Origin: Deltaproteobacteria bacterium HGW-Deltaproteobacteria-4
GTDB lineage: Bacteria; Desulfobacterota; Desulfuromonadia; Desulfuromonadales; UBA2197
NCBI GenBank assembly: GCA_002841765.1
Contig: PHAV01000002.1
Span: 201,604 to 265,603 of the forward strand
Reading direction: 5' to 3'
DNA: 64,000 bases
Shown here: positions 1-64,000 of the stretch, piece after piece
Position numbering within the stretch: position 1 is the stretch's first letter
How the letters are laid out: the number at the start of each line of letters is the position of its first letter
Notes under the pieces: generated by a model
Told to the model about the DNA's origin: nothing
Seen by the model: only the letters and a program-made list of their open reading frames with translations
Database searches by the model: none
Position numbers and translations under genes: made by a program

Positions 1-1
1 G

Positions 2-1021
2 CGCGGTCTGCGTCCCACCCTGTATGTTAAAGATGAAGATTATCGCTTCTCCTACCTGTACGGCGCTTATGTCACCCTGTCGACGATTCGTGAAGAAGAG
101 GTGCAACGCATCCTCACCGATCAGCTCTCACCGTTATACGTTTCCGTCCATGCCAGCGATGAAGGGCTGCGCGCCCGCCTCCTCGGCCGCAAGATTCTAC
201 CGCCCCTTTTCCCGTTGCTTGAGCGGCTGATCGCCGGCGGCATTGAGATCCACACGCAGATCGTCCTTTGTCCCGGTCTCAATGATGGCGTTGCTCTCGA
301 AAAGACCGTCGCCGCTCTCGGCGCCCTCCGCCCCGGCATCCGCTCCCTCGCCCTCGTCCCCGTCGGGCTGACCGGCCACCGCGCCCACCTGCCGACGCTG
401 CGCACCCATAACCGCGACGAAGCGCGTATCTTGCTGGCGCAGCTGGCGGGCTGGCAGGGTGATTTCCTTGCCAGCGGTGCCAGCCGGTTTGTCTTTGCCG
501 CCGATGAACTTTACCTCAAAGCCGGCGTCGATTTTCCGCCGTTGACGGAATACGAGACTTTGCCGCAATATGAAAATGGCGTCGGCATGATCCCTCTTTT
601 CCGGGCTGATGCTGCCGAAGTCCTGGCGGCGGCGCTACCGCTCCCGCTCCCCCCCTTGACCGTCGATTGCCTCACCGGCGCTTCTTTCTATCCGGAGATG
701 GAAAAATTCGCCGCCGCCCTCAGCGACAAAACCGGCGTCAACATCGTTGTCCATAGCATCGAAAATCATTTCTTTGGCGGCGAGGTCACGGTCACCGGTC
801 TTTTGACCGGCGCTGATATCGTCGCCGGACTGCAGGGGAAGTTGCAGAGTCCGATTCTCCTGATTCCCGATGTCGTGCTGCGGGACGGTGAAGACGTCTT
901 CCTCGACAATATGTCGCCGGAGGAACTGGGATCCACGCTGCAGGTTGAGATCTTTCCGATCGCCGCCAACCCCTGGGGCTTGAGCCAGGCCCTGGAGATG
1001 CTCGCGGCGGATCAGGGGTGA
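2..1021 (+). CDS. DUF512-domain protein (radical-SAM-like), 5'-truncated by window edge
   Basis: Frame is open from base 2 (RGLRPTLYVKDEDYRFSYLYGAYVTLS) into the 101..1021 ORF; motifs LYVSVHA, TQIVLCPGLNDG, ENGVGM, GGEVTVTGLLTG and VFLDNMS are typical of DUF512 proteins. Confidence 0.85.
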   Translation, partial: RGLRPTLYVKDEDYRFSYLYGAYVTLSTIREEEVQRILTDQLSPLYVSVHASDEGLRARLLGRKILPPLFPLLERLIAGGIEIHTQIVLCPGLNDGVALEKTVAALGALRPGIRSLALVPVGLTGHRAHLPTLRTHNRDEARILLAQLAGWQGDFLASGASRFVFAADELYLKAGVDFPPLTEYETLPQYENGVGMIPLFRADAAEVLAAALPLPLPPLTVDCLTGASFYPEMEKFAAALSDKTGVNIVVHSIENHFFGGEVTVTGLLTGADIVAGLQGKLQSPILLIPDVVLRDGEDVFLDNMSPEELGSTLQVEIFPIAANPWGLSQALEMLAADQG

Positions 1022-1054
1022 TTTAGCTCCCCTCCTTTCTTAAGGAGGGGGAGC
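1022..1054. repeat. GC-rich palindrome, short copy of the CCCCTCCTT/AAGGAGGGG repeat
   Basis: GCTCCCCTCCTT-TCTT-AAGGAGGGGGAGC hairpin; 1022-1050 matches 8128-8156 at 28/29 nt. Confidence 0.8.
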
Positions 1055-1086
1055 CAACTTTTTAAAATGGATTAAACGGAGGATTT

Positions 1087-1872
1087 ATGTCGGATTTACA
1101 GGAAAGTTTAGGGAAGGCCCGCAAGTTTCTCGCAAGCGGCAATCTGCCGGCAGCGGCCAGTGCCCTGGAGTCAGCGCTGCAGCTCCAGCCGCAGGAAGAC
1201 GATCTCTACCGCGTTCTCGGTGAAGCCCTGGCCGAGTCCGGGCGGGTCGGGGAGGGGATCGAAGTTCTCGAAAAGGGACGGATTGCCCAGCCGCGCAATC
1301 TTGATCTCCTCTTTGCCCTCGGCGATGCCTATTTTGAGAATCATCAAGCGGAGCAGGCTCTGCAGGTTTATGAAGAGATTCTCGCCGTCGATGCCAACGA
1401 AGCCGATGCCTGGGTGAGCATGGGGCTGGTCCATTTCAACCGTGAGCGTTTCGAGGACGCGATCCGCTGTTATCGTGCGGCGCTGGCCATCGATGCGCAA
1501 TCGGTCTTTGCCCTCAACTCCCTGGGCGACGCCCTCTTTACCCAGGGGGACAACGACGCGGCGTTAAAGTGCTACCGGCAGGTTATCGAACTCGATCCTG
1601 AAGATGCCCAGGCGCACTATAATCTTGCCGAACTTTATTACGATCTCGACCGCCTCGCTGAAGCGGAAGAAGCCTGCAAGAAGGCGATTGAATATGATCC
1701 CGCCCTGTCCTTTGCTTATCTGACTCTGGGGAATATCTGCCTTGATGCCGAAAAGACCCGCGAGGCACTGCGTTACTTTGAAGATTTCCTCCGCCTTGAA
1801 CGTTCCCCGGCTGCCGCCGATATCCGCGCCGAAGTGGCAGCGGTGATCGACGGCCTCAAGTTGGAGATGTAG
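1087..1872 (+). CDS. Tetratricopeptide repeat protein
   Basis: Several 34-aa TPR patterns (LGEALAESG, LGDAYFENH, MGLVHFNRE, AHYNLAELYY, AYLTLGNICL); RBS GGAGG upstream. Confidence 0.9.
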   Translation: MSDLQESLGKARKFLASGNLPAAASALESALQLQPQEDDLYRVLGEALAESGRVGEGIEVLEKGRIAQPRNLDLLFALGDAYFENHQAEQALQVYEEILAVDANEADAWVSMGLVHFNRERFEDAIRCYRAALAIDAQSVFALNSLGDALFTQGDNDAALKCYRQVIELDPEDAQAHYNLAELYYDLDRLAEAEEACKKAIEYDPALSFAYLTLGNICLDAEKTREALRYFEDFLRLERSPAAADIRAEVAAVIDGLKLEM

Positions 1873-1875
1873 GCA

Positions 1876-1906
1876 TAAAAAAAGGGCAGACCGAAGTCTG
1901 CCCTTT
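1876..1906 (-). terminator. Rho-independent terminator between convergent TPR and PxxKW genes
   Basis: Perfect 11-bp stem AAAGGGCAGAC/GTCTGCCCTTT with CGAA loop; the A-run at 1876-1883 gives a U-tract on the minus strand. Confidence 0.85.
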
Positions 1907-1930
1907 GCTGAATCATTTGGTGGTGAAGAA

Positions 1931-2233
1931 TTACTTCTTCTTGCCGCCGCCCTTACCGGCCGCTGCTTTTTTCGATGCTTTCAGGGGGTTGGTCTTGGCA
2001 TCGGAGGTCGCGATTTCCGTGCGACGATGGGTGGCAAAGTTGCAGAGCTCGTTGGCCCACTTTTGCTGCGGGGAGGGAGCAACGGTGCAGACCTTGCCGA
2101 TGGTGCTGTCGACGATGCGCTCACAACCTTCACACTGCTCGACGATCGGCTGGCACTGGTTGCCGTCAAAGATGCAGCCCTGCTTGGACCAGAAGGTGCA
2201 CTCGGCACCGGGTTGAATAGTTTGACACTGCAT
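1931..2233 (-). CDS. PxxKW-family cysteine-rich small protein
   Basis: MQCQT..C..W....C......C...VEQCEGC..CTVAPSPQQKW...CNFATH; basic tail NPLKASKK. Confidence 0.8.
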   Translation of the reverse strand: MQCQTIQPGAECTFWSKQGCIFDGNQCQPIVEQCEGCERIVDSTIGKVCTVAPSPQQKWANELCNFATHRRTEIATSDAKTNPLKASKKAAAGKGGGKKK

Positions 2234-2303
2234 GGATCTTCTCCTTCTTTCCGGTTATAATTGGTCGGACGTAACGATTTGAAGTAACATCACTGAACGT
2301 GTA

Positions 2304-2332
2304 AATTTATTCGCTTTCGCTGTTTCTGTCAA
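2304..2332 (-). promoter_or_regulatory. Putative sigma70 promoter for the PxxKW gene
   Basis: Minus strand TTGACA-N17-TAAATT. Confidence 0.6.
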
Positions 2333-2368
2333 CGAAAAATTATCCACTGACATTCAAGGAGGTTTCAA

Positions 2369-3790
2369 ATGCGGATTTCTTTCGGTACATCCGGCTGGCG
2401 CGGCATTCTCTGCGACGATTTTACCTTTGCCAACGTCAAAGTCGTCACGCAGGCGATCGCTGATGAATTACGCGAAGTCGACGGCGCTGCCGGGGGAGTG
2501 GTGATCGGCTATGACGCCCGTTTCATGGGGGATCGTTTTGCCCGTGAAGCCGCCAAAGTTCTGGCCGGTGCTAAAATTCCCGTCTTCCTTTGTGGCCGCG
2601 ACACCCCGACCCCGGTCATTGCCCATGAACTCCTGCTGCGTCAGGCGGCCGGAGGGATCAACTTTACCGCCAGCCATAATCCGGCAGAATATAACGGCCT
2701 CAAATTCAGCCCGGCCTCCGGCGGCCCGGCCCTGCCAACCACGACCAAAGCGATCGAAGAACGCGCTAATGCCATGCTCCTGGAGATCTGTTACCGGGAG
2801 ATGCCCCTGGAGCAGGCACAGTCGGCCGGTCTCTTCAGTGTCATCGATCCGCTCCCCGCTTATTTTACCACGATCCGCCGGATGATCGATTTTGCCGCCA
2901 TTGCCGCTGCGCAGATCACCATCGCCGTCGATCCCCTGTACGGCACCGCCCGCGGTTATCTCGATCGCCTCCTCCAGGAAGCCGGGGTCAAGACCGTCGT
3001 TATCAACGCTCATCCCGATCCTTACTTTGGCGGTCTCCCCCCCGAACCGGCGGAAGAGAATATTGCCGACTTCATCGCCTTGGTCCGCGGCCGGGACGAT
3101 ATCACCCTCGGCCTGGCGACAGATGGCGATGCCGATCGCTACGGCATCATCGATGCTGATGGCACTTTCATCGAGCCGAACTACATCCTCGCCCTCCTGT
3201 ACGACTACCTGCTGCGTGTGAAAGGGAAGAGCGGGAATGCCGCCCGCTCGGTCGCCACTTCCCACTTTATCGATGCGGTCGCCCGTTATCACGGCACCGA
3301 AATCCTCGAAACGCCGGTCGGCTTCAAGTTTATCGGCGAATATATCAGTCAGGACCGTATCCTCCTCGGCGGTGAAGAGAGTGCCGGCTTAACGGTGCGC
3401 GGTCATGTCCCCGACAAAGACGGCATTCTCGCCTGTCTCCTCGTCGCCGAGATGGTGGCGGTCACCGGCAAGAGCCTTCAGGAACTCCTCGCCGACCTTT
3501 ATGCCCGCGTCGGCGAGTTTTATACCTGTCGGGAAAATCTCCGCCTGGCCCCGGAATTCGAAGCTGGATTACCGGCCAAACTCGCCAATCCGCCGGCGCA
3601 CTTTGCCGGTCAGGCTGTCAGCAGTGTCGTGCGGCTCGACGGCTGCAAGCTTATTCTCAGTGACGGCAGCTGGGTCCTTTTTCGTAAATCCGGCACTGAA
3701 CCGGTGGTGCGGGTCTATGCCGAGGCCGGGTCCAAAGCCGCGCTGCACGAGTTGATCCAGGCGGCGGTGGCTTTTGTTACGCAAAGTTGA
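2369..3790 (+). CDS. Phosphoglucomutase/phosphomannomutase family protein
   Basis: FGTSGWRG, catalytic TASHNP, metal loop DGDADR, sugar-binding GEESAG, FRKSGTEP. Confidence 0.95.
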   Translation: MRISFGTSGWRGILCDDFTFANVKVVTQAIADELREVDGAAGGVVIGYDARFMGDRFAREAAKVLAGAKIPVFLCGRDTPTPVIAHELLLRQAAGGINFTASHNPAEYNGLKFSPASGGPALPTTTKAIEERANAMLLEICYREMPLEQAQSAGLFSVIDPLPAYFTTIRRMIDFAAIAAAQITIAVDPLYGTARGYLDRLLQEAGVKTVVINAHPDPYFGGLPPEPAEENIADFIALVRGRDDITLGLATDGDADRYGIIDADGTFIEPNYILALLYDYLLRVKGKSGNAARSVATSHFIDAVARYHGTEILETPVGFKFIGEYISQDRILLGGEESAGLTVRGHVPDKDGILACLLVAEMVAVTGKSLQELLADLYARVGEFYTCRENLRLAPEFEAGLPAKLANPPAHFAGQAVSSVVRLDGCKLILSDGSWVLFRKSGTEPVVRVYAEAGSKAALHELIQAAVAFVTQS

Positions 3791-4035
3791 GGTTGAAAAA
3801 ATCCTCACCACTCCCGGTACGGAGGGGGGCGCGCTCTTTTCCGGGGGTCGAGCAGGAAAAGATCCTTGCTTTTCCTCGCGAGAAAATGCAATAAAACTAG
3901 CTTGGCTTTTTAGCTGAAGATGTCCAGAGGCGGTGATTATCCTCCGGTTTATCGATGCTGTGAAGGGGCCGGCAGGTTCGCTTCTGGAGGAATGGTTAGC
4001 TAAGGACGGCCGGGAATTGCCCGGCGGTTCAGGGA

Positions 4036-4791
4036 ATGACGACAATGATCGACTGGCACTGCCACATCCTCCCCGGACTCGACGACGGAGCGGCGAATAT
4101 TGAACAAGCGCTGAGCATGGCCGCGGCTCTGACGGCGGCCGGCTTCCAGACCGTTTATTGTACGCCGCACCGGATGCCAGGCTGCTACGAAGCCGATAAT
4201 GATCAGGTGCAGCAGGGGGTTGTCGCCTTGCAGGACCAGCTCCGCGAAAGGGAGATCCCGCTCCTTCTGCAGCCGGGATGCGAATACTGTCTGGATGAAT
4301 TTTTCCTTTCCTCTCTCGATTCTCCTCTCCCTTTGGGTGATAGCCGCCTTGTTCTGGTGGAGATCCTTCCCAGGATCAGCGCAGACCTGGTCCGGCAGGT
4401 TCTTTATGGGGTCGTGCAACGCGGTTTCAGGCCGGTGATTGCCCATCCCGAGCGCTGTCAGTTGCTCGAACCACCGATGCAGCACTCTGCCGGCAATCAG
4501 CTCCTTGGTTCTTTTAAAAATTTCTTCAGCGGTGGCCGCCGTGACAACCCCGAAGCTACTCTGCCCGGTGTGTCCGGTAACCCCCTGCTCGATTATCTGC
4601 GGGAACTCGGCTGCTCTTTTCAGGGGAACCTTGGCAGCTTCAAGGGCTGCTATGGCCGACGGGTGCAGGTTGCAGCGCAAACGCTCAAGAATCTCGGGGT
4701 TTATGATCGCTACGGCAGTGACCTGCATGCGCCGGAGCAGGCCGCAGTGATTTTGAATGACTGTCGTCAGCTGTACTCCTCCCTGCATTAA
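4036..4791 (+). CDS. CpsB/CapC-type PHP-family tyrosine-protein phosphatase
   Basis: DWHCHILPGLDDGA, TPH, IAHPER, GSDLH; lies directly upstream of wza/wzc. Confidence 0.9.
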   Translation: MTTMIDWHCHILPGLDDGAANIEQALSMAAALTAAGFQTVYCTPHRMPGCYEADNDQVQQGVVALQDQLREREIPLLLQPGCEYCLDEFFLSSLDSPLPLGDSRLVLVEILPRISADLVRQVLYGVVQRGFRPVIAHPERCQLLEPPMQHSAGNQLLGSFKNFFSGGRRDNPEATLPGVSGNPLLDYLRELGCSFQGNLGSFKGCYGRRVQVAAQTLKNLGVYDRYGSDLHAPEQAAVILNDCRQLYSSLH

Positions 4792-4820
4792 GCTATCTAA
4801 TGATAAATAAAGGTAAATTT

Positions 4821-5882
4821 ATGTCCCGCATGCATCACATCAGCAAAACTACTCTTCTGGTCGGGCTCCTGTTGTGGACGGTTGTCGGCTGTGCCCCCAC
4901 TTACCGCGAGCTGGCGCCCGGCACTGTCAAGACGATCGACCTGCAGCCCCAGTCTTCAGCGGTGGTGGAACGACAGGTCGATACCATTCCCGCTCTTGCG
5001 CCGGAACCGACGCCACCCTCTGCTTATCTGATTGGCCCTGGTGACCTGCTCGCCATTACGGTTTACGGTCGTCCCGAGCTCGGCAGCACTGCCACGGCAA
5101 CAGGTCCGGGCGGCAGCCGGGTCGATGAGACCGGCAGTGTGCGGCTGCCGCTGGTGGGAAGCATCACCGTGACCGGTCTCTCTGTGACCCAGGCTGAGGA
5201 GCAGCTGCGCCGCGCTTATCTGCCCCTTCTCAAAGAGCCCTGGATCAGTGTCAATGTGCTCGAGCACCGTAGTCGCCCCCTTTACCTCTTCGGCAACTTC
5301 AATAAATCGGGGATCGTCTACATGGATCGTCCCCTCACTCTTTTACAGGGGATCGCTCTGGCCGACGGTATCGGCAACGGTGCCGCTTTACGCAGCGCCC
5401 GCTTGAGCCGCAATGGCAAGGTTCAGCCGGTCGATATTTATGAATTGCTGGCCAACGGTGACCAGAGCCAGAATATCTGGCTGCACCCCGGCGATGCCAT
5501 CTATCTGCCGGACAATAGCGTCGAGCAGGTCTTCATTTTCGGGGCGGTCAACAAGGCCGGGCAGGTGAGCATGATCAATGGCCAGCTCTCCCTGGCCCAG
5601 GCGATTGCCGCCAGCACGCCGCTCAGCACCGGCTATGACTTCACCAATGTGCGCATCATCCGTTCCCTGTCACCCACCCGCGGGGAGCTGCTGATCATCG
5701 ATTTTGATCGCATCTTGCGTGGACTGGCTCCACCCTTCATGCTTGCCAATGGCGATATCATTTACCTGCCGCGGACCCGGCTGGGAGACTGGAATGATGC
5801 AATTCGGGAGATCCTGCCGTCGCTGACTGCCGTCAGTGCACTCCTGCAGCCCTTTGTGAGTATTAAGTTCCTGTCGGATTAA
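4821..5882 (+). CDS. wza: Polysaccharide export outer-membrane lipoprotein (Wza family)
   Basis: Lipobox VVGC, YLIGPGDLLAITVYGRPEL, VDETGSVRLPLVG, SLBB repeats, C-terminal WNDAIREILPS helix; ATG 4821 preferred to 4800. Confidence 0.9.
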   Translation: MSRMHHISKTTLLVGLLLWTVVGCAPTYRELAPGTVKTIDLQPQSSAVVERQVDTIPALAPEPTPPSAYLIGPGDLLAITVYGRPELGSTATATGPGGSRVDETGSVRLPLVGSITVTGLSVTQAEEQLRRAYLPLLKEPWISVNVLEHRSRPLYLFGNFNKSGIVYMDRPLTLLQGIALADGIGNGAALRSARLSRNGKVQPVDIYELLANGDQSQNIWLHPGDAIYLPDNSVEQVFIFGAVNKAGQVSMINGQLSLAQAIAASTPLSTGYDFTNVRIIRSLSPTRGELLIIDFDRILRGLAPPFMLANGDIIYLPRTRLGDWNDAIREILPSLTAVSALLQPFVSIKFLSD

Positions 5883-5946
5883 GTCGTGAGATATTGAACA
5901 GCGGTTCAGAGTGAGCACTTCGAACTTTGCTATGTCTGTATAAAGG

Positions 5947-8091
5947 ATGACCATGACCACGTTTTCGCCCCAACCGCAGCAGCCGGACGAAGTCCATCTC
6001 ACTGACTATCTCAACGTCCTCATGTCCCGCCGGAAGATCTTCCTTTTCGCTTTTCTGGCGGTCTTTTTCGGGGTGGCACTCTACACCTTTACCGTCAAGC
6101 CGGTCTTTGAAGCCTTTACTACCCTGCAGGTTCAGACACCGGGAGGGCAGGGAAGCCTGCTCGCAGAATTGGGAGGGAACGCCCAGAATCCCGTCGATAC
6201 CGAGATCGAAATTATCAAATCGCGCACCATGGCTGAGCAGGTCATCCTCCGCTTGCAGCCCCCTGGCGCCGTTGCTCTGTCCCCTGGGGAGCTTCATGAT
6301 GTTGCCAACCGGCTCAAAAGTGGCATCCTGGTCATGGAGGTCGGTAAAAAAACCGGCATCATCCGCCTTTCCTATAAGAGTACCGATCCGCGTCGCGCCC
6401 GCGATGTCGTCAATACCCTGGCTCAGGTCTATCAAGAGTACAACGTCGATTTCAAAAGCCAGGAAGCGAGCAAAACCCTCGAATTTATCGCCAGCCAGCT
6501 CGATTCGACCCAGAATGATCTCGACAGCGCCGAAAAGAATCTGCAGACTTTCAAGAGCAACAGCAGCGCGGTCACACTCGATGCTGCCAATTCCGACCTG
6601 GTCAGGCGATTGGCCGAGCTTGATACTCAATTGAGTGCTCTGGGGCTGCAGAAGAAACAGCTTGAATTTACCACCGCCTTGCTGCGTCAGGCCATGCAAA
6701 AGGGAGAGGTCCATACGCCTTCGGCAACTCTTCAGGATGGCATCGGCACCGACGGGCTCACCGCCCGCCTCGCTGAACTCGATGTGCAGCGGCAATCCCT
6801 CCTCAGTGAACTCTCCGAAGGCCATCCCCAGGTCAAGGCGCTGAAATCGCAGATCGACGAAGTGCAGAACAAGCTGTTGTCTACTTATGAAGCGACCCTC
6901 AAAGGAATCAGCCGGCAGGAAAGTGCCCTGCAGCAGGAGTTGGGGCGCTATGAGGGGGCGTTTCGCAAGCTCCCCGAGGCGGAGCGTGAGCTGGGCAGGT
7001 TGCTGCGCGTCACCAAGGTCAACGCTGATATCTATACTTTTCTGCTCCAGAAGCATGAGGAGGCGCGCATTACCAAGGCCGCCACGATCAGCAACATTTC
7101 AGTGGTCGATCCTGCTATCACCCCGTCCGCACCGATCAAACCCCAGAAGCAAAAGAATCTCCTCCTCGGTCTCCTGGCCGGACTGATGCTCGGAGCCGGA
7201 CTCGCCTTCTTCATCGAATACCTGGATGACACGATCAAGGGGGGAGAAGAGGCGCAGCGGGTGATCGGCGCCCCGATCCTGGCGGTGATCCCCTGCATAA
7301 GCAGCGACGAAGAAGAGAAATCCGATCCGCAAGCCTCAATGATCACCCATTTTCGCCCCAAGTCGGCCATCGCCGAGGCCTTTCGCTCCCTGCGGACCAG
7401 TCTCCACTTTTCGGCCATCAATCGCGAGAAACAGGTACTGATCATCACCAGCACCTTCCCTGGCGAAGGAAAGTCGACCATCGCCGCCAACCTCGCCATC
7501 ACCATGTCCCAGACCGGGGCCCGGGTGCTGGTGATCGACGGTGATCTGCGCCGGCCGTCACTGCACAGCAAGTTCAAGCACAGCAAGATCCCCGGCCTTG
7601 CCGAATTGCTGGCGGGAGACGTCGCGGCCGTCAGTGTCCTCCACAACACCGGCATCCCCAACCTCAGCCTGATTACCGCCGGAACCACTCCCCCCAACCC
7701 GGCCGAGCTTCTCGGCTCAGAGAAGATGGCCGAGCTCCTCACCGCCCTGCGCGCGCAATATGACCATATTATCATCGACGCCCCGCCGGTTCTGGCGGTC
7801 ACCGATGCGCCTCTTCTCACTAATCGCTGCGATCTGGTACTGGTTGTCCTTGAAACCGAGCGGGTGCCGGTCAAAGCTGCTCAGCGCATGGTCGAGATGC
7901 TTGCCAACGTTCAGGCGCCGGTAGGGGGGATCGTGATCAACGACAAATCCAATACCAGCATGGAGCGCTACGGCTACTACGGGCGGAATTATTCCACCTA
8001 CGACTACTACGCCGAGGATGAAGAATCCCAGGCCGAGCTGTCCCGCAAACGTAAGCAGAAGGCCTGGTGGCAGCGCGTCTTCCGCGGTTAG
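5947..8091 (+). CDS. wzc: Polysaccharide co-polymerase/tyrosine autokinase (Wzc family)
   Basis: N-terminal TM, coiled-coil periplasmic region, second TM, EAFRSLRT, Walker A GEGKST, IDGDLRRP, IIIDAPP, Tyr cluster YGYYGRNYSTYDYY. Confidence 0.95.
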   Translation: MTMTTFSPQPQQPDEVHLTDYLNVLMSRRKIFLFAFLAVFFGVALYTFTVKPVFEAFTTLQVQTPGGQGSLLAELGGNAQNPVDTEIEIIKSRTMAEQVILRLQPPGAVALSPGELHDVANRLKSGILVMEVGKKTGIIRLSYKSTDPRRARDVVNTLAQVYQEYNVDFKSQEASKTLEFIASQLDSTQNDLDSAEKNLQTFKSNSSAVTLDAANSDLVRRLAELDTQLSALGLQKKQLEFTTALLRQAMQKGEVHTPSATLQDGIGTDGLTARLAELDVQRQSLLSELSEGHPQVKALKSQIDEVQNKLLSTYEATLKGISRQESALQQELGRYEGAFRKLPEAERELGRLLRVTKVNADIYTFLLQKHEEARITKAATISNISVVDPAITPSAPIKPQKQKNLLLGLLAGLMLGAGLAFFIEYLDDTIKGGEEAQRVIGAPILAVIPCISSDEEEKSDPQASMITHFRPKSAIAEAFRSLRTSLHFSAINREKQVLIITSTFPGEGKSTIAANLAITMSQTGARVLVIDGDLRRPSLHSKFKHSKIPGLAELLAGDVAAVSVLHNTGIPNLSLITAGTTPPNPAELLGSEKMAELLTALRAQYDHIIIDAPPVLAVTDAPLLTNRCDLVLVVLETERVPVKAAQRMVEMLANVQAPVGGIVINDKSNTSMERYGYYGRNYSTYDYYAEDEESQAELSRKRKQKAWWQRVFRG

Positions 8092-8130
8092 AGCAGACAA
8101 CCTTCAAGATCGGGTTTCTCGCAAGGTTTT

Positions 8131-8260
8131 AGCTCCCCTCCTTTTTTAAGGAGGGGCTGGGGGGGGTAAGATTTTTGGTGTTGTCTTCGTTTTATCCTTA
8201 AGATTGATGAATATCAAAGCAACCACCCCTAACCCCTCCTTGGAAGGAAGGGGGGGGACT
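8131..8260. mobile_element. ~130 bp MITE-like element with ~37 bp imperfect terminal inverted repeats, each itself a hairpin
   Basis: Left end AGCTCCCCTCCTTTTTTAAGGAGGGGCTGGGGGGGGT, right end ACCACCCCTAACCCCTCCTTGGAAGGAAGGGGGGGACT, AT-rich non-coding core. Confidence 0.6.
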
Positions 8261-8408
8261 TAAGGCAACCAAAAACAAGATATAGTTTTCGTCCCTACAG
8301 ATTTTCACAGAATCTCACCGCGACAAAATTGATTCAGACCTTGCTTTCAACCGCTAAGATTATATGTAGAGCTCGCAAAGCAGATCATTTACGTGGAGGA
8401 ATGACTCA

Positions 8409-9692
8409 ATGAAAGAACGGATTATTTCAGTCGTCGGTCTTGGTTACGTCGGCCTCCCGGTCGCCGTCGCCTTTGGCAAATGCCGCAAAACCGTCGGTTT
8501 TGATATCAACCCCACCCGCATCGCCGAGCTCAAAGCCGGACACGACCGCACCGATGAAGTCACCGCCGACGACTTGGCGGCCGCCGATATCCTCTTTACC
8601 AATCAAATCAGCGAACTTTCCCTGGCGGATTTTCATATTGTCGCTGTCCCTACACCGGTTGACGATGCCAAACAACCTGATCTGACGCCGATGCTGCGCG
8701 CCTCCGAGACTGTCGGCAAAGCCCTGAAGAAGGGGGATATTGTGGTTTATGAATCGACCGTCTACCCCGGCGTCACTGAAGACGAATGCGTGCCGGTACT
8801 GGAGCGGTTCTCGGGACTGTGTTGCGGCCGCGACTTCACCGTCGGCTATTCACCGGAACGGATCAATCCCGGTGACAAGGAACACACCTTCACCAAAATC
8901 ACCAAGGTCGTGTCCGGTCAGGATGCCGCCACTCTCGATATCGTTGCCGAAGTTTACGGTTCGGTCGTTACCGCCGGCATCCACCGCGCCCCGTCGATCA
9001 AAGCCGCCGAGGCCTCCAAAGTGATCGAAAATACCCAGCGCGATCTCAATATCGCCCTGATGAACGAACTGGCGATCATCTTCGACCGCATGGGGATTGA
9101 TACCCGCGATGTCCTTGAAGCCGCTGGCACCAAGTGGAATTTCCTCAAATTTTCACCGGGGCTGGTCGGTGGCCACTGTATCGGCGTCGACCCTTATTAT
9201 CTCACCCATAAAGCCGAAAAGATCGGCTACATCCCCCAGGTCATCCTTGCCGGCCGTCGCATCAACGACGGCATGGGCAAGTTTATTGCCCAGCGCACCG
9301 TCAAGGAGATGAGTCTGGTCGGACACTGTCCCGGCAAAGCCGTTGTCACCGTCCTCGGCCTGACCTTCAAAGAGGATTGCCCGGATCTGCGTAATTCGCG
9401 GGTCATCGACATTATTCACGAATTGGAGGATTACGGGATTACTGTCCAGGTGCATGACCCCCACGGTGACGTCGCTGAGGCTCTCCACGAATACAATGTC
9501 CTCCTCGTTCCCTTTGCAGAACTGCAACCGGCTGCCGCCGTCGTCGTGGCGGTGGCGCACCAGGAGTATCGCGCTCTTTCGGTCGAACAGCTCAAGAAAC
9601 TGATGAAAGAAAATCCCGTCCTCATCGATGTCAAGTCGATTTGTGATCCGGTCGCAGTGCAAGGGGCGGGGATCCGTTTTTGGCGGCTGTAA
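8409..9692 (+). CDS. Nucleotide-sugar dehydrogenase (UDP-GlcNAc/GalNAc 6-dehydrogenase, WbpO/TviB-like)
   Basis: GLGYVGLP, YESTVYPG, GYSPERINPGD, KVIENTQRDLNIA, PGLVGGHCIGVDPYYL, GLTFKEDCPDLRNS. Confidence 0.92.
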   Translation: MKERIISVVGLGYVGLPVAVAFGKCRKTVGFDINPTRIAELKAGHDRTDEVTADDLAAADILFTNQISELSLADFHIVAVPTPVDDAKQPDLTPMLRASETVGKALKKGDIVVYESTVYPGVTEDECVPVLERFSGLCCGRDFTVGYSPERINPGDKEHTFTKITKVVSGQDAATLDIVAEVYGSVVTAGIHRAPSIKAAEASKVIENTQRDLNIALMNELAIIFDRMGIDTRDVLEAAGTKWNFLKFSPGLVGGHCIGVDPYYLTHKAEKIGYIPQVILAGRRINDGMGKFIAQRTVKEMSLVGHCPGKAVVTVLGLTFKEDCPDLRNSRVIDIIHELEDYGITVQVHDPHGDVAEALHEYNVLLVPFAELQPAAAVVVAVAHQEYRALSVEQLKKLMKENPVLIDVKSICDPVAVQGAGIRFWRL

Positions 9693-9722
9693 ACCAGACA
9701 AGCAGACAAGAGATTAACAGGG

Positions 9723-9810
9723 CGCAGATAACATCTGAAGAGGCATGATTAAGCATAGAGTTAAATGTTTAGACCAATCGGAAGTTATCAGTTTTGATCA
9801 GCGTCCCATG
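9723..9810. repeat. Dispersed non-coding repeat family B, copy 1
   Basis: 9733-9810 aligns by hand to 38886-38965 at 62/80 columns, same orientation. Confidence 0.75.
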
Positions 9811-10201
9811 GTACTGGTTCAGATTTTCATAGATTCGGGAGTCTGCGTCTCTTGATTTAAACCTAAGTATTCATAATCTTATATATTTATTGGCTTTAGT
9901 TGCTGTAAGGGGAAAAGTAAAGGATTTTCTAAATTATTTTTTTCAAATTAAAATATAAGTCATATAGTCTACATTAGCAATATTGCTAAGTTAGAAAAAA
10001 TTGTTTTGCCCCGCCAAACATCCTGAACTCCTCCCCCCCTTGCATAAAACTGCTCTTTCCCCCCATAGTTTGATTAAGTAAATCCCCTACTTTTGACTGG
10101 GGAATCTACCCGTCGCGTTGTGAGCTAATTTCTGCCGGTTGGGCAGTTTAGTGCTGATTGACTTTTTATTGCATTGAATTATTTTAATTCAGGGAGGTTT
10201 C

Positions 10202-10780
10202 ATGCGTTCACTATTCTTGCGGGGTTTTATCCTCCTTGCCCTCCTTGGCGGCTTGCTGCCGTCCAGCCTCTGTCACGCAGCTGACACCAGATATAAACGT
10301 TCGGTAGAGAAATATACGATTCCGGATGTGACCCTGACCAATCAGGATGGCAAAAAAGTTCAGCTGAAGTCCCTCCTTGAAGCCGACCATCCCGTTGTTG
10401 TCGACTTTATCTATGGCACCTGTACCACCATCTGTCCGGTTCTCTCTGTCGGTTTTCTCAATCTGCAAAAGAAAGTCACGGCCAGCGGCGGCAAGGTGAA
10501 GCTGGTCTCGATCACGATCGACCCGGAAAATGATAACCCCAAGATCTTGAAAGAATATCTGCAGCGTTATCGCGCCAAGCCGGGCTGGGATTTCCTGACC
10601 GGCAGTCGTGCGGACATCAATACGGTGATGCGGGCCTTTGATGCCTATATTCCCGACAAGATGTCGCACTATCCGATCAACCTCATCCGTTCCCCCAAGG
10701 ACGGCAGCTGGGTGCGTCTCTTCGGCATCATGAGCGGCAAAGAGTTTATAGACGAGTATCAACAGGTGACAGGGAAATGA
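10202..10780 (+). CDS. SCO1/SenC-family copper chaperone, exported
   Basis: Signal peptide, DVTLTNQDGK, CxxxC (CTTIC), VSITIDPENDNP, WDFLTG, conserved His (MSH). Confidence 0.9.
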   Translation: MRSLFLRGFILLALLGGLLPSSLCHAADTRYKRSVEKYTIPDVTLTNQDGKKVQLKSLLEADHPVVVDFIYGTCTTICPVLSVGFLNLQKKVTASGGKVKLVSITIDPENDNPKILKEYLQRYRAKPGWDFLTGSRADINTVMRAFDAYIPDKMSHYPINLIRSPKDGSWVRLFGIMSGKEFIDEYQQVTGK

Positions 10781-12474
10781 CCCGCATCGGGATATTCTTG
10801 CTTGTCTGGTTTTTCATCTCCTTCGGACCGCGCGCTCAGGCCGAGGACCAGGGGATGACGACCAAGCTCAGCAATGCCGAGATCATGCGTCTCGGCGAAC
10901 AGATGTACCGGTATGGCCTTCTCCCTTCCGGTGAACCGATGGAAGCCTTCATTCGTGGCGATATTCCCGTCGACAGCACGGCTTTTTCGTGCTCCAGCTG
11001 CCATCTGCGCGCCGGACTGGGATCTTATGAAGGGGGTGTCGTCACCCCGCCGACCACCGGGCGCCGGCTTTATCAACCCTATCGGCGGCCCCCCTCCTTT
11101 GATGACGTCATTGACCAGGCCGGCCGTTATGTTTATGCCAAGACCATCCCGCATCGCGGCGCTTATAGCAAAGAGAGTCTGGCGATTGCTCTGTGGAATG
11201 GCATCGACCCGGGCGGCCAGGAGTTCAATCCGGTCATGCCGCGTTATCTGCTGTCTGAGCGCGATATGGATATTTTGATCCGCTATCTCGAAGAGCTCTC
11301 GGCGAACGATTCACCCGGAGTGACCGGGTCTTCTTTTTCTTTTGCGACGATTATCACCGACGATGTCAGCGCCGAAGACCGTCAGGCCTTGCTCGTCCCC
11401 CTCGAGCGCTTTGTCGCCGCAAGAAATCAGCAGGTCCGGATGTATGACGATTTCATCAAGTTCGGTTATACCCCGACGAACGATATGAAGTATGCCTTCC
11501 GTCCGGCGTCGCTGACCGTCTGGGAGCTCAAGGGGCCGCCGGAGACCTGGCCGGACCAGTTGCAGGCCTATTACGACAAGGGACCGGTCTTTGCCATCCT
11601 TGGCGGGATATCCAATAGCGATTGGCGCCCGATCCACGAATTTTGCGAAGCGCAGCGTTTGCCTTGTCTCTACCCGATCACCAATTACCCGGTGGTCTCC
11701 GAAACGGATTGGTACACCGTCTATTTCAACAAAGGTTTTTATCAGGAAGGGGAGGGGGCGGCCCTTTACCTGAAGAATAGCGAAGACTTCTCCGAAGATG
11801 ACAAAATTCTGCAGCTGGTGCAGGATTCCCTCGCCGGCAAGGCTCTGTCCGCCGGATTTGACAATACCTGGAGCAACTTGCAGCGCCCGGCGGCCAAGAC
11901 TCTCCTCCTCAGTAAAGAACAGCTCCTTGACCAAAAGTTTTTGGCGGCCCTGTTGAAAAAGAATAAAGCCGATGTCCTGCTCCTCTGGGGCGACGGCGAT
12001 CTGGTCCCGGCGCTGCCGGCCATCGTCTCCAAGCTGGCGGCCGGAGCGCAGATCTTTGTTTCATCGACCTTCCTCGGCAAAGAAACCTCCTTGATCGCCG
12101 AATCAATCCGGAGCCGGGTCTTTATTACCTTTCCGTTTCGGTTGACCCCTTTTGTCGGTTCCAAAGAGAGTTTTGACGCCAAGGTTCCGACTCTGACCAC
12201 CGCCAAAGATTTCGGTGACCGCAGGATCACCAGTCGCACCGAGACCATGCTGCAGCAGTCCGCTCTGCAGGGGTTAAAACTCCTTTACGACAACCTTTTT
12301 CGCGATTATTTACTGGATGTCATGAGCATGCAGATGGATCAAATCGTCTTTGATTATGAACGTCTCAGTTTTGGTCCCGGACAACGCTACACCTCTAAGG
12401 GATGTTACATCCTGCAGCTCGGCGCAGGAGCGGATCCGCAGTTAATCCCCCGTAGTGAGTGGGTGATGCATTAA
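10777..12474 (+). CDS. Monoheme c-type cytochrome fused to a periplasmic-binding-protein-like domain
   Basis: Signal peptide, single CxxCH (CSSCH), MPRY distal Met, C-terminal alpha/beta region (VFAILGG, LPCLYP); ATGA overlap with SCO gene. Confidence 0.75.
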   Translation: MTRIGIFLLVWFFISFGPRAQAEDQGMTTKLSNAEIMRLGEQMYRYGLLPSGEPMEAFIRGDIPVDSTAFSCSSCHLRAGLGSYEGGVVTPPTTGRRLYQPYRRPPSFDDVIDQAGRYVYAKTIPHRGAYSKESLAIALWNGIDPGGQEFNPVMPRYLLSERDMDILIRYLEELSANDSPGVTGSSFSFATIITDDVSAEDRQALLVPLERFVAARNQQVRMYDDFIKFGYTPTNDMKYAFRPASLTVWELKGPPETWPDQLQAYYDKGPVFAILGGISNSDWRPIHEFCEAQRLPCLYPITNYPVVSETDWYTVYFNKGFYQEGEGAALYLKNSEDFSEDDKILQLVQDSLAGKALSAGFDNTWSNLQRPAAKTLLLSKEQLLDQKFLAALLKKNKADVLLLWGDGDLVPALPAIVSKLAAGAQIFVSSTFLGKETSLIAESIRSRVFITFPFRLTPFVGSKESFDAKVPTLTTAKDFGDRRITSRTETMLQQSALQGLKLLYDNLFRDYLLDVMSMQMDQIVFDYERLSFGPGQRYTSKGCYILQLGAGADPQLIPRSEWVMH

Positions 12475-12619
12475 GTAAAAAACGCGCAGGAACAACACAA
12501 AGACCACTTATGGGACAAAGTCGTCCTGAATAGTTATAAATGGCGCAAAACTGGTCTGTTGACACTGTCGTCGATAGCCAAAGATTTTTAGAAACAACAA
12601 AGATTTGGGAGGTATTTTA

Positions 12620-15600
12620 ATGAAGAAACAAGTGTCGAAAGTTTTTTGGAGGCTGGGGCTGTTCACCGCCCTGACAACCCTTGGAGGGGGGCTGGCGTTT
12701 GCGGCTGACACAGTCGAGGATCCGATTCTCGCTGCGAAAACCGCTCAGGTTTATAGCCAGATGGAGCAGCGCGTCACCGATGAAGAGCGGGCCCAGGCAG
12801 CGGCGGCCCTCAAGGCTTTGCGCATACAGGTCTATGAAGCCAAAAAGGCGGTCGCCAAGTCGAAGGATGGCGCTCCGGCCAAAGGGATCGAAGTGCTTGA
12901 TTTCAAAGCCATCCCCACCGGCCCCTTTGACGCCAATGGCAAACCGTCCGTTCCCGACTACTACACCACCGCCAACTGGGCGAACAGTCCCCCTTTGGCG
13001 AAATTTGTCGATACCCTGCCGGGTCTTGGCCCGGACAATGCCAACAATCTCGGCAAATATCTGCCGGTTGCGGTCCCGGATACCGTGACTTATCCGGGCT
13101 CGGACTATTACGAGATCGATCTCGTCGAATACAATCAGCAAATGCACTCCGACCTCCCCAAATCAGGGACCAAGCTCCGTGGTTACGTGCAGGCCAACGT
13201 CAATGGGGGAAGCAACACGGCCTGTGGGAACGAGACTGGCGTCGAGTGTAATGATCCCATGCCGGTTCTTTATCTCGGTCCGGTGATCGTCTCCGAAAGA
13301 GACCGTCCGGTCCGCATCAAGTTCACCAACCGTCTCCCGAATACCGGAGCCGGCGGCGATCTCTTTATCCCGGTTGACACCTCGGTCATGGGCGCCGGGA
13401 CCGGCCCGGCTTATATGGGGGTCAGTCGCGGTTTAGGTGAGCCTTGCAACAACGATGTCGAACCGAATGGCTGCGCTACGTATCCGCAGAATCGCGGTAA
13501 CATCCATATGCATGGCGGACGCACTCCCTGGATCAGTGACGGGACGCCGCATCAGTGGATTACTCCCGCCGATGAGAATACCCCCTTCGTTAAAGGGGTA
13601 AGTCTGCAGAATGTTCCGGATATGCCCGATCCGGGGGACGGCGCATCGACCTATTACTTCACCAACCAGCAAAGCGCCCGGTTGATGTTCTATCATGACC
13701 ATTCCTTCGGCATTACCCGCCTCAACGTTTATGTCGGTGGAGCCGCCGGATACCTGATCACCGATGAGTATGAACAGGAGTTGATTAACGATGGTCTTAT
13801 CCCCGAAGACCAGATCCCTCTGGTGCTGCAGGATAAAACTTTTGTCGATGCGTCCGAGATTCGCAAATACGATCCCCTCTGGAACTGGGGCAGCGGCGCC
13901 GTTGACCCGGTGACCAAAGTCCGCGAGCCGGTCGAAGGCGACCTCTGGCTGCCGCATGTCTATATGCCTGCCCAAACCTCGATCGCCGGCTTCGGCGGCG
14001 TCAATCCTTTCGGGCGCTGGATGTATGGCCCCTGGTTCTACCCGGCGACAGCCGTGGAAAAAGGACCGGTTGCCAACCCCTATTACGATCCGGATTGCAG
14101 CAGCACAGTCCCCTATATCCTTGCCGACTGCCAAACTCCCGGCCAGCCGGAACAGATCCCCGGCACTCCCAACACCTCGATGGGGATGGAAGCTTTTCAG
14201 GATAGCGTCGTCGTGAACGGGACAGCTTTCCCGACCCTGACGGTCGATCCCCGGGCTTATCGTTTCCGCATTCTTAATGCGGCCAGCGACCGCTTCTGGA
14301 ATCTCTCATTCTATGAAGCCGACTCTGACCCGAACAATATCAGCCCCGATCCACGCCTCGACCCGACTTCCCCGAGTTATCTGCCCGGTCGTTCCAACAG
14401 AACCGAAGTCAAAATCCTGCCGGCCTCCATTGATCTCGCCAAGCAGAACAATTGGCCGGAAAACTGGCCGGTTGACGGCCGCGACGGCGGCGTCCCCGAC
14501 CCCGCGACCAAGGGTCCGAGCTTTCTGCAGATCGGGACCGAAGGCGGTTTCCTGCCGAAACCGACCATCCGCGAGGCGCAGCCGGTCACCTGGATGAGCG
14601 ATCCCACCGCTTTCTGGGTCGGCGTGGTTGACAAAACCGGTCTGGCCCTCGGCCCGGCCGAGCGTGCCGACGTTATCGTTGACTTCAGCGCGTATGCCGG
14701 CAAAACCCTCATCCTTTACAACGATGCACCGGCCGCGTGGCCAGCTCGCGTGGCCAGCTACGATTACTTCACCGGCGCAGAAGATCTGCGTTCCGGCGGC
14801 GGTTACGGTGCCGGCGGAGTCTACAATCCGATCACCGGTGAATGGGAAGGCGGCCACGGCATTCTGCCCGGTTATGCCCCGAATACCCGGACGGTCATGC
14901 AGATCGTCGTCACCGGCGGCACCTCCGGCTTGGAGGCTGTCGATGAACCCTACGAATTCGACCCGGTTGCCCTGCATGAAGTGTTTGTCCCCACTGATCC
15001 GGAAACCGAAAGTCTCTTCTCCCGGGCCCAAGAGCCGATCATTGTCGGTCAAGCGGCTTATCAGGATGTGTATCCTGATTCCTACTTCCCGACCAACTTC
15101 CCCTGGGAAGGGGTCTCCCAGATTAACGACCAGATGCTTAATTTCGTGACGGTCAATAACACCGTTGACAACCCGCAGCATGTTGTCGCCATTCAGGAGC
15201 CCAAAGGGATTCATGATGAAATGGGCGCTTCTTTCGACCCGATCTACGGTCGGATGAGCGGTAACCTCGCCATGCAGTTGCCCAACCCCACCACCCTCAA
15301 TGCCCTGCTGATCCTTTATGGCTTCTCGGATATTCCGACCGAAGTCATCGAAAACTCGACAGAGCTGGATGTCAGTATTGTCCCCGGCACCACCACCCTG
15401 GCCGATGGCACCCAGATCTGGAAGATTTCGCACAACGGGGTCGATACCCACCCGATTCACTTCCATATCTTCGACGTGCAGTTGATCAATCGCGTCGGCT
15501 GGGATGGCCAGATTGCCCTCCCCGAAGAGAACGAGCTTGGCTGGAAAGACACCATCAAAGTCAGCCCGCTCATGGACACCATCGTTGCCGTACGGCCCCG

Positions 15601-18600
15601 TGCTCCGGCACTCCCCTTCGGCATCACCAACAGTCTGCGCCCGCTCAATCCAGCCATCCCGATCGATTCACCGATGGGCTTCAACAGCGTCGACTGGCAA
15701 ACCGGCGAAGCGAGAAACGAAGCGGTCACCAATGTCCTGTACAACTTCGGTTGGGAGTATGTCTGGCATTGCCACATCCTCAGCCATGAAGAGATGGATA
15801 TGATGCGGCCGATCGTGCTGAATGTCGCTACCGCCAAAGTGAGTGATTTCAGCTCCCCGGCCCCTGGCACTGCTCCGCAGGGTGTCGATGTCACCTGGAT
15901 GGATCCGACCCCGGTTGATTATGAAAATAATAGCGGTTTCGGCAATCCTGACAACGAAATCGGTTTCAAAATCTGGCGCTCCGCCGGCGCTACCGGCCCT
16001 TACACCAAGGTCGGCGCAGCTCTTGCCAACCAGACCACCTATAACGATAAAGACGGCTCCATTGCTGACGATTATGTCATCGAAGCTTTCAACGCCAGCG
16101 GCTCGACCTTCTCCTGGGTGAGTCCGGTCTCCCTTACTGTTGATGGCGGCTTTATTGCCCCGGCCACATTCACCCTGACGGCGACCGTCACACAGCCCTT
16201 GCTCCAGAGCGTCACCAAGGTGGAGTTCTTCAACGGCGACACCCTGATCGGCACTGATCTTGACGCTCCTTACACGGTCACTTTAACAGGGATGCAGCAA
16301 GGGTCTTTCGATTTAAAGGCGAGAGCCACGACCGATACACCGACAGAGAAAGGCCTTGAGGCTTTTGATACACTGACAGTCGATGTCAACACCAGTGGTC
16401 TGGCTGCTGATTTCACCGTCAATAACGGCGTTGAAATCGGCGTTTGTGATACCAGCACCCTTTATGACGCCAGCACCGGTGGCACCGCTACGGCCTGGGA
16501 ATGGCTGGTCAACGGCGTGACTTACACCACGCAAAATCCTGACCTCCCCGTCCTTCCGGCCGGGATTTACCCTGTCACCCTGAAAGTCACCGGCACCAGC
16601 GGTGAAGTCGCATCGGTGACCCAAGATGTAGAAATTGTCAATCATCCCCCGACCGCCGATGCCGGTGGACCGTACACGCTCAATTTTAATGGGACCGTTG
16701 CTCTTACAGGTTCCGGTGCTGATGCTCTCGATCCCTGCAACACCGCTTTCACCTATGCCTGGGATATTGATGGTGATGGAACATTTGAATATTCGCCCAA
16801 TCGGACGATCAGGTATTCCGTTATCCAGCCTTTACTTGGCTCGGGCGATTATCCGATCACCTTTAAAGTGACGGATTCAGGTGGTGCGTTTGCTACGGCT
16901 GATACAACTTTAAGTGTCGGGCCGGCACCGAATGCTGATGCTCCGGCAACCATCACTGTTCCGGCGTACAGTTCGACCGGCAGCTACACCATCTCCTGGG
17001 CTCCGGCAACCATCGTCGGCGCGACCTACACCCTCGAAGAAGCGACGGATAGCAATTTTACTAACGCCACCGTCGTCGCTTCCGGACTCACCACCACCTC
17101 AAAAGCGATTACCGGCAAGACCGGTGGTCTTTACTTTTATCGTGTCCAAACCATCGCCGTCGCCACCGTCCCCAGTACCTGGACCGCTGGTAATAACCCC
17201 TGCGCTATTCTGATCACGGCCATAACTGACCCTGTCAACGGCGCAAACTTCAATCCCGGCCAGTTGACGGCCATTGTCGGGACTGCGACCACCCCGACTG
17301 GTTATGTTGTCGCCAGCATGGCGTTTTACGAAAACGGTGTCCTGATCGGTACGGACAGCGATGGCGCACCTTATACCGTCGCTTACAACCCGACCAGTGG
17401 CGCCCACCTCCTGACCGCGACCACGACTTATGTTGGTGGCGCAGTATCGCCTTCATCTGATGTGGCGATTGCAATTGCCGGGGTCGATGCACCGGTCCTG
17501 ACCACAAGCAGCGCAATCTATGATCTTGGTGGCACCATCACCTTGAATGTCACACCGGCAGCCGTTGTCGGGGTTTTTCCTGTACCGACAGTTGTCGCTG
17601 TTGCCTACTATGAAAATGGCACACCCATTGGCTTTGATGACACTGCACCGTACAGCTTGGCCTGGGTACCGGCGACGGGTGGTGCAAAGGGTGTGACGGC
17701 TGTGGCTCTTTACAGCAATGGCATGTCAGCGACTTCGGCGGTGTTGTCGTTGTCATTGAACACGCAGGTTGCTGCTCCTGGTTTGATTTCTGTGCCAACC
17801 ACTAGTCCGACCGGGACTTATACAGTATCGTGGGGAGCCTCGGCGACGAGTGAAGTGACTTATGTGCTGGAAGAGTCTACGACAAATACTTTTGATGTCG
17901 TGACGTCACATCTGCCATCTAATTGGGCAACGACATCATTTGATATTATGGGAAAGTCTGGCGGGACATATTACTATCGCGTCTCGGCTGTGAAAGCCCC
18001 AATGGTAGCTAGTAATTGGACTGTTGATGGGAATGGTATATTTGTCGGTGCTCAAGCTCCTGCATTACTCAGCGTACCTGCGATCCCAACTAACGGGAAG
18101 GCCACCGTTCTGGCAGCAACCTCGCCAACACCTGGTGCAATATATCTCTTCGAATACAGCACTGACGGTTCGACTTGGACTGTAGCCTCTAATAGCACCA
18201 ATCGCGAGCCAATCATCACCTTACCGGCTCCGAATAACTACCAGTTCCGGGTTTCGGTGACAGCTACAGGCTATCAGCAGAGCAAATACACCGCTGGAAG
18301 TAATAATTGTAATTGGGTTGTTGTCCAAGCAACGGCACCGGTGACATTATCTGTTCCCGTAGCTCCAACCAACAGCAAGGTTGCTGTTCTGGCTGCGACC
18401 TCGCCGACGCCCGGTGCAATTTATCTTTTCGAATATAGTACTAACGGGGCGACATGGAGTATTGGCTCTAATAGTACTAATCGCGGGCCAACAATCACAT
18501 TGCCGGCACCCGGCAACTACCAGTTCCGGGTTTCAGTGACAGCAACCAATTTTACGCAGAGCGATTACACATCTGGCACTAATAACTGCAACTGGGTAGT

Positions 18601-19723
18601 CGTGCCAGCAACTGCACCTTCAACGCTATCTGTACCCCTGACTTCAACGAATGGGAAGGTCACGGTCCTGGCCGCAACCTCACCGACGCCGGGTGCTATT
18701 TATCTTGTCGAATACAGCACTAACGGATCGACCTGGAGTATCGGCTCCAATAGCACTAATCGCGGGCCAACCATCACACTGCCGGCACCTGGCAACTATC
18801 AGTTCCGGGTTTCAGTGACAGCAAGCAATTTTACGAAGAGCAGTTACACCCTTGGTAGCAACAACTGCAGCTGGGTAGCACCTCCTGCTACAGCACCGTC
18901 GTCTTTAAGTGTCCCTGCAATATCAACCAACGGAACAGTTGCATTGTTGGCGTCAATCTCTGCGACACCTAGTGCTATTTATTTGTTCGAATACAGTGTT
19001 GACGGTTCGACTTGGAGTACTGGCTATAGCGGTACAAATATTAACCCAACCATAACCCTGCCGGCTTCTGGCAACTACCAGTTCCGGGTTTCAGTAACAT
19101 CAGCAGCCTTTTCACAAAGTACGTTCACAATGGGCGGTAACAACTGTTATTGGTCAGGTGTAGTCCAGGCAGCGGCGCCAACAAGCCTGTCTGTACCCGT
19201 AGCGCCAACCGATGGAAAGGTTACGGTACTGGCCGCAACCTCGCCAACGCCGGGCGCGATTTATCTTGTCGAATACAGTACCGACGGTTTGACCTGGTCG
19301 AGTATCGGCTCAAATAACAGCGGACGCCAACCAACTATCACCCTGCCTGCCCCTGGCAACTACCAGTTCCGTGTTTCGGTGACAGCCGCAGGATATGCAC
19401 AAAGCACTTACACTGCCGGTAACAATAACTGCAATTGGGTGATTGTACCTGCAACGGCACCAGCGACACTGTCTGTGCCTTTAACTACAACGATCGGGAA
19501 GGTCACGGTTCTGGCCGCTACCTCACCGACGCCGGGTGCTATTTATCTTGTCGAATACAGTACCGACGGTTTGACCTGGTCGAGTATCGGCTCTAATAAC
19601 AGCGGACGCGAACCAACCATCACACTGCCAGCACCTGGTAACTATCAGTTCCGCGTATCGGTGACCGCAACGAACTTCACACAAAGTGGTTTCACCACTG
19701 GCAGTAATAATTGTAGCTGGTAG
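12620..19723 (+). CDS. Giant secreted multicopper oxidase (OmpB-like) with Ig-like, PKD, Fn3 domains and six C-terminal repeats
   Basis: All four MCO copper motifs: HMH (13505), HDH (13694), HPIHFH (15449), HCHILSHEEMDM (15767); Sec-type signal ending AFA; RBS GGAGG before ATG 12620. Confidence 0.92.
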   Translation: MKKQVSKVFWRLGLFTALTTLGGGLAFAADTVEDPILAAKTAQVYSQMEQRVTDEERAQAAAALKALRIQVYEAKKAVAKSKDGAPAKGIEVLDFKAIPTGPFDANGKPSVPDYYTTANWANSPPLAKFVDTLPGLGPDNANNLGKYLPVAVPDTVTYPGSDYYEIDLVEYNQQMHSDLPKSGTKLRGYVQANVNGGSNTACGNETGVECNDPMPVLYLGPVIVSERDRPVRIKFTNRLPNTGAGGDLFIPVDTSVMGAGTGPAYMGVSRGLGEPCNNDVEPNGCATYPQNRGNIHMHGGRTPWISDGTPHQWITPADENTPFVKGVSLQNVPDMPDPGDGASTYYFTNQQSARLMFYHDHSFGITRLNVYVGGAAGYLITDEYEQELINDGLIPEDQIPLVLQDKTFVDASEIRKYDPLWNWGSGAVDPVTKVREPVEGDLWLPHVYMPAQTSIAGFGGVNPFGRWMYGPWFYPATAVEKGPVANPYYDPDCSSTVPYILADCQTPGQPEQIPGTPNTSMGMEAFQDSVVVNGTAFPTLTVDPRAYRFRILNAASDRFWNLSFYEADSDPNNISPDPRLDPTSPSYLPGRSNRTEVKILPASIDLAKQNNWPENWPVDGRDGGVPDPATKGPSFLQIGTEGGFLPKPTIREAQPVTWMSDPTAFWVGVVDKTGLALGPAERADVIVDFSAYAGKTLILYNDAPAAWPARVASYDYFTGAEDLRSGGGYGAGGVYNPITGEWEGGHGILPGYAPNTRTVMQIVVTGGTSGLEAVDEPYEFDPVALHEVFVPTDPETESLFSRAQEPIIVGQAAYQDVYPDSYFPTNFPWEGVSQINDQMLNFVTVNNTVDNPQHVVAIQEPKGIHDEMGASFDPIYGRMSGNLAMQLPNPTTLNALLILYGFSDIPTEVIENSTELDVSIVPGTTTLADGTQIWKISHNGVDTHPIHFHIFDVQLINRVGWDGQIALPEENELGWKDTIKVSPLMDTIVAVRPRAPALPFGITNSLRPLNPAIPIDSPMGFNSVDWQTGEARNEAVTNVLYNFGWEYVWHCHILSHEEMDMMRPIVLNVATAKVSDFSSPAPGTAPQGVDVTWMDPTPVDYENNSGFGNPDNEIGFKIWRSAGATGPYTKVGAALANQTTYNDKDGSIADDYVIEAFNASGSTFSWVSPVSLTVDGGFIAPATFTLTATVTQPLLQSVTKVEFFNGDTLIGTDLDAPYTVTLTGMQQGSFDLKARATTDTPTEKGLEAFDTLTVDVNTSGLAADFTVNNGVEIGVCDTSTLYDASTGGTATAWEWLVNGVTYTTQNPDLPVLPAGIYPVTLKVTGTSGEVASVTQDVEIVNHPPTADAGGPYTLNFNGTVALTGSGADALDPCNTAFTYAWDIDGDGTFEYSPNRTIRYSVIQPLLGSGDYPITFKVTDSGGAFATADTTLSVGPAPNADAPATITVPAYSSTGSYTISWAPATIVGATYTLEEATDSNFTNATVVASGLTTTSKAITGKTGGLYFYRVQTIAVATVPSTWTAGNNPCAILITAITDPVNGANFNPGQLTAIVGTATTPTGYVVASMAFYENGVLIGTDSDGAPYTVAYNPTSGAHLLTATTTYVGGAVSPSSDVAIAIAGVDAPVLTTSSAIYDLGGTITLNVTPAAVVGVFPVPTVVAVAYYENGTPIGFDDTAPYSLAWVPATGGAKGVTAVALYSNGMSATSAVLSLSLNTQVAAPGLISVPTTSPTGTYTVSWGASATSEVTYVLEESTTNTFDVVTSHLPSNWATTSFDIMGKSGGTYYYRVSAVKAPMVASNWTVDGNGIFVGAQAPALLSVPAIPTNGKATVLAATSPTPGAIYLFEYSTDGSTWTVASNSTNREPIITLPAPNNYQFRVSVTATGYQQSKYTAGSNNCNWVVVQATAPVTLSVPVAPTNSKVAVLAATSPTPGAIYLFEYSTNGATWSIGSNSTNRGPTITLPAPGNYQFRVSVTATNFTQSDYTSGTNNCNWVVVPATAPSTLSVPLTSTNGKVTVLAATSPTPGAIYLVEYSTNGSTWSIGSNSTNRGPTITLPAPGNYQFRVSVTASNFTKSSYTLGSNNCSWVAPPATAPSSLSVPAISTNGTVALLASISATPSAIYLFEYSVDGSTWSTGYSGTNINPTITLPASGNYQFRVSVTSAAFSQSTFTMGGNNCYWSGVVQAAAPTSLSVPVAPTDGKVTVLAATSPTPGAIYLVEYSTDGLTWSSIGSNNSGRQPTITLPAPGNYQFRVSVTAAGYAQSTYTAGNNNCNWVIVPATAPATLSVPLTTTIGKVTVLAATSPTPGAIYLVEYSTDGLTWSSIGSNNSGREPTITLPAPGNYQFRVSVTATNFTQSGFTTGSNNCSW
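18044..19720 (+). repeat. Six tandem intragenic repeats of 279-282 bp (93-94 aa)
   Basis: Units start at about 18044, 18323, 18602, 18881, 19163, 19445; consensus AP..LSVP....GKVTVLAATSPTPGAIYL.EYST.G.TW...PTITLPAPGNYQFRVSVTA..NNC.W. Confidence 0.95.
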
Positions 19724-19752
19724 TTGTTAAGTCTGTTATATAGTTGTTCATG

Positions 19753-19790
19753 AACAAACCCCGTCTTATTAGACGGGGTTTGTTTTATTT
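19753..19790 (+). terminator. Rho-independent terminator after the multicopper oxidase
   Basis: 14-bp stem AACAAACCCCGTCT/AGACGGGGTTTGTT, TATT loop, followed by TTATTTT. Confidence 0.9.
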
Positions 19791-19960
19791 TCAAGATAGT
19801 CCTTTTGTTGTTTGTGAAAAAAGTGAAGACTCACTGCAAGCGGGATTGTAAAATACGTTTTTGATTAAATCTCCATCACTCCTTATATTCTGGACAATCA
19901 GCAGCAAATCTAAGATCAGGTGAATGTCGCAGTATAAAAGTTATCTTTTTTTGAGGTCAA

Positions 19961-21430
19961 GTGTCTAATCTTAAAAATAAAATTGTCTCCAGTCTCTCCT
20001 GGAACTTCATGAGTCAAGGGGTTACACAAGTTGTTTCATTATTAATCATGATCCTGCTCACTAGGTTGTTGTCGCCCCGTGAGTTTGGATTAGTGGCGAT
20101 GGTAACGGCAATTTCAGGCTTCGTCGGCATCTTTGCCGAAATGGGGCTTGGCGCCGCTTTGATTCATCAACAGAAGATAGACGACGAACAGTTATCCTCG
20201 GTCTTTTGGCTTAACCTGTTCCTTGGTGTGGTACTCACAGCTGTCTTTGTGTTGGCTGCCCCTTTGGTTGCCGATTTTTATAATGAACCTCTCTTGTTGG
20301 GCATCACGATAGTTGTCGCGTTAAATTTTATTATCAATGCGTTAACCATTGTTCAACGGATACTCGCCACCAAGGCACTCGACTTTCAGACATTAGCAAT
20401 CTCAGAAGTTGCATCGACTCTAATATCTGGTGGCATTGTCCTCTTCTTAGCCTATCAGGGGTACAGTTACTGGAGCATCGTTTGGCAAACTTTGATCATT
20501 TCTGTTGTCAGCAACATAATCCTCTGGCAACGTAGCACCTGGCGTCCCCGATTTTGTTTTAGTTTTGCTTCGATTCGTGGCCTGATGCGTTTTGGAGGGT
20601 ATGTTATCGGCACCCATACTCTCGATTACTGGACGCGCAATATCGATAATCTTCTTATCGGAAAATTTTTTGGTTCAGAAGTCCTCGGACTTTACTCCCG
20701 CGCTTATTCCTTTCTTGTTTTCAGAATTAACAGTGTCTCTCGGATTGTTTCCAGAGTTTTCTTTCCAGCCATTGCCGGGATACAGCATGACAAAGAAAGG
20801 GTCAAAAAGATCTTTCTTAAGACAATCGGTGCCATAGCGTTGGTTACCTTTCCACTGACGGTAGGTCTCTTTGCGACAGCAGACAACTTTGTTTTGACCT
20901 TACTCGGCGCCCGCTGGATGGAGATGGTGCCGATCGTGCGTGCCCTTTGCCTGCTTGGTCTGACGACGGCAGCTGGTTCGTTGACCGCAAACATCTTTCT
21001 TTCACAAGGTGAATCGGGTCTCCATTTTCGTCTCGGATTGATCCTTAAAATGACAGTTGTCGCTGGCATTGTACTCGGTCTGCGGTGGGGAGCCTTTGGG
21101 GTAGCTCTTTGCTACGGTTTGGTGACACTGGTGAACGTCTATCCCACTATCCGCATAGCCGGTCGCCTCATTGGGATGGGTTTTAACGAGTACCTTAAAA
21201 CATTGGCTCCAGCCTTTACTTGTTCTTTGATCATGGCGGGTCCGGTCTGGATATTGCCGAAACTCATCTTCACGGACAATGCTGTTTGGCTGATTCTAAT
21301 CACGCAAATATTGTTGGGAGGAGTGCTGTACGTCGGCACCCTACATCTGTTCCGAATTAAAATTTATCTGGAAATTTTAGAGCTCATGCAGGTTAAATTG
21401 TACGGCAAATCGACGCATATAAAGTGTTAA
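19961..21430 (+). CDS. wzx: Wzx flippase (PST family)
   Basis: Multi-pass hydrophobic protein; LTRLLSPREFGLVAM, EMGLGAALI, IDNLLIGKFFGSEVLGLYSRAY. Confidence 0.9.
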   Translation: MSNLKNKIVSSLSWNFMSQGVTQVVSLLIMILLTRLLSPREFGLVAMVTAISGFVGIFAEMGLGAALIHQQKIDDEQLSSVFWLNLFLGVVLTAVFVLAAPLVADFYNEPLLLGITIVVALNFIINALTIVQRILATKALDFQTLAISEVASTLISGGIVLFLAYQGYSYWSIVWQTLIISVVSNIILWQRSTWRPRFCFSFASIRGLMRFGGYVIGTHTLDYWTRNIDNLLIGKFFGSEVLGLYSRAYSFLVFRINSVSRIVSRVFFPAIAGIQHDKERVKKIFLKTIGAIALVTFPLTVGLFATADNFVLTLLGARWMEMVPIVRALCLLGLTTAAGSLTANIFLSQGESGLHFRLGLILKMTVVAGIVLGLRWGAFGVALCYGLVTLVNVYPTIRIAGRLIGMGFNEYLKTLAPAFTCSLIMAGPVWILPKLIFTDNAVWLILITQILLGGVLYVGTLHLFRIKIYLEILELMQVKLYGKSTHIKC

Positions 21431-21443
21431 TGGAATATTTTTT

Positions 21444-22751
21444 ATGAAAATTCTTATAGTTTCACGTTACTGTGCTCCTCCAAGTTTTCATGGTTCGGCA
21501 CAACATGTTCAGACCTTCGCCAAAGCCTTGGTCGAAGGCGGACATGAGGTTCGGGTTATTTCTGGTGAAGAGGAAGCAGGAACAATTGAGGTCGACGGTT
21601 ACACTGTCACTAAAGTGCAGCTACCACCACAAGCGAAGGGATTCCAAAGACTTCTCGATGGTCGATTCCCAGACGTGCACAACCGTAGACTGGCGGCCAC
21701 GATTTTTGAGAGTTGGAAACCAGATGTCTTGCATGTCGGTGTTTTCATGCGGATGGGTGAGTTTATTTTTGAGGCAGCAGAGAGAAAAATACCTGTAGTG
21801 TTGATGGTGCATGATTACGCCATGCTTTGCCTGAAAAAGTATCTGCAACATTCCGACGGGTCTGTCTGTAACGGGCCACAACCACAATTATGTCATAAAT
21901 GTATTAAGCAAACAGCCGGTTCGAGACTTCGCTTTTTTAGTTCGTTGACAGCTTTTCCTGGAACCGGGCTTCTTTTGGGTCGGGAAAGACATATCAATTT
22001 CCAGCTCGATCGCGCCGTCAAGGAATCTTTCATTTTTATGGAACATCTGCGCTCTGTTGTGAATCGCTATATCGTGCAAACACCGTTGGCTCCTGGAATT
22101 CTCGCATCGTGCGGCATCCCTGAAGAGCGTTGCTACTTTGTCCAGCAATTCATAGGCGAAGAAAAACTCGTTCATTATCCGAAAGCCAGCGGGGTCCCGG
22201 GGACGGATCGTCCTATACGGATTGGTTATGTTGGTCGCTGGTCGGCAGAAAAAGGGATTGAAGTACTCAGCGACGCATGCCGAACTTTTGGCGAAAATGA
22301 TGTTGAAGTATGGCTGATTGCCAAAGGGGCTGATTTACAGTCGGTAAAAGCCTTGTTCGGCGATGAAGCCGTGGATGCAGGAAGAGTAAGGCTCTTCAAT
22401 GATCTCGCTGGTGCCCGCTTAGCCGCGCAGATCGCACAGTTGGATGTTATGGTGATTCCCTCCATATGTCACGACAATAGCCCTCGCGTTCACCTTGAAG
22501 CGTTGGCTCAGGGAGTTCCGACTATCGTTTCCGATTCGGTCGGCAACCGCCATTTGATTTGCGACGGGATCAGCGGTCGCATCTTTCCCAGCGGTGATGC
22601 AATTGTCTTGGCAAAAATTTTACAAGAAATTGTCGAAAATCCCAGAATACTTGATGAGTGGCGGAATCAGTTGACTAAATTGCCAGATAGACAAGAATGG
22701 TATCAGTCACTATTACAGGTCCATCAAGACTTAGTTACGGTCAAATCATGA
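21444..22751 (+). CDS. Glycosyltransferase family 4
   Basis: MKILIVS, GHEVRVI, HDYAMLC, GYVGRWSAEKG, PSICHDNSPRVHLEALAQGVP. Confidence 0.88.
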   Translation: MKILIVSRYCAPPSFHGSAQHVQTFAKALVEGGHEVRVISGEEEAGTIEVDGYTVTKVQLPPQAKGFQRLLDGRFPDVHNRRLAATIFESWKPDVLHVGVFMRMGEFIFEAAERKIPVVLMVHDYAMLCLKKYLQHSDGSVCNGPQPQLCHKCIKQTAGSRLRFFSSLTAFPGTGLLLGRERHINFQLDRAVKESFIFMEHLRSVVNRYIVQTPLAPGILASCGIPEERCYFVQQFIGEEKLVHYPKASGVPGTDRPIRIGYVGRWSAEKGIEVLSDACRTFGENDVEVWLIAKGADLQSVKALFGDEAVDAGRVRLFNDLAGARLAAQIAQLDVMVIPSICHDNSPRVHLEALAQGVPTIVSDSVGNRHLICDGISGRIFPSGDAIVLAKILQEIVENPRILDEWRNQLTKLPDRQEWYQSLLQVHQDLVTVKS

Positions 22752-23935
22752 AACTTGCCTATATTGTTGAAAATTACGGTCAACTTTCAGAAACTTTTGT
22801 CACTGATTTGGTGACAGGTCTCGGCCAAGAGGGAATAGTTGGAAGAGTCTTCACCGACAAGTCCTTCGCAACACCATACGGTGGGTTCGATCTTTGTGAA
22901 ACCCCCTTTTGCCATAAAGGCCAATTCTCAACGCGTTGGCTTGGCCGTTGTGAGAGGTTGCTTGGCGGTAGTGGTTTAGAGGCAAGGCTAGGTCGGCGTT
23001 CCGCCAGAAAAATTTTATTGCCAGCTCTACAGAGCTTCGGGGCTGAAGTCGCCTATATCGATCACGGCAATAATGCTATTCTCGCCCGCGAAGCATTGGT
23101 TGAACTCGGTGTACCTTTTGTCGTTCACTTCCACGGCCGTGATGCTTCAAAGTTGCTGGCTTCCACTGATTACCAAGCCGAAGTACGCAATGTTTTTTGT
23201 GATGCTTTGGCGGTGATCGTCGCTTCGCATCATATCGGGCGGCGTCTCGTATTGGCGGGATGCCCGCCGGAGAAAATCCGTCATGTCAGCCTTGGAGTTG
23301 ACTTTAATCGCATCCCGGAGCCGCAATGGGAACAGCGCCGGGGTTTGCCATTTTCGGTCATCCACGTCGGCAGACTGGTCGAGAAGAAGCAACCGATTGC
23401 CCTGCTTCATGCCTTCTCCATCGTCTCCAAACACATTCCCGAAGCGACTTTAACGTTTATTGGCGACGGTCCGCTACGGTCGCAGCTGGAGGATCGGGTG
23501 GCGATTCTTGGTCTTGGTGCCTCAGTACGAATGGCTGGACCTCTTGCGCATGATTCTGTTCTTGAAGAGTTGCAGCAACACCGCATCTATGCTCAACACT
23601 GCGTTACCGACTCGCAAGGAGACCAGGAGGGGTTTTCGGTCTCGATGCTGGAGGCGGCGGCCTGCGGCTTGCCGGTGGTTTCAACTTTCCATGACGGTAT
23701 CCCCGAGAATGTTCTCGATGGAAAAACTGGCTTCCTGGTTCCAGAATATGACTTTGAGGCAATGGCCGAACGCATTATTCGGTTATTAATCGATCACGAG
23801 TTAGCTGAAAAAATGGGGGCCGTCGGACGGTTGCGTGTTGCCGAGAATTTTCGAATAGAGCAACGGGTTGCGGCGATTCACGCCATACTCAGAGAAGTCG
23901 TTTTTCACTCGACACAACCAGAAAAGGGGTGTTGA
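22748..23935 (+). CDS. Glycosyltransferase family 4 (WcaL-like)
   Basis: SETFV, HFHGRD, VGRLVEKK, DQEGFSVSMLEAAACGLPVVST; ATG 22748 overlaps previous stop (ATGA). Confidence 0.88.
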   Translation: MKLAYIVENYGQLSETFVTDLVTGLGQEGIVGRVFTDKSFATPYGGFDLCETPFCHKGQFSTRWLGRCERLLGGSGLEARLGRRSARKILLPALQSFGAEVAYIDHGNNAILAREALVELGVPFVVHFHGRDASKLLASTDYQAEVRNVFCDALAVIVASHHIGRRLVLAGCPPEKIRHVSLGVDFNRIPEPQWEQRRGLPFSVIHVGRLVEKKQPIALLHAFSIVSKHIPEATLTFIGDGPLRSQLEDRVAILGLGASVRMAGPLAHDSVLEELQQHRIYAQHCVTDSQGDQEGFSVSMLEAAACGLPVVSTFHDGIPENVLDGKTGFLVPEYDFEAMAERIIRLLIDHELAEKMGAVGRLRVAENFRIEQRVAAIHAILREVVFHSTQPEKGC

Positions 23936-24939
23936 TGAGTAGCGCAAAAGTATCGGTCGTCATCCCCTGTTATAACGCGGTCGATTATGTCGCAGAGACC
24001 ATACAATCGGTCTTGTCACAAAACTACGGCAACGTTGAGATCATCGTTATTGACGACGGCTCTTCCGACGGTAGCTGGGAGGTGATCACCTCCTTTGGCG
24101 ACTCTGTTCAAGCCGTGCAACAGGAAAATCGTGGTGGGTGCGCTGCCCGCAACCGGGGGGCGGGGCTGGCGACCGGTGACTATCTCATGTTTCTCGATGC
24201 CGATGACGTGCTCGCCCCCGATGCGCTGGAGCACCTTGTCCAAATTTTTGACAATAAGGGCGGTATTGCTGCCTGTCCTTGGCAGCGTCTGGAGCAGCAA
24301 GGTAATAGCTGGGTTCGGTTACCCTCCGGCCTTTCGGCTACTCCCCCCGAGGGAGACTTCTTCCTTGGCTGGCTGTCTGGCTGGTACCTTCCCCCCTGTG
24401 CACTGCTGTGGTCTAGGAAGGTCTACGAGGCCACCGGTGGTTGGGATGAAGAACTGGCCGCCAACCAGGACGGCGATTTGATATTGCGAGCTTTGCTGAA
24501 CGGGGCAAAAATTCACCTCACAGCAAAGGGGATGGCCTGGTATCGTCATCATGGCACGACACGGGTTTCGGTGAGCAGCACCCTCGGATCACTTCGGGCT
24601 TTTCGATCGCGGGTGCGGGTATTGGAAAAGGTGACTACCAGGATGAAAGAGGTGGGAATTTTCGAGCGTTACGCGGCTCCTCTCGGGCAGGCTTACCACA
24701 AACTGGCGCGGAATAATTTTGTGACTGATCGCTCTTTGGCCCGGGATTGTCTTGAAAGGTCACAACAGTTTGCGGGGACCAAGGCGGTCGTCGGTTCTCT
24801 GTCCCACCGGATGTTGTGTCGCATGATGGGGGTCGAGAGGAAAGAGTCACTTGCCGTAGCCTTGGGCAATTGGTTTTTTTGTAAGGCAAAAAGGCGAAAA
24901 AGCAAACAGCTTCACCAACTGAAATGTGAATCTAAGTAA
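23935..24939 (+). CDS. Glycosyltransferase family 2
   Basis: VSVVIPCYN, IDDGSSD, ARNRG, FLDADD, QDGD; TGATG coupling. Confidence 0.92.
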   Translation: MSSAKVSVVIPCYNAVDYVAETIQSVLSQNYGNVEIIVIDDGSSDGSWEVITSFGDSVQAVQQENRGGCAARNRGAGLATGDYLMFLDADDVLAPDALEHLVQIFDNKGGIAACPWQRLEQQGNSWVRLPSGLSATPPEGDFFLGWLSGWYLPPCALLWSRKVYEATGGWDEELAANQDGDLILRALLNGAKIHLTAKGMAWYRHHGTTRVSVSSTLGSLRAFRSRVRVLEKVTTRMKEVGIFERYAAPLGQAYHKLARNNFVTDRSLARDCLERSQQFAGTKAVVGSLSHRMLCRMMGVERKESLAVALGNWFFCKAKRRKSKQLHQLKCESK

Positions 24940-26105
24940 TGCTGGTACAAAAGAAAAAAATAGCCTTTGTCCTGTTTAGCGATCCCATGATCTACCCGCC
25001 GACCATGAATGCTGCGGCAATTCTGGCGGAACATGGCTACGAAGTTGATATCTTTGGGGTTCACTACCGAACCGGGGATCAAATAGCACCAGCACCGGGG
25101 GTGACGATCAAATACTTGGGAAATCTACGCAAGGGAATCCATTTTCGGATCGATTTTGTCAAATTTTGCGCACAGGTCATTTTCGCTGCAAGGGCAGCAC
25201 AATATTCCTGGATCTTTTCTTACAATATGACCGGTGTGTTGCCCGGATATTTGGCTGCGCAGTTATCGGGGGCGCGTTGGCTTTATCACAACCACGACAT
25301 GACACCCGTCTCGAAAAAATTCGGTTTCTATCCCTTTTTGAAATGGGTGGAAAAATGGACTGCCAAGCGCGCGGATCTGGTTGTCTTTCCGCAAAAAGAA
25401 CGAGCGGATCTTTTCAGAAAAGTCGCAGGTCTTGCAATCCCCCCTTTGGTTGTGGGGAATGGCCCGCGCCGCAGTTGGACAGTTGGTGCTGAACTAGATC
25501 ATGAGATTGTCGAATTCAGGAATCGTTGCGAACAGGTTGTCGTCTACCAGGGAGGCCTGAACTGGATGAGGGGGCTGCGTCGAGTCATTGAATCGATGCC
25601 CCACTGGGAGGTTCCTGCTGGCCTTCTCTTGGTCGGAGGTGCGGAATTACAACCCACCTTTCCTAATGATGCCCTGGCACTGGCCCGCTCTATCGGTGTG
25701 GAAAGCCGGATTCTCATCAAGTCGACCATCCCGTATCTTGATTTACCCAGCTTCACCATGGCATGTGACATCGGTCTTGGGGTCATGGCGACAATTGATG
25801 ATGACCCTTGTCTCAATATCCTCTATTTAGCTGGTGCCTCGAATAAACTTGCCGAATACATGGCCTGTGGTTTGCCGGTGGTGGTTCCCGTCTCGGAGGC
25901 TTATCGACGCTATATCGAAGATCACGGGGTGGGGCTTCTTGTTGACAACAGTTCACCACAAGCCCTTGCCGCGGGTCTCAATCTACTTTTAAAGGATGCA
26001 AGTCTGAGAGAGGCAATTGCTAGCCGGGCAAAAGAACATTTTGCCTCAGCACTTAGTTATGAATCCCAGTTCCAGCCTGTGCTGGATGCTGTTCTGTCGC
26101 GGTAA
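24939..26105 (+). CDS. Glycosyltransferase family 4
   Basis: YHNHD, VVYQGGL..RGL, NKLAEYMACGLPVV; TAATG coupling. Confidence 0.85.
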   Translation: MLVQKKKIAFVLFSDPMIYPPTMNAAAILAEHGYEVDIFGVHYRTGDQIAPAPGVTIKYLGNLRKGIHFRIDFVKFCAQVIFAARAAQYSWIFSYNMTGVLPGYLAAQLSGARWLYHNHDMTPVSKKFGFYPFLKWVEKWTAKRADLVVFPQKERADLFRKVAGLAIPPLVVGNGPRRSWTVGAELDHEIVEFRNRCEQVVVYQGGLNWMRGLRRVIESMPHWEVPAGLLLVGGAELQPTFPNDALALARSIGVESRILIKSTIPYLDLPSFTMACDIGLGVMATIDDDPCLNILYLAGASNKLAEYMACGLPVVVPVSEAYRRYIEDHGVGLLVDNSSPQALAAGLNLLLKDASLREAIASRAKEHFASALSYESQFQPVLDAVLSR

Positions 26106-26109
26106 TTTC

Positions 26110-27162
26110 ATGAATATTATTCACTTTGGCCCTCAGGATATTGCCACATCCTGGCAGCGCATACAGGCGTTCCGGGATCTTGGCCACAATGTCGATATCG
26201 TTTATTATAGTCGTATGGGAGAGAGGCTTAGTCTGCCCAGAAGAGTTTATCGTGCACTGCGCCGGCGAATCGGGTGTCCTGCGGAGCAATGCGCCGAGAA
26301 TAGGACGCTGCTGGAAATGGCAATAAGCGTTCAACCGGACATAATTTTTATCGAGAAGGGGCTGACACTGCGTCCATCGACCCTTGAGCGGTTGAAACAG
26401 GTGTGCCCCAGGACGGTATTGGTCTGCTACAGCCTCGACGACATGATGAACCCTGCGAATCAGTCCCGGTATTATCTTAAGTGTCTGCCCCTTTATGATA
26501 TCCACTTCACCACCAAGACCTACAACATTGACGAATTATTGGCCTGTGGTGCTCGTCGAGTGGAACTCACCGGCAACGCCTATTCCCCCTGTGTGCATCG
26601 GCCGATAACTTGTTCCACCCAGGAACGGGAAGCGTACGGAAGTGAGGTGTCTTTTGTCGGCGGGTATGAATACGACCGGGCGCAGACGTTGAATTATCTG
26701 GCTGATGCTGGGGTGGAGGTCCGGGTATGGGGGAACAATTGGCACAAATTCATTAATCCTCATCCCCGACTGAGGCTTGAAAAAAGGCCGGCGTACGGTG
26801 AGGATTACGGTAAGGTCGTTTGCGCTTCGAAGATTCTCCTCGGTTTTCTGCGCAAGGTGAATCGGGACGTTGAGACTACCCGATCTATGGAAATTCCGGC
26901 CTACGGTGCTTTTCTCCTAGCGGAAAGGACCGTAGCTCAGCAAAACCTTTTCAAAGAGGGGAAAGAGGCCGCGTACTTCGGAGATGATCGAGAACTACTC
27001 GAAAAGATTCATTACTATCTTAAAAATGAGGAGCAGCGTCGCGCCATCGCTGCTGCGGGACGCCAGAGGTGCCTAACTTCAGGGTACAGCTACAACGACC
27101 GTCTGAGGGATTTACTGGAGGTGTGCACTGATATTGCAAAAGAAAAGGATGGGGGCCGATGA
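26110..27162 (+). CDS. Glycosyltransferase, CgeB/GT-B-like
   Basis: VSFVGGYE, VRVWGNNW, KILLGF, RSMEIPAYGAFLLAE, LEKIHYYL; ATG 26110 preferred. Confidence 0.8.
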   Translation: MNIIHFGPQDIATSWQRIQAFRDLGHNVDIVYYSRMGERLSLPRRVYRALRRRIGCPAEQCAENRTLLEMAISVQPDIIFIEKGLTLRPSTLERLKQVCPRTVLVCYSLDDMMNPANQSRYYLKCLPLYDIHFTTKTYNIDELLACGARRVELTGNAYSPCVHRPITCSTQEREAYGSEVSFVGGYEYDRAQTLNYLADAGVEVRVWGNNWHKFINPHPRLRLEKRPAYGEDYGKVVCASKILLGFLRKVNRDVETTRSMEIPAYGAFLLAERTVAQQNLFKEGKEAAYFGDDRELLEKIHYYLKNEEQRRAIAAAGRQRCLTSGYSYNDRLRDLLEVCTDIAKEKDGGR

Positions 27163-28322
27163 AGGTTCTGCTCATCGGTCATTCATACTTGGCCGAAGAA
27201 AACCAGAAACAGCTAACAAGCTTGAGTCAGCATGTCACTGTGGAGGTGGCTTCACCTCGCACCAGCAGAGGGATGATTTTTAACTACGATGTAGCTGAAA
27301 ATGCCATTTTAGGGCAGGGATGGAGAATCCGTCTTTATGACAAGTTGGTCCCACCAAAATTTCCTGAGGCTGCCTATATCTTTAAATCGCTGACCCTTGG
27401 GCTACGAAAATTCCAACCTGACGTGGTGCATATCGAGGGGGATCCCTTTACACCGTTTTTTTTGCAATCGTTTCTATATGCCCGACTCTGGTCGGCACAG
27501 GCAAAGATAGTTTGTACCGTCAAACAAAATACTTATACCAGCAGGGGGATGCTGGGCGATGCAATCAAGGACTTTGTCACTAGGCAGTTAGTCCCTCATG
27601 TTGATCGCTTTATCACCGTGAATCGGGGCGTGGCTGAGATTTATCGGGATCGGTTCGGTGCTGATCCCGAAAGGATGACTTATTGTACCCACCTTGGAGT
27701 CGATACCGAGCTCTTTTCCCCCTGGGACGATGTAGCGCGGAAAAAATCTCTCTCTCACTTCTCTCTTGAACGCGGGGCGGCGTTGATTGGCTATTGCGGC
27801 CGCTTGGTCGATTATAAGGGAGTTTCTGATCTTGTCACTGCCGTTGAACTCCTGAGGTCCCGATCCCAGAGGGATTATCGATTGGCACTGCTCGGGGACG
27901 GGCCGATGCGTGAAGAGCTGGCCGCACGGGCAAGACATACCCCTTGGCTGTATTTGCTTCCTCCCATCCCTCACGCAGAAGTAGCTCAATTTCTCAAGGG
28001 GCTCGATCTTTTCGTCATGCCGCCGCGCATCCTCCCTTGGCATGTGGAACATGACGCCCACGCTCTTTTGGAGGCGATGGCCACTGGACTCCCCTGCATT
28101 GCTACCCGCTGTGGTGCGATTGAAGATGTGTTACCTGGTGTTGGTGTTCTGGTCGATCCCGAACAACCAGAATCACTCAGCGACGCCATTGGGGAGCTTC
28201 TGGTTGATAATGAACGCGCCAGCAGACTGGGCAAAGACGGATGTACAAGAATTACAGAAGAGTACTCCCTTAAATCGGTTGCTGAGGCCTATCTCCATGT
28301 TTATCGACAGGTCTTGGGATAA
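27159..28322 (+). CDS. Glycosyltransferase family 4
   Basis: IGYCGRLVDYKGV, LLGDGP, EAMATGLPCIAT. Confidence 0.88.
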   Translation: MKVLLIGHSYLAEENQKQLTSLSQHVTVEVASPRTSRGMIFNYDVAENAILGQGWRIRLYDKLVPPKFPEAAYIFKSLTLGLRKFQPDVVHIEGDPFTPFFLQSFLYARLWSAQAKIVCTVKQNTYTSRGMLGDAIKDFVTRQLVPHVDRFITVNRGVAEIYRDRFGADPERMTYCTHLGVDTELFSPWDDVARKKSLSHFSLERGAALIGYCGRLVDYKGVSDLVTAVELLRSRSQRDYRLALLGDGPMREELAARARHTPWLYLLPPIPHAEVAQFLKGLDLFVMPPRILPWHVEHDAHALLEAMATGLPCIATRCGAIEDVLPGVGVLVDPEQPESLSDAIGELLVDNERASRLGKDGCTRITEEYSLKSVAEAYLHVYRQVLG

Positions 28323-28369
28323 GTCTTCGGGCGGAAAACAGGTTTTCCCAGCTATTTTCATGTCAGGTC

Positions 28370-29833
28370 ATGTGCTCAATGATATATAAAAAAAATCCGT
28401 TCAGAATTTTTTCTCTTCCCCTTATAGTAGTATTTGGGTTGGCTTTAACCATTTCTCCCGAGAACTGGGATTTGGCTTTTTGGGCTTTGCTTTCCTTGGT
28501 TGTGGCATTGTTACCCCTTTCTCGTTTTCTCACCACCCGGCAGATGAGCCACCTCTGTCTCTTTATTCCTACTATCATGACCTGGCTCTATTTTCTCGGA
28601 CCGTATCTTTATGAAAATCTGCCGACGCACAGCTATAGGGTGATCCCCTATGATCATCTCCCCGATATGGCCATGTACTCAGCACTGAGTATCTGTGCTT
28701 TGGTTCTGGGATTTTATTCTATTTTTCGTCGCTCAACGGGTAGACCTATTTCATCTCTCAATTTTCAGCTCTCTCGTCCTGCACTAGGCCGCGTAGCTCT
28801 GATTATGATCGCGTTTGGTGTCCTGTCTCGTGGGATCGATTATTATCTGTCTTGGGTGCTGGGGCCCTTTGGGCAACTTTTTCAAATTATTGATTTTGCA
28901 CCTGTTTTAGCAATTTGTGCCGGTCTTCTTTATTACCTGCGAGGAGGGCGTGAGCTTGTCATTTTGGTGCCGGTATCGACCTATTTTTTTTTGGAAATTC
29001 TCCTGCGTGTTTCAGAGACTCTTTTCAGCAAAATTATTTACATCATCGCGGGAATGATTATCATTTACATCCTTGAGCGGAAGAAAATCCCTTGGATGGT
29101 AATCGCATTAACTTTTGTTTTAGTCTTTCCAGTTTTTAATTCTCGAATGCTGTTTCGAATGGAAGCTCATAACCGTTGGTACGGCCTTGCCGGCGCCGAA
29201 AAGTTGGGGATTACCGAGTTGATTGGAAAAGGTGGCGGGTACCTGATGCAATCCTACAGCTTCTCGGATTGGGATAATTTGGGTGCTTCGGTTGAAACAC
29301 AGGCCTCCAGTCGTTTTGAAAACATCAGCTATCTGGGGCAATGTGTATATCTTGTGAAAGATCAGGCTAAACCGTTAAAATACGGGGAGACTTTTTGGTG
29401 GTTGCCGCTGACTCCCGTTCCCCGTGCGATTTTCCCTTGGAAACCTCCGAACTATCATGCGACTCTTTTGGCGGAAGAATATGGTTGCAAAGGACTTTTT
29501 TCCAAGGCTGCCATGAACTTTCCAATGCTGGTGGAGATGTTTATCAACTTCGGCTTCGTCGGCATGGTCGCTCTGAGTTTTTTTCAAGGAGGGCTGTATC
29601 GTTGGTGTCTGGGTAAAGTCGCTTACGGCGTTGGAGATCTGAATGCTTTGGCCTTTATCAACATCCTCTGGCATTTGGAAAAGGTGGAGTCGAACATCAC
29701 CATGATCTTTGGCGGAATTTTTCAGGCATTGATAACTTGGTGGCTGCTCGCTCGGTTTCTCAAGGTAAGGAGGGAAGAACCTGATGAGACTGTTACCATT
29801 GGAAGAGATGAGATAAGAGTGGTAGGGAAATGA
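28370..29833 (+). CDS. Multi-pass membrane protein, probable Wzy O-antigen/EPS polymerase
   Basis: About 10-11 hydrophobic segments with a large loop near the C-terminus, inside the GT cluster, and no other Wzy candidate; start could be 28379. Confidence 0.6.
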   Translation: MCSMIYKKNPFRIFSLPLIVVFGLALTISPENWDLAFWALLSLVVALLPLSRFLTTRQMSHLCLFIPTIMTWLYFLGPYLYENLPTHSYRVIPYDHLPDMAMYSALSICALVLGFYSIFRRSTGRPISSLNFQLSRPALGRVALIMIAFGVLSRGIDYYLSWVLGPFGQLFQIIDFAPVLAICAGLLYYLRGGRELVILVPVSTYFFLEILLRVSETLFSKIIYIIAGMIIIYILERKKIPWMVIALTFVLVFPVFNSRMLFRMEAHNRWYGLAGAEKLGITELIGKGGGYLMQSYSFSDWDNLGASVETQASSRFENISYLGQCVYLVKDQAKPLKYGETFWWLPLTPVPRAIFPWKPPNYHATLLAEEYGCKGLFSKAAMNFPMLVEMFINFGFVGMVALSFFQGGLYRWCLGKVAYGVGDLNALAFINILWHLEKVESNITMIFGGIFQALITWWLLARFLKVRREEPDETVTIGRDEIRVVGK

Positions 29834-30978
29834 AGATACTATTTGTCACGCCGGGTTGTTTTGACAAGGGAGGCATCAGCCGTTATTCCCGTTATCAAAT
29901 CAGTGCATTGAGAGATTTGTGGGGAGAGGGAGCGGTACGAGTCTTTTCTCTTCTTGGCCAAAACTGCGATTCTTTTGAAGAAGATTTTAAGGTCCATTGG
30001 TCTGCTGGGGGTATTGGAATGGCCGCAAAAGTGCGATTTGCACTGCGACTTGCCAAGGAGATCTTGTTGTGGCGGCCGGATGTGGTGCATGTGGCTCATG
30101 TGAACCTGAGCGGTCTTGCTTGGGGCCTAGCGCATCTTTCCAATGCTAAGACACTATTGAATACCTATGGACTGGAAGTCTGGAGCGGTCTCAGTCCCGA
30201 TGCGGCATTAGGATTGCGAAAAATGCAACATGTGCTTTCAGACTGTTATTATACAGCCTGTTATCTAGAAAATGAGGGGCTTCGTCCGGCAAAGAGCACC
30301 TCCGTGATTTGGGATTGTGTTGACTTGGATCAGTTCTCTCCAGGGGGTCCATCCCCTGTGGTGCTAGCTCGTTATGGCATCCCCGATCCTGAGCTACATT
30401 TCAATCTGATGACTCTGGGCCGACTGAGTTTTTCCGCCGCGCACAAGGGATATGAACGCCTTCTCAAGGCATTCGCGATTGTGGCACCACTATACCCCCA
30501 ATGCCGCCTCATTATTGCGGGGAAGGGGGACATGTGCGAAGAGTTGCGCAGGCAGGCGGCGAGCTTGGGGGTGAACGATCGTGTAATCTTTACAGGGATG
30601 GTGCATGATGGAGATTTGGCCGACGTCTACCGGGCGGCACATCTCTTCTCTCTGGTAAGCGATCGAGGGCTGCAGCGTGGCGAGGGAATCCCATTGACCC
30701 CCCTTGAGGCGATGGCTTGTGGGGTGCCGATTCTGGTCGGAAATCATGATGGGTCTCAGGAAGCGGTTGCCACGGGTGAGAATGGTTTTGTTCTTGACCC
30801 CTTCGATCTGGATGCCCATGCTGGCATTATTGGTCGATTGGTTGCAGACAGAGAACTCCTGCATAAACTAGGAGTGGGGGCAACGAAGAGAGCCCGGCAG
30901 TTTTTTTCTTATGAGGATTTTCGCGAAAAAAATTGTGAACTATATACAGAAATTTTTAAGAAAGAGGATTGCGTATGA
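29830..30978 (+). CDS. Glycosyltransferase family 4
   Basis: GGISRY, LGRL...HKGYE, EGIPLTPLEAMACGVP. Confidence 0.88.
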   Translation: MKILFVTPGCFDKGGISRYSRYQISALRDLWGEGAVRVFSLLGQNCDSFEEDFKVHWSAGGIGMAAKVRFALRLAKEILLWRPDVVHVAHVNLSGLAWGLAHLSNAKTLLNTYGLEVWSGLSPDAALGLRKMQHVLSDCYYTACYLENEGLRPAKSTSVIWDCVDLDQFSPGGPSPVVLARYGIPDPELHFNLMTLGRLSFSAAHKGYERLLKAFAIVAPLYPQCRLIIAGKGDMCEELRRQAASLGVNDRVIFTGMVHDGDLADVYRAAHLFSLVSDRGLQRGEGIPLTPLEAMACGVPILVGNHDGSQEAVATGENGFVLDPFDLDAHAGIIGRLVADRELLHKLGVGATKRARQFFSYEDFREKNCELYTEIFKKEDCV

Positions 30979-32120
30979 AGAGTAGCTTTCTGCCAATTGC
31001 TGAACCTGATTTGAGTCAAATAGAAGAAGAGATGATTTTGCAGGCAGTGCGGTCGGGGTGGGTCAGTTCTCTGGGGGAATTTATCGGACGATTTGAAAAA
31101 AATTTTGCCAATTTCTGTCAAATGCCCTTTGCTTCAACGGTGTGCAATGGGACGGCTGCACTCCATCTAGCTTTGGTTGCCAGAGGAGTCGGTCCGGGTG
31201 ATGAAGTCATTATCCCCTCCCTTACTTTTGTTGCTACGGCTGCTGCGGTGATGCATGCAGGTGCTACTCCAGTCTTTGTTGATTGCATTGCTGATGTCGG
31301 CGTTATAGATCCCAAGGCGGTGGAGGCGGCTCTTACTAACCGGACAAAGGCGATTATTGCCGTGCACCTTTATGGCCATCCTGCCGACATGGATCCTTTG
31401 CTCGAGATAGCTGAAGCACATAACCTTTTGCTATTGGAAGACGCTGCGGAAGCTCATGGAGCTAGCTACAAGGGGCGGAGAGTCGGCAGCCTAGGGCACA
31501 TGGCGACCTTTTCTTTTTATGGTAACAAGATAATGACCACCGGAGAAGGAGGGATGATTCTTTCCTCTGCAGAGGAAGACGATGCGCGAGTGCGTTTTCT
31601 GCGCGATCATGCCATGGATCCAAAGAAGAGATACTGGCACCCGGAAGTCGGTTTCAATTATCGGATGACCAACATTCAGGCCGCCCTTGGGGTCGCCCAG
31701 CTAAGCCGATTTGCGGAAGTTAGTCGAAAACGGGCTGATATTCTCCTTGCATACCGGCAACTGGGTTTAAATGAGACCTTTGGTTTGGCAATCAATCCTA
31801 AGCTGAGTTGGGCTGAGCCGGCCCCATGGTTAGTCTGCGCTCTCTTGCCTAATGCTCTTCCCCTCGGAACGCGCGACCAGATATGCAGTTCGCTGCGCAC
31901 CCATGATATTGATACCCGTCCCTATTTTTATCCGATTCATCTAATGCCTCCTTACCAGGGGTGCCGGTGTGTGGGGGCTGATGGTACTAGCGAGTTAGTT
32001 AATACCCTGTCATTGTCGGCGCGGGGGTTTAATCTTCCTAGTTCGCCACATATGACCCTACAGGACATCTTCCGGGTGGGAGAGGCATTGAAAATAGAGC
32101 TAGCCAAGGTGATTTCTTAA
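30975..32120 (+). CDS. DegT/DnrJ/EryC1/StrS PLP-dependent sugar aminotransferase (perosamine-synthetase-like)
   Basis: SGWVSSLG, NGTAALHLAL, GPGDEVIIP, EDAAEA, SFYGNKIMTTGEGG, GFNYRMTNIQAA. Confidence 0.93.
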   Translation: MKSSFLPIAEPDLSQIEEEMILQAVRSGWVSSLGEFIGRFEKNFANFCQMPFASTVCNGTAALHLALVARGVGPGDEVIIPSLTFVATAAAVMHAGATPVFVDCIADVGVIDPKAVEAALTNRTKAIIAVHLYGHPADMDPLLEIAEAHNLLLLEDAAEAHGASYKGRRVGSLGHMATFSFYGNKIMTTGEGGMILSSAEEDDARVRFLRDHAMDPKKRYWHPEVGFNYRMTNIQAALGVAQLSRFAEVSRKRADILLAYRQLGLNETFGLAINPKLSWAEPAPWLVCALLPNALPLGTRDQICSSLRTHDIDTRPYFYPIHLMPPYQGCRCVGADGTSELVNTLSLSARGFNLPSSPHMTLQDIFRVGEALKIELAKVIS

Positions 32121-32144
32121 CTGTGGGTGTGCAGGAGTTTTAAA

Positions 32145-33329
32145 GTGAAAATCCTTCAGGTCATTCCTTGCTACCTCCCCGCCCATCGCTATGGCGGGCC
32201 GGTAAAATCGGTTCATGAGCTCAGCCGAAAGTTGGTTGAGCTCGGAGCGGAAGTGACGGTTTTTACCACAAATGCAGATGGGCCGGATGATCTCGATGTC
32301 CCGATTGGTAGCGTAGTCCTTTTGGACGGGGTGAAGGTCCACTATTTCTCCGTTGAAAAACCACGCTCCTATTTCCGCTCGCCAGGCTTGAATCGCGCGT
32401 TGGCCGAACAGATCCACCAGTTCGATTTGGTGCATATCAACTGGCTTTACGTCTACCCGACCCTGACCGCTGCCCGGCAGTGCTTGCGGCAAAACGTTCC
32501 CTATATCCTCTCTTCGAGGGGGATGCTGGACAGTAATGCTGTGGCCATGAAGGGGGAGTTGAAGAAAAAACTTTATTTATCGCTCATTGAGAAAAAACAT
32601 CTCGCAGGGGCAGCAGCATTACACTTCACGTCTTACGGGGAAGAGGCGAATTCGTGGCAATCTGGTTGGAACAAACGCCATGTCGTGGTTTATAACGGCA
32701 TCAACTTGAGCGAATACGCTGATCTGCCGGATATTGCGGAATTTGATCAGCAATTCCCAGAACTTTACGGTAAAAAGATTGTTCTGTTTCTCGGGCGGCT
32801 CAACTATATCAAGGGACTAGATCTGTTGACGCAGGCTTGGCCTATGGTGGTGCGAGATCTTCCCGATGCGCACCTCGTCATAGCCGGTCCGGATGATGAC
32901 GGCTATGGAGTCAAGGTTAGGCAATGGATTAGGGACGGCGGCTGCGAACAAAACGTGACTTTTACCGGCATGTTGTTGGGGAGGGAAAAGCTGGCTGCTC
33001 TTTCGCGGGCCGACATGTTCGTGGCTTCATCCTATTTGGAGAGCTTCGGCATGGCGATTGTTGAAGCCATGGCATGCGGCAAACCGGTGGTTATTACTGA
33101 TAGAGTCAATATTTGCCGGGAAGTGGAACAGGCAGGTGCGGGAATTGTAACCCCGTGTGATCCGCCTCGCATTGCAGATGCGCTGATTATGTTATTAAAA
33201 AACCCGAAAGTGGGCAGGGAAATGGGAACGAAGGGGCTAAAATTTGTCGCGAATAATTTCACATGGGATAAGGCGGCACGGGAAATGACAGATGTTTACG
33301 AGGATGTCCTATTAAAAAGAAAGAGGTAG
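32145..33329 (+). CDS. Glycosyltransferase family 4
   Basis: YGGPVKS, LFLGRL..IKGLD, ESFGMAIVEAMACGKPVV; GTG 32145 with AGGAG RBS. Confidence 0.9.
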   Translation: MKILQVIPCYLPAHRYGGPVKSVHELSRKLVELGAEVTVFTTNADGPDDLDVPIGSVVLLDGVKVHYFSVEKPRSYFRSPGLNRALAEQIHQFDLVHINWLYVYPTLTAARQCLRQNVPYILSSRGMLDSNAVAMKGELKKKLYLSLIEKKHLAGAAALHFTSYGEEANSWQSGWNKRHVVVYNGINLSEYADLPDIAEFDQQFPELYGKKIVLFLGRLNYIKGLDLLTQAWPMVVRDLPDAHLVIAGPDDDGYGVKVRQWIRDGGCEQNVTFTGMLLGREKLAALSRADMFVASSYLESFGMAIVEAMACGKPVVITDRVNICREVEQAGAGIVTPCDPPRIADALIMLLKNPKVGREMGTKGLKFVANNFTWDKAAREMTDVYEDVLLKRKR

Positions 33330-33333
33330 GGGG

Positions 33334-33885
33334 ATGAGTGTTGACCTTTCCAGATTCAATAACTCTTGGTACAATCCTGGCTGTGGATTTTTTGTTCGCA
33401 CACTCTGGCATTATGTCAATGCAGTCTTCCTGCAATCCCCTCTCAACCCGTCATCAAAACTGAAGATAATAATCCTCCGCATGTTCGGTGCAAAAATAGG
33501 GCAGGGGGTTGTGCTTAAACCGAGCATTAACGTCAAATATCCCTGGAAGCTGGAGATCGGCGACTATTCCTGGATAGGTGAGAATGTCTGGCTCGACTCT
33601 CTTGCCCCTATCACCATCGGCAGTAACGTTTGTATCTCCCAAGGTGTCTACTTCTGCACCGGCAACCACGATTGGACTGACCCCGCCTTCGGCCTGATCG
33701 TCAAACCGATAGTAATTGAAGACGGTGCTTGGGTCGGGGCGCGAGCAACAGTCCTTCCGGGAGTAACAATCAAGAGTCATTCCATCGTCGCGGCCGGTTC
33801 GGTCATCGCCAAGGATACGGACGCATATGGTATTTATGTCGGCAACCCTGCGATGAAAGTCAAAGAACGGAAGATAAGGTCTTAG
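33334..33885 (+). CDS. wcaF: WcaF-family polysaccharide acetyltransferase
   Basis: LRMFGAKIG, NVKYPWKLEIGDYSWIGE, CISQGVYFCTGNHDW, hexapeptide repeats. Confidence 0.85.
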   Translation: MSVDLSRFNNSWYNPGCGFFVRTLWHYVNAVFLQSPLNPSSKLKIIILRMFGAKIGQGVVLKPSINVKYPWKLEIGDYSWIGENVWLDSLAPITIGSNVCISQGVYFCTGNHDWTDPAFGLIVKPIVIEDGAWVGARATVLPGVTIKSHSIVAAGSVIAKDTDAYGIYVGNPAMKVKERKIRS

Positions 33886-33887
33886 TT

Positions 33888-34649
33888 GTGCAGATTTCCA
33901 TCATCACCGCCAGCTACAATGCTGGTGCCACCATCACCGACTGCCTCAAAAGCATCAACTTTCAGACCACGCCGGTCGAGCATCTCATCATCGACGGCGC
34001 TTCCACCGATAACACCCTTGAACTCGTCCGGCAAATCAGTCCGCACGCCCGTATCCTCTCCGAACCTGACCGCGGTATTTACGACGCCATGAACAAGGGA
34101 ATCCGTCTGGCCAGCGGCGACATTATCGGCATCCTCAATGCCGATGATTTTTATGCCTCCCCCGATGTTCTCGCCCAAGTGGCAGCGGTCTTTGCAGACC
34201 CGACCGTTGCCGCCTGTTACGGCGATCTGCAATATGTTCAGGGGGGTGTGGGAGAAAAACCAACGGAATGCTTTAAAGTTGTCCGGCACTGGCAGTCCGA
34301 TCCCTTTTGCAGGTCAAGGTTTCTGTGGGGCTGGATGCCGCCGCACCCGACTTTCTTTGTGCGGAAAGAGATCTATGAACAGTACGGTACTTTCCGCCTC
34401 GACCTCGGTTCTGCGGCTGATTATGAGCTGATGCTCCGTCTTCTTTTCAAGCACCAGATCAAGGCGGTCTATATCACGCAAGTTCTGGTCAAGATGAGGG
34501 TAGGGGGGGTTAGCAATGCGAGTCTGAAAAACCGGATCACGGCGAACCTGATGGATCGCCGTGCCTGGGAGGTGAATGGGCTGAAGCCTTACCCGTGGAC
34601 GCTGCTGATGAAACCGCTACGCAAGTTGCGGCAGTTTTTGCAGCGATGA
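33888..34649 (+). CDS. Glycosyltransferase family 2 (WcaE-like)
   Basis: ISIITASYN, IDGASTD, EPDRGIYDAMNKG, LNADD, GWMPPHP, ADYELMLR; GTG 33888. Confidence 0.9.
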   Translation: MQISIITASYNAGATITDCLKSINFQTTPVEHLIIDGASTDNTLELVRQISPHARILSEPDRGIYDAMNKGIRLASGDIIGILNADDFYASPDVLAQVAAVFADPTVAACYGDLQYVQGGVGEKPTECFKVVRHWQSDPFCRSRFLWGWMPPHPTFFVRKEIYEQYGTFRLDLGSAADYELMLRLLFKHQIKAVYITQVLVKMRVGGVSNASLKNRITANLMDRRAWEVNGLKPYPWTLLMKPLRKLRQFLQR

Positions 34650-34670
34650 ATCGGAGGTCAAAATCAATTT

Positions 34671-34760
34671 GCCGCGGTGAAAATCTGTAAAAATCTGTTA
34701 GGACGGAAGCCATAGCTTTTTTGGTTAAACCAACAGACCTTGACAGATTTTCACCGCGGC
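34671..34760. repeat. Repeat family A, copy 1: 90-bp element with perfect 18-bp terminal inverted repeat
   Basis: GCCGCGGTGAAAATCTGT ... ACAGATTTTCACCGCGGC; internal TTGGTT-A-AACCAA palindrome. Confidence 0.9.
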
Positions 34761-34904
34761 TCATCGGCCTGAGAAGATATTATCAGAAGTCGATCTCGCC
34801 AGAAGTAGGCGCCCCGAGGCGAGTGAGCCAAGCGAACGTGCGAGACAAAGCTTTTCGTGCGGTGTTTAAAAGCGAATGGTCCCATTTTCCCAGGAGAAGT
34901 TGTC

Positions 34905-35153
34905 ATGCCTGAAATATGTCGCTTTCTTGGTATTGTTATCAGTATGTATTTTGATGAACACAACCCGCCACTCTTTCACGTCAAGTATAATGAACATAAA
35001 GCAGTCGTAGCGATATAAACCCTCAACATTCTGGACGGTCATCTCCCTGCCCGTGTCCGCGGGCTTATTGAAGAATGGGCAGAGTTACATCAGGATGAAT
35101 TGCTGAGCATGTGGGAATCACAAGAATTTCATAAAATTAAACCACTTGTCTAG
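34905..35153 (+). pseudogene. DUF4160-like gene with in-frame TAA at codon 38
   Basis: MPEICRFLGIVISMYFDEHNPPLFHVKYNEHKAVVAI*TLNILDGHLPARVRGLIEEWAELHQDELLSMW; AGGAG RBS; TAA at 35016-35018. Confidence 0.8.
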
Positions 35154-35163
35154 GAGGCCTGCC

Positions 35164-35457
35164 ATGATCGAGGTACTTGAGGCGGCATATCAGGAAGAAT
35201 ACAAAGTTTGGTTAAGATTCAACACCGGCGAAAGCGGCGTTGCTGATCTTAAGGATTTATTGCTCAAGTATAAAGTGGCCGCACCGCTCATTGATCAAAA
35301 TGAATTCAAAAAGTTTTACCTGGATGAATGGCCGACGCTGGCGTGGCCATGCGGTTTTGATGTTGCCCCGGAAACTCTGTATGAACGGGTCACCGGCAAA
35401 CGGCCAGATTGGCAGCAGTCAGCAATGGTCCATGAGGCACGAGAAGATTACAAGTAG
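35164..35457 (+). CDS. DUF2442-like protein (partner of DUF4160)
   Basis: YKVWLRFNTGESGVADL, TLAWPCGFDVAPETLY; ATG 35164 after AGGAGG. Confidence 0.8.
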   Translation: MIEVLEAAYQEEYKVWLRFNTGESGVADLKDLLLKYKVAAPLIDQNEFKKFYLDEWPTLAWPCGFDVAPETLYERVTGKRPDWQQSAMVHEAREDYK

Positions 35458-35495
35458 AGGCTCGTTCTCAAGATTCTCTCCGAGTCCTCTGTCCC

Positions 35496-35660
35496 TGGCA
35501 TACGGTGGTCAGCCTCGAAGCCGGCTCGGTCTTTTACGAAGCCAAACCTGGTCCCTTTGATCCCAGCCACAAAAGTGACATGGCGAGCTGGGCTCCGGAA
35601 GAAGGGAGCCCGGAACCGGCGTTCTTCTTCAAAGCGCTAAAGGGAACAAGCACCTTTTAA
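35496..35660 (+). pseudogene. 3' remnant of a WbuC-like cupin gene
   Basis: WHTVVSLEAGSVFYEAKPGPFDP..KSDMASWAPEEGSPE resembles the WbuC cupin C-terminus; no start or 5' half. Confidence 0.6.
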
Positions 35661-35723
35661 TAAAGCCAAAAGGAGCCAGCCGGCAGTCGCCGCATAGATT
35701 GTTTGGGAGACACGTTTTTTATT

Positions 35724-36092
35724 TTATTTCCGGTCTGATACGAAGGGGAGCAGTTGGCGAAGGGCTGCTATTATTTTATCCTGATCCGGGCTGGCGAGTT
35801 TTCCAGCTTTTCTGATAATCAACTTTTCGTCCAAGGTAAAGAGTTTCATCCGTATCACGGAAGGGGAGGGCAGGCCGGCAGAATCAAGATTTTGGATTTC
35901 AATATCCAGGGGCCAACCTGAATTTTTGGCACTGGTAATCATCGCCATGACGGCCTGGCCAACTTGGCAATTAAAGACCTGAGCATCGGAGAGAATCAAT
36001 GCCGGTCGGCGCTTGGTTGTGTTTTTGTCCGTAAAGGGGAAGGGGACAACAACCACATCGAAGGCATCAAAGTTCACGGTAGGCCTCTTCAT
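35724..36092 (-). CDS. PemK/MazF-family toxin
   Basis: DVVVVPFPFTD..TKRRPALILS, MITS, GLPSPSVIR. Confidence 0.9.
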   Translation of the reverse strand: MKRPTVNFDAFDVVVVPFPFTDKNTTKRRPALILSDAQVFNCQVGQAVMAMITSAKNSGWPLDIEIQNLDSAGLPSPSVIRMKLFTLDEKLIIRKAGKLASPDQDKIIAALRQLLPFVSDRK

Positions 36093-36297
36093 CGGCAGCT
36101 GATTCCCATTCGTTCAACGTCCCTTTCAGTGCCTCGGCAAAGACCAGATCCACAGGTCTTGCTTTTCTGAGGAGTATCTGATGACCCTCAATCTCAAAGG
36201 CAATGGCATCACCGGCTTTCAGGTGCAGTACTTTGCGGACCGGTTCCGGAATGGTTGCTTGATATTTTGATGTGATTTTGCTTGTCGCCGTTGCCAT
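36067..36297 (-). CDS. AbrB/MazE/SpoVT-family antitoxin
   Basis: SKITSKYQATIPEPVRKVLHLKAGDAIAF; acidic tail; ATG 36297 with AAGGAGG RBS; overlaps toxin start. Confidence 0.88.
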   Translation of the reverse strand: MATATSKITSKYQATIPEPVRKVLHLKAGDAIAFEIEGHQILLRKARPVDLVFAEALKGTLNEWESAADEEAYREL

Positions 36298-36315
36298 GGT
36301 TATGACCTCCTTTTT

Positions 36316-36348
36316 GGTAATACTAGCATTACCTGGTGCGTGTCGCAA
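36316..36348 (-). promoter_or_regulatory. sigma70 promoter with palindromic operator for the mazEF-like pair
   Basis: Minus strand TTGCGA-N17-TAGTAT; GGTAAT-N6-ATTACC (36316-36333) overlaps the -10. Confidence 0.7.
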
Positions 36349-36461
36349 GGTTGAGGGGGAGGAAGGTCAAAGGGGACAGGCACCCTTTAATGAGTCCACA
36401 AGAAGACAGTCCCTGTTCTCTGGCGGCTACTGATCTTGGAACTGACTGAATGGAAGATCGA

Positions 36462-36501
36462 TTGACCTGATAAGATGTACGTGATACGTTGTACATCACG
36501 T
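36462..36501 (+). promoter_or_regulatory. sigma70 promoter with overlapping palindromes for the phd-vapC pair
   Basis: TTGACC-N17-TACGTT; GATGTAC-N10-GTACATC and ACGTGAT-N9-ATCACGT span the -10. Confidence 0.7.
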
Positions 36502-36516
36502 TTACTGGAGGTCAAT

Positions 36517-36759
36517 ATGAGATCTTTATCCGTATCATCAGCGCGTAGCCAACTGCCGTCCCTTCTTGATGATGTTTTTACCAAGCACGAAACCATCATT
36601 ATCAGTCGTAAAGGAAAGCCTGTTGCCCAACTGACGCCAATCCCGTCCGATGCCTCTCTGGATGAAAGCAAACGCTTTCCCCTGCGGAGTATTGCCATTT
36701 CCATTGCTGACGATTTTGATGAACCGGCTCCGGAATTGTGGGAGGCGTTAGAGTCATGA
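36517..36759 (+). CDS. Phd/YefM-family antitoxin
   Basis: SVSSARSQLPSLLDDV...IIISRKGKPVAQLTPI, DDFDEP; ATG 36517 after GGAGG. Confidence 0.88.
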   Translation: MRSLSVSSARSQLPSLLDDVFTKHETIIISRKGKPVAQLTPIPSDASLDESKRFPLRSIAISIADDFDEPAPELWEALES

Positions 36760-37151
36760 TTGTGCTTGATACGCATGTCTGGCTCTGGTGGTTGCATGAT
36801 CCTGCCAAATTATCACCGACTGCTGTTAAGTTAATTGAGCAAGAGCAAGAATTAGGAGCGCTTATCCTCTCTTCTATCTCTATCTGGGAGGTGGCAGTCA
36901 AGGTCCAATCGGGCAGACTAGCTATTCCCATGGAGATATTGCAGTGGTATGAGTTGGCAAGAAGTTATCCAGCAACAGTGATTGAGCCACTTTCGCCCGT
37001 CGATGCTATTGCCAGCACTCAACTTCCCGGTGATTTTCATAAAGACCCAGCGGATCGAATGATTATCTCTCTCGCCCGGCGGTTGGCCATACCGCTTATT
37101 ACCTGCGATCGAAAAATCCTTGAGTACAAACATGTCCTGACTGCTTGGTGA
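36756..37151 (+). CDS. vapC: VapC PIN-domain toxin
   Basis: IVLDTHVWLWW, SISIWEV, FHKDPADRMI, LITCD; ATGA overlap with antitoxin. Confidence 0.92.
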   Translation: MIVLDTHVWLWWLHDPAKLSPTAVKLIEQEQELGALILSSISIWEVAVKVQSGRLAIPMEILQWYELARSYPATVIEPLSPVDAIASTQLPGDFHKDPADRMIISLARRLAIPLITCDRKILEYKHVLTAW

Positions 37152-37155
37152 ATTT

Positions 37156-37302
37156 GGCAAGCGCTCTATCACTGCTGATACCGCCTTGCGGCTGGGGCTT
37201 TATTTTGGGGTGTCTCCGGAACATTGGCTGAATCTGCAAACGGATTATGATTTGCGGGTTGCCCGGCGGCCGGCCGGAACCGGCGACCTTGATGGAAAGT
37301 GA
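37156..37302 (+). pseudogene. 3' remnant of a HigA-family antitoxin
   Basis: GKRSITADTALRLGLYFGVSPEHWLNLQTDYDL; the upstream frame is closed by TGA at 37138 and the N-terminal HTH part is missing. Confidence 0.75.
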
Positions 37303-37314
37303 ACAAGGCGTGAT

Positions 37315-37611
37315 CTAACTGCGGGATTTGATGCGGTTGGGATTTTGTTTCCCATGGAGACAGGCAATGATGACGATGTTCTCGTTGGTGATGATATAAA
37401 AAATCCCGTATGGGAACCTGCGCAGTAATGCCCTTTTTACAGTGCGATAAACAGTGGCATACATGGCGGGATTGCGGGCAATAGAGGCAATACAAACGTC
37501 AACGGCCCGAAGATACTCCGTTCCTAGTCCAGGATTTTGCTGGTCATACCAGATAGCCGCTGCCGCTATATCCGCTTCAGCTTGCTTCCGGACAACAATT
37601 TTGAGGTTCAT
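37315..37611 (-). CDS. RelE/ParE-family toxin
   Basis: AEADIAAAAIWYDQQNPGLG.EY, RALLRRFPYGIFY, IIACLH. Confidence 0.88.
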   Translation of the reverse strand: MNLKIVVRKQAEADIAAAAIWYDQQNPGLGTEYLRAVDVCIASIARNPAMYATVYRTVKRALLRRFPYGIFYIITNENIVIIACLHGKQNPNRIKSRS

Positions 37612-37829
37612 ACCCTACGCCATAAACGGGAGCGGACTTCATCCCAGGATGATTGTTCCTGGGGTTGTTGTGCGTACTCTTCAAGACGTTGATCTAATTC
37701 GTATTTTATGTCCGATGTTAGTTCAACCTTCTCTGGTTGGATGGCGATACTATCCCAAATATCTTCTACCAATTGAATCCGCTCCGGGATACTTAAGGAA
37801 AACAAGTCTTCAGCGGTTATTTGCGGCAT
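37608..37829 (-). CDS. Addiction-module antitoxin (TIGR02574-like)
   Basis: LSIPERIQLVEDIWDSI, ELDQRL, SWDEV; ATG 37829 with AAGGAG RBS; overlaps parE start. Confidence 0.85.
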   Translation of the reverse strand: MPQITAEDLFSLSIPERIQLVEDIWDSIAIQPEKVELTSDIKYELDQRLEEYAQQPQEQSSWDEVRSRLWRRV

Positions 37830-37938
37830 CGTGGTTATCTCCTTCGAAGTCATGCGTAACGCTTTGGATGAATATATATCATGACATCCGGAAAAATCTT
37901 AAGTTGAAAATTTGTTTCTCGGTTCGTTTGGCGGAAGC

Positions 37939-37969
37939 GAAGTGATCAGATTTTGATCCGCGTGCGATG
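37939..37969. repeat. Repeat family B, partial copy
   Basis: GAAGTGATCAGATTTTGATCCGCGTGCGATG, near-identical to 38936-38965. Confidence 0.8.
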
Positions 37970-38001
37970 ATTGTTGTTACTGCTAAGGTCAGAACTATTT
38001 T

Positions 38002-38094
38002 GCCGCGGTGAGAATCTATGAAAATCTGTCAGGGCGAAAGCTAAAAGCTTGTTTTTGGTTAAACCAACAGACCTTGACAGATTTTCACCGCGGC
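38002..38094. repeat. Repeat family A, copy 2
   Basis: GCCGCGGTGAGAATCTATGAAAATCTGTCA ... TTGGTTAAACCAACAGACCTTGACAGATTTTCACCGCGGC; the last 40 nt are identical to copy 1. Confidence 0.9.
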
Positions 38095-38112
38095 TAATTT
38101 GTTTGTGAAGTA

Positions 38113-38147
38113 ATATTATCAGAACTTATCAGATTTGATCCGCGTGC
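38113..38147. repeat. Repeat family B, partial copy following A2
   Basis: ATATTATCAGAACTTATCAGATTTGATCCGCGTGC; ATATTATCAGAA also follows A1 at 34777. Confidence 0.75.
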
Positions 38148-38173
38148 GGCGATGGGTGATTTTGAGTTTTGCG

Positions 38174-38202
38174 TTGACATACCGCACTGCCAATCGTACT
38201 AT
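38174..38202 (+). promoter_or_regulatory. Near-consensus sigma70 promoter for the last TA pair
   Basis: TTGACA-N17-TACTAT. Confidence 0.75.
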
Positions 38203-38238
38203 TCATGGTGTTGTTAAGCGCTTTATGGGAGGTGAGGT

Positions 38239-38499
38239 ATGAATACGATTTCAGCCAACGAATTGAAGACCAAGGGTGTTGCTTCGATTGAGTCGGCTTT
38301 AGCGAAGGGTGCGGAGGCGATTATTTCGGTGCGTGGCCAAGAGCGTTATGTGGTCATGAATCTGGACGAGTATAACCGGTTGAGGGTCTGCGAACTTGAA
38401 TCAGCCCTCTACGAAACGCGGCAGGAGTTTGCAGCCGGCGCGTTTGTCGAGGAGAGCGTGGATGAGCATATCGCGCGGATCCGGACGGCGGCGAGATGA
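38239..38499 (+). CDS. Phd/YefM-family antitoxin
   Basis: MNTISANELKTKG, IISVRGQERYVVM; GGAGG RBS. Confidence 0.82.
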   Translation: MNTISANELKTKGVASIESALAKGAEAIISVRGQERYVVMNLDEYNRLRVCELESALYETRQEFAAGAFVEESVDEHIARIRTAAR

Positions 38500-38771
38500 G
38501 CTTTCGGATCATCTATACCGATGCTTATCTGAAGCGCGCTACAAAGTTTATCAAGCGACATCCCGAAATTCTCCCTCAGTATGAAAAAACCCTGAAACTG
38601 CTGGAACTCAACCCGTCACACCCGTCTCTTCGCTTGCATCGTCTTGGTGGGGCTTTGCGGGATCTGCATTCAGTATCGATCAACATCAGCTATCGAATGA
38701 CCCTGGAGTTTTTTCTCGATGACGAGATGATCGTTTTGGTGAACGTCGGCAGTCATGATGACGTTTATTGA
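38496..38771 (+). CDS. RelE-superfamily (YafQ-like) mRNA interferase toxin
   Basis: LLELNPSHPSLRLHRL, SVSINISYR, C-terminal VGSHDDVY; ATGA overlap. Confidence 0.82.
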   Translation: MSFRIIYTDAYLKRATKFIKRHPEILPQYEKTLKLLELNPSHPSLRLHRLGGALRDLHSVSINISYRMTLEFFLDDEMIVLVNVGSHDDVY

Positions 38772-38809
38772 TGTTGGAATCGGATAACATCCCAAGGCCA
38801 TAACCCTTC

Positions 38810-38838
38810 GCCGCGGCGAGAATCTATGAAAATCTGTC
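38810..38838. repeat. Repeat family A, left half only
   Basis: GCCGCGGCGAGAATCTATGAAAATCTGTC, 28/29 identical to the start of A2. Confidence 0.8.
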
Positions 38839-38875
38839 TCGCTTGCAGTTACCAATATCTTAAAGACTTATTGGA

Positions 38876-38965
38876 CGCAGTTAAAATCTGAAAAGGCATG
38901 ATTTTAAACACAAAGCTAATTGATTGGTTCAATCAGAAGTGATCAGATTTGATCCGCGTGCGATG
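38876..38965. repeat. Repeat family B, full copy 2
   Basis: Homologous to 9723-9810 (62/80 in the core alignment). Confidence 0.75.
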
Positions 38966-39134
38966 AATGAGGGCTTTGTTGCCCTCCTGTTGCGATCCCC
39001 TCGCAAAATACTTTGCGGCGTTCTCTTCCTGTGCTATTAATCCTTCGTACCGCTCTTATCTGAACACGTTGACAGCGCCCGCTTCAGTCGGGCCGCGCTG
39101 CGGCGCTTTAATTATACCTGGATGGGGTTCCTGA

Positions 39135-40787
39135 ATGCCTTCAATCACCCTCTTTTATATCCTGCTGACCGCTCTCTTCGTTGTCCTGATCCTGATCCCG
39201 CCCATCACCCGTTTGGCGATCACTCTCGATAAAGTCGATATCCCGGACGCGCGCAAGATCCATAGCGGTAAAATTCCCCGTCTTGCCGGTATCGCCATCT
39301 TCCTTGCGGTGTTGTTCTCGATTCTCCTTTTCTGCGACATTACCCGTCCGGTTCGGGGCTTTCTCGCCGGCGGGGTCATTATCTTTGCCACCGGGCTTTA
39401 TGACGATCTCATCGGTCTGCGGCCGCGCTGGAAATTGCTCGGGGAGATCCTGGCCGCGCTGACCGCCGTGCTCATCGGTGATGTCGCTCTTAACAACCTC
39501 GGAAATCTGGTCGGCACCGGCGATCTTCATCTCGGCTGGCTGGCCATTCCCTTTACGGTGCTGGGGATTGTCGGGGTCACCAATGCCATCAATCTGCTCG
39601 ATGGTCTTGATGGCCTCGCCGGCGGTATTTCCACCATTGCCGCTGTTGCCCTGGCCCTTCTGGCTTATATGGCCGGTCACCAGCAACTCCTTTATTTGCT
39701 TGTCGCCCTCCTCGGCGCCCTCCTCGGCTTCCTCAAATTCAACACTTATCCGGCCCGCATCTTTATGGGCGACAGCGGCAGCCTCTTTATCGGCTACAGC
39801 CTTGCGCTCTTTGCCGTCATCCTGTGCGGCGGCGCTGAAAGCCATATTTCCGCAATCACTCCGCTGCTGCTGCTGGTGGTGCCGATCGTCGATACCTTTA
39901 TTGTCATGGTCAGCCGCTGGCGCCGTGGTCTGGCCCTCTCTTCCCCGGATAATACCCATATCCATCATCGTCTGCTCGGGGTCGGTTTCGGCCACAAAGC
40001 GACGGTGATCATTCTCTATTCCCTCAGTTATTGCATGGCGATTGTCGCTATCGGGCTCAGTCGCTTGCCGGATTATCAGCAGCTGGGGTTCCTTGTGCCG
40101 ATTATCCTCGTTTTGGCGTTTCTGCATCACTACATCAACCCGCAGCTACTCGATAATCTTCCGCTGCTGCGCAGCGATGAGTCGTTGCGGCAGAGTCCCG
40201 CCTACCGGCTCCTGCTCCTTTATTCCGGAAATATCCTGTCGATGGTGAAATATCTGGTACTGATCGCGGTCGCCCTGGCGGTCTTTCTCCCGGCCGACCT
40301 TTCGATCAATGCCCCGATCGTTGCACTGCTGCTGCTGCTGTTGTCCCTCACCGTTCTGGCGATGACGCGCGACTGGGGCAACCCTTTCCTCCATTTCCTT
40401 CTTTATGTCGACGGTGCTTATCTCCTCTTTCTGCTCGAGAACTACGGCAAGGCTGCGCACTTCGCCGGACTCCCGCTTTTGGCTCTTTCCCACGTCCTCT
40501 TTTTGCTGCTGCTGCTGTGTTGTGCTCTCCGACTTTATATCGATCGCCGCTCGCGCCATCTGATGCAATCGCCGCTGGAGTATCTCCTTTTTTTCCTCGT
40601 GGTCTCGGTGCCGCTCCTCCCTCAGGATTTCTTGCAACGCTATGATCTTTTGATGGTGATGGCGAAGACGGTGATCCTCTTTGCTGCCTATCGCATGGTG
40701 CAGTTGCGCAAGGGGCAGCGGCACCGGCGGATCGTGTTGGTCACGCTGCTGACCTTGCTGGTGGTGGCGGTGAAGGGTTTTCTCTAA
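39135..40787 (+). CDS. wecA: MraY/WecA-family undecaprenyl-phosphate sugar-1-phosphate transferase with C-terminal membrane extension
   Basis: ARKIH, GLYDD, NAINLLDGLDGLAGG, IFMGDSG, PDNTHIHHRLL. Confidence 0.88.
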   Translation: MPSITLFYILLTALFVVLILIPPITRLAITLDKVDIPDARKIHSGKIPRLAGIAIFLAVLFSILLFCDITRPVRGFLAGGVIIFATGLYDDLIGLRPRWKLLGEILAALTAVLIGDVALNNLGNLVGTGDLHLGWLAIPFTVLGIVGVTNAINLLDGLDGLAGGISTIAAVALALLAYMAGHQQLLYLLVALLGALLGFLKFNTYPARIFMGDSGSLFIGYSLALFAVILCGGAESHISAITPLLLLVVPIVDTFIVMVSRWRRGLALSSPDNTHIHHRLLGVGFGHKATVIILYSLSYCMAIVAIGLSRLPDYQQLGFLVPIILVLAFLHHYINPQLLDNLPLLRSDESLRQSPAYRLLLLYSGNILSMVKYLVLIAVALAVFLPADLSINAPIVALLLLLLSLTVLAMTRDWGNPFLHFLLYVDGAYLLFLLENYGKAAHFAGLPLLALSHVLFLLLLLCCALRLYIDRRSRHLMQSPLEYLLFFLVVSVPLLPQDFLQRYDLLMVMAKTVILFAAYRMVQLRKGQRHRRIVLVTLLTLLVVAVKGFL

Positions 40788-40880
40788 AGCTGAAGGGGTG
40801 CCTTCCCTGGCCGGATGGCTTTTCTTCCGGATCAGGCTGTGCTACTATCCGCCGCCAATTCACTCGAAACGGCAGTCTTC

Positions 40881-43064
40881 ATGACCAAGACCTTTACAGC
40901 GCTCCTTCCGCACATTCTCCCCTGGCTCGTCGATGAAACGGGTCTGCGTCCGCAACAGCTGCAACAGACCGCCCGGCTCTTTGATGAAGGCGGCACCGTC
41001 CCCTTTATTGCCCGCTACCGCAAGGAACAGACCGGTGAGCTCGATGAGGTGCAGATCCGCAGCATCGAGGAGCGCCTTTGCTATTACAGCGAACTCCTCG
41101 ACCGCAAGGCAACGATCCTTGCGTCGATCCGCGAGCAGGGGAAGCTCAGTGATGAACTGGCGGACCGCATCGCCCTTACCCGGCAAAAGACCGAACTCGA
41201 AGACCTTTACCTCCCTTACAAGCCGAAGCGCCGCACCAAGGCGATCATTGCCCGCGAACGCGGCCTTGAGCCCTTGGCCGACCTTCTTGCGGCGCAGGAA
41301 GCGACGACCCTGACTCTGGCTGAGCTTGCCGCCCCCTTTGTCGATGCGGACAAGGAGGTGCCCGATGCGGCCACTGCCCTGGCCGGTGCCGGTCATATTC
41401 TCGCCGAGCGCCTGGCCGAAGATGCCGACGTCCGGGCCCGGGTGCGGCAGCTGACCTGGGACGCCGGGATCATCACCAGCCGGGTGGCAACCGAGAAGCT
41501 CGGTACGGTCAGCAAGTTCGAGATGTACTACGATTACCGCGAGGCGCTGAAGAGTATCCCTTCGCACCGCATGCTCGCCATGCGCCGCGGCGAGGTCGAG
41601 GAAGTGCTGCGTCTGGCTCTGGAAGCGCCGGAGGCAGAGATACTCCTTTATCTGCAGGGGCGCCTGCTCAAGGGGGCAAGTGTCTTTGCGCCCTTTCTTT
41701 GCGCCGTGGCGGGCGATGCCTACAAGCGTCTGATCTCGGCTTCGATCGAGGTTGAGCTGCGCCTGGAAGCGAAAAAACGTGCTGACGAAGGTGCGATTGC
41801 GATCTTTGCCGGCAATCTGCGCAACCTCCTGCTGGCGCCGCCGGTGGGGAATCTGCGCGTTCTCGGTGTCGATCCCGGTCTGCGTACCGGTTCGAAGCTG
41901 GCAGTCATCGATGCCACCGGTAAATTCTGCGAACATGTCACTATCTACCCCCACACCGGCGAAGCACGGGTGGCGGCGGCAAAGAAAGAGCTGCTGCGTC
42001 TGATTGCCGCGCATCAGGTGGAGATGGTCGCCATCGGCAACGGCACCGCCGGCCGCGAGATGGAAGAGTTCGTCAAGGTGACCTGCGTTGAGGCGGGGCT
42101 GCGCCTGCCGGTTGTCGCGGTCAGTGAGTCCGGGGCGAGTATCTATTCGGCTTCGGATATTGCCCGTGAAGAGTTCCCCGAGCTCGATCTCACCGTGCGC
42201 GGCGCTATCTCCATTGCCCGCCGCCTGCAGGATCCGTTGGCGGAGCTGGTCAAGCTCGATGCCAAGAGCATCGGTGTCGGCCAGTATCAGCATGATGTCA
42301 ATCAAGTTGCCCTGAAGAAGGCCCTCGACGCCGTGGTCGAAAGCTGCGTCAACTGGGTCGGCGTAGATCTCAATACCGCCAGCTGGGCGCTCCTGGCTTA
42401 CGTTGCCGGCATCGGTGATTCCCTCGCCCAGGCGATTGTCCGTTATCGCGATGAGCACGGCCCCTTTGCCACCCGCAAGGCGCTGCTCAAGGTCCCCCGC
42501 TTCGGCGCCAAGGCCTTTGAACAGGCCGCCGGCTTTCTCCGTATTCGCGGCGGCAGTGATCCCCTGGATAATACTGCGGTCCATCCCGAACGGTATCCTC
42601 TGGTTAAGGTCATGGCCGCTGATCTCGGCAGCAGTGTCGCCCTGCTGGCCAGGGAACCGGCGCTGGCGGGGCAGATCGATCTGCTGCGCTATGTCACCGC
42701 CGAAGTCGGCCTGCCGACCTTGCGCGACATTGTTGCCGAGCTCAAAAAGCCGGGCCGCGATCCGCGCGCCAGCTTCCAGATGGCGAGTTTTCGCGACGAC
42801 GTCAAGGAGCTCAGTGATTTGCGCGCAGGGATGATCCTGGAAGGGGTGGTCACCAACGTCACCGCCTTTGGCGCGTTTGTCGACGTCGGTGTACATCAGG
42901 ACGGATTGGTGCATGTCAGTCACCTCGGGCACCGCTTTATCCGTGATCCGAACGAGGCGGTGAAGGTCGGGCAGATCGTCAAGGTCAAGGTTCTCAGCGT
43001 CGATACGCCGCGCAAGCGTATCGGTCTGTCGATCAAGGAGGCGTCTCCGGCGCCGGCAAGGTAG
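40881..43064 (+). CDS. tex: Tex-family RNA-binding transcription accessory protein
   Basis: TVPFIARYRKEQTG, LEDLYLPYKPKRRT, GVDPGLRTG, IARRLQDPLAELVK, C-terminal S1 (NVTAFGAFVDVGVHQDGLVH); ATG 40881 preferred. Confidence 0.95.
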   Translation: MTKTFTALLPHILPWLVDETGLRPQQLQQTARLFDEGGTVPFIARYRKEQTGELDEVQIRSIEERLCYYSELLDRKATILASIREQGKLSDELADRIALTRQKTELEDLYLPYKPKRRTKAIIARERGLEPLADLLAAQEATTLTLAELAAPFVDADKEVPDAATALAGAGHILAERLAEDADVRARVRQLTWDAGIITSRVATEKLGTVSKFEMYYDYREALKSIPSHRMLAMRRGEVEEVLRLALEAPEAEILLYLQGRLLKGASVFAPFLCAVAGDAYKRLISASIEVELRLEAKKRADEGAIAIFAGNLRNLLLAPPVGNLRVLGVDPGLRTGSKLAVIDATGKFCEHVTIYPHTGEARVAAAKKELLRLIAAHQVEMVAIGNGTAGREMEEFVKVTCVEAGLRLPVVAVSESGASIYSASDIAREEFPELDLTVRGAISIARRLQDPLAELVKLDAKSIGVGQYQHDVNQVALKKALDAVVESCVNWVGVDLNTASWALLAYVAGIGDSLAQAIVRYRDEHGPFATRKALLKVPRFGAKAFEQAAGFLRIRGGSDPLDNTAVHPERYPLVKVMAADLGSSVALLAREPALAGQIDLLRYVTAEVGLPTLRDIVAELKKPGRDPRASFQMASFRDDVKELSDLRAGMILEGVVTNVTAFGAFVDVGVHQDGLVHVSHLGHRFIRDPNEAVKVGQIVKVKVLSVDTPRKRIGLSIKEASPAPAR

Positions 43065-43094
43065 CGAAGTCTCTAAAATTAAAGGAGTAGAGGT

Positions 43095-44006
43095 ATGGAA
43101 GTGTTGGACTGGAACGGCATGATCAAATCAGCCTGGAGCATCTGTCTGGTGCTGGCGGTTGCCTGGGTCGGTTTTTTCCTTCTCGACAAAATCATTCTCA
43201 GGGCCAAGGATACGATGCTCAAAAAGAGCGAACAGGAAGGGGAGCCGCTGAGCGAGGCCGGCAAGCGCATCGACACTTTAATGCGTCTGGTGCGGCAAGG
43301 GGCGAGATTGGCGTTGCTCGCCGTGGTGCTGTTGATGGTGTTGGGCGAACTCGGGGTACAGATCGCCCCGATTCTGGCCGGCGCCGGAGTGCTCGGCCTG
43401 GCCGTCGGTTTCGGAGCCCAGGCCCTGGTCCGCGACATCATTTCCGGCTTCTTTTTCATCATGGAGAATCAGGTACGGGTCGGCGACGTTGCGGTGGTGA
43501 ACGGCACCGGTGGTTTGGTGCAGGAGATGAATTTCCGCACCCTGGTGCTGCGGGATCTATCCGGTACGGTCCATATCTTTCCCAACGGCACCATCAATAC
43601 CTTGAGCAACATGACCAATGAATGGTCGGCCTACGTCTTCGAAATCGGCGTCGCTTACAAGGAAAATACCGATCGCGTCATCGAAGTGATCCGCGAGGTG
43701 GGCGCTGACCTGCAACAGGACCCTGCTTTCGATGCTTTTATTCTCGAACCGGTGGAGATCTTCGGTGTCGACAGCTTTGGCGATTCGGCGGTAGTGATCA
43801 AGGGACGGATCAAGACCAGGCCGATGCAGAAATGGGTCACGGGCCGCGAATTCCTGCGCCGTCTCAAGATGGCGTTCGACGCGCAGGGGATCGAAATACC
43901 CTTTCCGCACCGCACCCTTTACTTCGGCGAAACGAGTCTGCCCGGAGATCTGCGTTTGCTGGCGAAGGGGCCGGAGCCCGGCGACGGAGTTGCCAAAAGT
44001 GCATAA
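43095..44006 (+). CDS. Small-conductance mechanosensitive channel (MscS/YbiO family)
   Basis: GLAVGFGAQALVRDIISG, VRVGD, GTVHIFPNG, GIEIPFP. Confidence 0.92.
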   Translation: MEVLDWNGMIKSAWSICLVLAVAWVGFFLLDKIILRAKDTMLKKSEQEGEPLSEAGKRIDTLMRLVRQGARLALLAVVLLMVLGELGVQIAPILAGAGVLGLAVGFGAQALVRDIISGFFFIMENQVRVGDVAVVNGTGGLVQEMNFRTLVLRDLSGTVHIFPNGTINTLSNMTNEWSAYVFEIGVAYKENTDRVIEVIREVGADLQQDPAFDAFILEPVEIFGVDSFGDSAVVIKGRIKTRPMQKWVTGREFLRRLKMAFDAQGIEIPFPHRTLYFGETSLPGDLRLLAKGPEPGDGVAKSA

Positions 44007-44069
44007 ACAGGGTAATGTAGCCGCTGGTTACGGCGTCAATTTTTCAAACTTTGCCAAGGAGTCAACAAA

Positions 44070-44912
44070 ATGGTCCGTCAAATAGTGATTCTGTGCATGG
44101 CCTTTTCCTTGCTGACTGTTCCGGTCTTTGCCTTTTCGCAAGAAGGGGGGATGGGCTGTGGCGCCGGCAAATGCAGCGATTGCCACAGTCTTTCACTGAA
44201 AGAAGCCACCACCCTGCTCAAGGGGATTGACAAGGTCCTGGCGGTCGAATTCTCGGAGCTTCCCGGTTTCTGGACCGTCGATGCCGAAAAGGCCGGGCAG
44301 AAGTTCCCCATCTTTGTCGATTTTTCGAAAAAATATGTCCTGGCCGGCAGCATCATCAAGATTGCCACCGGCGAAGACCTGACCCAGCAACGCATGGCTC
44401 AGCTGAACAAGGGGAATCCTGCTGCCGCTCCGTCCAGTGCTGTTGCCAAAAAAGTCGACATCAAGTCGATTCCTGTCGATGATGCCATTCTCCTCGGCAG
44501 AGCCGATGCCAAATCCAAGGTGATCGTCTTTACCGATCCCGAATGTCCCTACTGTAAAAAAGTGCACAGCGAGATGCAGGAAGTCGTCAAGGCCGATCCG
44601 AATATCGCGTTCCTGATTAAGCTGATGCCCTTGAAGATGCACCCGAATGCTTACGGTCTCTCCAAGACCATCCTTTGTTCGACCAATCCCCTTTCCGTCC
44701 TGGAAGCGGTCTTTCACGGGGCGCCGGTCGCTCCTTCTGCCTGTCCGACCACCAAGGTCGATGAAACCCTGGCATCGGCCCAGCAATTGGGGATTACCTC
44801 GACCCCGACGCTGATCCTGCCGGACGGTACGATTCTGCCCGGCTATAAAAAAGCCCCTGATCTTCTCAAGATTCTCGGGTCGAACGTGACTCTCCCCGCG
44901 GCGGGGAAGTAA
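44070..44912 (+). CDS. DsbC/DsbG-like periplasmic thiol-disulfide isomerase
   Basis: Signal peptide, dimerisation region, FTDPECPYC, GITSTPT; extra N-terminal CGAGKCSDCH. Confidence 0.85.
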   Translation: MVRQIVILCMAFSLLTVPVFAFSQEGGMGCGAGKCSDCHSLSLKEATTLLKGIDKVLAVEFSELPGFWTVDAEKAGQKFPIFVDFSKKYVLAGSIIKIATGEDLTQQRMAQLNKGNPAAAPSSAVAKKVDIKSIPVDDAILLGRADAKSKVIVFTDPECPYCKKVHSEMQEVVKADPNIAFLIKLMPLKMHPNAYGLSKTILCSTNPLSVLEAVFHGAPVAPSACPTTKVDETLASAQQLGITSTPTLILPDGTILPGYKKAPDLLKILGSNVTLPAAGK

Positions 44913-44983
44913 GTGCCGGTTGATTTTTTCGCAGTCTTCTGTTAAAAGTGACCACCGATTTTAGTGTAGAAGGAGAGTATTAG

Positions 44984-45757
44984 ATGGGTTTGATGAGCGG
45001 GAAACGCGGCGTGGTCTTTGGTGTTGCCAACGATATGAGTATTGCCTGGGGAATTGCGCAGCAATTGCGGGCGCATGGGGCTGAAATTGCATTTACCTAC
45101 CTCAATGAAGCCCTGGAAAAGCGGGTGCGTCCCCTGGCCGAGAGTCTCGGCTCGGAGCTGATCCTCCCTTGCGATGTCGCCAAAGATGAAGATATTGAAG
45201 CAGTCTTCACCGAGATCGGCAAGCGCTGGGGGAAGATCGATTTCGTCGTGCATGCTGTGGCTTATGCCAATCGCGAAGACCTGAAACAGCCTTTTTCGCA
45301 GACGAGTCGCGAAGGCTTCCTCCTTGCCCTTGATATCAGCGCTTATTCGCTGGTCGCCGTGACCCGTTATGCCATCCCGGTGATGAACGAAGGCGGCAGC
45401 ATCCTCACCATGAGTTATCTTGGAGCGGTCCGCTATGTCCCCAATTACAACGTCATGGGTGTGGCAAAAGCCGCGCTGGAATCTTCGGTCCTTTATCTGG
45501 CCGCGGAACTCGGCGAGAAGGGGATCCGCGTCAACGCCATCTCCGCCGGCCCGATCAAGACTCTGGCCGCCTCGGGAATTGCCAACTTCAAGGCGAAAAT
45601 CAAGTTGATGGACGATTACGCGCCGCTGCGCCGGACCGTGACCCAGGATGAAGTCGGCAAATCTTCTTTGTACCTCCTTTCCGATCTGTCGAGCGGCGTC
45701 ACCGGTGAAGTCCATTATGTCGACGCCGGCTTCAACTTTGTCGTCGTTTCCGGATGA
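44984..45757 (+). CDS. fabI: Enoyl-ACP reductase FabI
   Basis: GVANDMSIAWGIA, DISAYS, YNVMGVAKAALE, NAISAGPIKTLAA. Confidence 0.96.
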   Translation: MGLMSGKRGVVFGVANDMSIAWGIAQQLRAHGAEIAFTYLNEALEKRVRPLAESLGSELILPCDVAKDEDIEAVFTEIGKRWGKIDFVVHAVAYANREDLKQPFSQTSREGFLLALDISAYSLVAVTRYAIPVMNEGGSILTMSYLGAVRYVPNYNVMGVAKAALESSVLYLAAELGEKGIRVNAISAGPIKTLAASGIANFKAKIKLMDDYAPLRRTVTQDEVGKSSLYLLSDLSSGVTGEVHYVDAGFNFVVVSG

Positions 45758-45786
45758 TCAGTTTTTCCCACTGTTGTTCTGTTTCA

Positions 45787-45814
45787 CAAAAAGGGCCCCT
45801 CCGGGCTCTTTTTG
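45787..45814. terminator. Terminator-like hairpin after fabI
   Basis: CAAAAAGGGCCC-CTCC-GGGCTCTTTTTG. Confidence 0.7.
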
Positions 45815-45834
45815 CGTCTGGGGGAGGGCGCTAG

Positions 45835-47490
45835 ATGGTTGTGCATGGCAACCTGGCCGGTCTGCGGGCCGCGCAGATTCTCAATCTCGAACGTCTTTAC
45901 CAGCGGCGTCTGCCGGCCAGTCAACTCCTCACCCCGGAGTTGGCCCGCGAGCTTGCCGAGCGTTCTTTTGAGCTGAAACGCCAGATCGGTCTGATTATCG
46001 ATCGTTTCGGAGCGATCCGCCACGTGATTGTCGGTGACGACCGGCAGATCGTCATCCCCGACCTCTCGGCGTTAAGTCTCGGCCGCAGTCGTTTGCGCGG
46101 GGTGCGCTGTCTCCATACCCATCTGCATGATGAACCCCTCAGCCGCGATGACCTCGCCGACCTCTCGCTGTTGCGTCTTGATATGATGCTGGCGCTGCAG
46201 GTGACAGCCGCCGGTCTGCCTGGCCGCATCGATTATGCCTTTCTCCTCCCGACGCAGGGGGAGAAGGAGAAGACTGAAGTCGCCTCCGCCCCGTCGATCT
46301 ATGAGCTGGCGATCGATCCGCAGGAGTTCATCCGCGCCCTCGAAGGGGAGATGGAGAAGCGTCTTGCCGAGACTGTCGATCTCGGCGACCCCCGTGAGCG
46401 CGCCATCCTCATTTCCGTCAGTAACGAGGCGCGCGAGGAAGCGGAGGATTCTCTCGATGAACTCGCCGAGCTGGCGCGTACTGCCGATCTGGTGATTCTC
46501 GATCGGGTTCTGCAGCGCACTCGCCAGATCAATCCGAGATATCTTTTGGGGGAAGGGAAGCTGCGGGAAGTAGTGATCAGTGCCCTGGAGCAGGGAGCGA
46601 CCCTCCTGGTCTTTGATCAGGATCTCTCCCCGTCGCAGGTGCGCTCGATCTCGGAGGTCACCGAACTCAAGGTTATTGACCGCACCCAGCTGATTCTCGA
46701 TATCTTTGCCAGGCGTGCCCATACCCGCGACGGCAAGGTGCAGGTGGAGCTGGCGCAGCTCAAGTACATCCTGCCCCGCCTCAGCGGCAAGGGGATCGCT
46801 TTGTCGCGGCTGATGGGGGGGATTGGGGGCCGCGGCCCCGGGGAGACCAAGCTTGAGGTCGATCGCCGCCGGATCCGCGACCGTATCAGTCGTCTTGAAA
46901 AGCAGCTGGAGGAGCTCTCCAAGGGGCGTTTTCAACGCCGGCAAAAACGCATTCGCGCTGGTGTGCCGATCATCTCCATCGTCGGCTACACCAATGCCGG
47001 CAAGTCGACCCTGCTCAATGCCCTGACCCAGAGTGAGATCTTTACCGAAGATCTCCTCTTTGCCACTCTTGATACCTCGAGCCGGCGGTTGCGCTTCCCC
47101 CTGGAGCGGGAGGTGATTATTACCGACACGGTCGGCTTTATCCGCCGGCTGCCGAAGAGTCTGGTCGGGGCCTTCAAGTCGACCCTGGAAGAGTTGGAGG
47201 ATGCCGACCTCCTCCTCCAGGTGGTCGATCTTTCTCATCCCCGTTTTGCCGATCATATTGCCGCTGTCGAGGCAATTCTTGACGAGTTGGATCTCGGCAA
47301 GATCCCCCGGCTCCTCGTCTTTAACAAGATTGATCGTGTCCCCCCCGGGGAAATCGAGCCGCTTTGCCGGCGTTATGCCGCGCTGCCGGTTGCGGCCCGT
47401 GATCGTAAGAGCTTCGGACCGTTGCTGGCGGAGTTGGAGCGGCGCTGCTGGCCGGATCCGCAAGCAGGGCTGACAACCCTGGAGACTTGA
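45835..47490 (+). CDS. hflX: GTPase HflX (long N-terminal form)
   Basis: LDIFARRA, GGRGPGETKLE, GYTNAGKST, LFATLD, DTVGFI, NKID. Confidence 0.95.
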   Translation: MVVHGNLAGLRAAQILNLERLYQRRLPASQLLTPELARELAERSFELKRQIGLIIDRFGAIRHVIVGDDRQIVIPDLSALSLGRSRLRGVRCLHTHLHDEPLSRDDLADLSLLRLDMMLALQVTAAGLPGRIDYAFLLPTQGEKEKTEVASAPSIYELAIDPQEFIRALEGEMEKRLAETVDLGDPRERAILISVSNEAREEAEDSLDELAELARTADLVILDRVLQRTRQINPRYLLGEGKLREVVISALEQGATLLVFDQDLSPSQVRSISEVTELKVIDRTQLILDIFARRAHTRDGKVQVELAQLKYILPRLSGKGIALSRLMGGIGGRGPGETKLEVDRRRIRDRISRLEKQLEELSKGRFQRRQKRIRAGVPIISIVGYTNAGKSTLLNALTQSEIFTEDLLFATLDTSSRRLRFPLEREVIITDTVGFIRRLPKSLVGAFKSTLEELEDADLLLQVVDLSHPRFADHIAAVEAILDELDLGKIPRLLVFNKIDRVPPGEIEPLCRRYAALPVAARDRKSFGPLLAELERRCWPDPQAGLTTLET

Positions 47491-47545
47491 CCCGAAGAGC
47501 GACTTTCTTTACTCTGTTTTCAATCAATTTGCCTGGAGATTTTAC

Positions 47546-49354
47546 ATGCAGTTGAACCGTTGTCTTCCCTTCCTGGTCCTGTTCGTCCTGTCACTCTGGG
47601 GCGGGGATCTGCTGGCTGTCCCTTCCTCTGCTCCGGAAAGTTGGGGAGAGCGGACTGTCAGCCCCTCGTTGCAGCTGCCGCAATCAATTCGTCAACAGAA
47701 TGAAGCTGCTGTTCCGGCTTTGGAGACGGTGCCGGGCAGGTTGCAACCCGCAGACGTTTCTTCCCTTTTGTCCGCTGATGATGTTGCAGCGGGAGAGGGG
47801 GCTGACGACGCTGAAGAGAATGAGGATCTACTGACTTTGGTCGATCCGGAAGCGATTGAGGAAGCCCTGATTCTCACCGAGGACGAAACAAGTCCGCCGG
47901 AGGACGAAGGGGCAACCATCGCCGTGACCGAGCTACAATTCGATTTCCCGGTTGTTGAAAACCAGAAGGTTCAGTACTACATCGATTACTTCACCGGTCC
48001 CGGCCGCAACGTCTTTAGTCGCTGGCTGGAGCGTTCACCCCGCTATCTCCCTTATATGCAGGAGGTCTTTGCCGCGGAAGGACTGCCGCGTGACCTGGTC
48101 TATCTCTCGATTGTCGAGTCCGGGCTTAACCCCAAGGCGTACAGTTGGGCACATGCTTCCGGCCCCTGGCAGTTTATCCCGAGCACCGGCAAAATTTTCG
48201 GTCTGGAAGCGGATTACTGGTGGGATGAACGGCGGGATTTTGAAAAATCGACTTATGCGGCTGCCCGTTTTCTCAAAGAGTTGTACGGAGTCTTTAACGG
48301 CAACTGGTATCTGGCAGTAGCCGCCTATAATGCCGGTCCCGGTGCGGTAGCACGGGCGATTGAGCGCAGCGGCAGTAGCGATTTCTGGATGATTTCCCAT
48401 AACCTGCACCTTCCGCTTGAGACCAGGAATTACGTCCCTAAGCTTTTGGCGGTACTCCTGATCGCCAAGCAGCCGGGAAAATACGGTTTTACCGATACGC
48501 AGTTTCTTGAGCCGATCGCCTGCGACACGGTCACGGTTGAAGGTCCGGTTGATCTTGCCGTGGTCGCCCGTCTTGCCGACAGCAGCTACGGTGAGATCAA
48601 GGCCCTGAATCCTGAGTTGAAGCGCTGGTGTACCCCCCCCAAGCAGCAAAACTATCAAATCAATCTGCCCCTCGGGACGAAAGATGATTTTCTGGCAGCG
48701 TATGCGGAACTCCCGGCGACACAGCGCCGCGACTATAAAGTTCATAAACTCGCCAAAGGCGAGACCTTGAAAGGTTTGGCCAAGCAGTACCGCTTGAGCG
48801 TGAATGACATCTTGCGGGCCAATTCATTATCCACGGCCAAAGCCGTCAAGGTCGGTCGCAATCTCGCCATTCCGTTGCGGGCGGGGGTGGAAGTGATTCC
48901 GCGGGAAGACCTGCTCGACGATCCGGTGGTGAGCAAGATTGCCAAGTCCCGGAGCTACAAGGTGAAGAAGGGGGATACCTTAAGTAAAATCGCCCGGAAC
49001 AGCGGTGCGACCCTGGCGCAGTTGAAGAGCTGGAACCGCCTGACCGACCGAAGTCGTCTGCAGATCGGGCAGGTCCTGCGGGTCGGACCGGGCAAGAAAG
49101 CGGCTCAATCATCAACGGCCAAGGCGAAAACTACGACAAAAAAGGCTGGTTCGCAAATCGCAAAAAAGCCGGCATCGTCCGCGGGCAAGAAGATCGTGCA
49201 TAAGGTGAAGAAGGGGGATACTGTTTACGGGATTGCCCGGCAATACGCGGTCAACCCGGCGCAGGTTCTGTCCTGGAACAATCTCGGCAGCGAACATATT
49301 CTGCAGCCTGGGCAAAATTTGACCGTACGCGTTCAGAACCGCAAAGGCGGTTAA
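47546..49354 (+). CDS. mltD: Lytic murein transglycosylase with LysM repeats (MltD-like)
   Basis: SLT motifs IVESG, GPWQF, AAYNAG, ETRNYVPK; three LysM domains. Confidence 0.9.
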   Translation: MQLNRCLPFLVLFVLSLWGGDLLAVPSSAPESWGERTVSPSLQLPQSIRQQNEAAVPALETVPGRLQPADVSSLLSADDVAAGEGADDAEENEDLLTLVDPEAIEEALILTEDETSPPEDEGATIAVTELQFDFPVVENQKVQYYIDYFTGPGRNVFSRWLERSPRYLPYMQEVFAAEGLPRDLVYLSIVESGLNPKAYSWAHASGPWQFIPSTGKIFGLEADYWWDERRDFEKSTYAAARFLKELYGVFNGNWYLAVAAYNAGPGAVARAIERSGSSDFWMISHNLHLPLETRNYVPKLLAVLLIAKQPGKYGFTDTQFLEPIACDTVTVEGPVDLAVVARLADSSYGEIKALNPELKRWCTPPKQQNYQINLPLGTKDDFLAAYAELPATQRRDYKVHKLAKGETLKGLAKQYRLSVNDILRANSLSTAKAVKVGRNLAIPLRAGVEVIPREDLLDDPVVSKIAKSRSYKVKKGDTLSKIARNSGATLAQLKSWNRLTDRSRLQIGQVLRVGPGKKAAQSSTAKAKTTTKKAGSQIAKKPASSAGKKIVHKVKKGDTVYGIARQYAVNPAQVLSWNNLGSEHILQPGQNLTVRVQNRKGG

Positions 49355-49414
49355 AAGATCAAGTCGTGATGTGACGCAGGTGCAGGGCTCATTGCTGCAA
49401 AGGAGAGTAAGGTT

Positions 49415-49951
49415 ATGCGCAATGTCATCGTGATTGCTGGTATCTGTATGCTGTTGTCCGGTTGTGCGGCCACGGCCGGGGATCTCTCGCCAGCGCCCCC
49501 CTCGACCGCTGCGAGCCGCTGGGTTGTCAGTGCCGGCACCACCTTGAAGTCTGACGCGGTGGCAACGTCTGCCGATATTGCTCCCCTCGCGGTCGGAGCT
49601 CAGGTGCTGGTGCTGGAGAATGCCGGTCGCTGGTTAAAGGTGCAGACGGCGGCGCAAAAAACCGGTTGGGTCTTTGCCGGCCGGCTGGCTTTGACCCCGC
49701 CGGTCGCTGAGGTTGCAATCAGCGATGATCTCCTTTCCGCTTCAGCCCGGCAGAGCCAGATTGAAGTTGCGCAGGCGGACAGTGCCCGCAGCATTCGCGG
49801 TTTGTCGGCGGAGACGGAAAACTACGCCCGGGAGCGGGGGACTCCGCAGGAGTATCGTCAGGCTCTTGACCGGATTCTGGCGCGTCAGGTGAGTCAGGAT
49901 GAAGTCACCGCTTTTATGCGCGCCGGCAAACTTGGCGAGTATGCGCAGTGA
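49415..49951 (+). CDS. Lipoprotein with bacterial SH3-like domain
   Basis: Lipobox LSGC; VLVLENAGRWLKVQT..KTGWV; ARSIRGL. Confidence 0.7.
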   Translation: MRNVIVIAGICMLLSGCAATAGDLSPAPPSTAASRWVVSAGTTLKSDAVATSADIAPLAVGAQVLVLENAGRWLKVQTAAQKTGWVFAGRLALTPPVAEVAISDDLLSASARQSQIEVAQADSARSIRGLSAETENYARERGTPQEYRQALDRILARQVSQDEVTAFMRAGKLGEYAQ

Positions 49952-49961
49952 GGAGAGGATG

Positions 49962-50822
49962 ATGAAGATGAAAAGATATTTTCTGCTACTCTGTTGTCTG
50001 GGGATCGCTGTCACCGCCAACGCCGCCTGGATGGACCAGTTGCAGAAGCTCGCTGACCCTGAGTCCAAAGAACGCCAGATCCTTTCCGGTACCACACAAG
50101 TGCTTAGCAGTAGTAAAGAGATCGACTACGCAACGGAACGAACGATCGGTGAAGCCCTGGCCCTGGAGAGTATGCAGCGTTTCGGGCGCCCGGTCGACAA
50201 TGAGAGTTTGCAGCGCTATGTCAATCTTGTCGGTGCGGTCGTGGCGCAAAGCAGTTTACGTTCGACCATCCCTTATCGCTTTACCGTTCTGGACAGCCCT
50301 GTCCAGAATGCCTTTGCGGCACCGGGCGGGGTGATCTTTATCAGTAAAGCGCTCCTCGGGACATTGGCCGACGAGGCGGAACTCGCCGCGGTTCTAGCCC
50401 ATGAAATCGGCCATGTTGCTGGCAAACACGCACTGAAAAGTACCCGGCGTGCGCAATTTTTCCAAGGGGTCGGGACGATTGCCGCGGCGACCAGTGGCGG
50501 CAAGGGGATGGAATATCAGGCGTTGATCGGCGATTTGCAGGGTGCGCTCTTTGATCAGGGGCTTGATAAGAGTATGGAGTTTGAGGCTGACCTGGCGGCG
50601 ATGGAGACCAGCTATCGCGCCGGCTATAATCCTATAGCGATGATTCGGGTTCTCGAACGTTTGCAGAAGATTGAAGCGACCAGTGTCAAAAAGGGGTCGT
50701 GGTTCTCAACCCATCCACCGCTGCAGGAGCGGATCACCCGACTTAAAAAGGAGGGACACCGTTATCCTGACGCGGTCAGCCTTGCGGAACTGCCGGCGCG
50801 TTTTCAGGGAAAAATGAAGTGA
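49962..50822 (+). CDS. M48-family exported zinc metalloprotease
   Basis: Signal peptide, NAFAAPGG, HEIGH, EFEAD, STHPP..ERI; start among ATG 49959/49962/49968. Confidence 0.88.
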   Translation: MKMKRYFLLLCCLGIAVTANAAWMDQLQKLADPESKERQILSGTTQVLSSSKEIDYATERTIGEALALESMQRFGRPVDNESLQRYVNLVGAVVAQSSLRSTIPYRFTVLDSPVQNAFAAPGGVIFISKALLGTLADEAELAAVLAHEIGHVAGKHALKSTRRAQFFQGVGTIAAATSGGKGMEYQALIGDLQGALFDQGLDKSMEFEADLAAMETSYRAGYNPIAMIRVLERLQKIEATSVKKGSWFSTHPPLQERITRLKKEGHRYPDAVSLAELPARFQGKMK

Positions 50823-51017
50823 AATTTAGTCGTTACCGATAAATCCCGGGATCAGGCTGAGGGTTGATCGAACCGACAGGGTAATGATTAATAGATGTGT
50901 AAAAATCTGTTATTTATACAGTTTTGTTCATTTCTATTAACTGCTTGCAAATTGTTTTGGAATAGGCTAAAGAATGTCCTCGTTTTTTTGGCTCTTTGCT
51001 TCGAGTCCCCTTTTCCC

Positions 51018-51045
51018 TTGACACCGGGCGTCCTCTGCATATACT
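51018..51045 (+). promoter_or_regulatory. Putative sigma70 promoter of the yceD-rpmF-plsX-fab operon
   Basis: TTGACA-N16-TATACT. Confidence 0.6.
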
Positions 51046-51072
51046 AGGCGCCTTTGGCAGGATCGATCCAGG

Positions 51073-51624
51073 ATGATCATTCAGCTCGATCAAATTAAAG
51101 ATCAGGGCCTATCCCGTCAGTATCAGCTTGCTCCCCACGATTTCCCGGATGCCTCAGCCTGGGAGGAATCAGGGGATTTTAAATTGCATGAACCGATCAA
51201 GATTGACCTCACGCTCAACCGTATCGGCGGGTTGATTGAGGTCAGAGGGCAGATCGCGACCAGAATCGCATCGTCCTGCGGTCGCTGCCTGAAGTCTTTT
51301 TACTTTGATCTTGATGAAACTTTTGTTCTGACCTTTACCAACGAACCCCTGACAGTTCATGAGGACGGGGTCGATGATGAAGAGGGGATAGAGTTAAGTG
51401 CAGAAGAACTCGGTCTGATCCCTTTTATCGGTGACTCTATCGATTTAACTGAAACCATTGCAGAACAGTTCTTTTTGGCTCTACCGGTTCGTCCGCTTTG
51501 CTCGGAGGAGTGTCAGGGACTTTGTCCTTACTGCGGCATTGATTTAAATGACAGGAAGTGCAATTGTGCTCCTCCTGATTTTGCAAACAAATTTTCCGCG
51601 CTCAAGAATGTGAAAATTAATTAA
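51073..51624 (+). CDS. yceD: DUF177/YceD family protein
   Basis: CGRCL, PLCSEECQGLCPYCG, FSALK; canonical position before rpmF. Confidence 0.92.
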   Translation: MIIQLDQIKDQGLSRQYQLAPHDFPDASAWEESGDFKLHEPIKIDLTLNRIGGLIEVRGQIATRIASSCGRCLKSFYFDLDETFVLTFTNEPLTVHEDGVDDEEGIELSAEELGLIPFIGDSIDLTETIAEQFFLALPVRPLCSEECQGLCPYCGIDLNDRKCNCAPPDFANKFSALKNVKIN

Positions 51625-51722
51625 CGGTAATCACGATGACCTGATCCTTGCTTTCCGGGTCAGGACAAAAATAAAGACCGGGAGTGCAAATTTATGACTC
51701 CCCATGAACAGGAGATGAACCC

Positions 51723-51905
51723 ATGGCAGTTCCTAAGAAGAAGACTTCCAAATCAAAACGCGACATGCGCCGTGCCCATGACGCTTTGACCCCCCCGGGA
51801 CTTTCCCTTTGCCCGGAATGTAAAGAGCCGAAGCAGTCGCATCGTGTTTGTCCGAGTTGCGGCGTTTATAAGGGTAAAAAAGAGATCAAAGCAGCGGCTG
51901 AATAG
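51723..51905 (+). CDS. rpmF: 50S ribosomal protein L32 (zinc-ribbon form)
   Basis: [34 protein letters not shown]. Confidence 0.97.
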
Positions 51906-51915
51906 GTCGCTTGAC

Positions 51916-52911
51916 ATGTCTCGTTTTGTTGTTGCCGTGGACGTCATGGGGGGGGATAATGCTCCGGCCATTGAGGTCGAAGGTGCGGTAGCGGCGGCGC
52001 GTCGCTGGAATATCCCCCTGATACTGGTTGGAGATGCCGACCGGGTTAAGGCGGAGCTTGCCAAACACAACAGCAAGGGACTCGATATCACCATCCATCA
52101 TGCCAGTGAAGTTGTCGGGATGATGGATTCTGCTTCCGATGCTATTCGTAAAAAGCGGGATTCTTCCATTCGCGTTGCGTTTGAGCTCGTCAAGAGCGGA
52201 GCAGCGCACGCGGTTGTCAGTGCCGGGAATTCAGGCGCGACCATGGCGGCGGGGATGTTTGTGCTCAAGCGGGTTCCCGGGATCGATCGTCCGGCGATCG
52301 CGACGATCTTTCCGAACCTCAACGATCAGACTCTCTTTCTTGATGCCGGTGGCAATGTCGATTGCAAGGCGCAGCATCTGGTTCAGTTTGCGATGATGGG
52401 CGAGGTCTACGCGCGCAATGTCCTCCATAAGGAGCGTCCGCGGGTTGGACTGTTGTCCAACGGTGAAGAAGAGTGCAAGGGGAATGAGCTGACCCGCGAA
52501 ACCCATGCGCTATTGAAAGATGCGCCCTATAACTATATCGGCTATGTTGAAGGACGGGATATCTTCAGGGGCCAGGTCGACGTTGTCGTCTGTGACGGTT
52601 TTGTCGGTAATATTGTGCTCAAAGCAGCTGAAGGTCTGGCTGATACCTTGATGACCATTTTGCGACGGGAATTTGCCGCTCACCCCCTGGCCAAGTTAGG
52701 TTATTTACTGGCCCGACCCGCTTTTGCTGCTTTTAAAAAGCGGGTCGATTACGCTGAATACGGCGGTGCCCCCCTGCTTGGCATCGATGGCACCGGCATG
52801 ATCTGTCACGGCGGCTCCAGTGCCAAGGCGGTGATGAATGCGGTCCGCATGGCGCACGAGTCAGCGCAACTCAAAGTCAATGACAAGCTTGTCGCCCAGT
52901 TGAATGGGTGA
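51916..52911 (+). CDS. plsX: Phosphate acyltransferase PlsX
   Basis: [44 protein letters not shown]; ATG 51916. Confidence 0.95.
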
Positions 52912-52959
52912 GTCAGAAGTTATCAGGCGGGAGTTTGCCGCGCAGGACGGAGTCTGAAG

Positions 52960-53940
52960 ATGAAGAGAGTGCGGATTATCGGTACCGGCTCGTACGCACC
53001 GGAAAAGATCCTGACCAATTTTGATCTGGAAAAGTTTGTAGACACCACCGATGAATGGATTTCCACCCGTACCGGCATTCGTGAACGTCATGTTGCTGCC
53101 GAGGGTGAATATACTTCCGATCTTGCTGTTAAAGCTGCCGAACGGGCGCTGGAGATGGCCGGCCTGACCGCTGACCAGATCGATCTGATTATCGTTGCGA
53201 CGATTACCGGCGATTATCCCTGGCCGGCGACCGCTTGTGTTGTCCAGGAAAAACTCAAAGCAACCAATGCCTTTGCCTTTGATCTTTCCGCAGCCTGCAG
53301 CGGTTTTGTGTACGCTCTTGCCAACGCCAGCGCCTTTATCACCGCCGGGACAGTGAAGCGGGCTCTGGTCATCGGTGCCGAAGTCTTTACCCGCGCTGTC
53401 GACTGGAATGATCGCAACACCTGTGTCCTCTTCGGCGACGGGGCCGGTGCGGTTGTTATTGAAGCGCAAGAAGGGGAGCAGGGGATCCTTTCCTCGCATC
53501 TGCACTCGGATGGCTCCTACGCCGAGCTTCTGTATCAGCCGGGATTCGGATCCGTCCATCCGGCATCAGAACAGGGACTGAAAGAAGGTCTCCCTTTTTT
53601 GAAGATGCAGGGGACGGAAGTCTTCAAAGTGGCAGTGCGTTCTCTTTCCGATGTGGCTCTTGAGGCGATCGCTGCCAATCAACTCACAGTCGCGGATATC
53701 AATCTCTTTATCCCCCACCAGGCGAATCAGCGGATTCTCGATGCCACTGCCAAGCGGGTCGGCTTTCATGCCGATCAGGTCTTCTGTAACGTCGAGCGTT
53801 ACGGCAATACCTCGAGCGCATCGATCCCTCTGGCTCTGGATGAAGCGAATCGCGGTGGGAGAATCAAGGAAGGCGATTACGTCCTGCTTGATGCTTTTGG
53901 CGGTGGATTTACCTGGGGCGCCATTCTGTTGCGCTGGTAG
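52960..53940 (+). CDS. fabH: Beta-ketoacyl-ACP synthase III
   Basis: AACSGF, LFGDGAGA, PHQAN, GNTSSAS, FGGGFTWG. Confidence 0.97.
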   Translation: MKRVRIIGTGSYAPEKILTNFDLEKFVDTTDEWISTRTGIRERHVAAEGEYTSDLAVKAAERALEMAGLTADQIDLIIVATITGDYPWPATACVVQEKLKATNAFAFDLSAACSGFVYALANASAFITAGTVKRALVIGAEVFTRAVDWNDRNTCVLFGDGAGAVVIEAQEGEQGILSSHLHSDGSYAELLYQPGFGSVHPASEQGLKEGLPFLKMQGTEVFKVAVRSLSDVALEAIAANQLTVADINLFIPHQANQRILDATAKRVGFHADQVFCNVERYGNTSSASIPLALDEANRGGRIKEGDYVLLDAFGGGFTWGAILLRW

Positions 53941-53970
53941 TTTCTGCCTTTTCATGGAGTCATCGGAAAA

Positions 53971-54885
53971 ATGAACGCATTTATCTTCCCGGGGCAAGGG
54001 GCGCAGTTTCCCGGCATGGGAAAGGATCTCTTCGAGAGTTTCAGCGTTTCCCGGCAGGTCTTCGAAGAAGCCAATGAAGTTTTGGAATTTGATCTCGCCG
54101 GCCTTTGTTTTAATGGGCCCGAGGATGATCTGAAACTGACCAGAAATACCCAGCCGGCAATATTGACCATGAGTATTGCTGCCCTGAGGGTCGTGGAGAC
54201 TGAGACAGGTCTGCGTCCGTCCTTTGCTGCCGGCCACTCTCTTGGTGAATATTCGGCTTTGGTCTGTAGTGGCGCCATCGATTTCGCGGCGGCGGTCAAG
54301 ACGGTCCGTTTACGCGGTACCTTTATGCAGGAAGCGGTGCCGGTCGGCGTCGGTGCCATGGCAGCGATCCTCTCGGCCGAAGCGGATGCACTGGTCGAAA
54401 TTTGTGCCGAAGCGGCTCAGGGCGAAGTTGTCGCCCCGGCCAACTATAATTCCCCGGGGCAGATTGTCATTGCCGGCCATGCCTCTGCTGTGCAGCGGGC
54501 GATGGAGATTGCCAAAGGGAAGGGCTACCGCAAGGCGATGTTGCTGCCGGTCAGCGCTCCCTTCCATTGTGCGTTGATGCAACCGGCGGCGGACCGGCTC
54601 AAGGCGGTACTGGACGGACTGACCTACCAGAAGATGCAGTTGCCGGTGGTGACGAATGTTGAAGCCCACGCTAATGTCGATTGCACCCGTGTGCAGGATC
54701 TTCTCGTGGCTCAGGTTTGTGCTCCGGTCCTGTGGGAACAGTCGGTGAATGCGATGATCCGGAGTGGGGTGACCCGTTTCATTGAGATCGGTCCAGGGAA
54801 GGTCCTTTCCGGCCTGGTCAAACGTATCAGTAAAGACGTGCAACTTGCTAACGTCGAAGATCGCAGCAGTCTGGCTCTTCTTTAG
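53971..54885 (+). CDS. fabD: Malonyl-CoA:ACP transacylase
   Basis: FPGQGAQ, NTQPAI, GHSLGEY, SAPFH. Confidence 0.97.
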   Translation: MNAFIFPGQGAQFPGMGKDLFESFSVSRQVFEEANEVLEFDLAGLCFNGPEDDLKLTRNTQPAILTMSIAALRVVETETGLRPSFAAGHSLGEYSALVCSGAIDFAAAVKTVRLRGTFMQEAVPVGVGAMAAILSAEADALVEICAEAAQGEVVAPANYNSPGQIVIAGHASAVQRAMEIAKGKGYRKAMLLPVSAPFHCALMQPAADRLKAVLDGLTYQKMQLPVVTNVEAHANVDCTRVQDLLVAQVCAPVLWEQSVNAMIRSGVTRFIEIGPGKVLSGLVKRISKDVQLANVEDRSSLALL

Positions 54886-54937
54886 TCACTCCGGCAGTTG
54901 ACCGCCGTATATCCTGATTGAAAGGGAATATATTATT

Positions 54938-55675
54938 ATGGCAAAAGATAAAGTTGCAGTTATAACCGGCGCATCCCGCGGCATTGGTCGCAGCATTGCC
55001 CTGGCTCTGGCTGAAGCCGGCGCCAAGATTGTGGCTGTCGATCTTGATCCGGTTGCCACGGAGGCGATTGTCGCCGAGTTGAAGGAAATGGGGACAGAAG
55101 CGATTGCCGTAATCGGCAACGTGACAGTGACCGAGGATACGGAAAAGATGATCGATGCCGCGATGGCTGCTTTCGGCCGCGTCGATATTCTGGTGAATAA
55201 TGCCGGGATCACCCGCGACGGCCTGCTCATGCGCATGAAGGATGAAGACTGGGATGCGGTCATGACCGTGAATCTCAAGGGCGCCTTCCTCTGTTCCCGA
55301 GCTGCCGCCAAGGTGATGACCAAGCAGCGTTATGGCCGGATCATTAACATTGCTTCGGTCGTCGGGCAGATGGGAAACGCCGGGCAGGCGAACTACTGCG
55401 CCAGTAAAGCCGGTCTTATCGGTCTGACCAAATCGAATGCGCGGGAACTGGCGAAACGGAATGTCACGGTGAATGCGGTAGCGCCCGGTTTTATTGCCAC
55501 GGCGATGACCGATGCTCTGCCGGAAAAGGTCCGGGATGAACTGACCGCCCAGATTCCGTTGGCCCGCCTTGGTAGCGCCGATGATATCGCCAATGCGGTC
55601 GTCTTTTTAGCTTTAGAAAAATCTGCTTATATTACTGGCCAGGTCATTGCCGTCAACGGCGGCATGTACATGTAG
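54938..55675 (+). CDS. fabG: 3-oxoacyl-ACP reductase
   Basis: TGASRGIG, NNAGITRD, YCASK, NAVAPGFI. Confidence 0.97.
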   Translation: MAKDKVAVITGASRGIGRSIALALAEAGAKIVAVDLDPVATEAIVAELKEMGTEAIAVIGNVTVTEDTEKMIDAAMAAFGRVDILVNNAGITRDGLLMRMKDEDWDAVMTVNLKGAFLCSRAAAKVMTKQRYGRIINIASVVGQMGNAGQANYCASKAGLIGLTKSNARELAKRNVTVNAVAPGFIATAMTDALPEKVRDELTAQIPLARLGSADDIANAVVFLALEKSAYITGQVIAVNGGMYM

Positions 55676-55737
55676 TTAACCCGCAATCCGACCTGTAGTC
55701 GGCTTGATCACACAAACAAAAAACTGGAGGTGAAGTA

Positions 55738-55971
55738 ATGGCTTCGATTGCTGAAAGAGTGAAACAGATTGTTGTTGAGCAGTTGGGTGTTGAAGAAGAT
55801 CAGGTAAGCAACGAATCTTCCTTTATGGAAGACCTCGGCGCTGACTCCCTGGATACTGTTGAGTTGGTCATGGCTCTCGAAGAAGAGTTCGACATCGAAA
55901 TCGCCGATGAAGATGCCGAGAAGATTCAGACCGTTCAGGATGCTATCGACTACATCACTGAGCACTCCTAA
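55738..55971 (+). CDS. acpP: Acyl carrier protein
   Basis: [20 protein letters not shown]. Confidence 0.98.
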
Positions 55972-55983
55972 AAAAGTCATGAG

Positions 55984-56012
55984 AGAGGGAGGCGCAGTCA
56001 GCCTCCCTCTTT
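55984..56012 (+). terminator. Hairpin after acpP (partial terminator or mRNA stabiliser)
   Basis: AGAGGGAGGC-GCAGTCA-GCCTCCCTCT followed by TT. Confidence 0.65.
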
Positions 56013-56078
56013 CGCGTTTAAGTTCGGTACGTCTTGTCGACGGCCTTATTCATACCCTTAAAGGGAGGATGTAGGAGC

Positions 56079-57311
56079 ATGCGCAGAGTTGTCGTGACGG
56101 GCATTGGAGTTGTTTCCGCCCTAGGAACCGGGGTTGAAAAGAACTGGGATGCACTTTTGCAGGGTCATTCCGGCGTAGACCGCATTACCCGCTTTGATGC
56201 CTCGGATCTTCCAACCCAGATCGCCGGTGAAATTAAAGATTTTAACGCCGAAGAGTTTATCGATAAAAAAGAGATCAAGAAGATGGATCTCTTTATTCAA
56301 TATGCGCTGGCAGCAGCGGATATGGCGATGAAAGATTCTGCTTTGGTGATTAATGAAGCGAATGCCGAGCGGGTCGGTGTCCTTGTCGGTTCCGGCCTTG
56401 GGGGTTTGCCGACCATCGAAAAATATCACGAAGCCCTCGGCGAAGGCGGCTATAAGAAGGTTACGCCCTTCTTCATTCCGATGCTTATTATCAACCTCGC
56501 CCCCGGGCAGATTTCCATCCGTTATGGTGCCAAGGGTCCCAATTTCTCAGCCGTCTCTGCCTGTGCGGCGGGGACGCACGCGATCGGTGAAGCCTACCAT
56601 GTCATTCGCCGTGGCGATGCCGATGCGATGATTACCGGTGGCGCCGAGTCGACGATCACTCCGCTGGCGATTGCCGGCTTCAATGCCATGAAAGCTCTTT
56701 CGACCCGCAACGATGATCCGCAGGGCGCCAGTCGTCCCTTTGACAAGGATCGCGATGGTTTCGTCATGGGCGAAGGCGCCGGTATTCTTATCCTCGAAGA
56801 GTACGAAGGGGCGAAGGCGCGCGGCGCGAAAATTTATGCCGAAGTGGTCGGTTACGGCCTGTCTGGCGATGCTTATCATCTCACTGCCCCTGCCCCAGAA
56901 GGTGAAGGGGCGGCCCGCTGCATGAAGATGGCTTTGCATAACGCTCGCCTCAATCCGGAAGAGGTCGATTATATCAATGCCCATGGCACCTCGACCCCTT
57001 TCAACGATTATTATGAAACTCTGGCGATTAAATCAGCCCTTGGTGCCCATAGTCGTAAAGTCATGATCAGTTCGACTAAAGGGATGACCGGGCACGCCCT
57101 CGGCGCTGCCGGTGGCATTGAAGCGGTCTTTTCTCTCCTCGCCATGGAGCGTGGTGTCGTTCCGCCGACGATCAACTACACAACGCCTGATCCTGACTGT
57201 GATCTCGATTATGTTGCCAATACCGCCCGTCAGGCGAAGGTGAATGTCGCGGTGAGTAATTCCCTCGGATTTGGCGGCACCAACGCGACTATAATCTTTA
57301 AGAAGGTCTGA
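56079..57311 (+). CDS. fabF: Beta-ketoacyl-ACP synthase II
   Basis: [43 protein letters not shown]; ATG 56079. Confidence 0.97.
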
Positions 57312-57313
57312 AG

Positions 57314-57769
57314 ATGATTGCCATTGGCAGTGACCACGGTGGTTTGCAGCTCAAAGACGCCATCAGAAATTATCTAGTTGGTCGCGGCTTGACAGTCGAT
57401 GACCTCGGTACCAATAATGAAGAATCGGTCGATTACCCTGATTTCGGGGCGCGGGTGGCGCAAGCCGTCTCCAGTCAGGCCATCGCTAAAGGTATTCTGA
57501 TCTGTGGCACCGGCATCGGTATGTCGATCGCAGCTAACAAATTCCCTGGTATTCGTGCCGCCCTGGTTTGGGATGATTTTACCGCGCAGATGGCCAAAGA
57601 GCACAATGATGCCAACATTCTTGTGCTCGGCGGACGGGTCCTTGCTGTCGATGATGCCTGCCGTATGGTCGGAATCTGGCTCGATACCGCCTTTGCCGGC
57701 GGTCGCCATCAGGGACGTCTCGACAAAATTGCGCAAATTGAAGAGGATGTCCGGCACGGACGTCTCTAG
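57314..57769 (+). CDS. rpiB: Ribose-5-phosphate isomerase B
   Basis: GSDHGG, VDYPD, CGTGIGMSIAANK, HNDAN, GGRHQ.R. Confidence 0.96.
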   Translation: MIAIGSDHGGLQLKDAIRNYLVGRGLTVDDLGTNNEESVDYPDFGARVAQAVSSQAIAKGILICGTGIGMSIAANKFPGIRAALVWDDFTAQMAKEHNDANILVLGGRVLAVDDACRMVGIWLDTAFAGGRHQGRLDKIAQIEEDVRHGRL

Positions 57770-57791
57770 ATTTTGCAAGGTTTCGCCTGTC

Positions 57792-57818
57792 AAGGCAGGC
57801 TTCGGCCTGCCTTTTCTT
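57792..57818 (+). terminator. Rho-independent terminator after rpiB
   Basis: AAGGCAGGC-TTCG-GCCTGCCTT followed by TTCTT (cUUCGg tetraloop). Confidence 0.85.
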
Positions 57819-57868
57819 ATTCAAGGCAGTTTCCCCTTTATCAATCCCTTATCCGGAGGTGACAGACC

Positions 57869-59119
57869 ATGTCTGACCGTCTGAAGCAATTTGATCCGCA
57901 GATCGACGCGGCGATCCATCACGAGACCGAGCGCCAGGAGCACAACCTTGAATTTATCGCTTCAGAGAATTTTGTCAGCGAAAATGTTCTGGAAGCACAA
58001 GGTTCAGTCCTGACCAATAAATATGCGGAAGGCTACCCCGGAAAGCGTTACTATGGGGGTTGCGATATCGTTGATATCGCAGAGAATCTGGCGATCGACC
58101 GGGCCAAGGAGCTCTTCGGTGCCGAGCATGCCAATGTCCAGCCCCATTCCGGTTCGCAGGCAAACATGGCTGTCTATTTCGCCGAGTGTCAGCCCGGTGC
58201 AACGATCCTCGGGATGAATCTGGCGCATGGCGGGCATTTGACTCACGGCTCTCCGGTCAACTTTTCCGGAAAACTTTTTAACGTCGTCCCCTACGGGGTC
58301 AAGCGTGAAACCGGCCGGATCGATTACGACGAAGTGGAGGCTCTCGCTAAGGAGCATCGGCCGAAGATGATCGTTGTCGGCGCGAGCGCTTATCCGCGCG
58401 CCATCGATTTCAAAGCTTTCCGTCAGGTCGCCGATCAGGTCGGGGCGGTGGTTATGGTCGATATGGCCCATATCTCCGGACTCGTTGCCGCTGGCGTTCA
58501 CGCCAATCCGGTCCCGGATGCCGAGTATGTGACCACGACCACTCACAAGACCTTGCGCGGCCCGCGCGGCGGCATGATCCTGTGCCGGGAAGAGTTTGCC
58601 AAGAAACTCAACAGCAACATCTTCCCGGGGATTCAGGGCGGACCGTTGATGCACGTCATCGCCGCCAAGGCCGTGGCCTTCAAGGAAGCGTTGCAGCCGG
58701 AGTTTAAGCTTTATGCGCAGCAGGTGGTGAAGAATGCCCAGGCTTTGGCCGGAGCGCTGATGGAGCGAGGTTTCAACCTTGTCTCCGGCGGCACCGATAA
58801 CCATCTCATGCTTGTCGATCTCTCCGGCACCGAACTGACCGGCAAACTTGCCGAAGCGACTCTTGAACTTGCCGGCATTACGGTCAACAAAAATGCTGTC
58901 CCCTTTGATACGCGTTCGCCCTTTGTCACCAGCGGCTTCCGCATCGGGACGCCGGCGACCACGACCCGCGGTCTGCAGGAGAAGGATATGCTGCTGGTTG
59001 CAGGCTGGATCGATCGGGCGCTTAAAGGCCACGATCAGCCGGAGCTTTTGGCCCGAATCCGCGGCGAAGTACAGGATCTCTGTCAGTCCTACCCCCTTTA
59101 CGCGCATCGCCTCAAGTAG
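57869..59119 (+). CDS. glyA: Serine hydroxymethyltransferase
   Basis: [41 protein letters not shown]. Confidence 0.98.
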
Positions 59120-59126
59120 GGTGACG

Positions 59127-59582
59127 ATGAATCGCCCGTCCTGGGATGAATATTTTATGGAGATTGCCCGGCTGGTGGCGAGCCGGTCGACCTGTCTGCG
59201 ACGTCAGGTCGGGGCGGTGATGGTCAAGGACAAGAATATCCTGGCCACCGGCTACAACGGCACCCCCTCGGGGATCCGCCACTGTTCGGAAGTCGGCTGT
59301 CTGCGGCAGCAGATGAATGTCCCCTCCGGCGAGCGCCACGAACTCTGCCGCGGTCTCCATGCTGAACAGAATGCCATTATTCAGGCGGCCAAACATGGTG
59401 TCAACATCGACGGTGCTGTGCTGTATTGCACCCATTCGCCCTGTATCATCTGCAGCAAGATGCTGATCAATTCGGGAGTCAAACGGATCGTCTGCACCGA
59501 TGGCTATCCCGATCCCTTGGCAAAAGCGATGCTCGACGAAGCCGGATTGATTGTCGAGAATATGGAAGTGAAAGAACCATGA
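59127..59582 (+). CDS. dCMP/cytidine deaminase family protein (ComEB-like)
   Basis: [30 protein letters not shown]; ATG 59127. Confidence 0.92.
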
Positions 59583-60052
59583 AGTGTCCCTTTTGCGCTT
59601 ATACTGACACCAAAGTCATCGACTCGCGGTTGGGAAAAGAGGGGAATAATATCCGCCGGCGTCGTGAGTGTGTCGAGTGCGAACGGCGCTTTACCACCTA
59701 TGAACGTGTTGAGGAGGTGCAACCCCTGGTCGTCAAGAAGGATGGCCGACGCCAGCCCTTTGACCGGGTAAAGATTTTGGCCGGTATCCAGCGTGCCTGT
59801 GAAAAGCGGCCGGTGTCGAGTGAGGCGATCGAGAAGGTTATCGATCGCCTTGAACTCTCCTTTCTCGAGAGTGGTGAGCGGGAGATCGAATCGAGCCGGA
59901 TCGGTGAAGCGGTTATGGCGGCTTTACGCAATCTCGACGAGGTGGCTTATGTCCGCTTTGCTTCGGTCTACCGTCAGTTCAAGGATATCAACGAGTTTAT
60001 GAGCGAACTCAAGGAGATCCTTGCCAAAGGTGAAGGGCATAACGGTGGCTGA
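59579..60052 (+). CDS. nrdR: Transcriptional repressor NrdR
   Basis: [26 protein letters not shown] cone, AYVRFASVY; ATG 59579. Confidence 0.97.
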
Positions 60053-61178
60053 CGCTGCTGTTGTTGCTTTGCAGGGCGAGGACGAGCGCTATATGCGCCG
60101 CGCCCTTGAGCTGGCGCGCCAGGCTGAGGGGCGCACTGCGCCGAATCCGGCGGTCGGGGCAGTGATTGTTCGGGACGGCGTCATTGTCGGTGCAGGATTC
60201 CATCCTGCTGCCGGAGAGCCGCACGCCGAGATCTTTGCCCTGCGTCAGGCCGGGCTCGCGGCACAGGGAGCCACGCTTTATGTCACCCTGGAACCCTGCT
60301 GTCATCGCGGCCGGACCGGGCCCTGTGCGACGGCTGTCATTGCTGCCGGTATCGTCCGGGTGGTGGCGGGGTGTCGCGATCCCAATCCCCAGGTCTCCGG
60401 TGGCGGTTTTGCCCAGTTGCAGGGAGCCGGGATTGAGGTGCTGAGCGGTATTCTCGAAGATGAGTGTCGGCGCCTTATTGCTCCTTTTGCCAAACATATT
60501 CGCACCGGACGACCCTATGTTACCCTGAAAGCCGGGATGACCATCGACGGCGCCGTTGCCACCGCCCGTGGCGAGTCGCAATGGATCACCGGCGCCGAGA
60601 GTCGGGCTGCTGTCCATCATCTGCGCAATACCCATGATGCGATCATGGTCGGGATCGGGACGGTTTTAGCTGATAATCCCCGGCTCACCACCCGTCTGGA
60701 TCAAGGGGAGGGCAAGAATCCCTTGCGGGTTGTTGTCGACAGCACCCTGCGGACACCGTCATCGTCGTCTTTGCTGGCACAAGCAGGAAGGACCCTGATC
60801 CTGACCAGCGCCTCCGCCAGCTCTGCCGATGCGGAGCGCTTGCGGTCAGAGCAGGTCGAGATCCTCCGCGTCCCCGGTCATCCCGGAGCGATCGATCTTG
60901 CCGAGGCCATGCGCCAACTCGGGGCGCGCGGCATCCAGAGCATCCTTCTCGAAGGGGGAGGGAGGCTCCATCATGGCGCCCTGCACGCCGGGATTGTTGA
61001 TCGCCTTTGCGTCTTTGTCGCGCCGCTGCTCCTTGGCGGGAATGGCCTTCCCGTCTTTTGTGGTCCAGGCGTTAGTAATCTGAAGGACGCCTTTCGCCTG
61101 CGGCAACTGCACGTCGAACGTTATGGCGACGACCTGCTGCTGCATGGAGAGCTGGAGTCATCATGTTTACCGGATTAA
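60045..61178 (+). CDS. ribD: Bifunctional riboflavin deaminase/reductase RibD
   Basis: [36 protein letters not shown]; GTG 60045 preferred. Confidence 0.96.
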
Positions 61179-61819
61179 TTGAAAGTATTGGCGTTGTCCG
61201 CTCTTTGCGCCGTACCGCCGGGAGCGGTATTCTCAGCGTCTCTGCCCCTTTTGCCGATGATTCCTATCTCCTCGGTGAAAGTATTGCGGTCAACGGAGCC
61301 TGTCTCACTGTTGTTGCTTTCGGTGCTGGCGGCTTCCAAGCCGACGTCTCACCGGAGACCCTGAATTGTACGACTCTGGTCACCGTTAAGGCGGGACAGC
61401 AGGTCAATCTTGAGCGGGCCCTGCGGCTTGGCGATCGTCTCGGCGGGCACATTGTCAGCGGCCATATCGATACCGTTGCCACTCTGGCTGACCTCCGTAA
61501 CGATGGCAATGCGCAGCGTATGACCTTTGCCCTGGATCCTGTTTGCAATCGTTTTCTCGTTGAAAAGGGGTCGGTGGCGATTGACGGCATCAGTCTGACC
61601 GTTAACAGTGTCGATGTTGACAGCTTCTCTGTCGCCATTATCCCCCATAGCCTGCAGAACACCACGCTGGCAATGATGAAGATCGGCCAACGGGTCAATA
61701 TTGAAACCGACCTGATCGCCAAATATGTGCTGCGGCTCTTCCCGGGAGGGCGTGAAACGACGCCTGCCGACCGTCCGGCACTGAGTCTGGACTTTCTTGC
61801 CAAGCACGGTTTTCTGTGA
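61163..61819 (+). CDS. ribE: Riboflavin synthase (alpha chain)
   Basis: [34 protein letters not shown]. Confidence 0.97.
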
Positions 61820-61887
61820 GATAGTTCCACCTCTTTGCGGGCAGGCAGTGTGCCCTGTGCCCATTCTCCTCTAGAAAGTGACGGTTT

Positions 61888-63090
61888 ATGCCGATTGCAA
61901 AGATCGAAGCAGCGTTAGAAGATATTCGTAATGGCAAGATGGTGATTCTCGTCGATGACGAGGATCGGGAAAACGAAGGCGATCTGGCCATGGCCGCTGA
62001 GTTGGTCACGCCGGAAGCAATCAACTTCATGGCCAAGGAAGGACGCGGCTTGATCTGTCTGACTTTGACGGAGGATCGGGCTGACTTTCTCGATTTGCCG
62101 CTGATGGTCCGCGATAATACCTCCTCTTTCGGTACCGCCTTTACCGTCTCCATCGAAGCCCGTAAAGGGGTGACCACCGGCATCTCTGCGGCGGATCGCG
62201 CCCAGACCATACGTGTTGCTATTGCTGATGAGTCGACCGCCGCCGATCTGGCGCGGCCCGGCCACATCTTCCCGCTGCGCGCCAAAAAAGGCGGGGTGAT
62301 GGTCCGCACCGGTCAGACTGAAGGATCGGTCGATCTTGCTCGTATTGCCGGTTTGAAACCGGCCGGAGTGATCTGCGAAATCATGAACGATGACGGGACC
62401 ATGTCCCGCTTGGCAGAGTTGACGAGCTTTGCCGCGCGCCACGATCTCAAGATTGTGACGATTGCCGATCTTGTCGCTTACCGGATGCGTAAAGAGCTGC
62501 TGGTACGGCGGGTTGCACAAACGATTCTGCCGACGGCTTTTGGTGATTTTACGGCAATTGTTTATGATAATGATGTTGATGATGCCGAGCATGTGGCGCT
62601 GGTCAAGGGGGTAATCGATCCGAATCAGCCGGTTCTGGTGCGTGTCCATTCGGAATGCCTGACCGGTGATGTCTTTGGTTCGCAGCGTTGCGATTGCGGC
62701 GAACAGCTTCATAATGCCATGGCGCAGGTTGAGGCGGAAGGGAATGGTGTGATCCTTTATATGCGACAGGAAGGCCGCGGCATCGGTCTTGTTAACAAAC
62801 TCAAGGCCTACGCTCTGCAGGACAAGGGAAAGGATACGGTCGAAGCGAACGAAGCCCTGGGCTTTAATGCCGATCTCCGTGATTACGGCATCGGCGCGCA
62901 GATTCTTGCTGAACTCGGGGTGAAAAAGATCCGGCTCATGACCAATAACCCGAAGAAGATCGTCGGCTTGCAAGGCTACGGTATCGAAATTGTCGAGCGG
63001 GTTTCCATTCAGGTTCCATCCACCTGCACTAATCGCCGCTATCTACAAACCAAACGGGAAAAGATGGGGCATCTTCTTGAAAACATTTAA
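61888..63090 (+). CDS. ribBA: Bifunctional DHBP synthase / GTP cyclohydrolase II
   Basis: [44 protein letters not shown]. Confidence 0.97.
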
Positions 63091-63108
63091 GCTTAAGGGA
63101 GTGTGACC

Positions 63109-63573
63109 ATGAACAGAACTTTGGAAGGGAAGCTGGACGGTTCCGGATTGCGTTTCGCCATCATCGTCAGCCGTTTCAACAGCTTTATCGGAGAGCGTTT
63201 GGTTGAAGGTGCCCTTGATGCGCTGCATCGTCACGGCACTGATCCGACGTCGATTACCACTGTGCGCGTCCCCGGGGCCTTTGAAATTCCCTTGGTGGCG
63301 AAACGGTTGGCGGCCACCGGCGAGTACGATGCCTTGATCTGCCTTGGTGCGGTCATTCGTGGTGCGACCCCGCACTTTGATTACGTCGCTTCCGAGGTCT
63401 CGAAAGGGATTGCCACGGTCAGTCTCGAAAGTGGGCTGCCGATCGCTTTCGGGATCCTGACGACCGAGACGATTGAGCAGGCGATTGAGCGGGCCGGGAC
63501 CAAGGCCGGGAACAAGGGCTTTGATGCCGCTGTCTCTGTCATTGAGATGGTCAACTTGTTAAAGGCGATCTAG
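63109..63573 (+). CDS. ribH: 6,7-dimethyl-8-ribityllumazine synthase
   Basis: [36 protein letters not shown]. Confidence 0.97.
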
Positions 63574-63577
63574 GCAT

Positions 63578-64000
63578 ATGGGCGCAGGAAGTAGACGGCA
63601 GGGGCGGGAGATTGCCCTGAAGATGATTTACAGCCTCTTTGACCAGGACCAGTCGCTGCAAATTGCGCTTGACGATTTCTGGCGGGCTTTCCGTTTTCGT
63701 GACGATATCCTTGGAGACGCTCTTGAAGAAGCCGATCAGAGCGTGTCGCCCGAGGTGCGGGCCTTTGCCGAGGAGTTGGTGCGGGGCGTTTATGATCAAC
63801 TCGAAACGATCGACGAGACTCTGCATTCTTATTCGACCAACTGGTCGCTGGAGCGCATGGCGCGCGTTGATCTCGCCCTGCTGCGGCTGAGTGCCTACGA
63901 GTTGATGTATCGCCATGATATTCCAGTTAATGTCATTATTAATGAAGCGGTGGAGATCGGCAAACGTTACGGCACCAAAGAGACCCCCGCATTTATTAAC
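63578..64000 (+). CDS. nusB: Transcription antitermination factor NusB, 3'-truncated by window edge
   Basis: MGAGSRRQGREIALKMIYS..NWSLERMARVDLALLRL..VIINEAVEIGKRYGTKETPAFIN; not in the ORF track because it has no stop within the window. Confidence 0.95.
   Translation, partial: MGAGSRRQGREIALKMIYSLFDQDQSLQIALDDFWRAFRFRDDILGDALEEADQSVSPEVRAFAEELVRGVYDQLETIDETLHSYSTNWSLERMARVDLALLRLSAYELMYRHDIPVNVIINEAVEIGKRYGTKETPAFIN

What the first reader, a model, noticed from the sequence alone, without database searches (positions are those of the whole stretch)
34650..38970. Dense toxin-antitoxin array (five pairs plus remnants in 4.3 kb) inside the capsule locus, with no integrase or transposase
Seen, in order: DUF4160*/DUF2442 (+), WbuC remnant, AbrB/MazF (-), Phd/VapC (+), HigA remnant, TIGR02574/ParE (-), Phd/YafQ-like (+). 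Orientations alternate, junctions are abrupt and repeats lie in the spacers, all between the last GT and wecA. Known: TA cassette arrays stabilise superintegrons and islands, and RNase toxins can abort phage infection. Inference: a cassette-accumulating hotspot that either locks in the variable capsule block or pairs receptor variation with intracellular anti-phage defence, filled by a mechanism other than a classic integron.
Basis: partly seen in the sequence, partly recalled or inferred. Interest (0 to 1): 0.72.

Follow-up and report, generated by a model that had tools for sequence, protein, structure and literature searches.

The report
Toxin-antitoxin array beside polysaccharide genes
A 4.3-kb run of five small toxin-antitoxin gene pairs really does sit between the last sugar-transferase gene and the wecA-like gene of a sediment bacterium's surface-polysaccharide locus; related strains carry different sets in the same slot, so it is an integrase-free recombination hotspot, interesting but a variation on known themes.

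Summary
Window 34650-38970 holds five type II toxin-antitoxin (TA) pairs: DhiT/DhiA-like (toxin killed by one in-frame TAA), MazEF, Phd/VapC, TIGR02574/ParE and Phd-like/RelE-YafQ-like. It also holds a WbuC 3' remnant and a HigA 3' remnant.

No other TA gene, integrase, transposase or tRNA lies in the 64-kb window. The source is a Desulfuromonadales-like MAG.

Strains whose wecA-like protein is 85-93% identical carry different TA sets in the same slot, with shared modules in a different order. More distant relatives have one pair or none.

Shared modules show dN/dS of 0.06-0.24 and dS close to that of wecA, so they are old residents under purifying selection, not recent arrivals.

Two strains that are 99% identical from MazEF onward carry unrelated polysaccharide genes to its left. 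Genomes also keep remnants of each other's terminal polysaccharide genes. Locus replacement therefore breaks inside the array, which argues against the "lock-in" idea.

Module borders coincide with dispersed repeats, including a widespread ~110-nt palindrome family. None resembles attC in a crude screen. Any defence role is untested.

The parts
33888..34649 (+). Last polysaccharide gene before the array: a GT2 glycosyltransferase of 253 aa.
   Evidence: Gene call and Pfam PF00535. A remnant of its 3' end, 83% identical, survives in relative L013 at 4740-5060.
34655..34776 (+). Repeat A copy 1: a ~110-nt imperfect palindrome with an 18-bp outer stem.
   Evidence: (DNA fold -29.8 kcal/mol, z = -7.4).
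34905..35153 (+). dhiT-like (DUF4160) toxin pseudogene, with a single in-frame TAA at 35016-35018.
   Evidence: The read-through translation scores 88 bits against NF048015. The DhiTA family was validated experimentally in Dickeya (PMC8198452).
35164..35457 (+). dhiA-like (DUF2442) antitoxin gene, intact.
   Evidence: PF10387, 53.6 bits; gene call of 97 aa.
35494..35660 (+). wbuC (cupin) 3' remnant.
   Evidence: TIGR04366 positions 103-132, E = 1.7e-5. It is 92% identical in DNA to a remnant in L012 (3541-3668) and 78% identical to the 3' end of L012's intact wbuC.
35640..35679 (+). Repeat C copy 1 (degenerate REP-like hairpin), on the left flank of the MazEF module.
35724..36077 (-). mazF/pemK toxin gene.
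   Evidence: PF02452, 58.5 bits. 97% aa identity to L012, dN/dS 0.08.
36067..36297 (-). mazE/AbrB-type antitoxin gene.
   Evidence: PF04014 at 33.8 bits and TIGR01439. dN/dS 0.06.
36372..36425 (+). Repeat C copy 2. It lies between MazEF and Phd/VapC, and the left junction of the Phd/VapC module falls at its 3' edge.
36517..36759 (+). phd/yefM antitoxin gene.
   Evidence: PF02604, 35.1 bits. dN/dS 0.16-0.23.
36756..37151 (+). vapC (PIN) toxin gene. The acidic residues D5, E44, D98 and D118 are present by inspection.
   Evidence: PF01850, 58.5 bits. dN/dS 0.07-0.13 against L012, L013 and L002.
37153..37302 (+). higA 3' remnant, starting right after the vapC stop. Its end is fused to repeat D (37262-37294).
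   Evidence: TIGR02607, 50.5 bits, positions 43-80. The full 96-aa HigA follows VapC in L012 and L013; the window lacks about 234 bp of that region.
37315..37611 (-). parE toxin gene.
   Evidence: PF05016, 39.1 bits.
37608..37829 (-). TIGR02574 / Unstab_antitox antitoxin gene.
   Evidence: TIGR02574 at 70.5 bits and PF09720 at 48.8 bits.
37939..38158 (+). Repeat block B1 (37939-37976), A2 (37986-38110) and B2 (38118-38158): an A palindrome flanked by direct copies of B.
   Evidence: A2 fold z = -5.6. Logan contigs break here.
38239..38499 (+). phd-like antitoxin gene (sub-threshold match). A TTGACA-17-TACTAT promoter-like site lies at 38174-38202.
   Evidence: PF02604, 24.7 bits, below the cut-off. 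Weak YefM hit in the PDB. Promoter-like site. Conserved as a pair in L015 and L016.
38496..38771 (+). RelE/ParE-superfamily (YafQ/HigB-like) toxin gene, overlapping the antitoxin gene by 4 nt.
   Evidence: Full-length sub-threshold matches to PF05015, PF15738, TIGR00053 and TIGR02385. 1,413 homologues, named RelE/ParE or YafQ toxin by their sources. dN/dS 0.11 against L015.
38794..38972 (+). Half copy of repeat A (38794-38849) and repeat B3 (38932-38972). This is the right edge of the variable region.
   Evidence: Homology with relatives resumes at 38941-39119 depending on the relative.
39135..40787 (+). Conserved right anchor: the wecA-like initiating glycosyl-1-phosphate transferase (550 aa), followed by tex.
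   Evidence: PF00953. Orthologues of 85-93% identity served as anchors.
8266..8344 (-). Fourth copy of repeat A, outside the array, upstream of the UDP-glucose dehydrogenase gene.
   Evidence: nhmmer E = 3e-12. A Logan contig ends just there.

Best explanation
The region is a lineage-specific, integrase-free flexible hotspot. It sits at the junction between the exchangeable genes of a Wzx/Wzy-type polysaccharide locus and the conserved wecA-like gene, in a Desulfuromonadales clade.

It is occupied by autonomous type II TA addiction modules. Each has its own promoter region and is separated from its neighbours by terminator-like or palindromic dispersed repeats.

The modules are old residents kept intact by purifying selection. 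Most likely they persist because an addiction module is hard to lose.

The array changes in two ways:
- Recombination, deletion and duplication at or next to the short dispersed repeats (A, B, C, D and the ~500-nt repeat E seen in relatives). This reorders, removes and truncates modules.
- Replacement of the neighbouring polysaccharide genes by incoming DNA, with right-hand crossovers that fall inside the array. These events leave truncated terminal genes (wbuC, GT2) as scars and can bring in new modules, for example the A1 + DhiTA block unique to this genome.

Shown: content, turnover, breakpoints, scars, selection, and the absence of integron hallmarks.

Inferred: that repeats mediate the rearrangements, that persistence is due to addiction, and what benefit, if any, the host gains.
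For: - **TA identities:**
- **Clustering:** ten TA genes lie in 4.3 kb and none in the other ~60 kb.
- **Same slot, different content:** L012, L013, L015, L016, L002 and L003, whose wecA-like protein is 85-93% identical.
- **More distant relatives:** one ParDE-like pair at 70% identity, none at 66% or 54%.
- **Shared modules, different order:** modules are 83-95% identical in DNA, but MazEF precedes Phd/VapC here and follows it in L012 and L013.
- **Clean indel:** L002 lacks window 37152-39004.
- **Selection:** dN/dS is 0.06-0.24, with dS of 0.14-0.29 for modules against 0.28 for wecA in the L012 comparison.
- **Breakpoint inside the array:** L012 and L013 are 99.05% identical over 14,158 nt starting exactly at the 3' edge of MazF, with unrelated polysaccharide genes to the left.
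- **Reciprocal scars:** the window has a wbuC remnant while wbuC is intact in L012. L013 has a remnant of the window's GT2 3' end plus a wbuC fragment. L012 has two further wbuC remnants.
- **Junctions at repeats:** the left junction of the Phd/VapC module is at the same base in three genomes, preceded by repeat C here and repeat D in L012 and L013. B copies bracket the whole array in L012 and bracket A2 and the Phd/YafQ block here.
- **No mobile-element hallmarks:** no integrase, transposase or tRNA; no attC-like pairs; no similarity to known plasmids or phages beyond one 144-nt match.
- **Composition:** GC is 0.47-0.52 across 19-39 kb against 0.57-0.63 from wecA onward, as expected for an exchanged locus.
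Against: - All comparison genomes are metagenome assemblies. Several contigs end just upstream of wecA (L002, L003, L014, L016), so their content is only partly seen.
- Repeat-mediated recombination is inferred from coincident positions, not from a statistical test of breakpoints against a genome-wide repeat map.
- Some junctions lie at no detected repeat: the VapC/HigA' junction, and the right junction of the L002 indel, which shows only GATCC microhomology.
- dS estimates rest on 9-29 synonymous differences per gene.
- No expression, toxicity or neutralisation data exist.
- A benefit to the host (defence or stabilisation) is not excluded.
Confidence: 0.68

Rival explanations
1. The array is an anti-phage defence islet, functionally coupled to the adjacent surface-polysaccharide (phage receptor) locus. 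The RNase and gyrase-type toxins would act as abortive-infection modules, selected together with receptor variation.
For: - Modules are kept under purifying selection.
- In relative L015 the same slot holds a PADLOC candidate defence gene (AAA_14/DUF4143 = PDC-S01, E = 2e-80) and an MNT/HEPN pair.
- A second, unrelated TA array (L040 + L046) also sits inside a polysaccharide locus.
- Core-gene-flanked defence hotspots without mobile-element hallmarks are known (PMC10250203).
Against: - None of the five window toxins or DhiA hits a PADLOC model.
- No restriction, CRISPR, CBASS or similar system lies in the 64 kb.
- Purifying selection is equally expected for selfish addiction modules.
- There are no phage data.
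Confidence: 0.17
2. The array stabilises ("locks in") the neighbouring variable polysaccharide block by killing cells that delete the region, as TA cassettes do in the Vibrio superintegron.
For: Dense addiction modules lie next to a dispensable gene block, and the modules are intact and conserved. This is an analogy from established knowledge of superintegron TA cassettes.
Against: - L012 and L013 share a 99%-identical right half of the array and downstream DNA, but have entirely different polysaccharide genes.
- Gene remnants show repeated replacement.
- The array sits at one end of a ~25-kb block rather than being interspersed in it.
Confidence: 0.07
3. The array is a decayed integron cassette array (a CALIN), or a platform fed by an integron-like recombinase encoded elsewhere, with the palindromic A repeats serving as attC-like sites.
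For: - TA cassettes are typical of chromosomal integrons, and CALINs lacking integrases are common (PMC4889954).
- Repeat A is a ~110-nt imperfect palindrome of attC-like size.
- In L040 and L046, A lies between nearly every co-oriented module.
- A neighbours are enriched in TA families.
Against: - No IntI in 64 kb.
- No R''(RYYYAAC)/R'(GTTRRRY) pair with L boxes anywhere in the interval.
- The A consensus lacks these boxes.
- Genes alternate in orientation and have their own promoter regions.
- A also occurs beside housekeeping genes, as 120-nt tandem arrays, and is present or absent between the same two modules in L046 versus L123.
- Close relatives with the same hotspot lack A altogether.
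Confidence: 0.05
4. The array is a remnant of an integrated mobile element (ICE, prophage or plasmid), or an assembly chimera of a MAG.
For: Lower GC than the flanks, and repeats that break short-read assemblies.
Against: - No integrase, tRNA, phage, conjugation or replication genes.
- No meaningful match in 72,556 plasmids or 50,697 phages.
- The arrangement is reproduced in a JGI assembly and, piecewise, in a Logan assembly.
- Orthologous arrays occur in the same slot in relatives.
Confidence: 0.03

Closest known systems
Core-gene-flanked defence/accessory hotspots without mobile-element hallmarks (e.g. the core defense hotspots of Pseudomonas aeruginosa, PMC10250203)
   Same: The slot is fixed next to a conserved gene. 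Its content varies between close relatives. No integrase or transposase is present. The cargo is small stress or defence-type modules.
   Different: The cargo here is almost only type II TA pairs, not recognised defence systems. One flank is itself a variable polysaccharide gene block rather than a second core gene. Module borders carry dispersed repeats.
TA cassettes in sedentary chromosomal integrons, and CALIN arrays (PMC4889954)
   Same: Many TA pairs lie in tandem, separated by ~100-nt palindromic elements, and CALINs lack a nearby integrase.
   Different: No attC sequence or structure boxes were found. Orientation alternates. Modules carry their own promoters. The palindromes are absent from close relatives that have the same hotspot, and they also occur at housekeeping genes.
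Recombination junctions of O-antigen and capsule loci (conserved flanking genes used as crossover points; established knowledge for E. coli galF/gnd and pneumococcal dexB/aliA)
   Same: Whole polysaccharide gene blocks are replaced between near-identical strains. Truncated genes are left as scars at the border.
   Different: The crossover zone is a TA array rather than a housekeeping gene. I found no description of this in the papers searched.
ERIC / Correia / MITE- and REP-like dispersed palindromic repeats (established knowledge)
   Same: Repeat A is a ~110-nt imperfect palindrome. It is intergenic and multi-copy, shows insertion polymorphism, sometimes forms tandem arrays, and carries a promoter-like TTGACA...TAATAT motif. 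Repeats C and D are short GC-rich hairpins.
   Different: The sequence family matches no Rfam family. Its neighbours are enriched in TA and other small accessory modules. Its transposase or other mobilising enzyme is unknown.
DhiTA (DUF4160/DUF2442) type II TA of Dickeya dadantii (PMC8198452)
   Same: The same domain pair in the same toxin-first gene order.
   Different: The scores are below the NCBIfam equivalog cut-offs (88 bits against 100; 27 against 200), and the toxin carries a premature stop.

Membership tests
Type II toxin-antitoxin module (each of the five pairs) | Two small adjacent co-directional genes, overlapping or a few bases apart. | tested here: met
   The mazE/F, phd/vapC, TIGR02574/parE and phd-like/relE-like pairs overlap by 4-11 nt. 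dhiT (read through its stop) ends 10 nt before dhiA.
Type II toxin-antitoxin module (each of the five pairs) | Toxin and antitoxin match curated family profiles above the gathering score. | tested here: met
   Met for MazF, MazE, Phd, PIN, ParE, Unstab_antitox/TIGR02574, DUF4160 and DUF2442. The fifth pair is sub-threshold (24.7 against 29.8; 21.6 against 27) but belongs to a 1,413-member family whose members pass PF15738 or PF05015 and are named RelE/ParE toxin.
Type II toxin-antitoxin module (each of the five pairs) | The toxin arrests growth and the cognate antitoxin neutralises it. | not testable with these tools
   Indirect evidence only: intact reading frames, dN/dS 0.06-0.24, and the PIN acidic residues present by inspection. 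DhiT is certainly truncated.
Integron / CALIN | An integron integrase (IntI) next to the array; not required for a CALIN. | tested here: not met
   No tyrosine recombinase among the gene products of the 64-kb window.
Integron / CALIN | At least two attC sites (R''/L''/L'/R' boxes, about 50-150 nt) on one strand within 4 kb (PMC4889954). | tested here: inconclusive
   My own pattern screen for RYYYAAC...GTTRRRY with complementary L boxes found none on either strand. The repeat A consensus lacks the boxes. IntegronFinder's covariance model was not available, so sensitivity is unknown.
Integron / CALIN | Mostly promoterless, co-oriented cassettes, each ending in an attC. | tested here: not met
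   Orientation runs + + - - + + - - + +. Only some module borders carry a repeat, and the repeat family differs from border to border.
Core-gene-anchored flexible or defence hotspot | The same conserved flanking gene with different cargo in close relatives. | tested here: met
Core-gene-anchored flexible or defence hotspot | Cargo enriched in recognised anti-phage systems. | tested here: not met
   No PADLOC hit for the window proteins. The only hit is PDC-S01 in relative L015.
Dispersed palindromic repeat (ERIC/MITE/REP-like), for repeat A | Multi-copy, intergenic, imperfect palindrome with a stable hairpin. | tested here: met
   Four copies in the window. Fold z-scores of -5.6 to -7.4. 456 nhmmer hits (both strands counted) in 120 metagenome stretches. 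Short-read contigs break at copies.
Dispersed palindromic repeat (ERIC/MITE/REP-like), for repeat A | Insertion polymorphism independent of the flanking genes. | tested here: met
   L046 has two A copies between the VapC and ORF6N modules. L123 has the same two modules (about 91% identical) with no A between them. Close relatives of the window genome lack A in the hotspot.
Dispersed palindromic repeat (ERIC/MITE/REP-like), for repeat A | Target-site duplication and a cognate transposase. | not tested
   A2 is flanked by direct copies of the ~35-nt repeat B, which is too long for a usual target-site duplication. No partner enzyme was identified.

The most novel reading that the evidence does not exclude
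The ~110-nt A palindromes, together with the B repeat that brackets inserted blocks, could be the recombination sites of an unrecognised cassette system in Desulfobacterota-like bacteria. Its enzyme would be encoded in trans. It would move TA pairs and other small modules (PDDEXK_3, ORF6N) into spacers, and arrays at polysaccharide-locus borders would be its sedentary platforms.

Evidence that leaves this open:
- Neighbours of A are enriched in TA families.
- L040 + L046 form a co-oriented array with an A copy between nearly every module.
- The same PDDEXK_3 and Phd/YafQ-type modules are bounded by A within a few to ~125 nt in several unrelated contigs, sometimes in permuted order.
Probability: 0.1. 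Interest if true: 0.8.

Novelty: new member of a known kind. Interest (0 to 1): 0.45.

Why it matters
It is a clean natural example of how chromosomal TA arrays evolve. The modules behave as long-lived residents that are reshuffled, truncated and differentially lost at a fixed slot, with no dedicated recombinase.

It also shows that the crossover zone for swapping a whole surface-polysaccharide gene block can lie inside a TA array. That bears on two standing ideas:
- It argues against the view that TA arrays stabilise adjacent dispensable DNA.
- It leaves open the view that intracellular defence is linked to receptor variation.

The palindromic A family, enriched beside TA modules in many environmental contigs, is a lead for a new class of dispersed repeat, or less likely a new cassette mechanism.

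Tried and rejected
- **Rfam scan of the array at E <= 1.** The only hit was a chance miRNA match on the A palindrome. No known RNA family is present.
- **attC pattern screen.** It found nothing. It is crude, because shuffles also gave zero, so it says little about sensitivity.
- **Metagenome scan with a 17-mer.** A 17-mer is short enough that many single hits could be chance. I therefore relied on BLAST and nhmmer extension to full-length A copies.
- **Plasmid and phage BLAST.** No useful match.
- **PDB sequence search for the fifth pair.** Only E of about 0.5 hits, to H. pylori RelE/YafQ-like toxins and to YefM. These are suggestive only. A structure prediction was judged unnecessary.
- **PADLOC.** Negative for the window proteins.
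- **Promoter and terminator scan.** Counts did not exceed shuffles. Only the site at 38174-38202 is well placed.
- **Two context look-ups.** They added little, and one protein was not on record.
- **The single genome-contig scan.** It gave only two close relatives, both cut just upstream of wecA. The better comparisons came from protein-anchored look-ups.
- **Treating A as a fixed cassette boundary.** I considered this and rejected it as the main reading because of the A presence/absence polymorphism and its absence from close relatives.

Full report
**Source and setting**

The window is part of contig JAEMOH010000029.1 of assembly GCA_017973775.1. Its close relatives are labelled Desulfuromonadales or Desulfuromonadaceae MAGs.

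The window's first 34.6 kb encode a Wzx/Wzy-type polysaccharide locus:
- phosphomannomutase, a CpsB phosphatase, Wza, a Wzc tyrosine kinase and UDP-glucose dehydrogenase;
- an inserted SCO1 gene and a giant multicopper-oxidase/PKD gene;
- a Wzx flippase, about ten glycosyltransferases, an aminotransferase and an acetyltransferase.

After the array come a 550-aa wecA-like (Glycos_transf_4) gene, tex, and housekeeping genes: mscS, a GTPase, fab genes, glyA, nrdR and rib genes.

GC is 0.46-0.52 from 19 to 39 kb and 0.57-0.63 from wecA onward.

**Check of the observation**

- Four TA pairs are intact and match curated profiles above threshold: MazE/MazF, Phd/VapC, TIGR02574/ParE, and the DUF2442 partner of the DhiTA pair.
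- The DUF4160 (DhiT) toxin has exactly one in-frame TAA, at 35016-35018. Read through it, the gene matches the DhiT profile over positions 1-78 of 84 (88 bits). DhiTA is an experimentally validated, toxin-first TA family (PMC8198452).
- The fifth pair (38239-38771) is sub-threshold on every profile. Its toxin nevertheless belongs to a very large, tightly conserved family. Some members pass the YafQ or HigB models, and sources name them RelE/ParE-family toxin in Trichloromonas, Desulfuromonas soudanensis and Geotalea.
- The WbuC and HigA remnants are confirmed by profile and by DNA homology to full-length genes in relatives.

No other TA gene, integrase, transposase or tRNA is in the window. 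That is ten TA genes in 4.3 kb against none in about 60 kb.

The arrangement recurs in a JGI assembly. An independent Logan assembly also has it, with contigs that break exactly at the A/B repeats.

**Repeats**

Four repeat families lie in the spacers, and within the window they occur almost only there.
- A is a ~110-nt imperfect palindrome with an 18-bp outer stem (DNA fold z = -5.6 to -7.4). Copies lie at 34655-34776, 37986-38110 and, as a half copy, 38794-38849. A fourth copy lies at 8266-8344.
- B (~35 nt) occurs three times as direct repeats. These bracket A2 and the Phd/YafQ block.
- C is a REP-like hairpin that flanks MazEF on both sides.
- D is a GC-rich hairpin fused to the end of the HigA remnant.

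No Rfam family matches any of them.

**Turnover in relatives**

I anchored on the wecA-like protein and recovered the upstream DNA of relatives.

| Locus | wecA-like aa identity | Content of the slot upstream of wecA |
|---|---|---|
| L012 | 92% | intact wbuC, B, an HTH pair, a wbuC remnant, Phd/VapC, full HigA, a second wbuC remnant, two unknown genes, MazEF, two further Phd/PIN pairs, B |
| L013 | 93% | unrelated polysaccharide genes, a remnant of the window's GT2 3' end, Phd/VapC, HigA, a wbuC fragment, MazEF, the same two Phd/PIN pairs |
| L015 | 88% | unknown genes, MNT/HEPN, an AAA_14/DUF4143 gene (PADLOC PDC-S01), the Phd/YafQ-like pair |
| L016 | 88% (same wecA-like protein as L015) | the Phd/YafQ-like pair next to wecA (contig is short) |
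| L002 | 85% | Phd/VapC directly abutting wecA; window 37152-39004 is absent |
| L003 | 85% | only C repeats in the 280 nt visible |
| L137 | 70% | one ParDE-like pair |
| L139, L140 | 66%, 54% | no TA genes |

The slot is therefore a hotspot confined to a narrow clade.

**Age and selection**

Shared modules are 83-95% identical in DNA.
- Their dN/dS is 0.06-0.24, against 0.13-0.15 for wecA.
- Their dS is of the same order as that of wecA in the same genome pair. Against L012, modules give 0.19-0.29 and wecA 0.28.

This pattern fits descent of the modules together with the flanking core gene, followed by differential loss and rearrangement. It does not fit rapid capture of foreign cassettes. 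No module has a meaningful match in the plasmid or phage collections.

**How the array changes**

- Module order differs. MazEF lies left of Phd/VapC-HigA in the window and right of it in L012 and L013.
- The left junction of the Phd/VapC module is at the same base in three genomes. It is preceded by repeat C in the window and by repeat D in L012 and L013. C and D lie side by side elsewhere (L012 8844-8913).
- B copies bracket the entire array in L012, at 2842-2871 and 9806-9825.
- The window lost about 234 bp that removed the 5' half of higA.
- L012 and L013 are 99.05% identical over 14,158 nt starting exactly at the 3' edge of mazF. To the left they have only 94%-identical displaced modules and completely different polysaccharide genes. 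A recent replacement of the polysaccharide block therefore had its crossover inside the array.
- The genomes carry each other's scars. The window holds a wbuC 3' end, and wbuC is the intact terminal gene in L012. L013 holds the 3' end of the window's terminal GT2 gene, 83% identical over 324 nt, plus a wbuC fragment. L012 holds two extra wbuC remnants.
- The A1 + DhiTA block lies left of the wbuC scar and is unique to the window genome. That fits arrival together with the current polysaccharide genes. This last step is inference.

**Repeat A beyond this genome**

A 17-mer from the A arm found more than 120 metagenome stretches. A 17-mer is short enough that many single hits could be chance. 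BLAST and nhmmer, however, show full-length A-like palindromes, often many per contig: 456 hits, both strands counted.
- Of 144 ORFs within 300 nt of a copy, many belong to TA-type families: HTH_3 6, HepT 4, PIN 4, Phd 3, ParE 2, MNT 2. Others are PDDEXK_3 (5) and nucleotide-sugar dehydratases or epimerases (5). Housekeeping genes are also present.
- Among 150 control ORFs more than 1.5 kb from any copy, none of the TA-specific families seen near A (PIN, Phd, ParE, HepT, MNT, HTH_3) reached two members. AAA_21 (annotated as a putative AbiEii toxin) matched 3 controls and 4 near ORFs, alongside ABC-transporter hits.
- Contigs L040 and L046, from one sample, form a second, unrelated array. It has at least five TA pairs plus other small genes, all co-oriented. 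An A copy lies between nearly every module. The array is bounded by a wzx flippase plus an IS3 element on one side and a UDP-glucose dehydrogenase gene on the other.
- Homologous PDDEXK_3 and Phd/YafQ-type modules are bounded by A copies in several contigs.
- Against a cassette-site role: A is present between two modules in L046 but absent between the same modules in L123. It forms 120-nt tandem arrays. It sits beside housekeeping genes. It is absent from the window's own close relatives.

I therefore read A as an ERIC/MITE-like dispersed palindrome that accumulates in spacers of flexible DNA. It may offer homology for recombination. A true cassette-site role remains a low-probability possibility.

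**Not an integron**

No IntI is present, orientations alternate, and each module has its own upstream region. A screen for R''/R' boxes with complementary L boxes found nothing, though this is not the IntegronFinder model (PMC4889954).

**Function**

The best-supported statement is structural and evolutionary: this is an integrase-free recombination hotspot populated by addiction modules.
- Stabilisation of the polysaccharide block is contradicted by the L012/L013 comparison.
- Anti-phage defence is plausible by analogy, and because L015 carries a candidate defence gene in the slot. The window's proteins hit no PADLOC model, however, and nothing was tested.
- Selfish persistence of addiction modules at a site where foreign DNA repeatedly recombines is the simplest account.

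**Verdict**

The array is a new member of a known kind: a core-gene-anchored flexible hotspot and TA cluster.

Two points are worth a specialist's attention:
- polysaccharide-locus replacement breakpoints and scars lie inside a TA array;
- a widespread palindromic repeat family is associated with TA modules.

Noticed in passing
window 8266-8344 (-): A fourth copy of the A palindrome lies between the Wzc kinase gene and the UDP-glucose dehydrogenase gene, far from the TA array. A Logan contig of the same organism ends just there.
   Followed up: partly
L040 3774-7011 and L046 1-6303 (sample Ga0256834): A second, unrelated TA array inside a polysaccharide locus. It has at least five TA pairs plus PDDEXK_3, ORF6N and small coiled-coil genes, all co-oriented. 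An A copy lies between nearly every module. It is bounded by a wzx flippase plus an IS3 transposase on one side and a UDP-glucose dehydrogenase gene on the other.
   Followed up: partly
L054 181-761 and 1172-1399; also L064, L035, L107: A-family palindromes occur as head-to-tail tandem arrays with a 120-nt period (4.8 copies, 93% matches). This is unlike cassette spacing.
   Followed up: partly
L012 3805-4315 and 5485-5849; L013 5156-6003; L015 105-596, 2383-2959, 2990-3487, 4469-4743: A ~500-nt repeat (E) ending in repeat D occurs several times per array in the relatives. It contains a 74-80-aa ORF with no Pfam match. Only its D end is present in the window (37262-37294).
   Followed up: no
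L015 4963-6562: An AAA_14/DUF4143 ATPase gene (PADLOC candidate PDC-S01, E = 2e-80) ends 4 nt into the Phd-like/YafQ-like pair. This suggests a three-gene operon in that relative.
   Followed up: no
L012 6140-7397 and L015 990-2326: A gene pair of 198 and 222 aa, 94% identical between the two relatives, sits in the hotspot and matches nothing in Pfam or PADLOC.
   Followed up: partly
window 10202-19723: An SCO1/SenC gene, a 565-aa gene and a 2,372-aa multicopper-oxidase/PKD/Big_7 gene interrupt the polysaccharide locus between the UDP-glucose dehydrogenase gene and the Wzx flippase gene.
   Followed up: no
L040 4076-4369 and 4723-5091; L046 177-437: Small coiled-coil proteins that share the C-terminal motif HR(G/K)VYGVRE(D/E) recur between A copies. 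They have no family assignment.
   Followed up: no
L003 205-245; L013 about 5320-5365: Another hairpin repeat (GCGGGGGCCCCC-AATAAAT-GGGGCCCCC) recurs upstream of wecA or inside the array in relatives.
   Followed up: no
window 37939-38158: The A2 palindrome is flanked by direct copies of the ~35-nt B repeat. B copies also bracket the Phd/YafQ block here and the whole array in L012. B-like sequences occur near A in three unrelated metagenome contigs (L017, L038, L110). The meaning of this bracketing is unexplained.
   Followed up: partly
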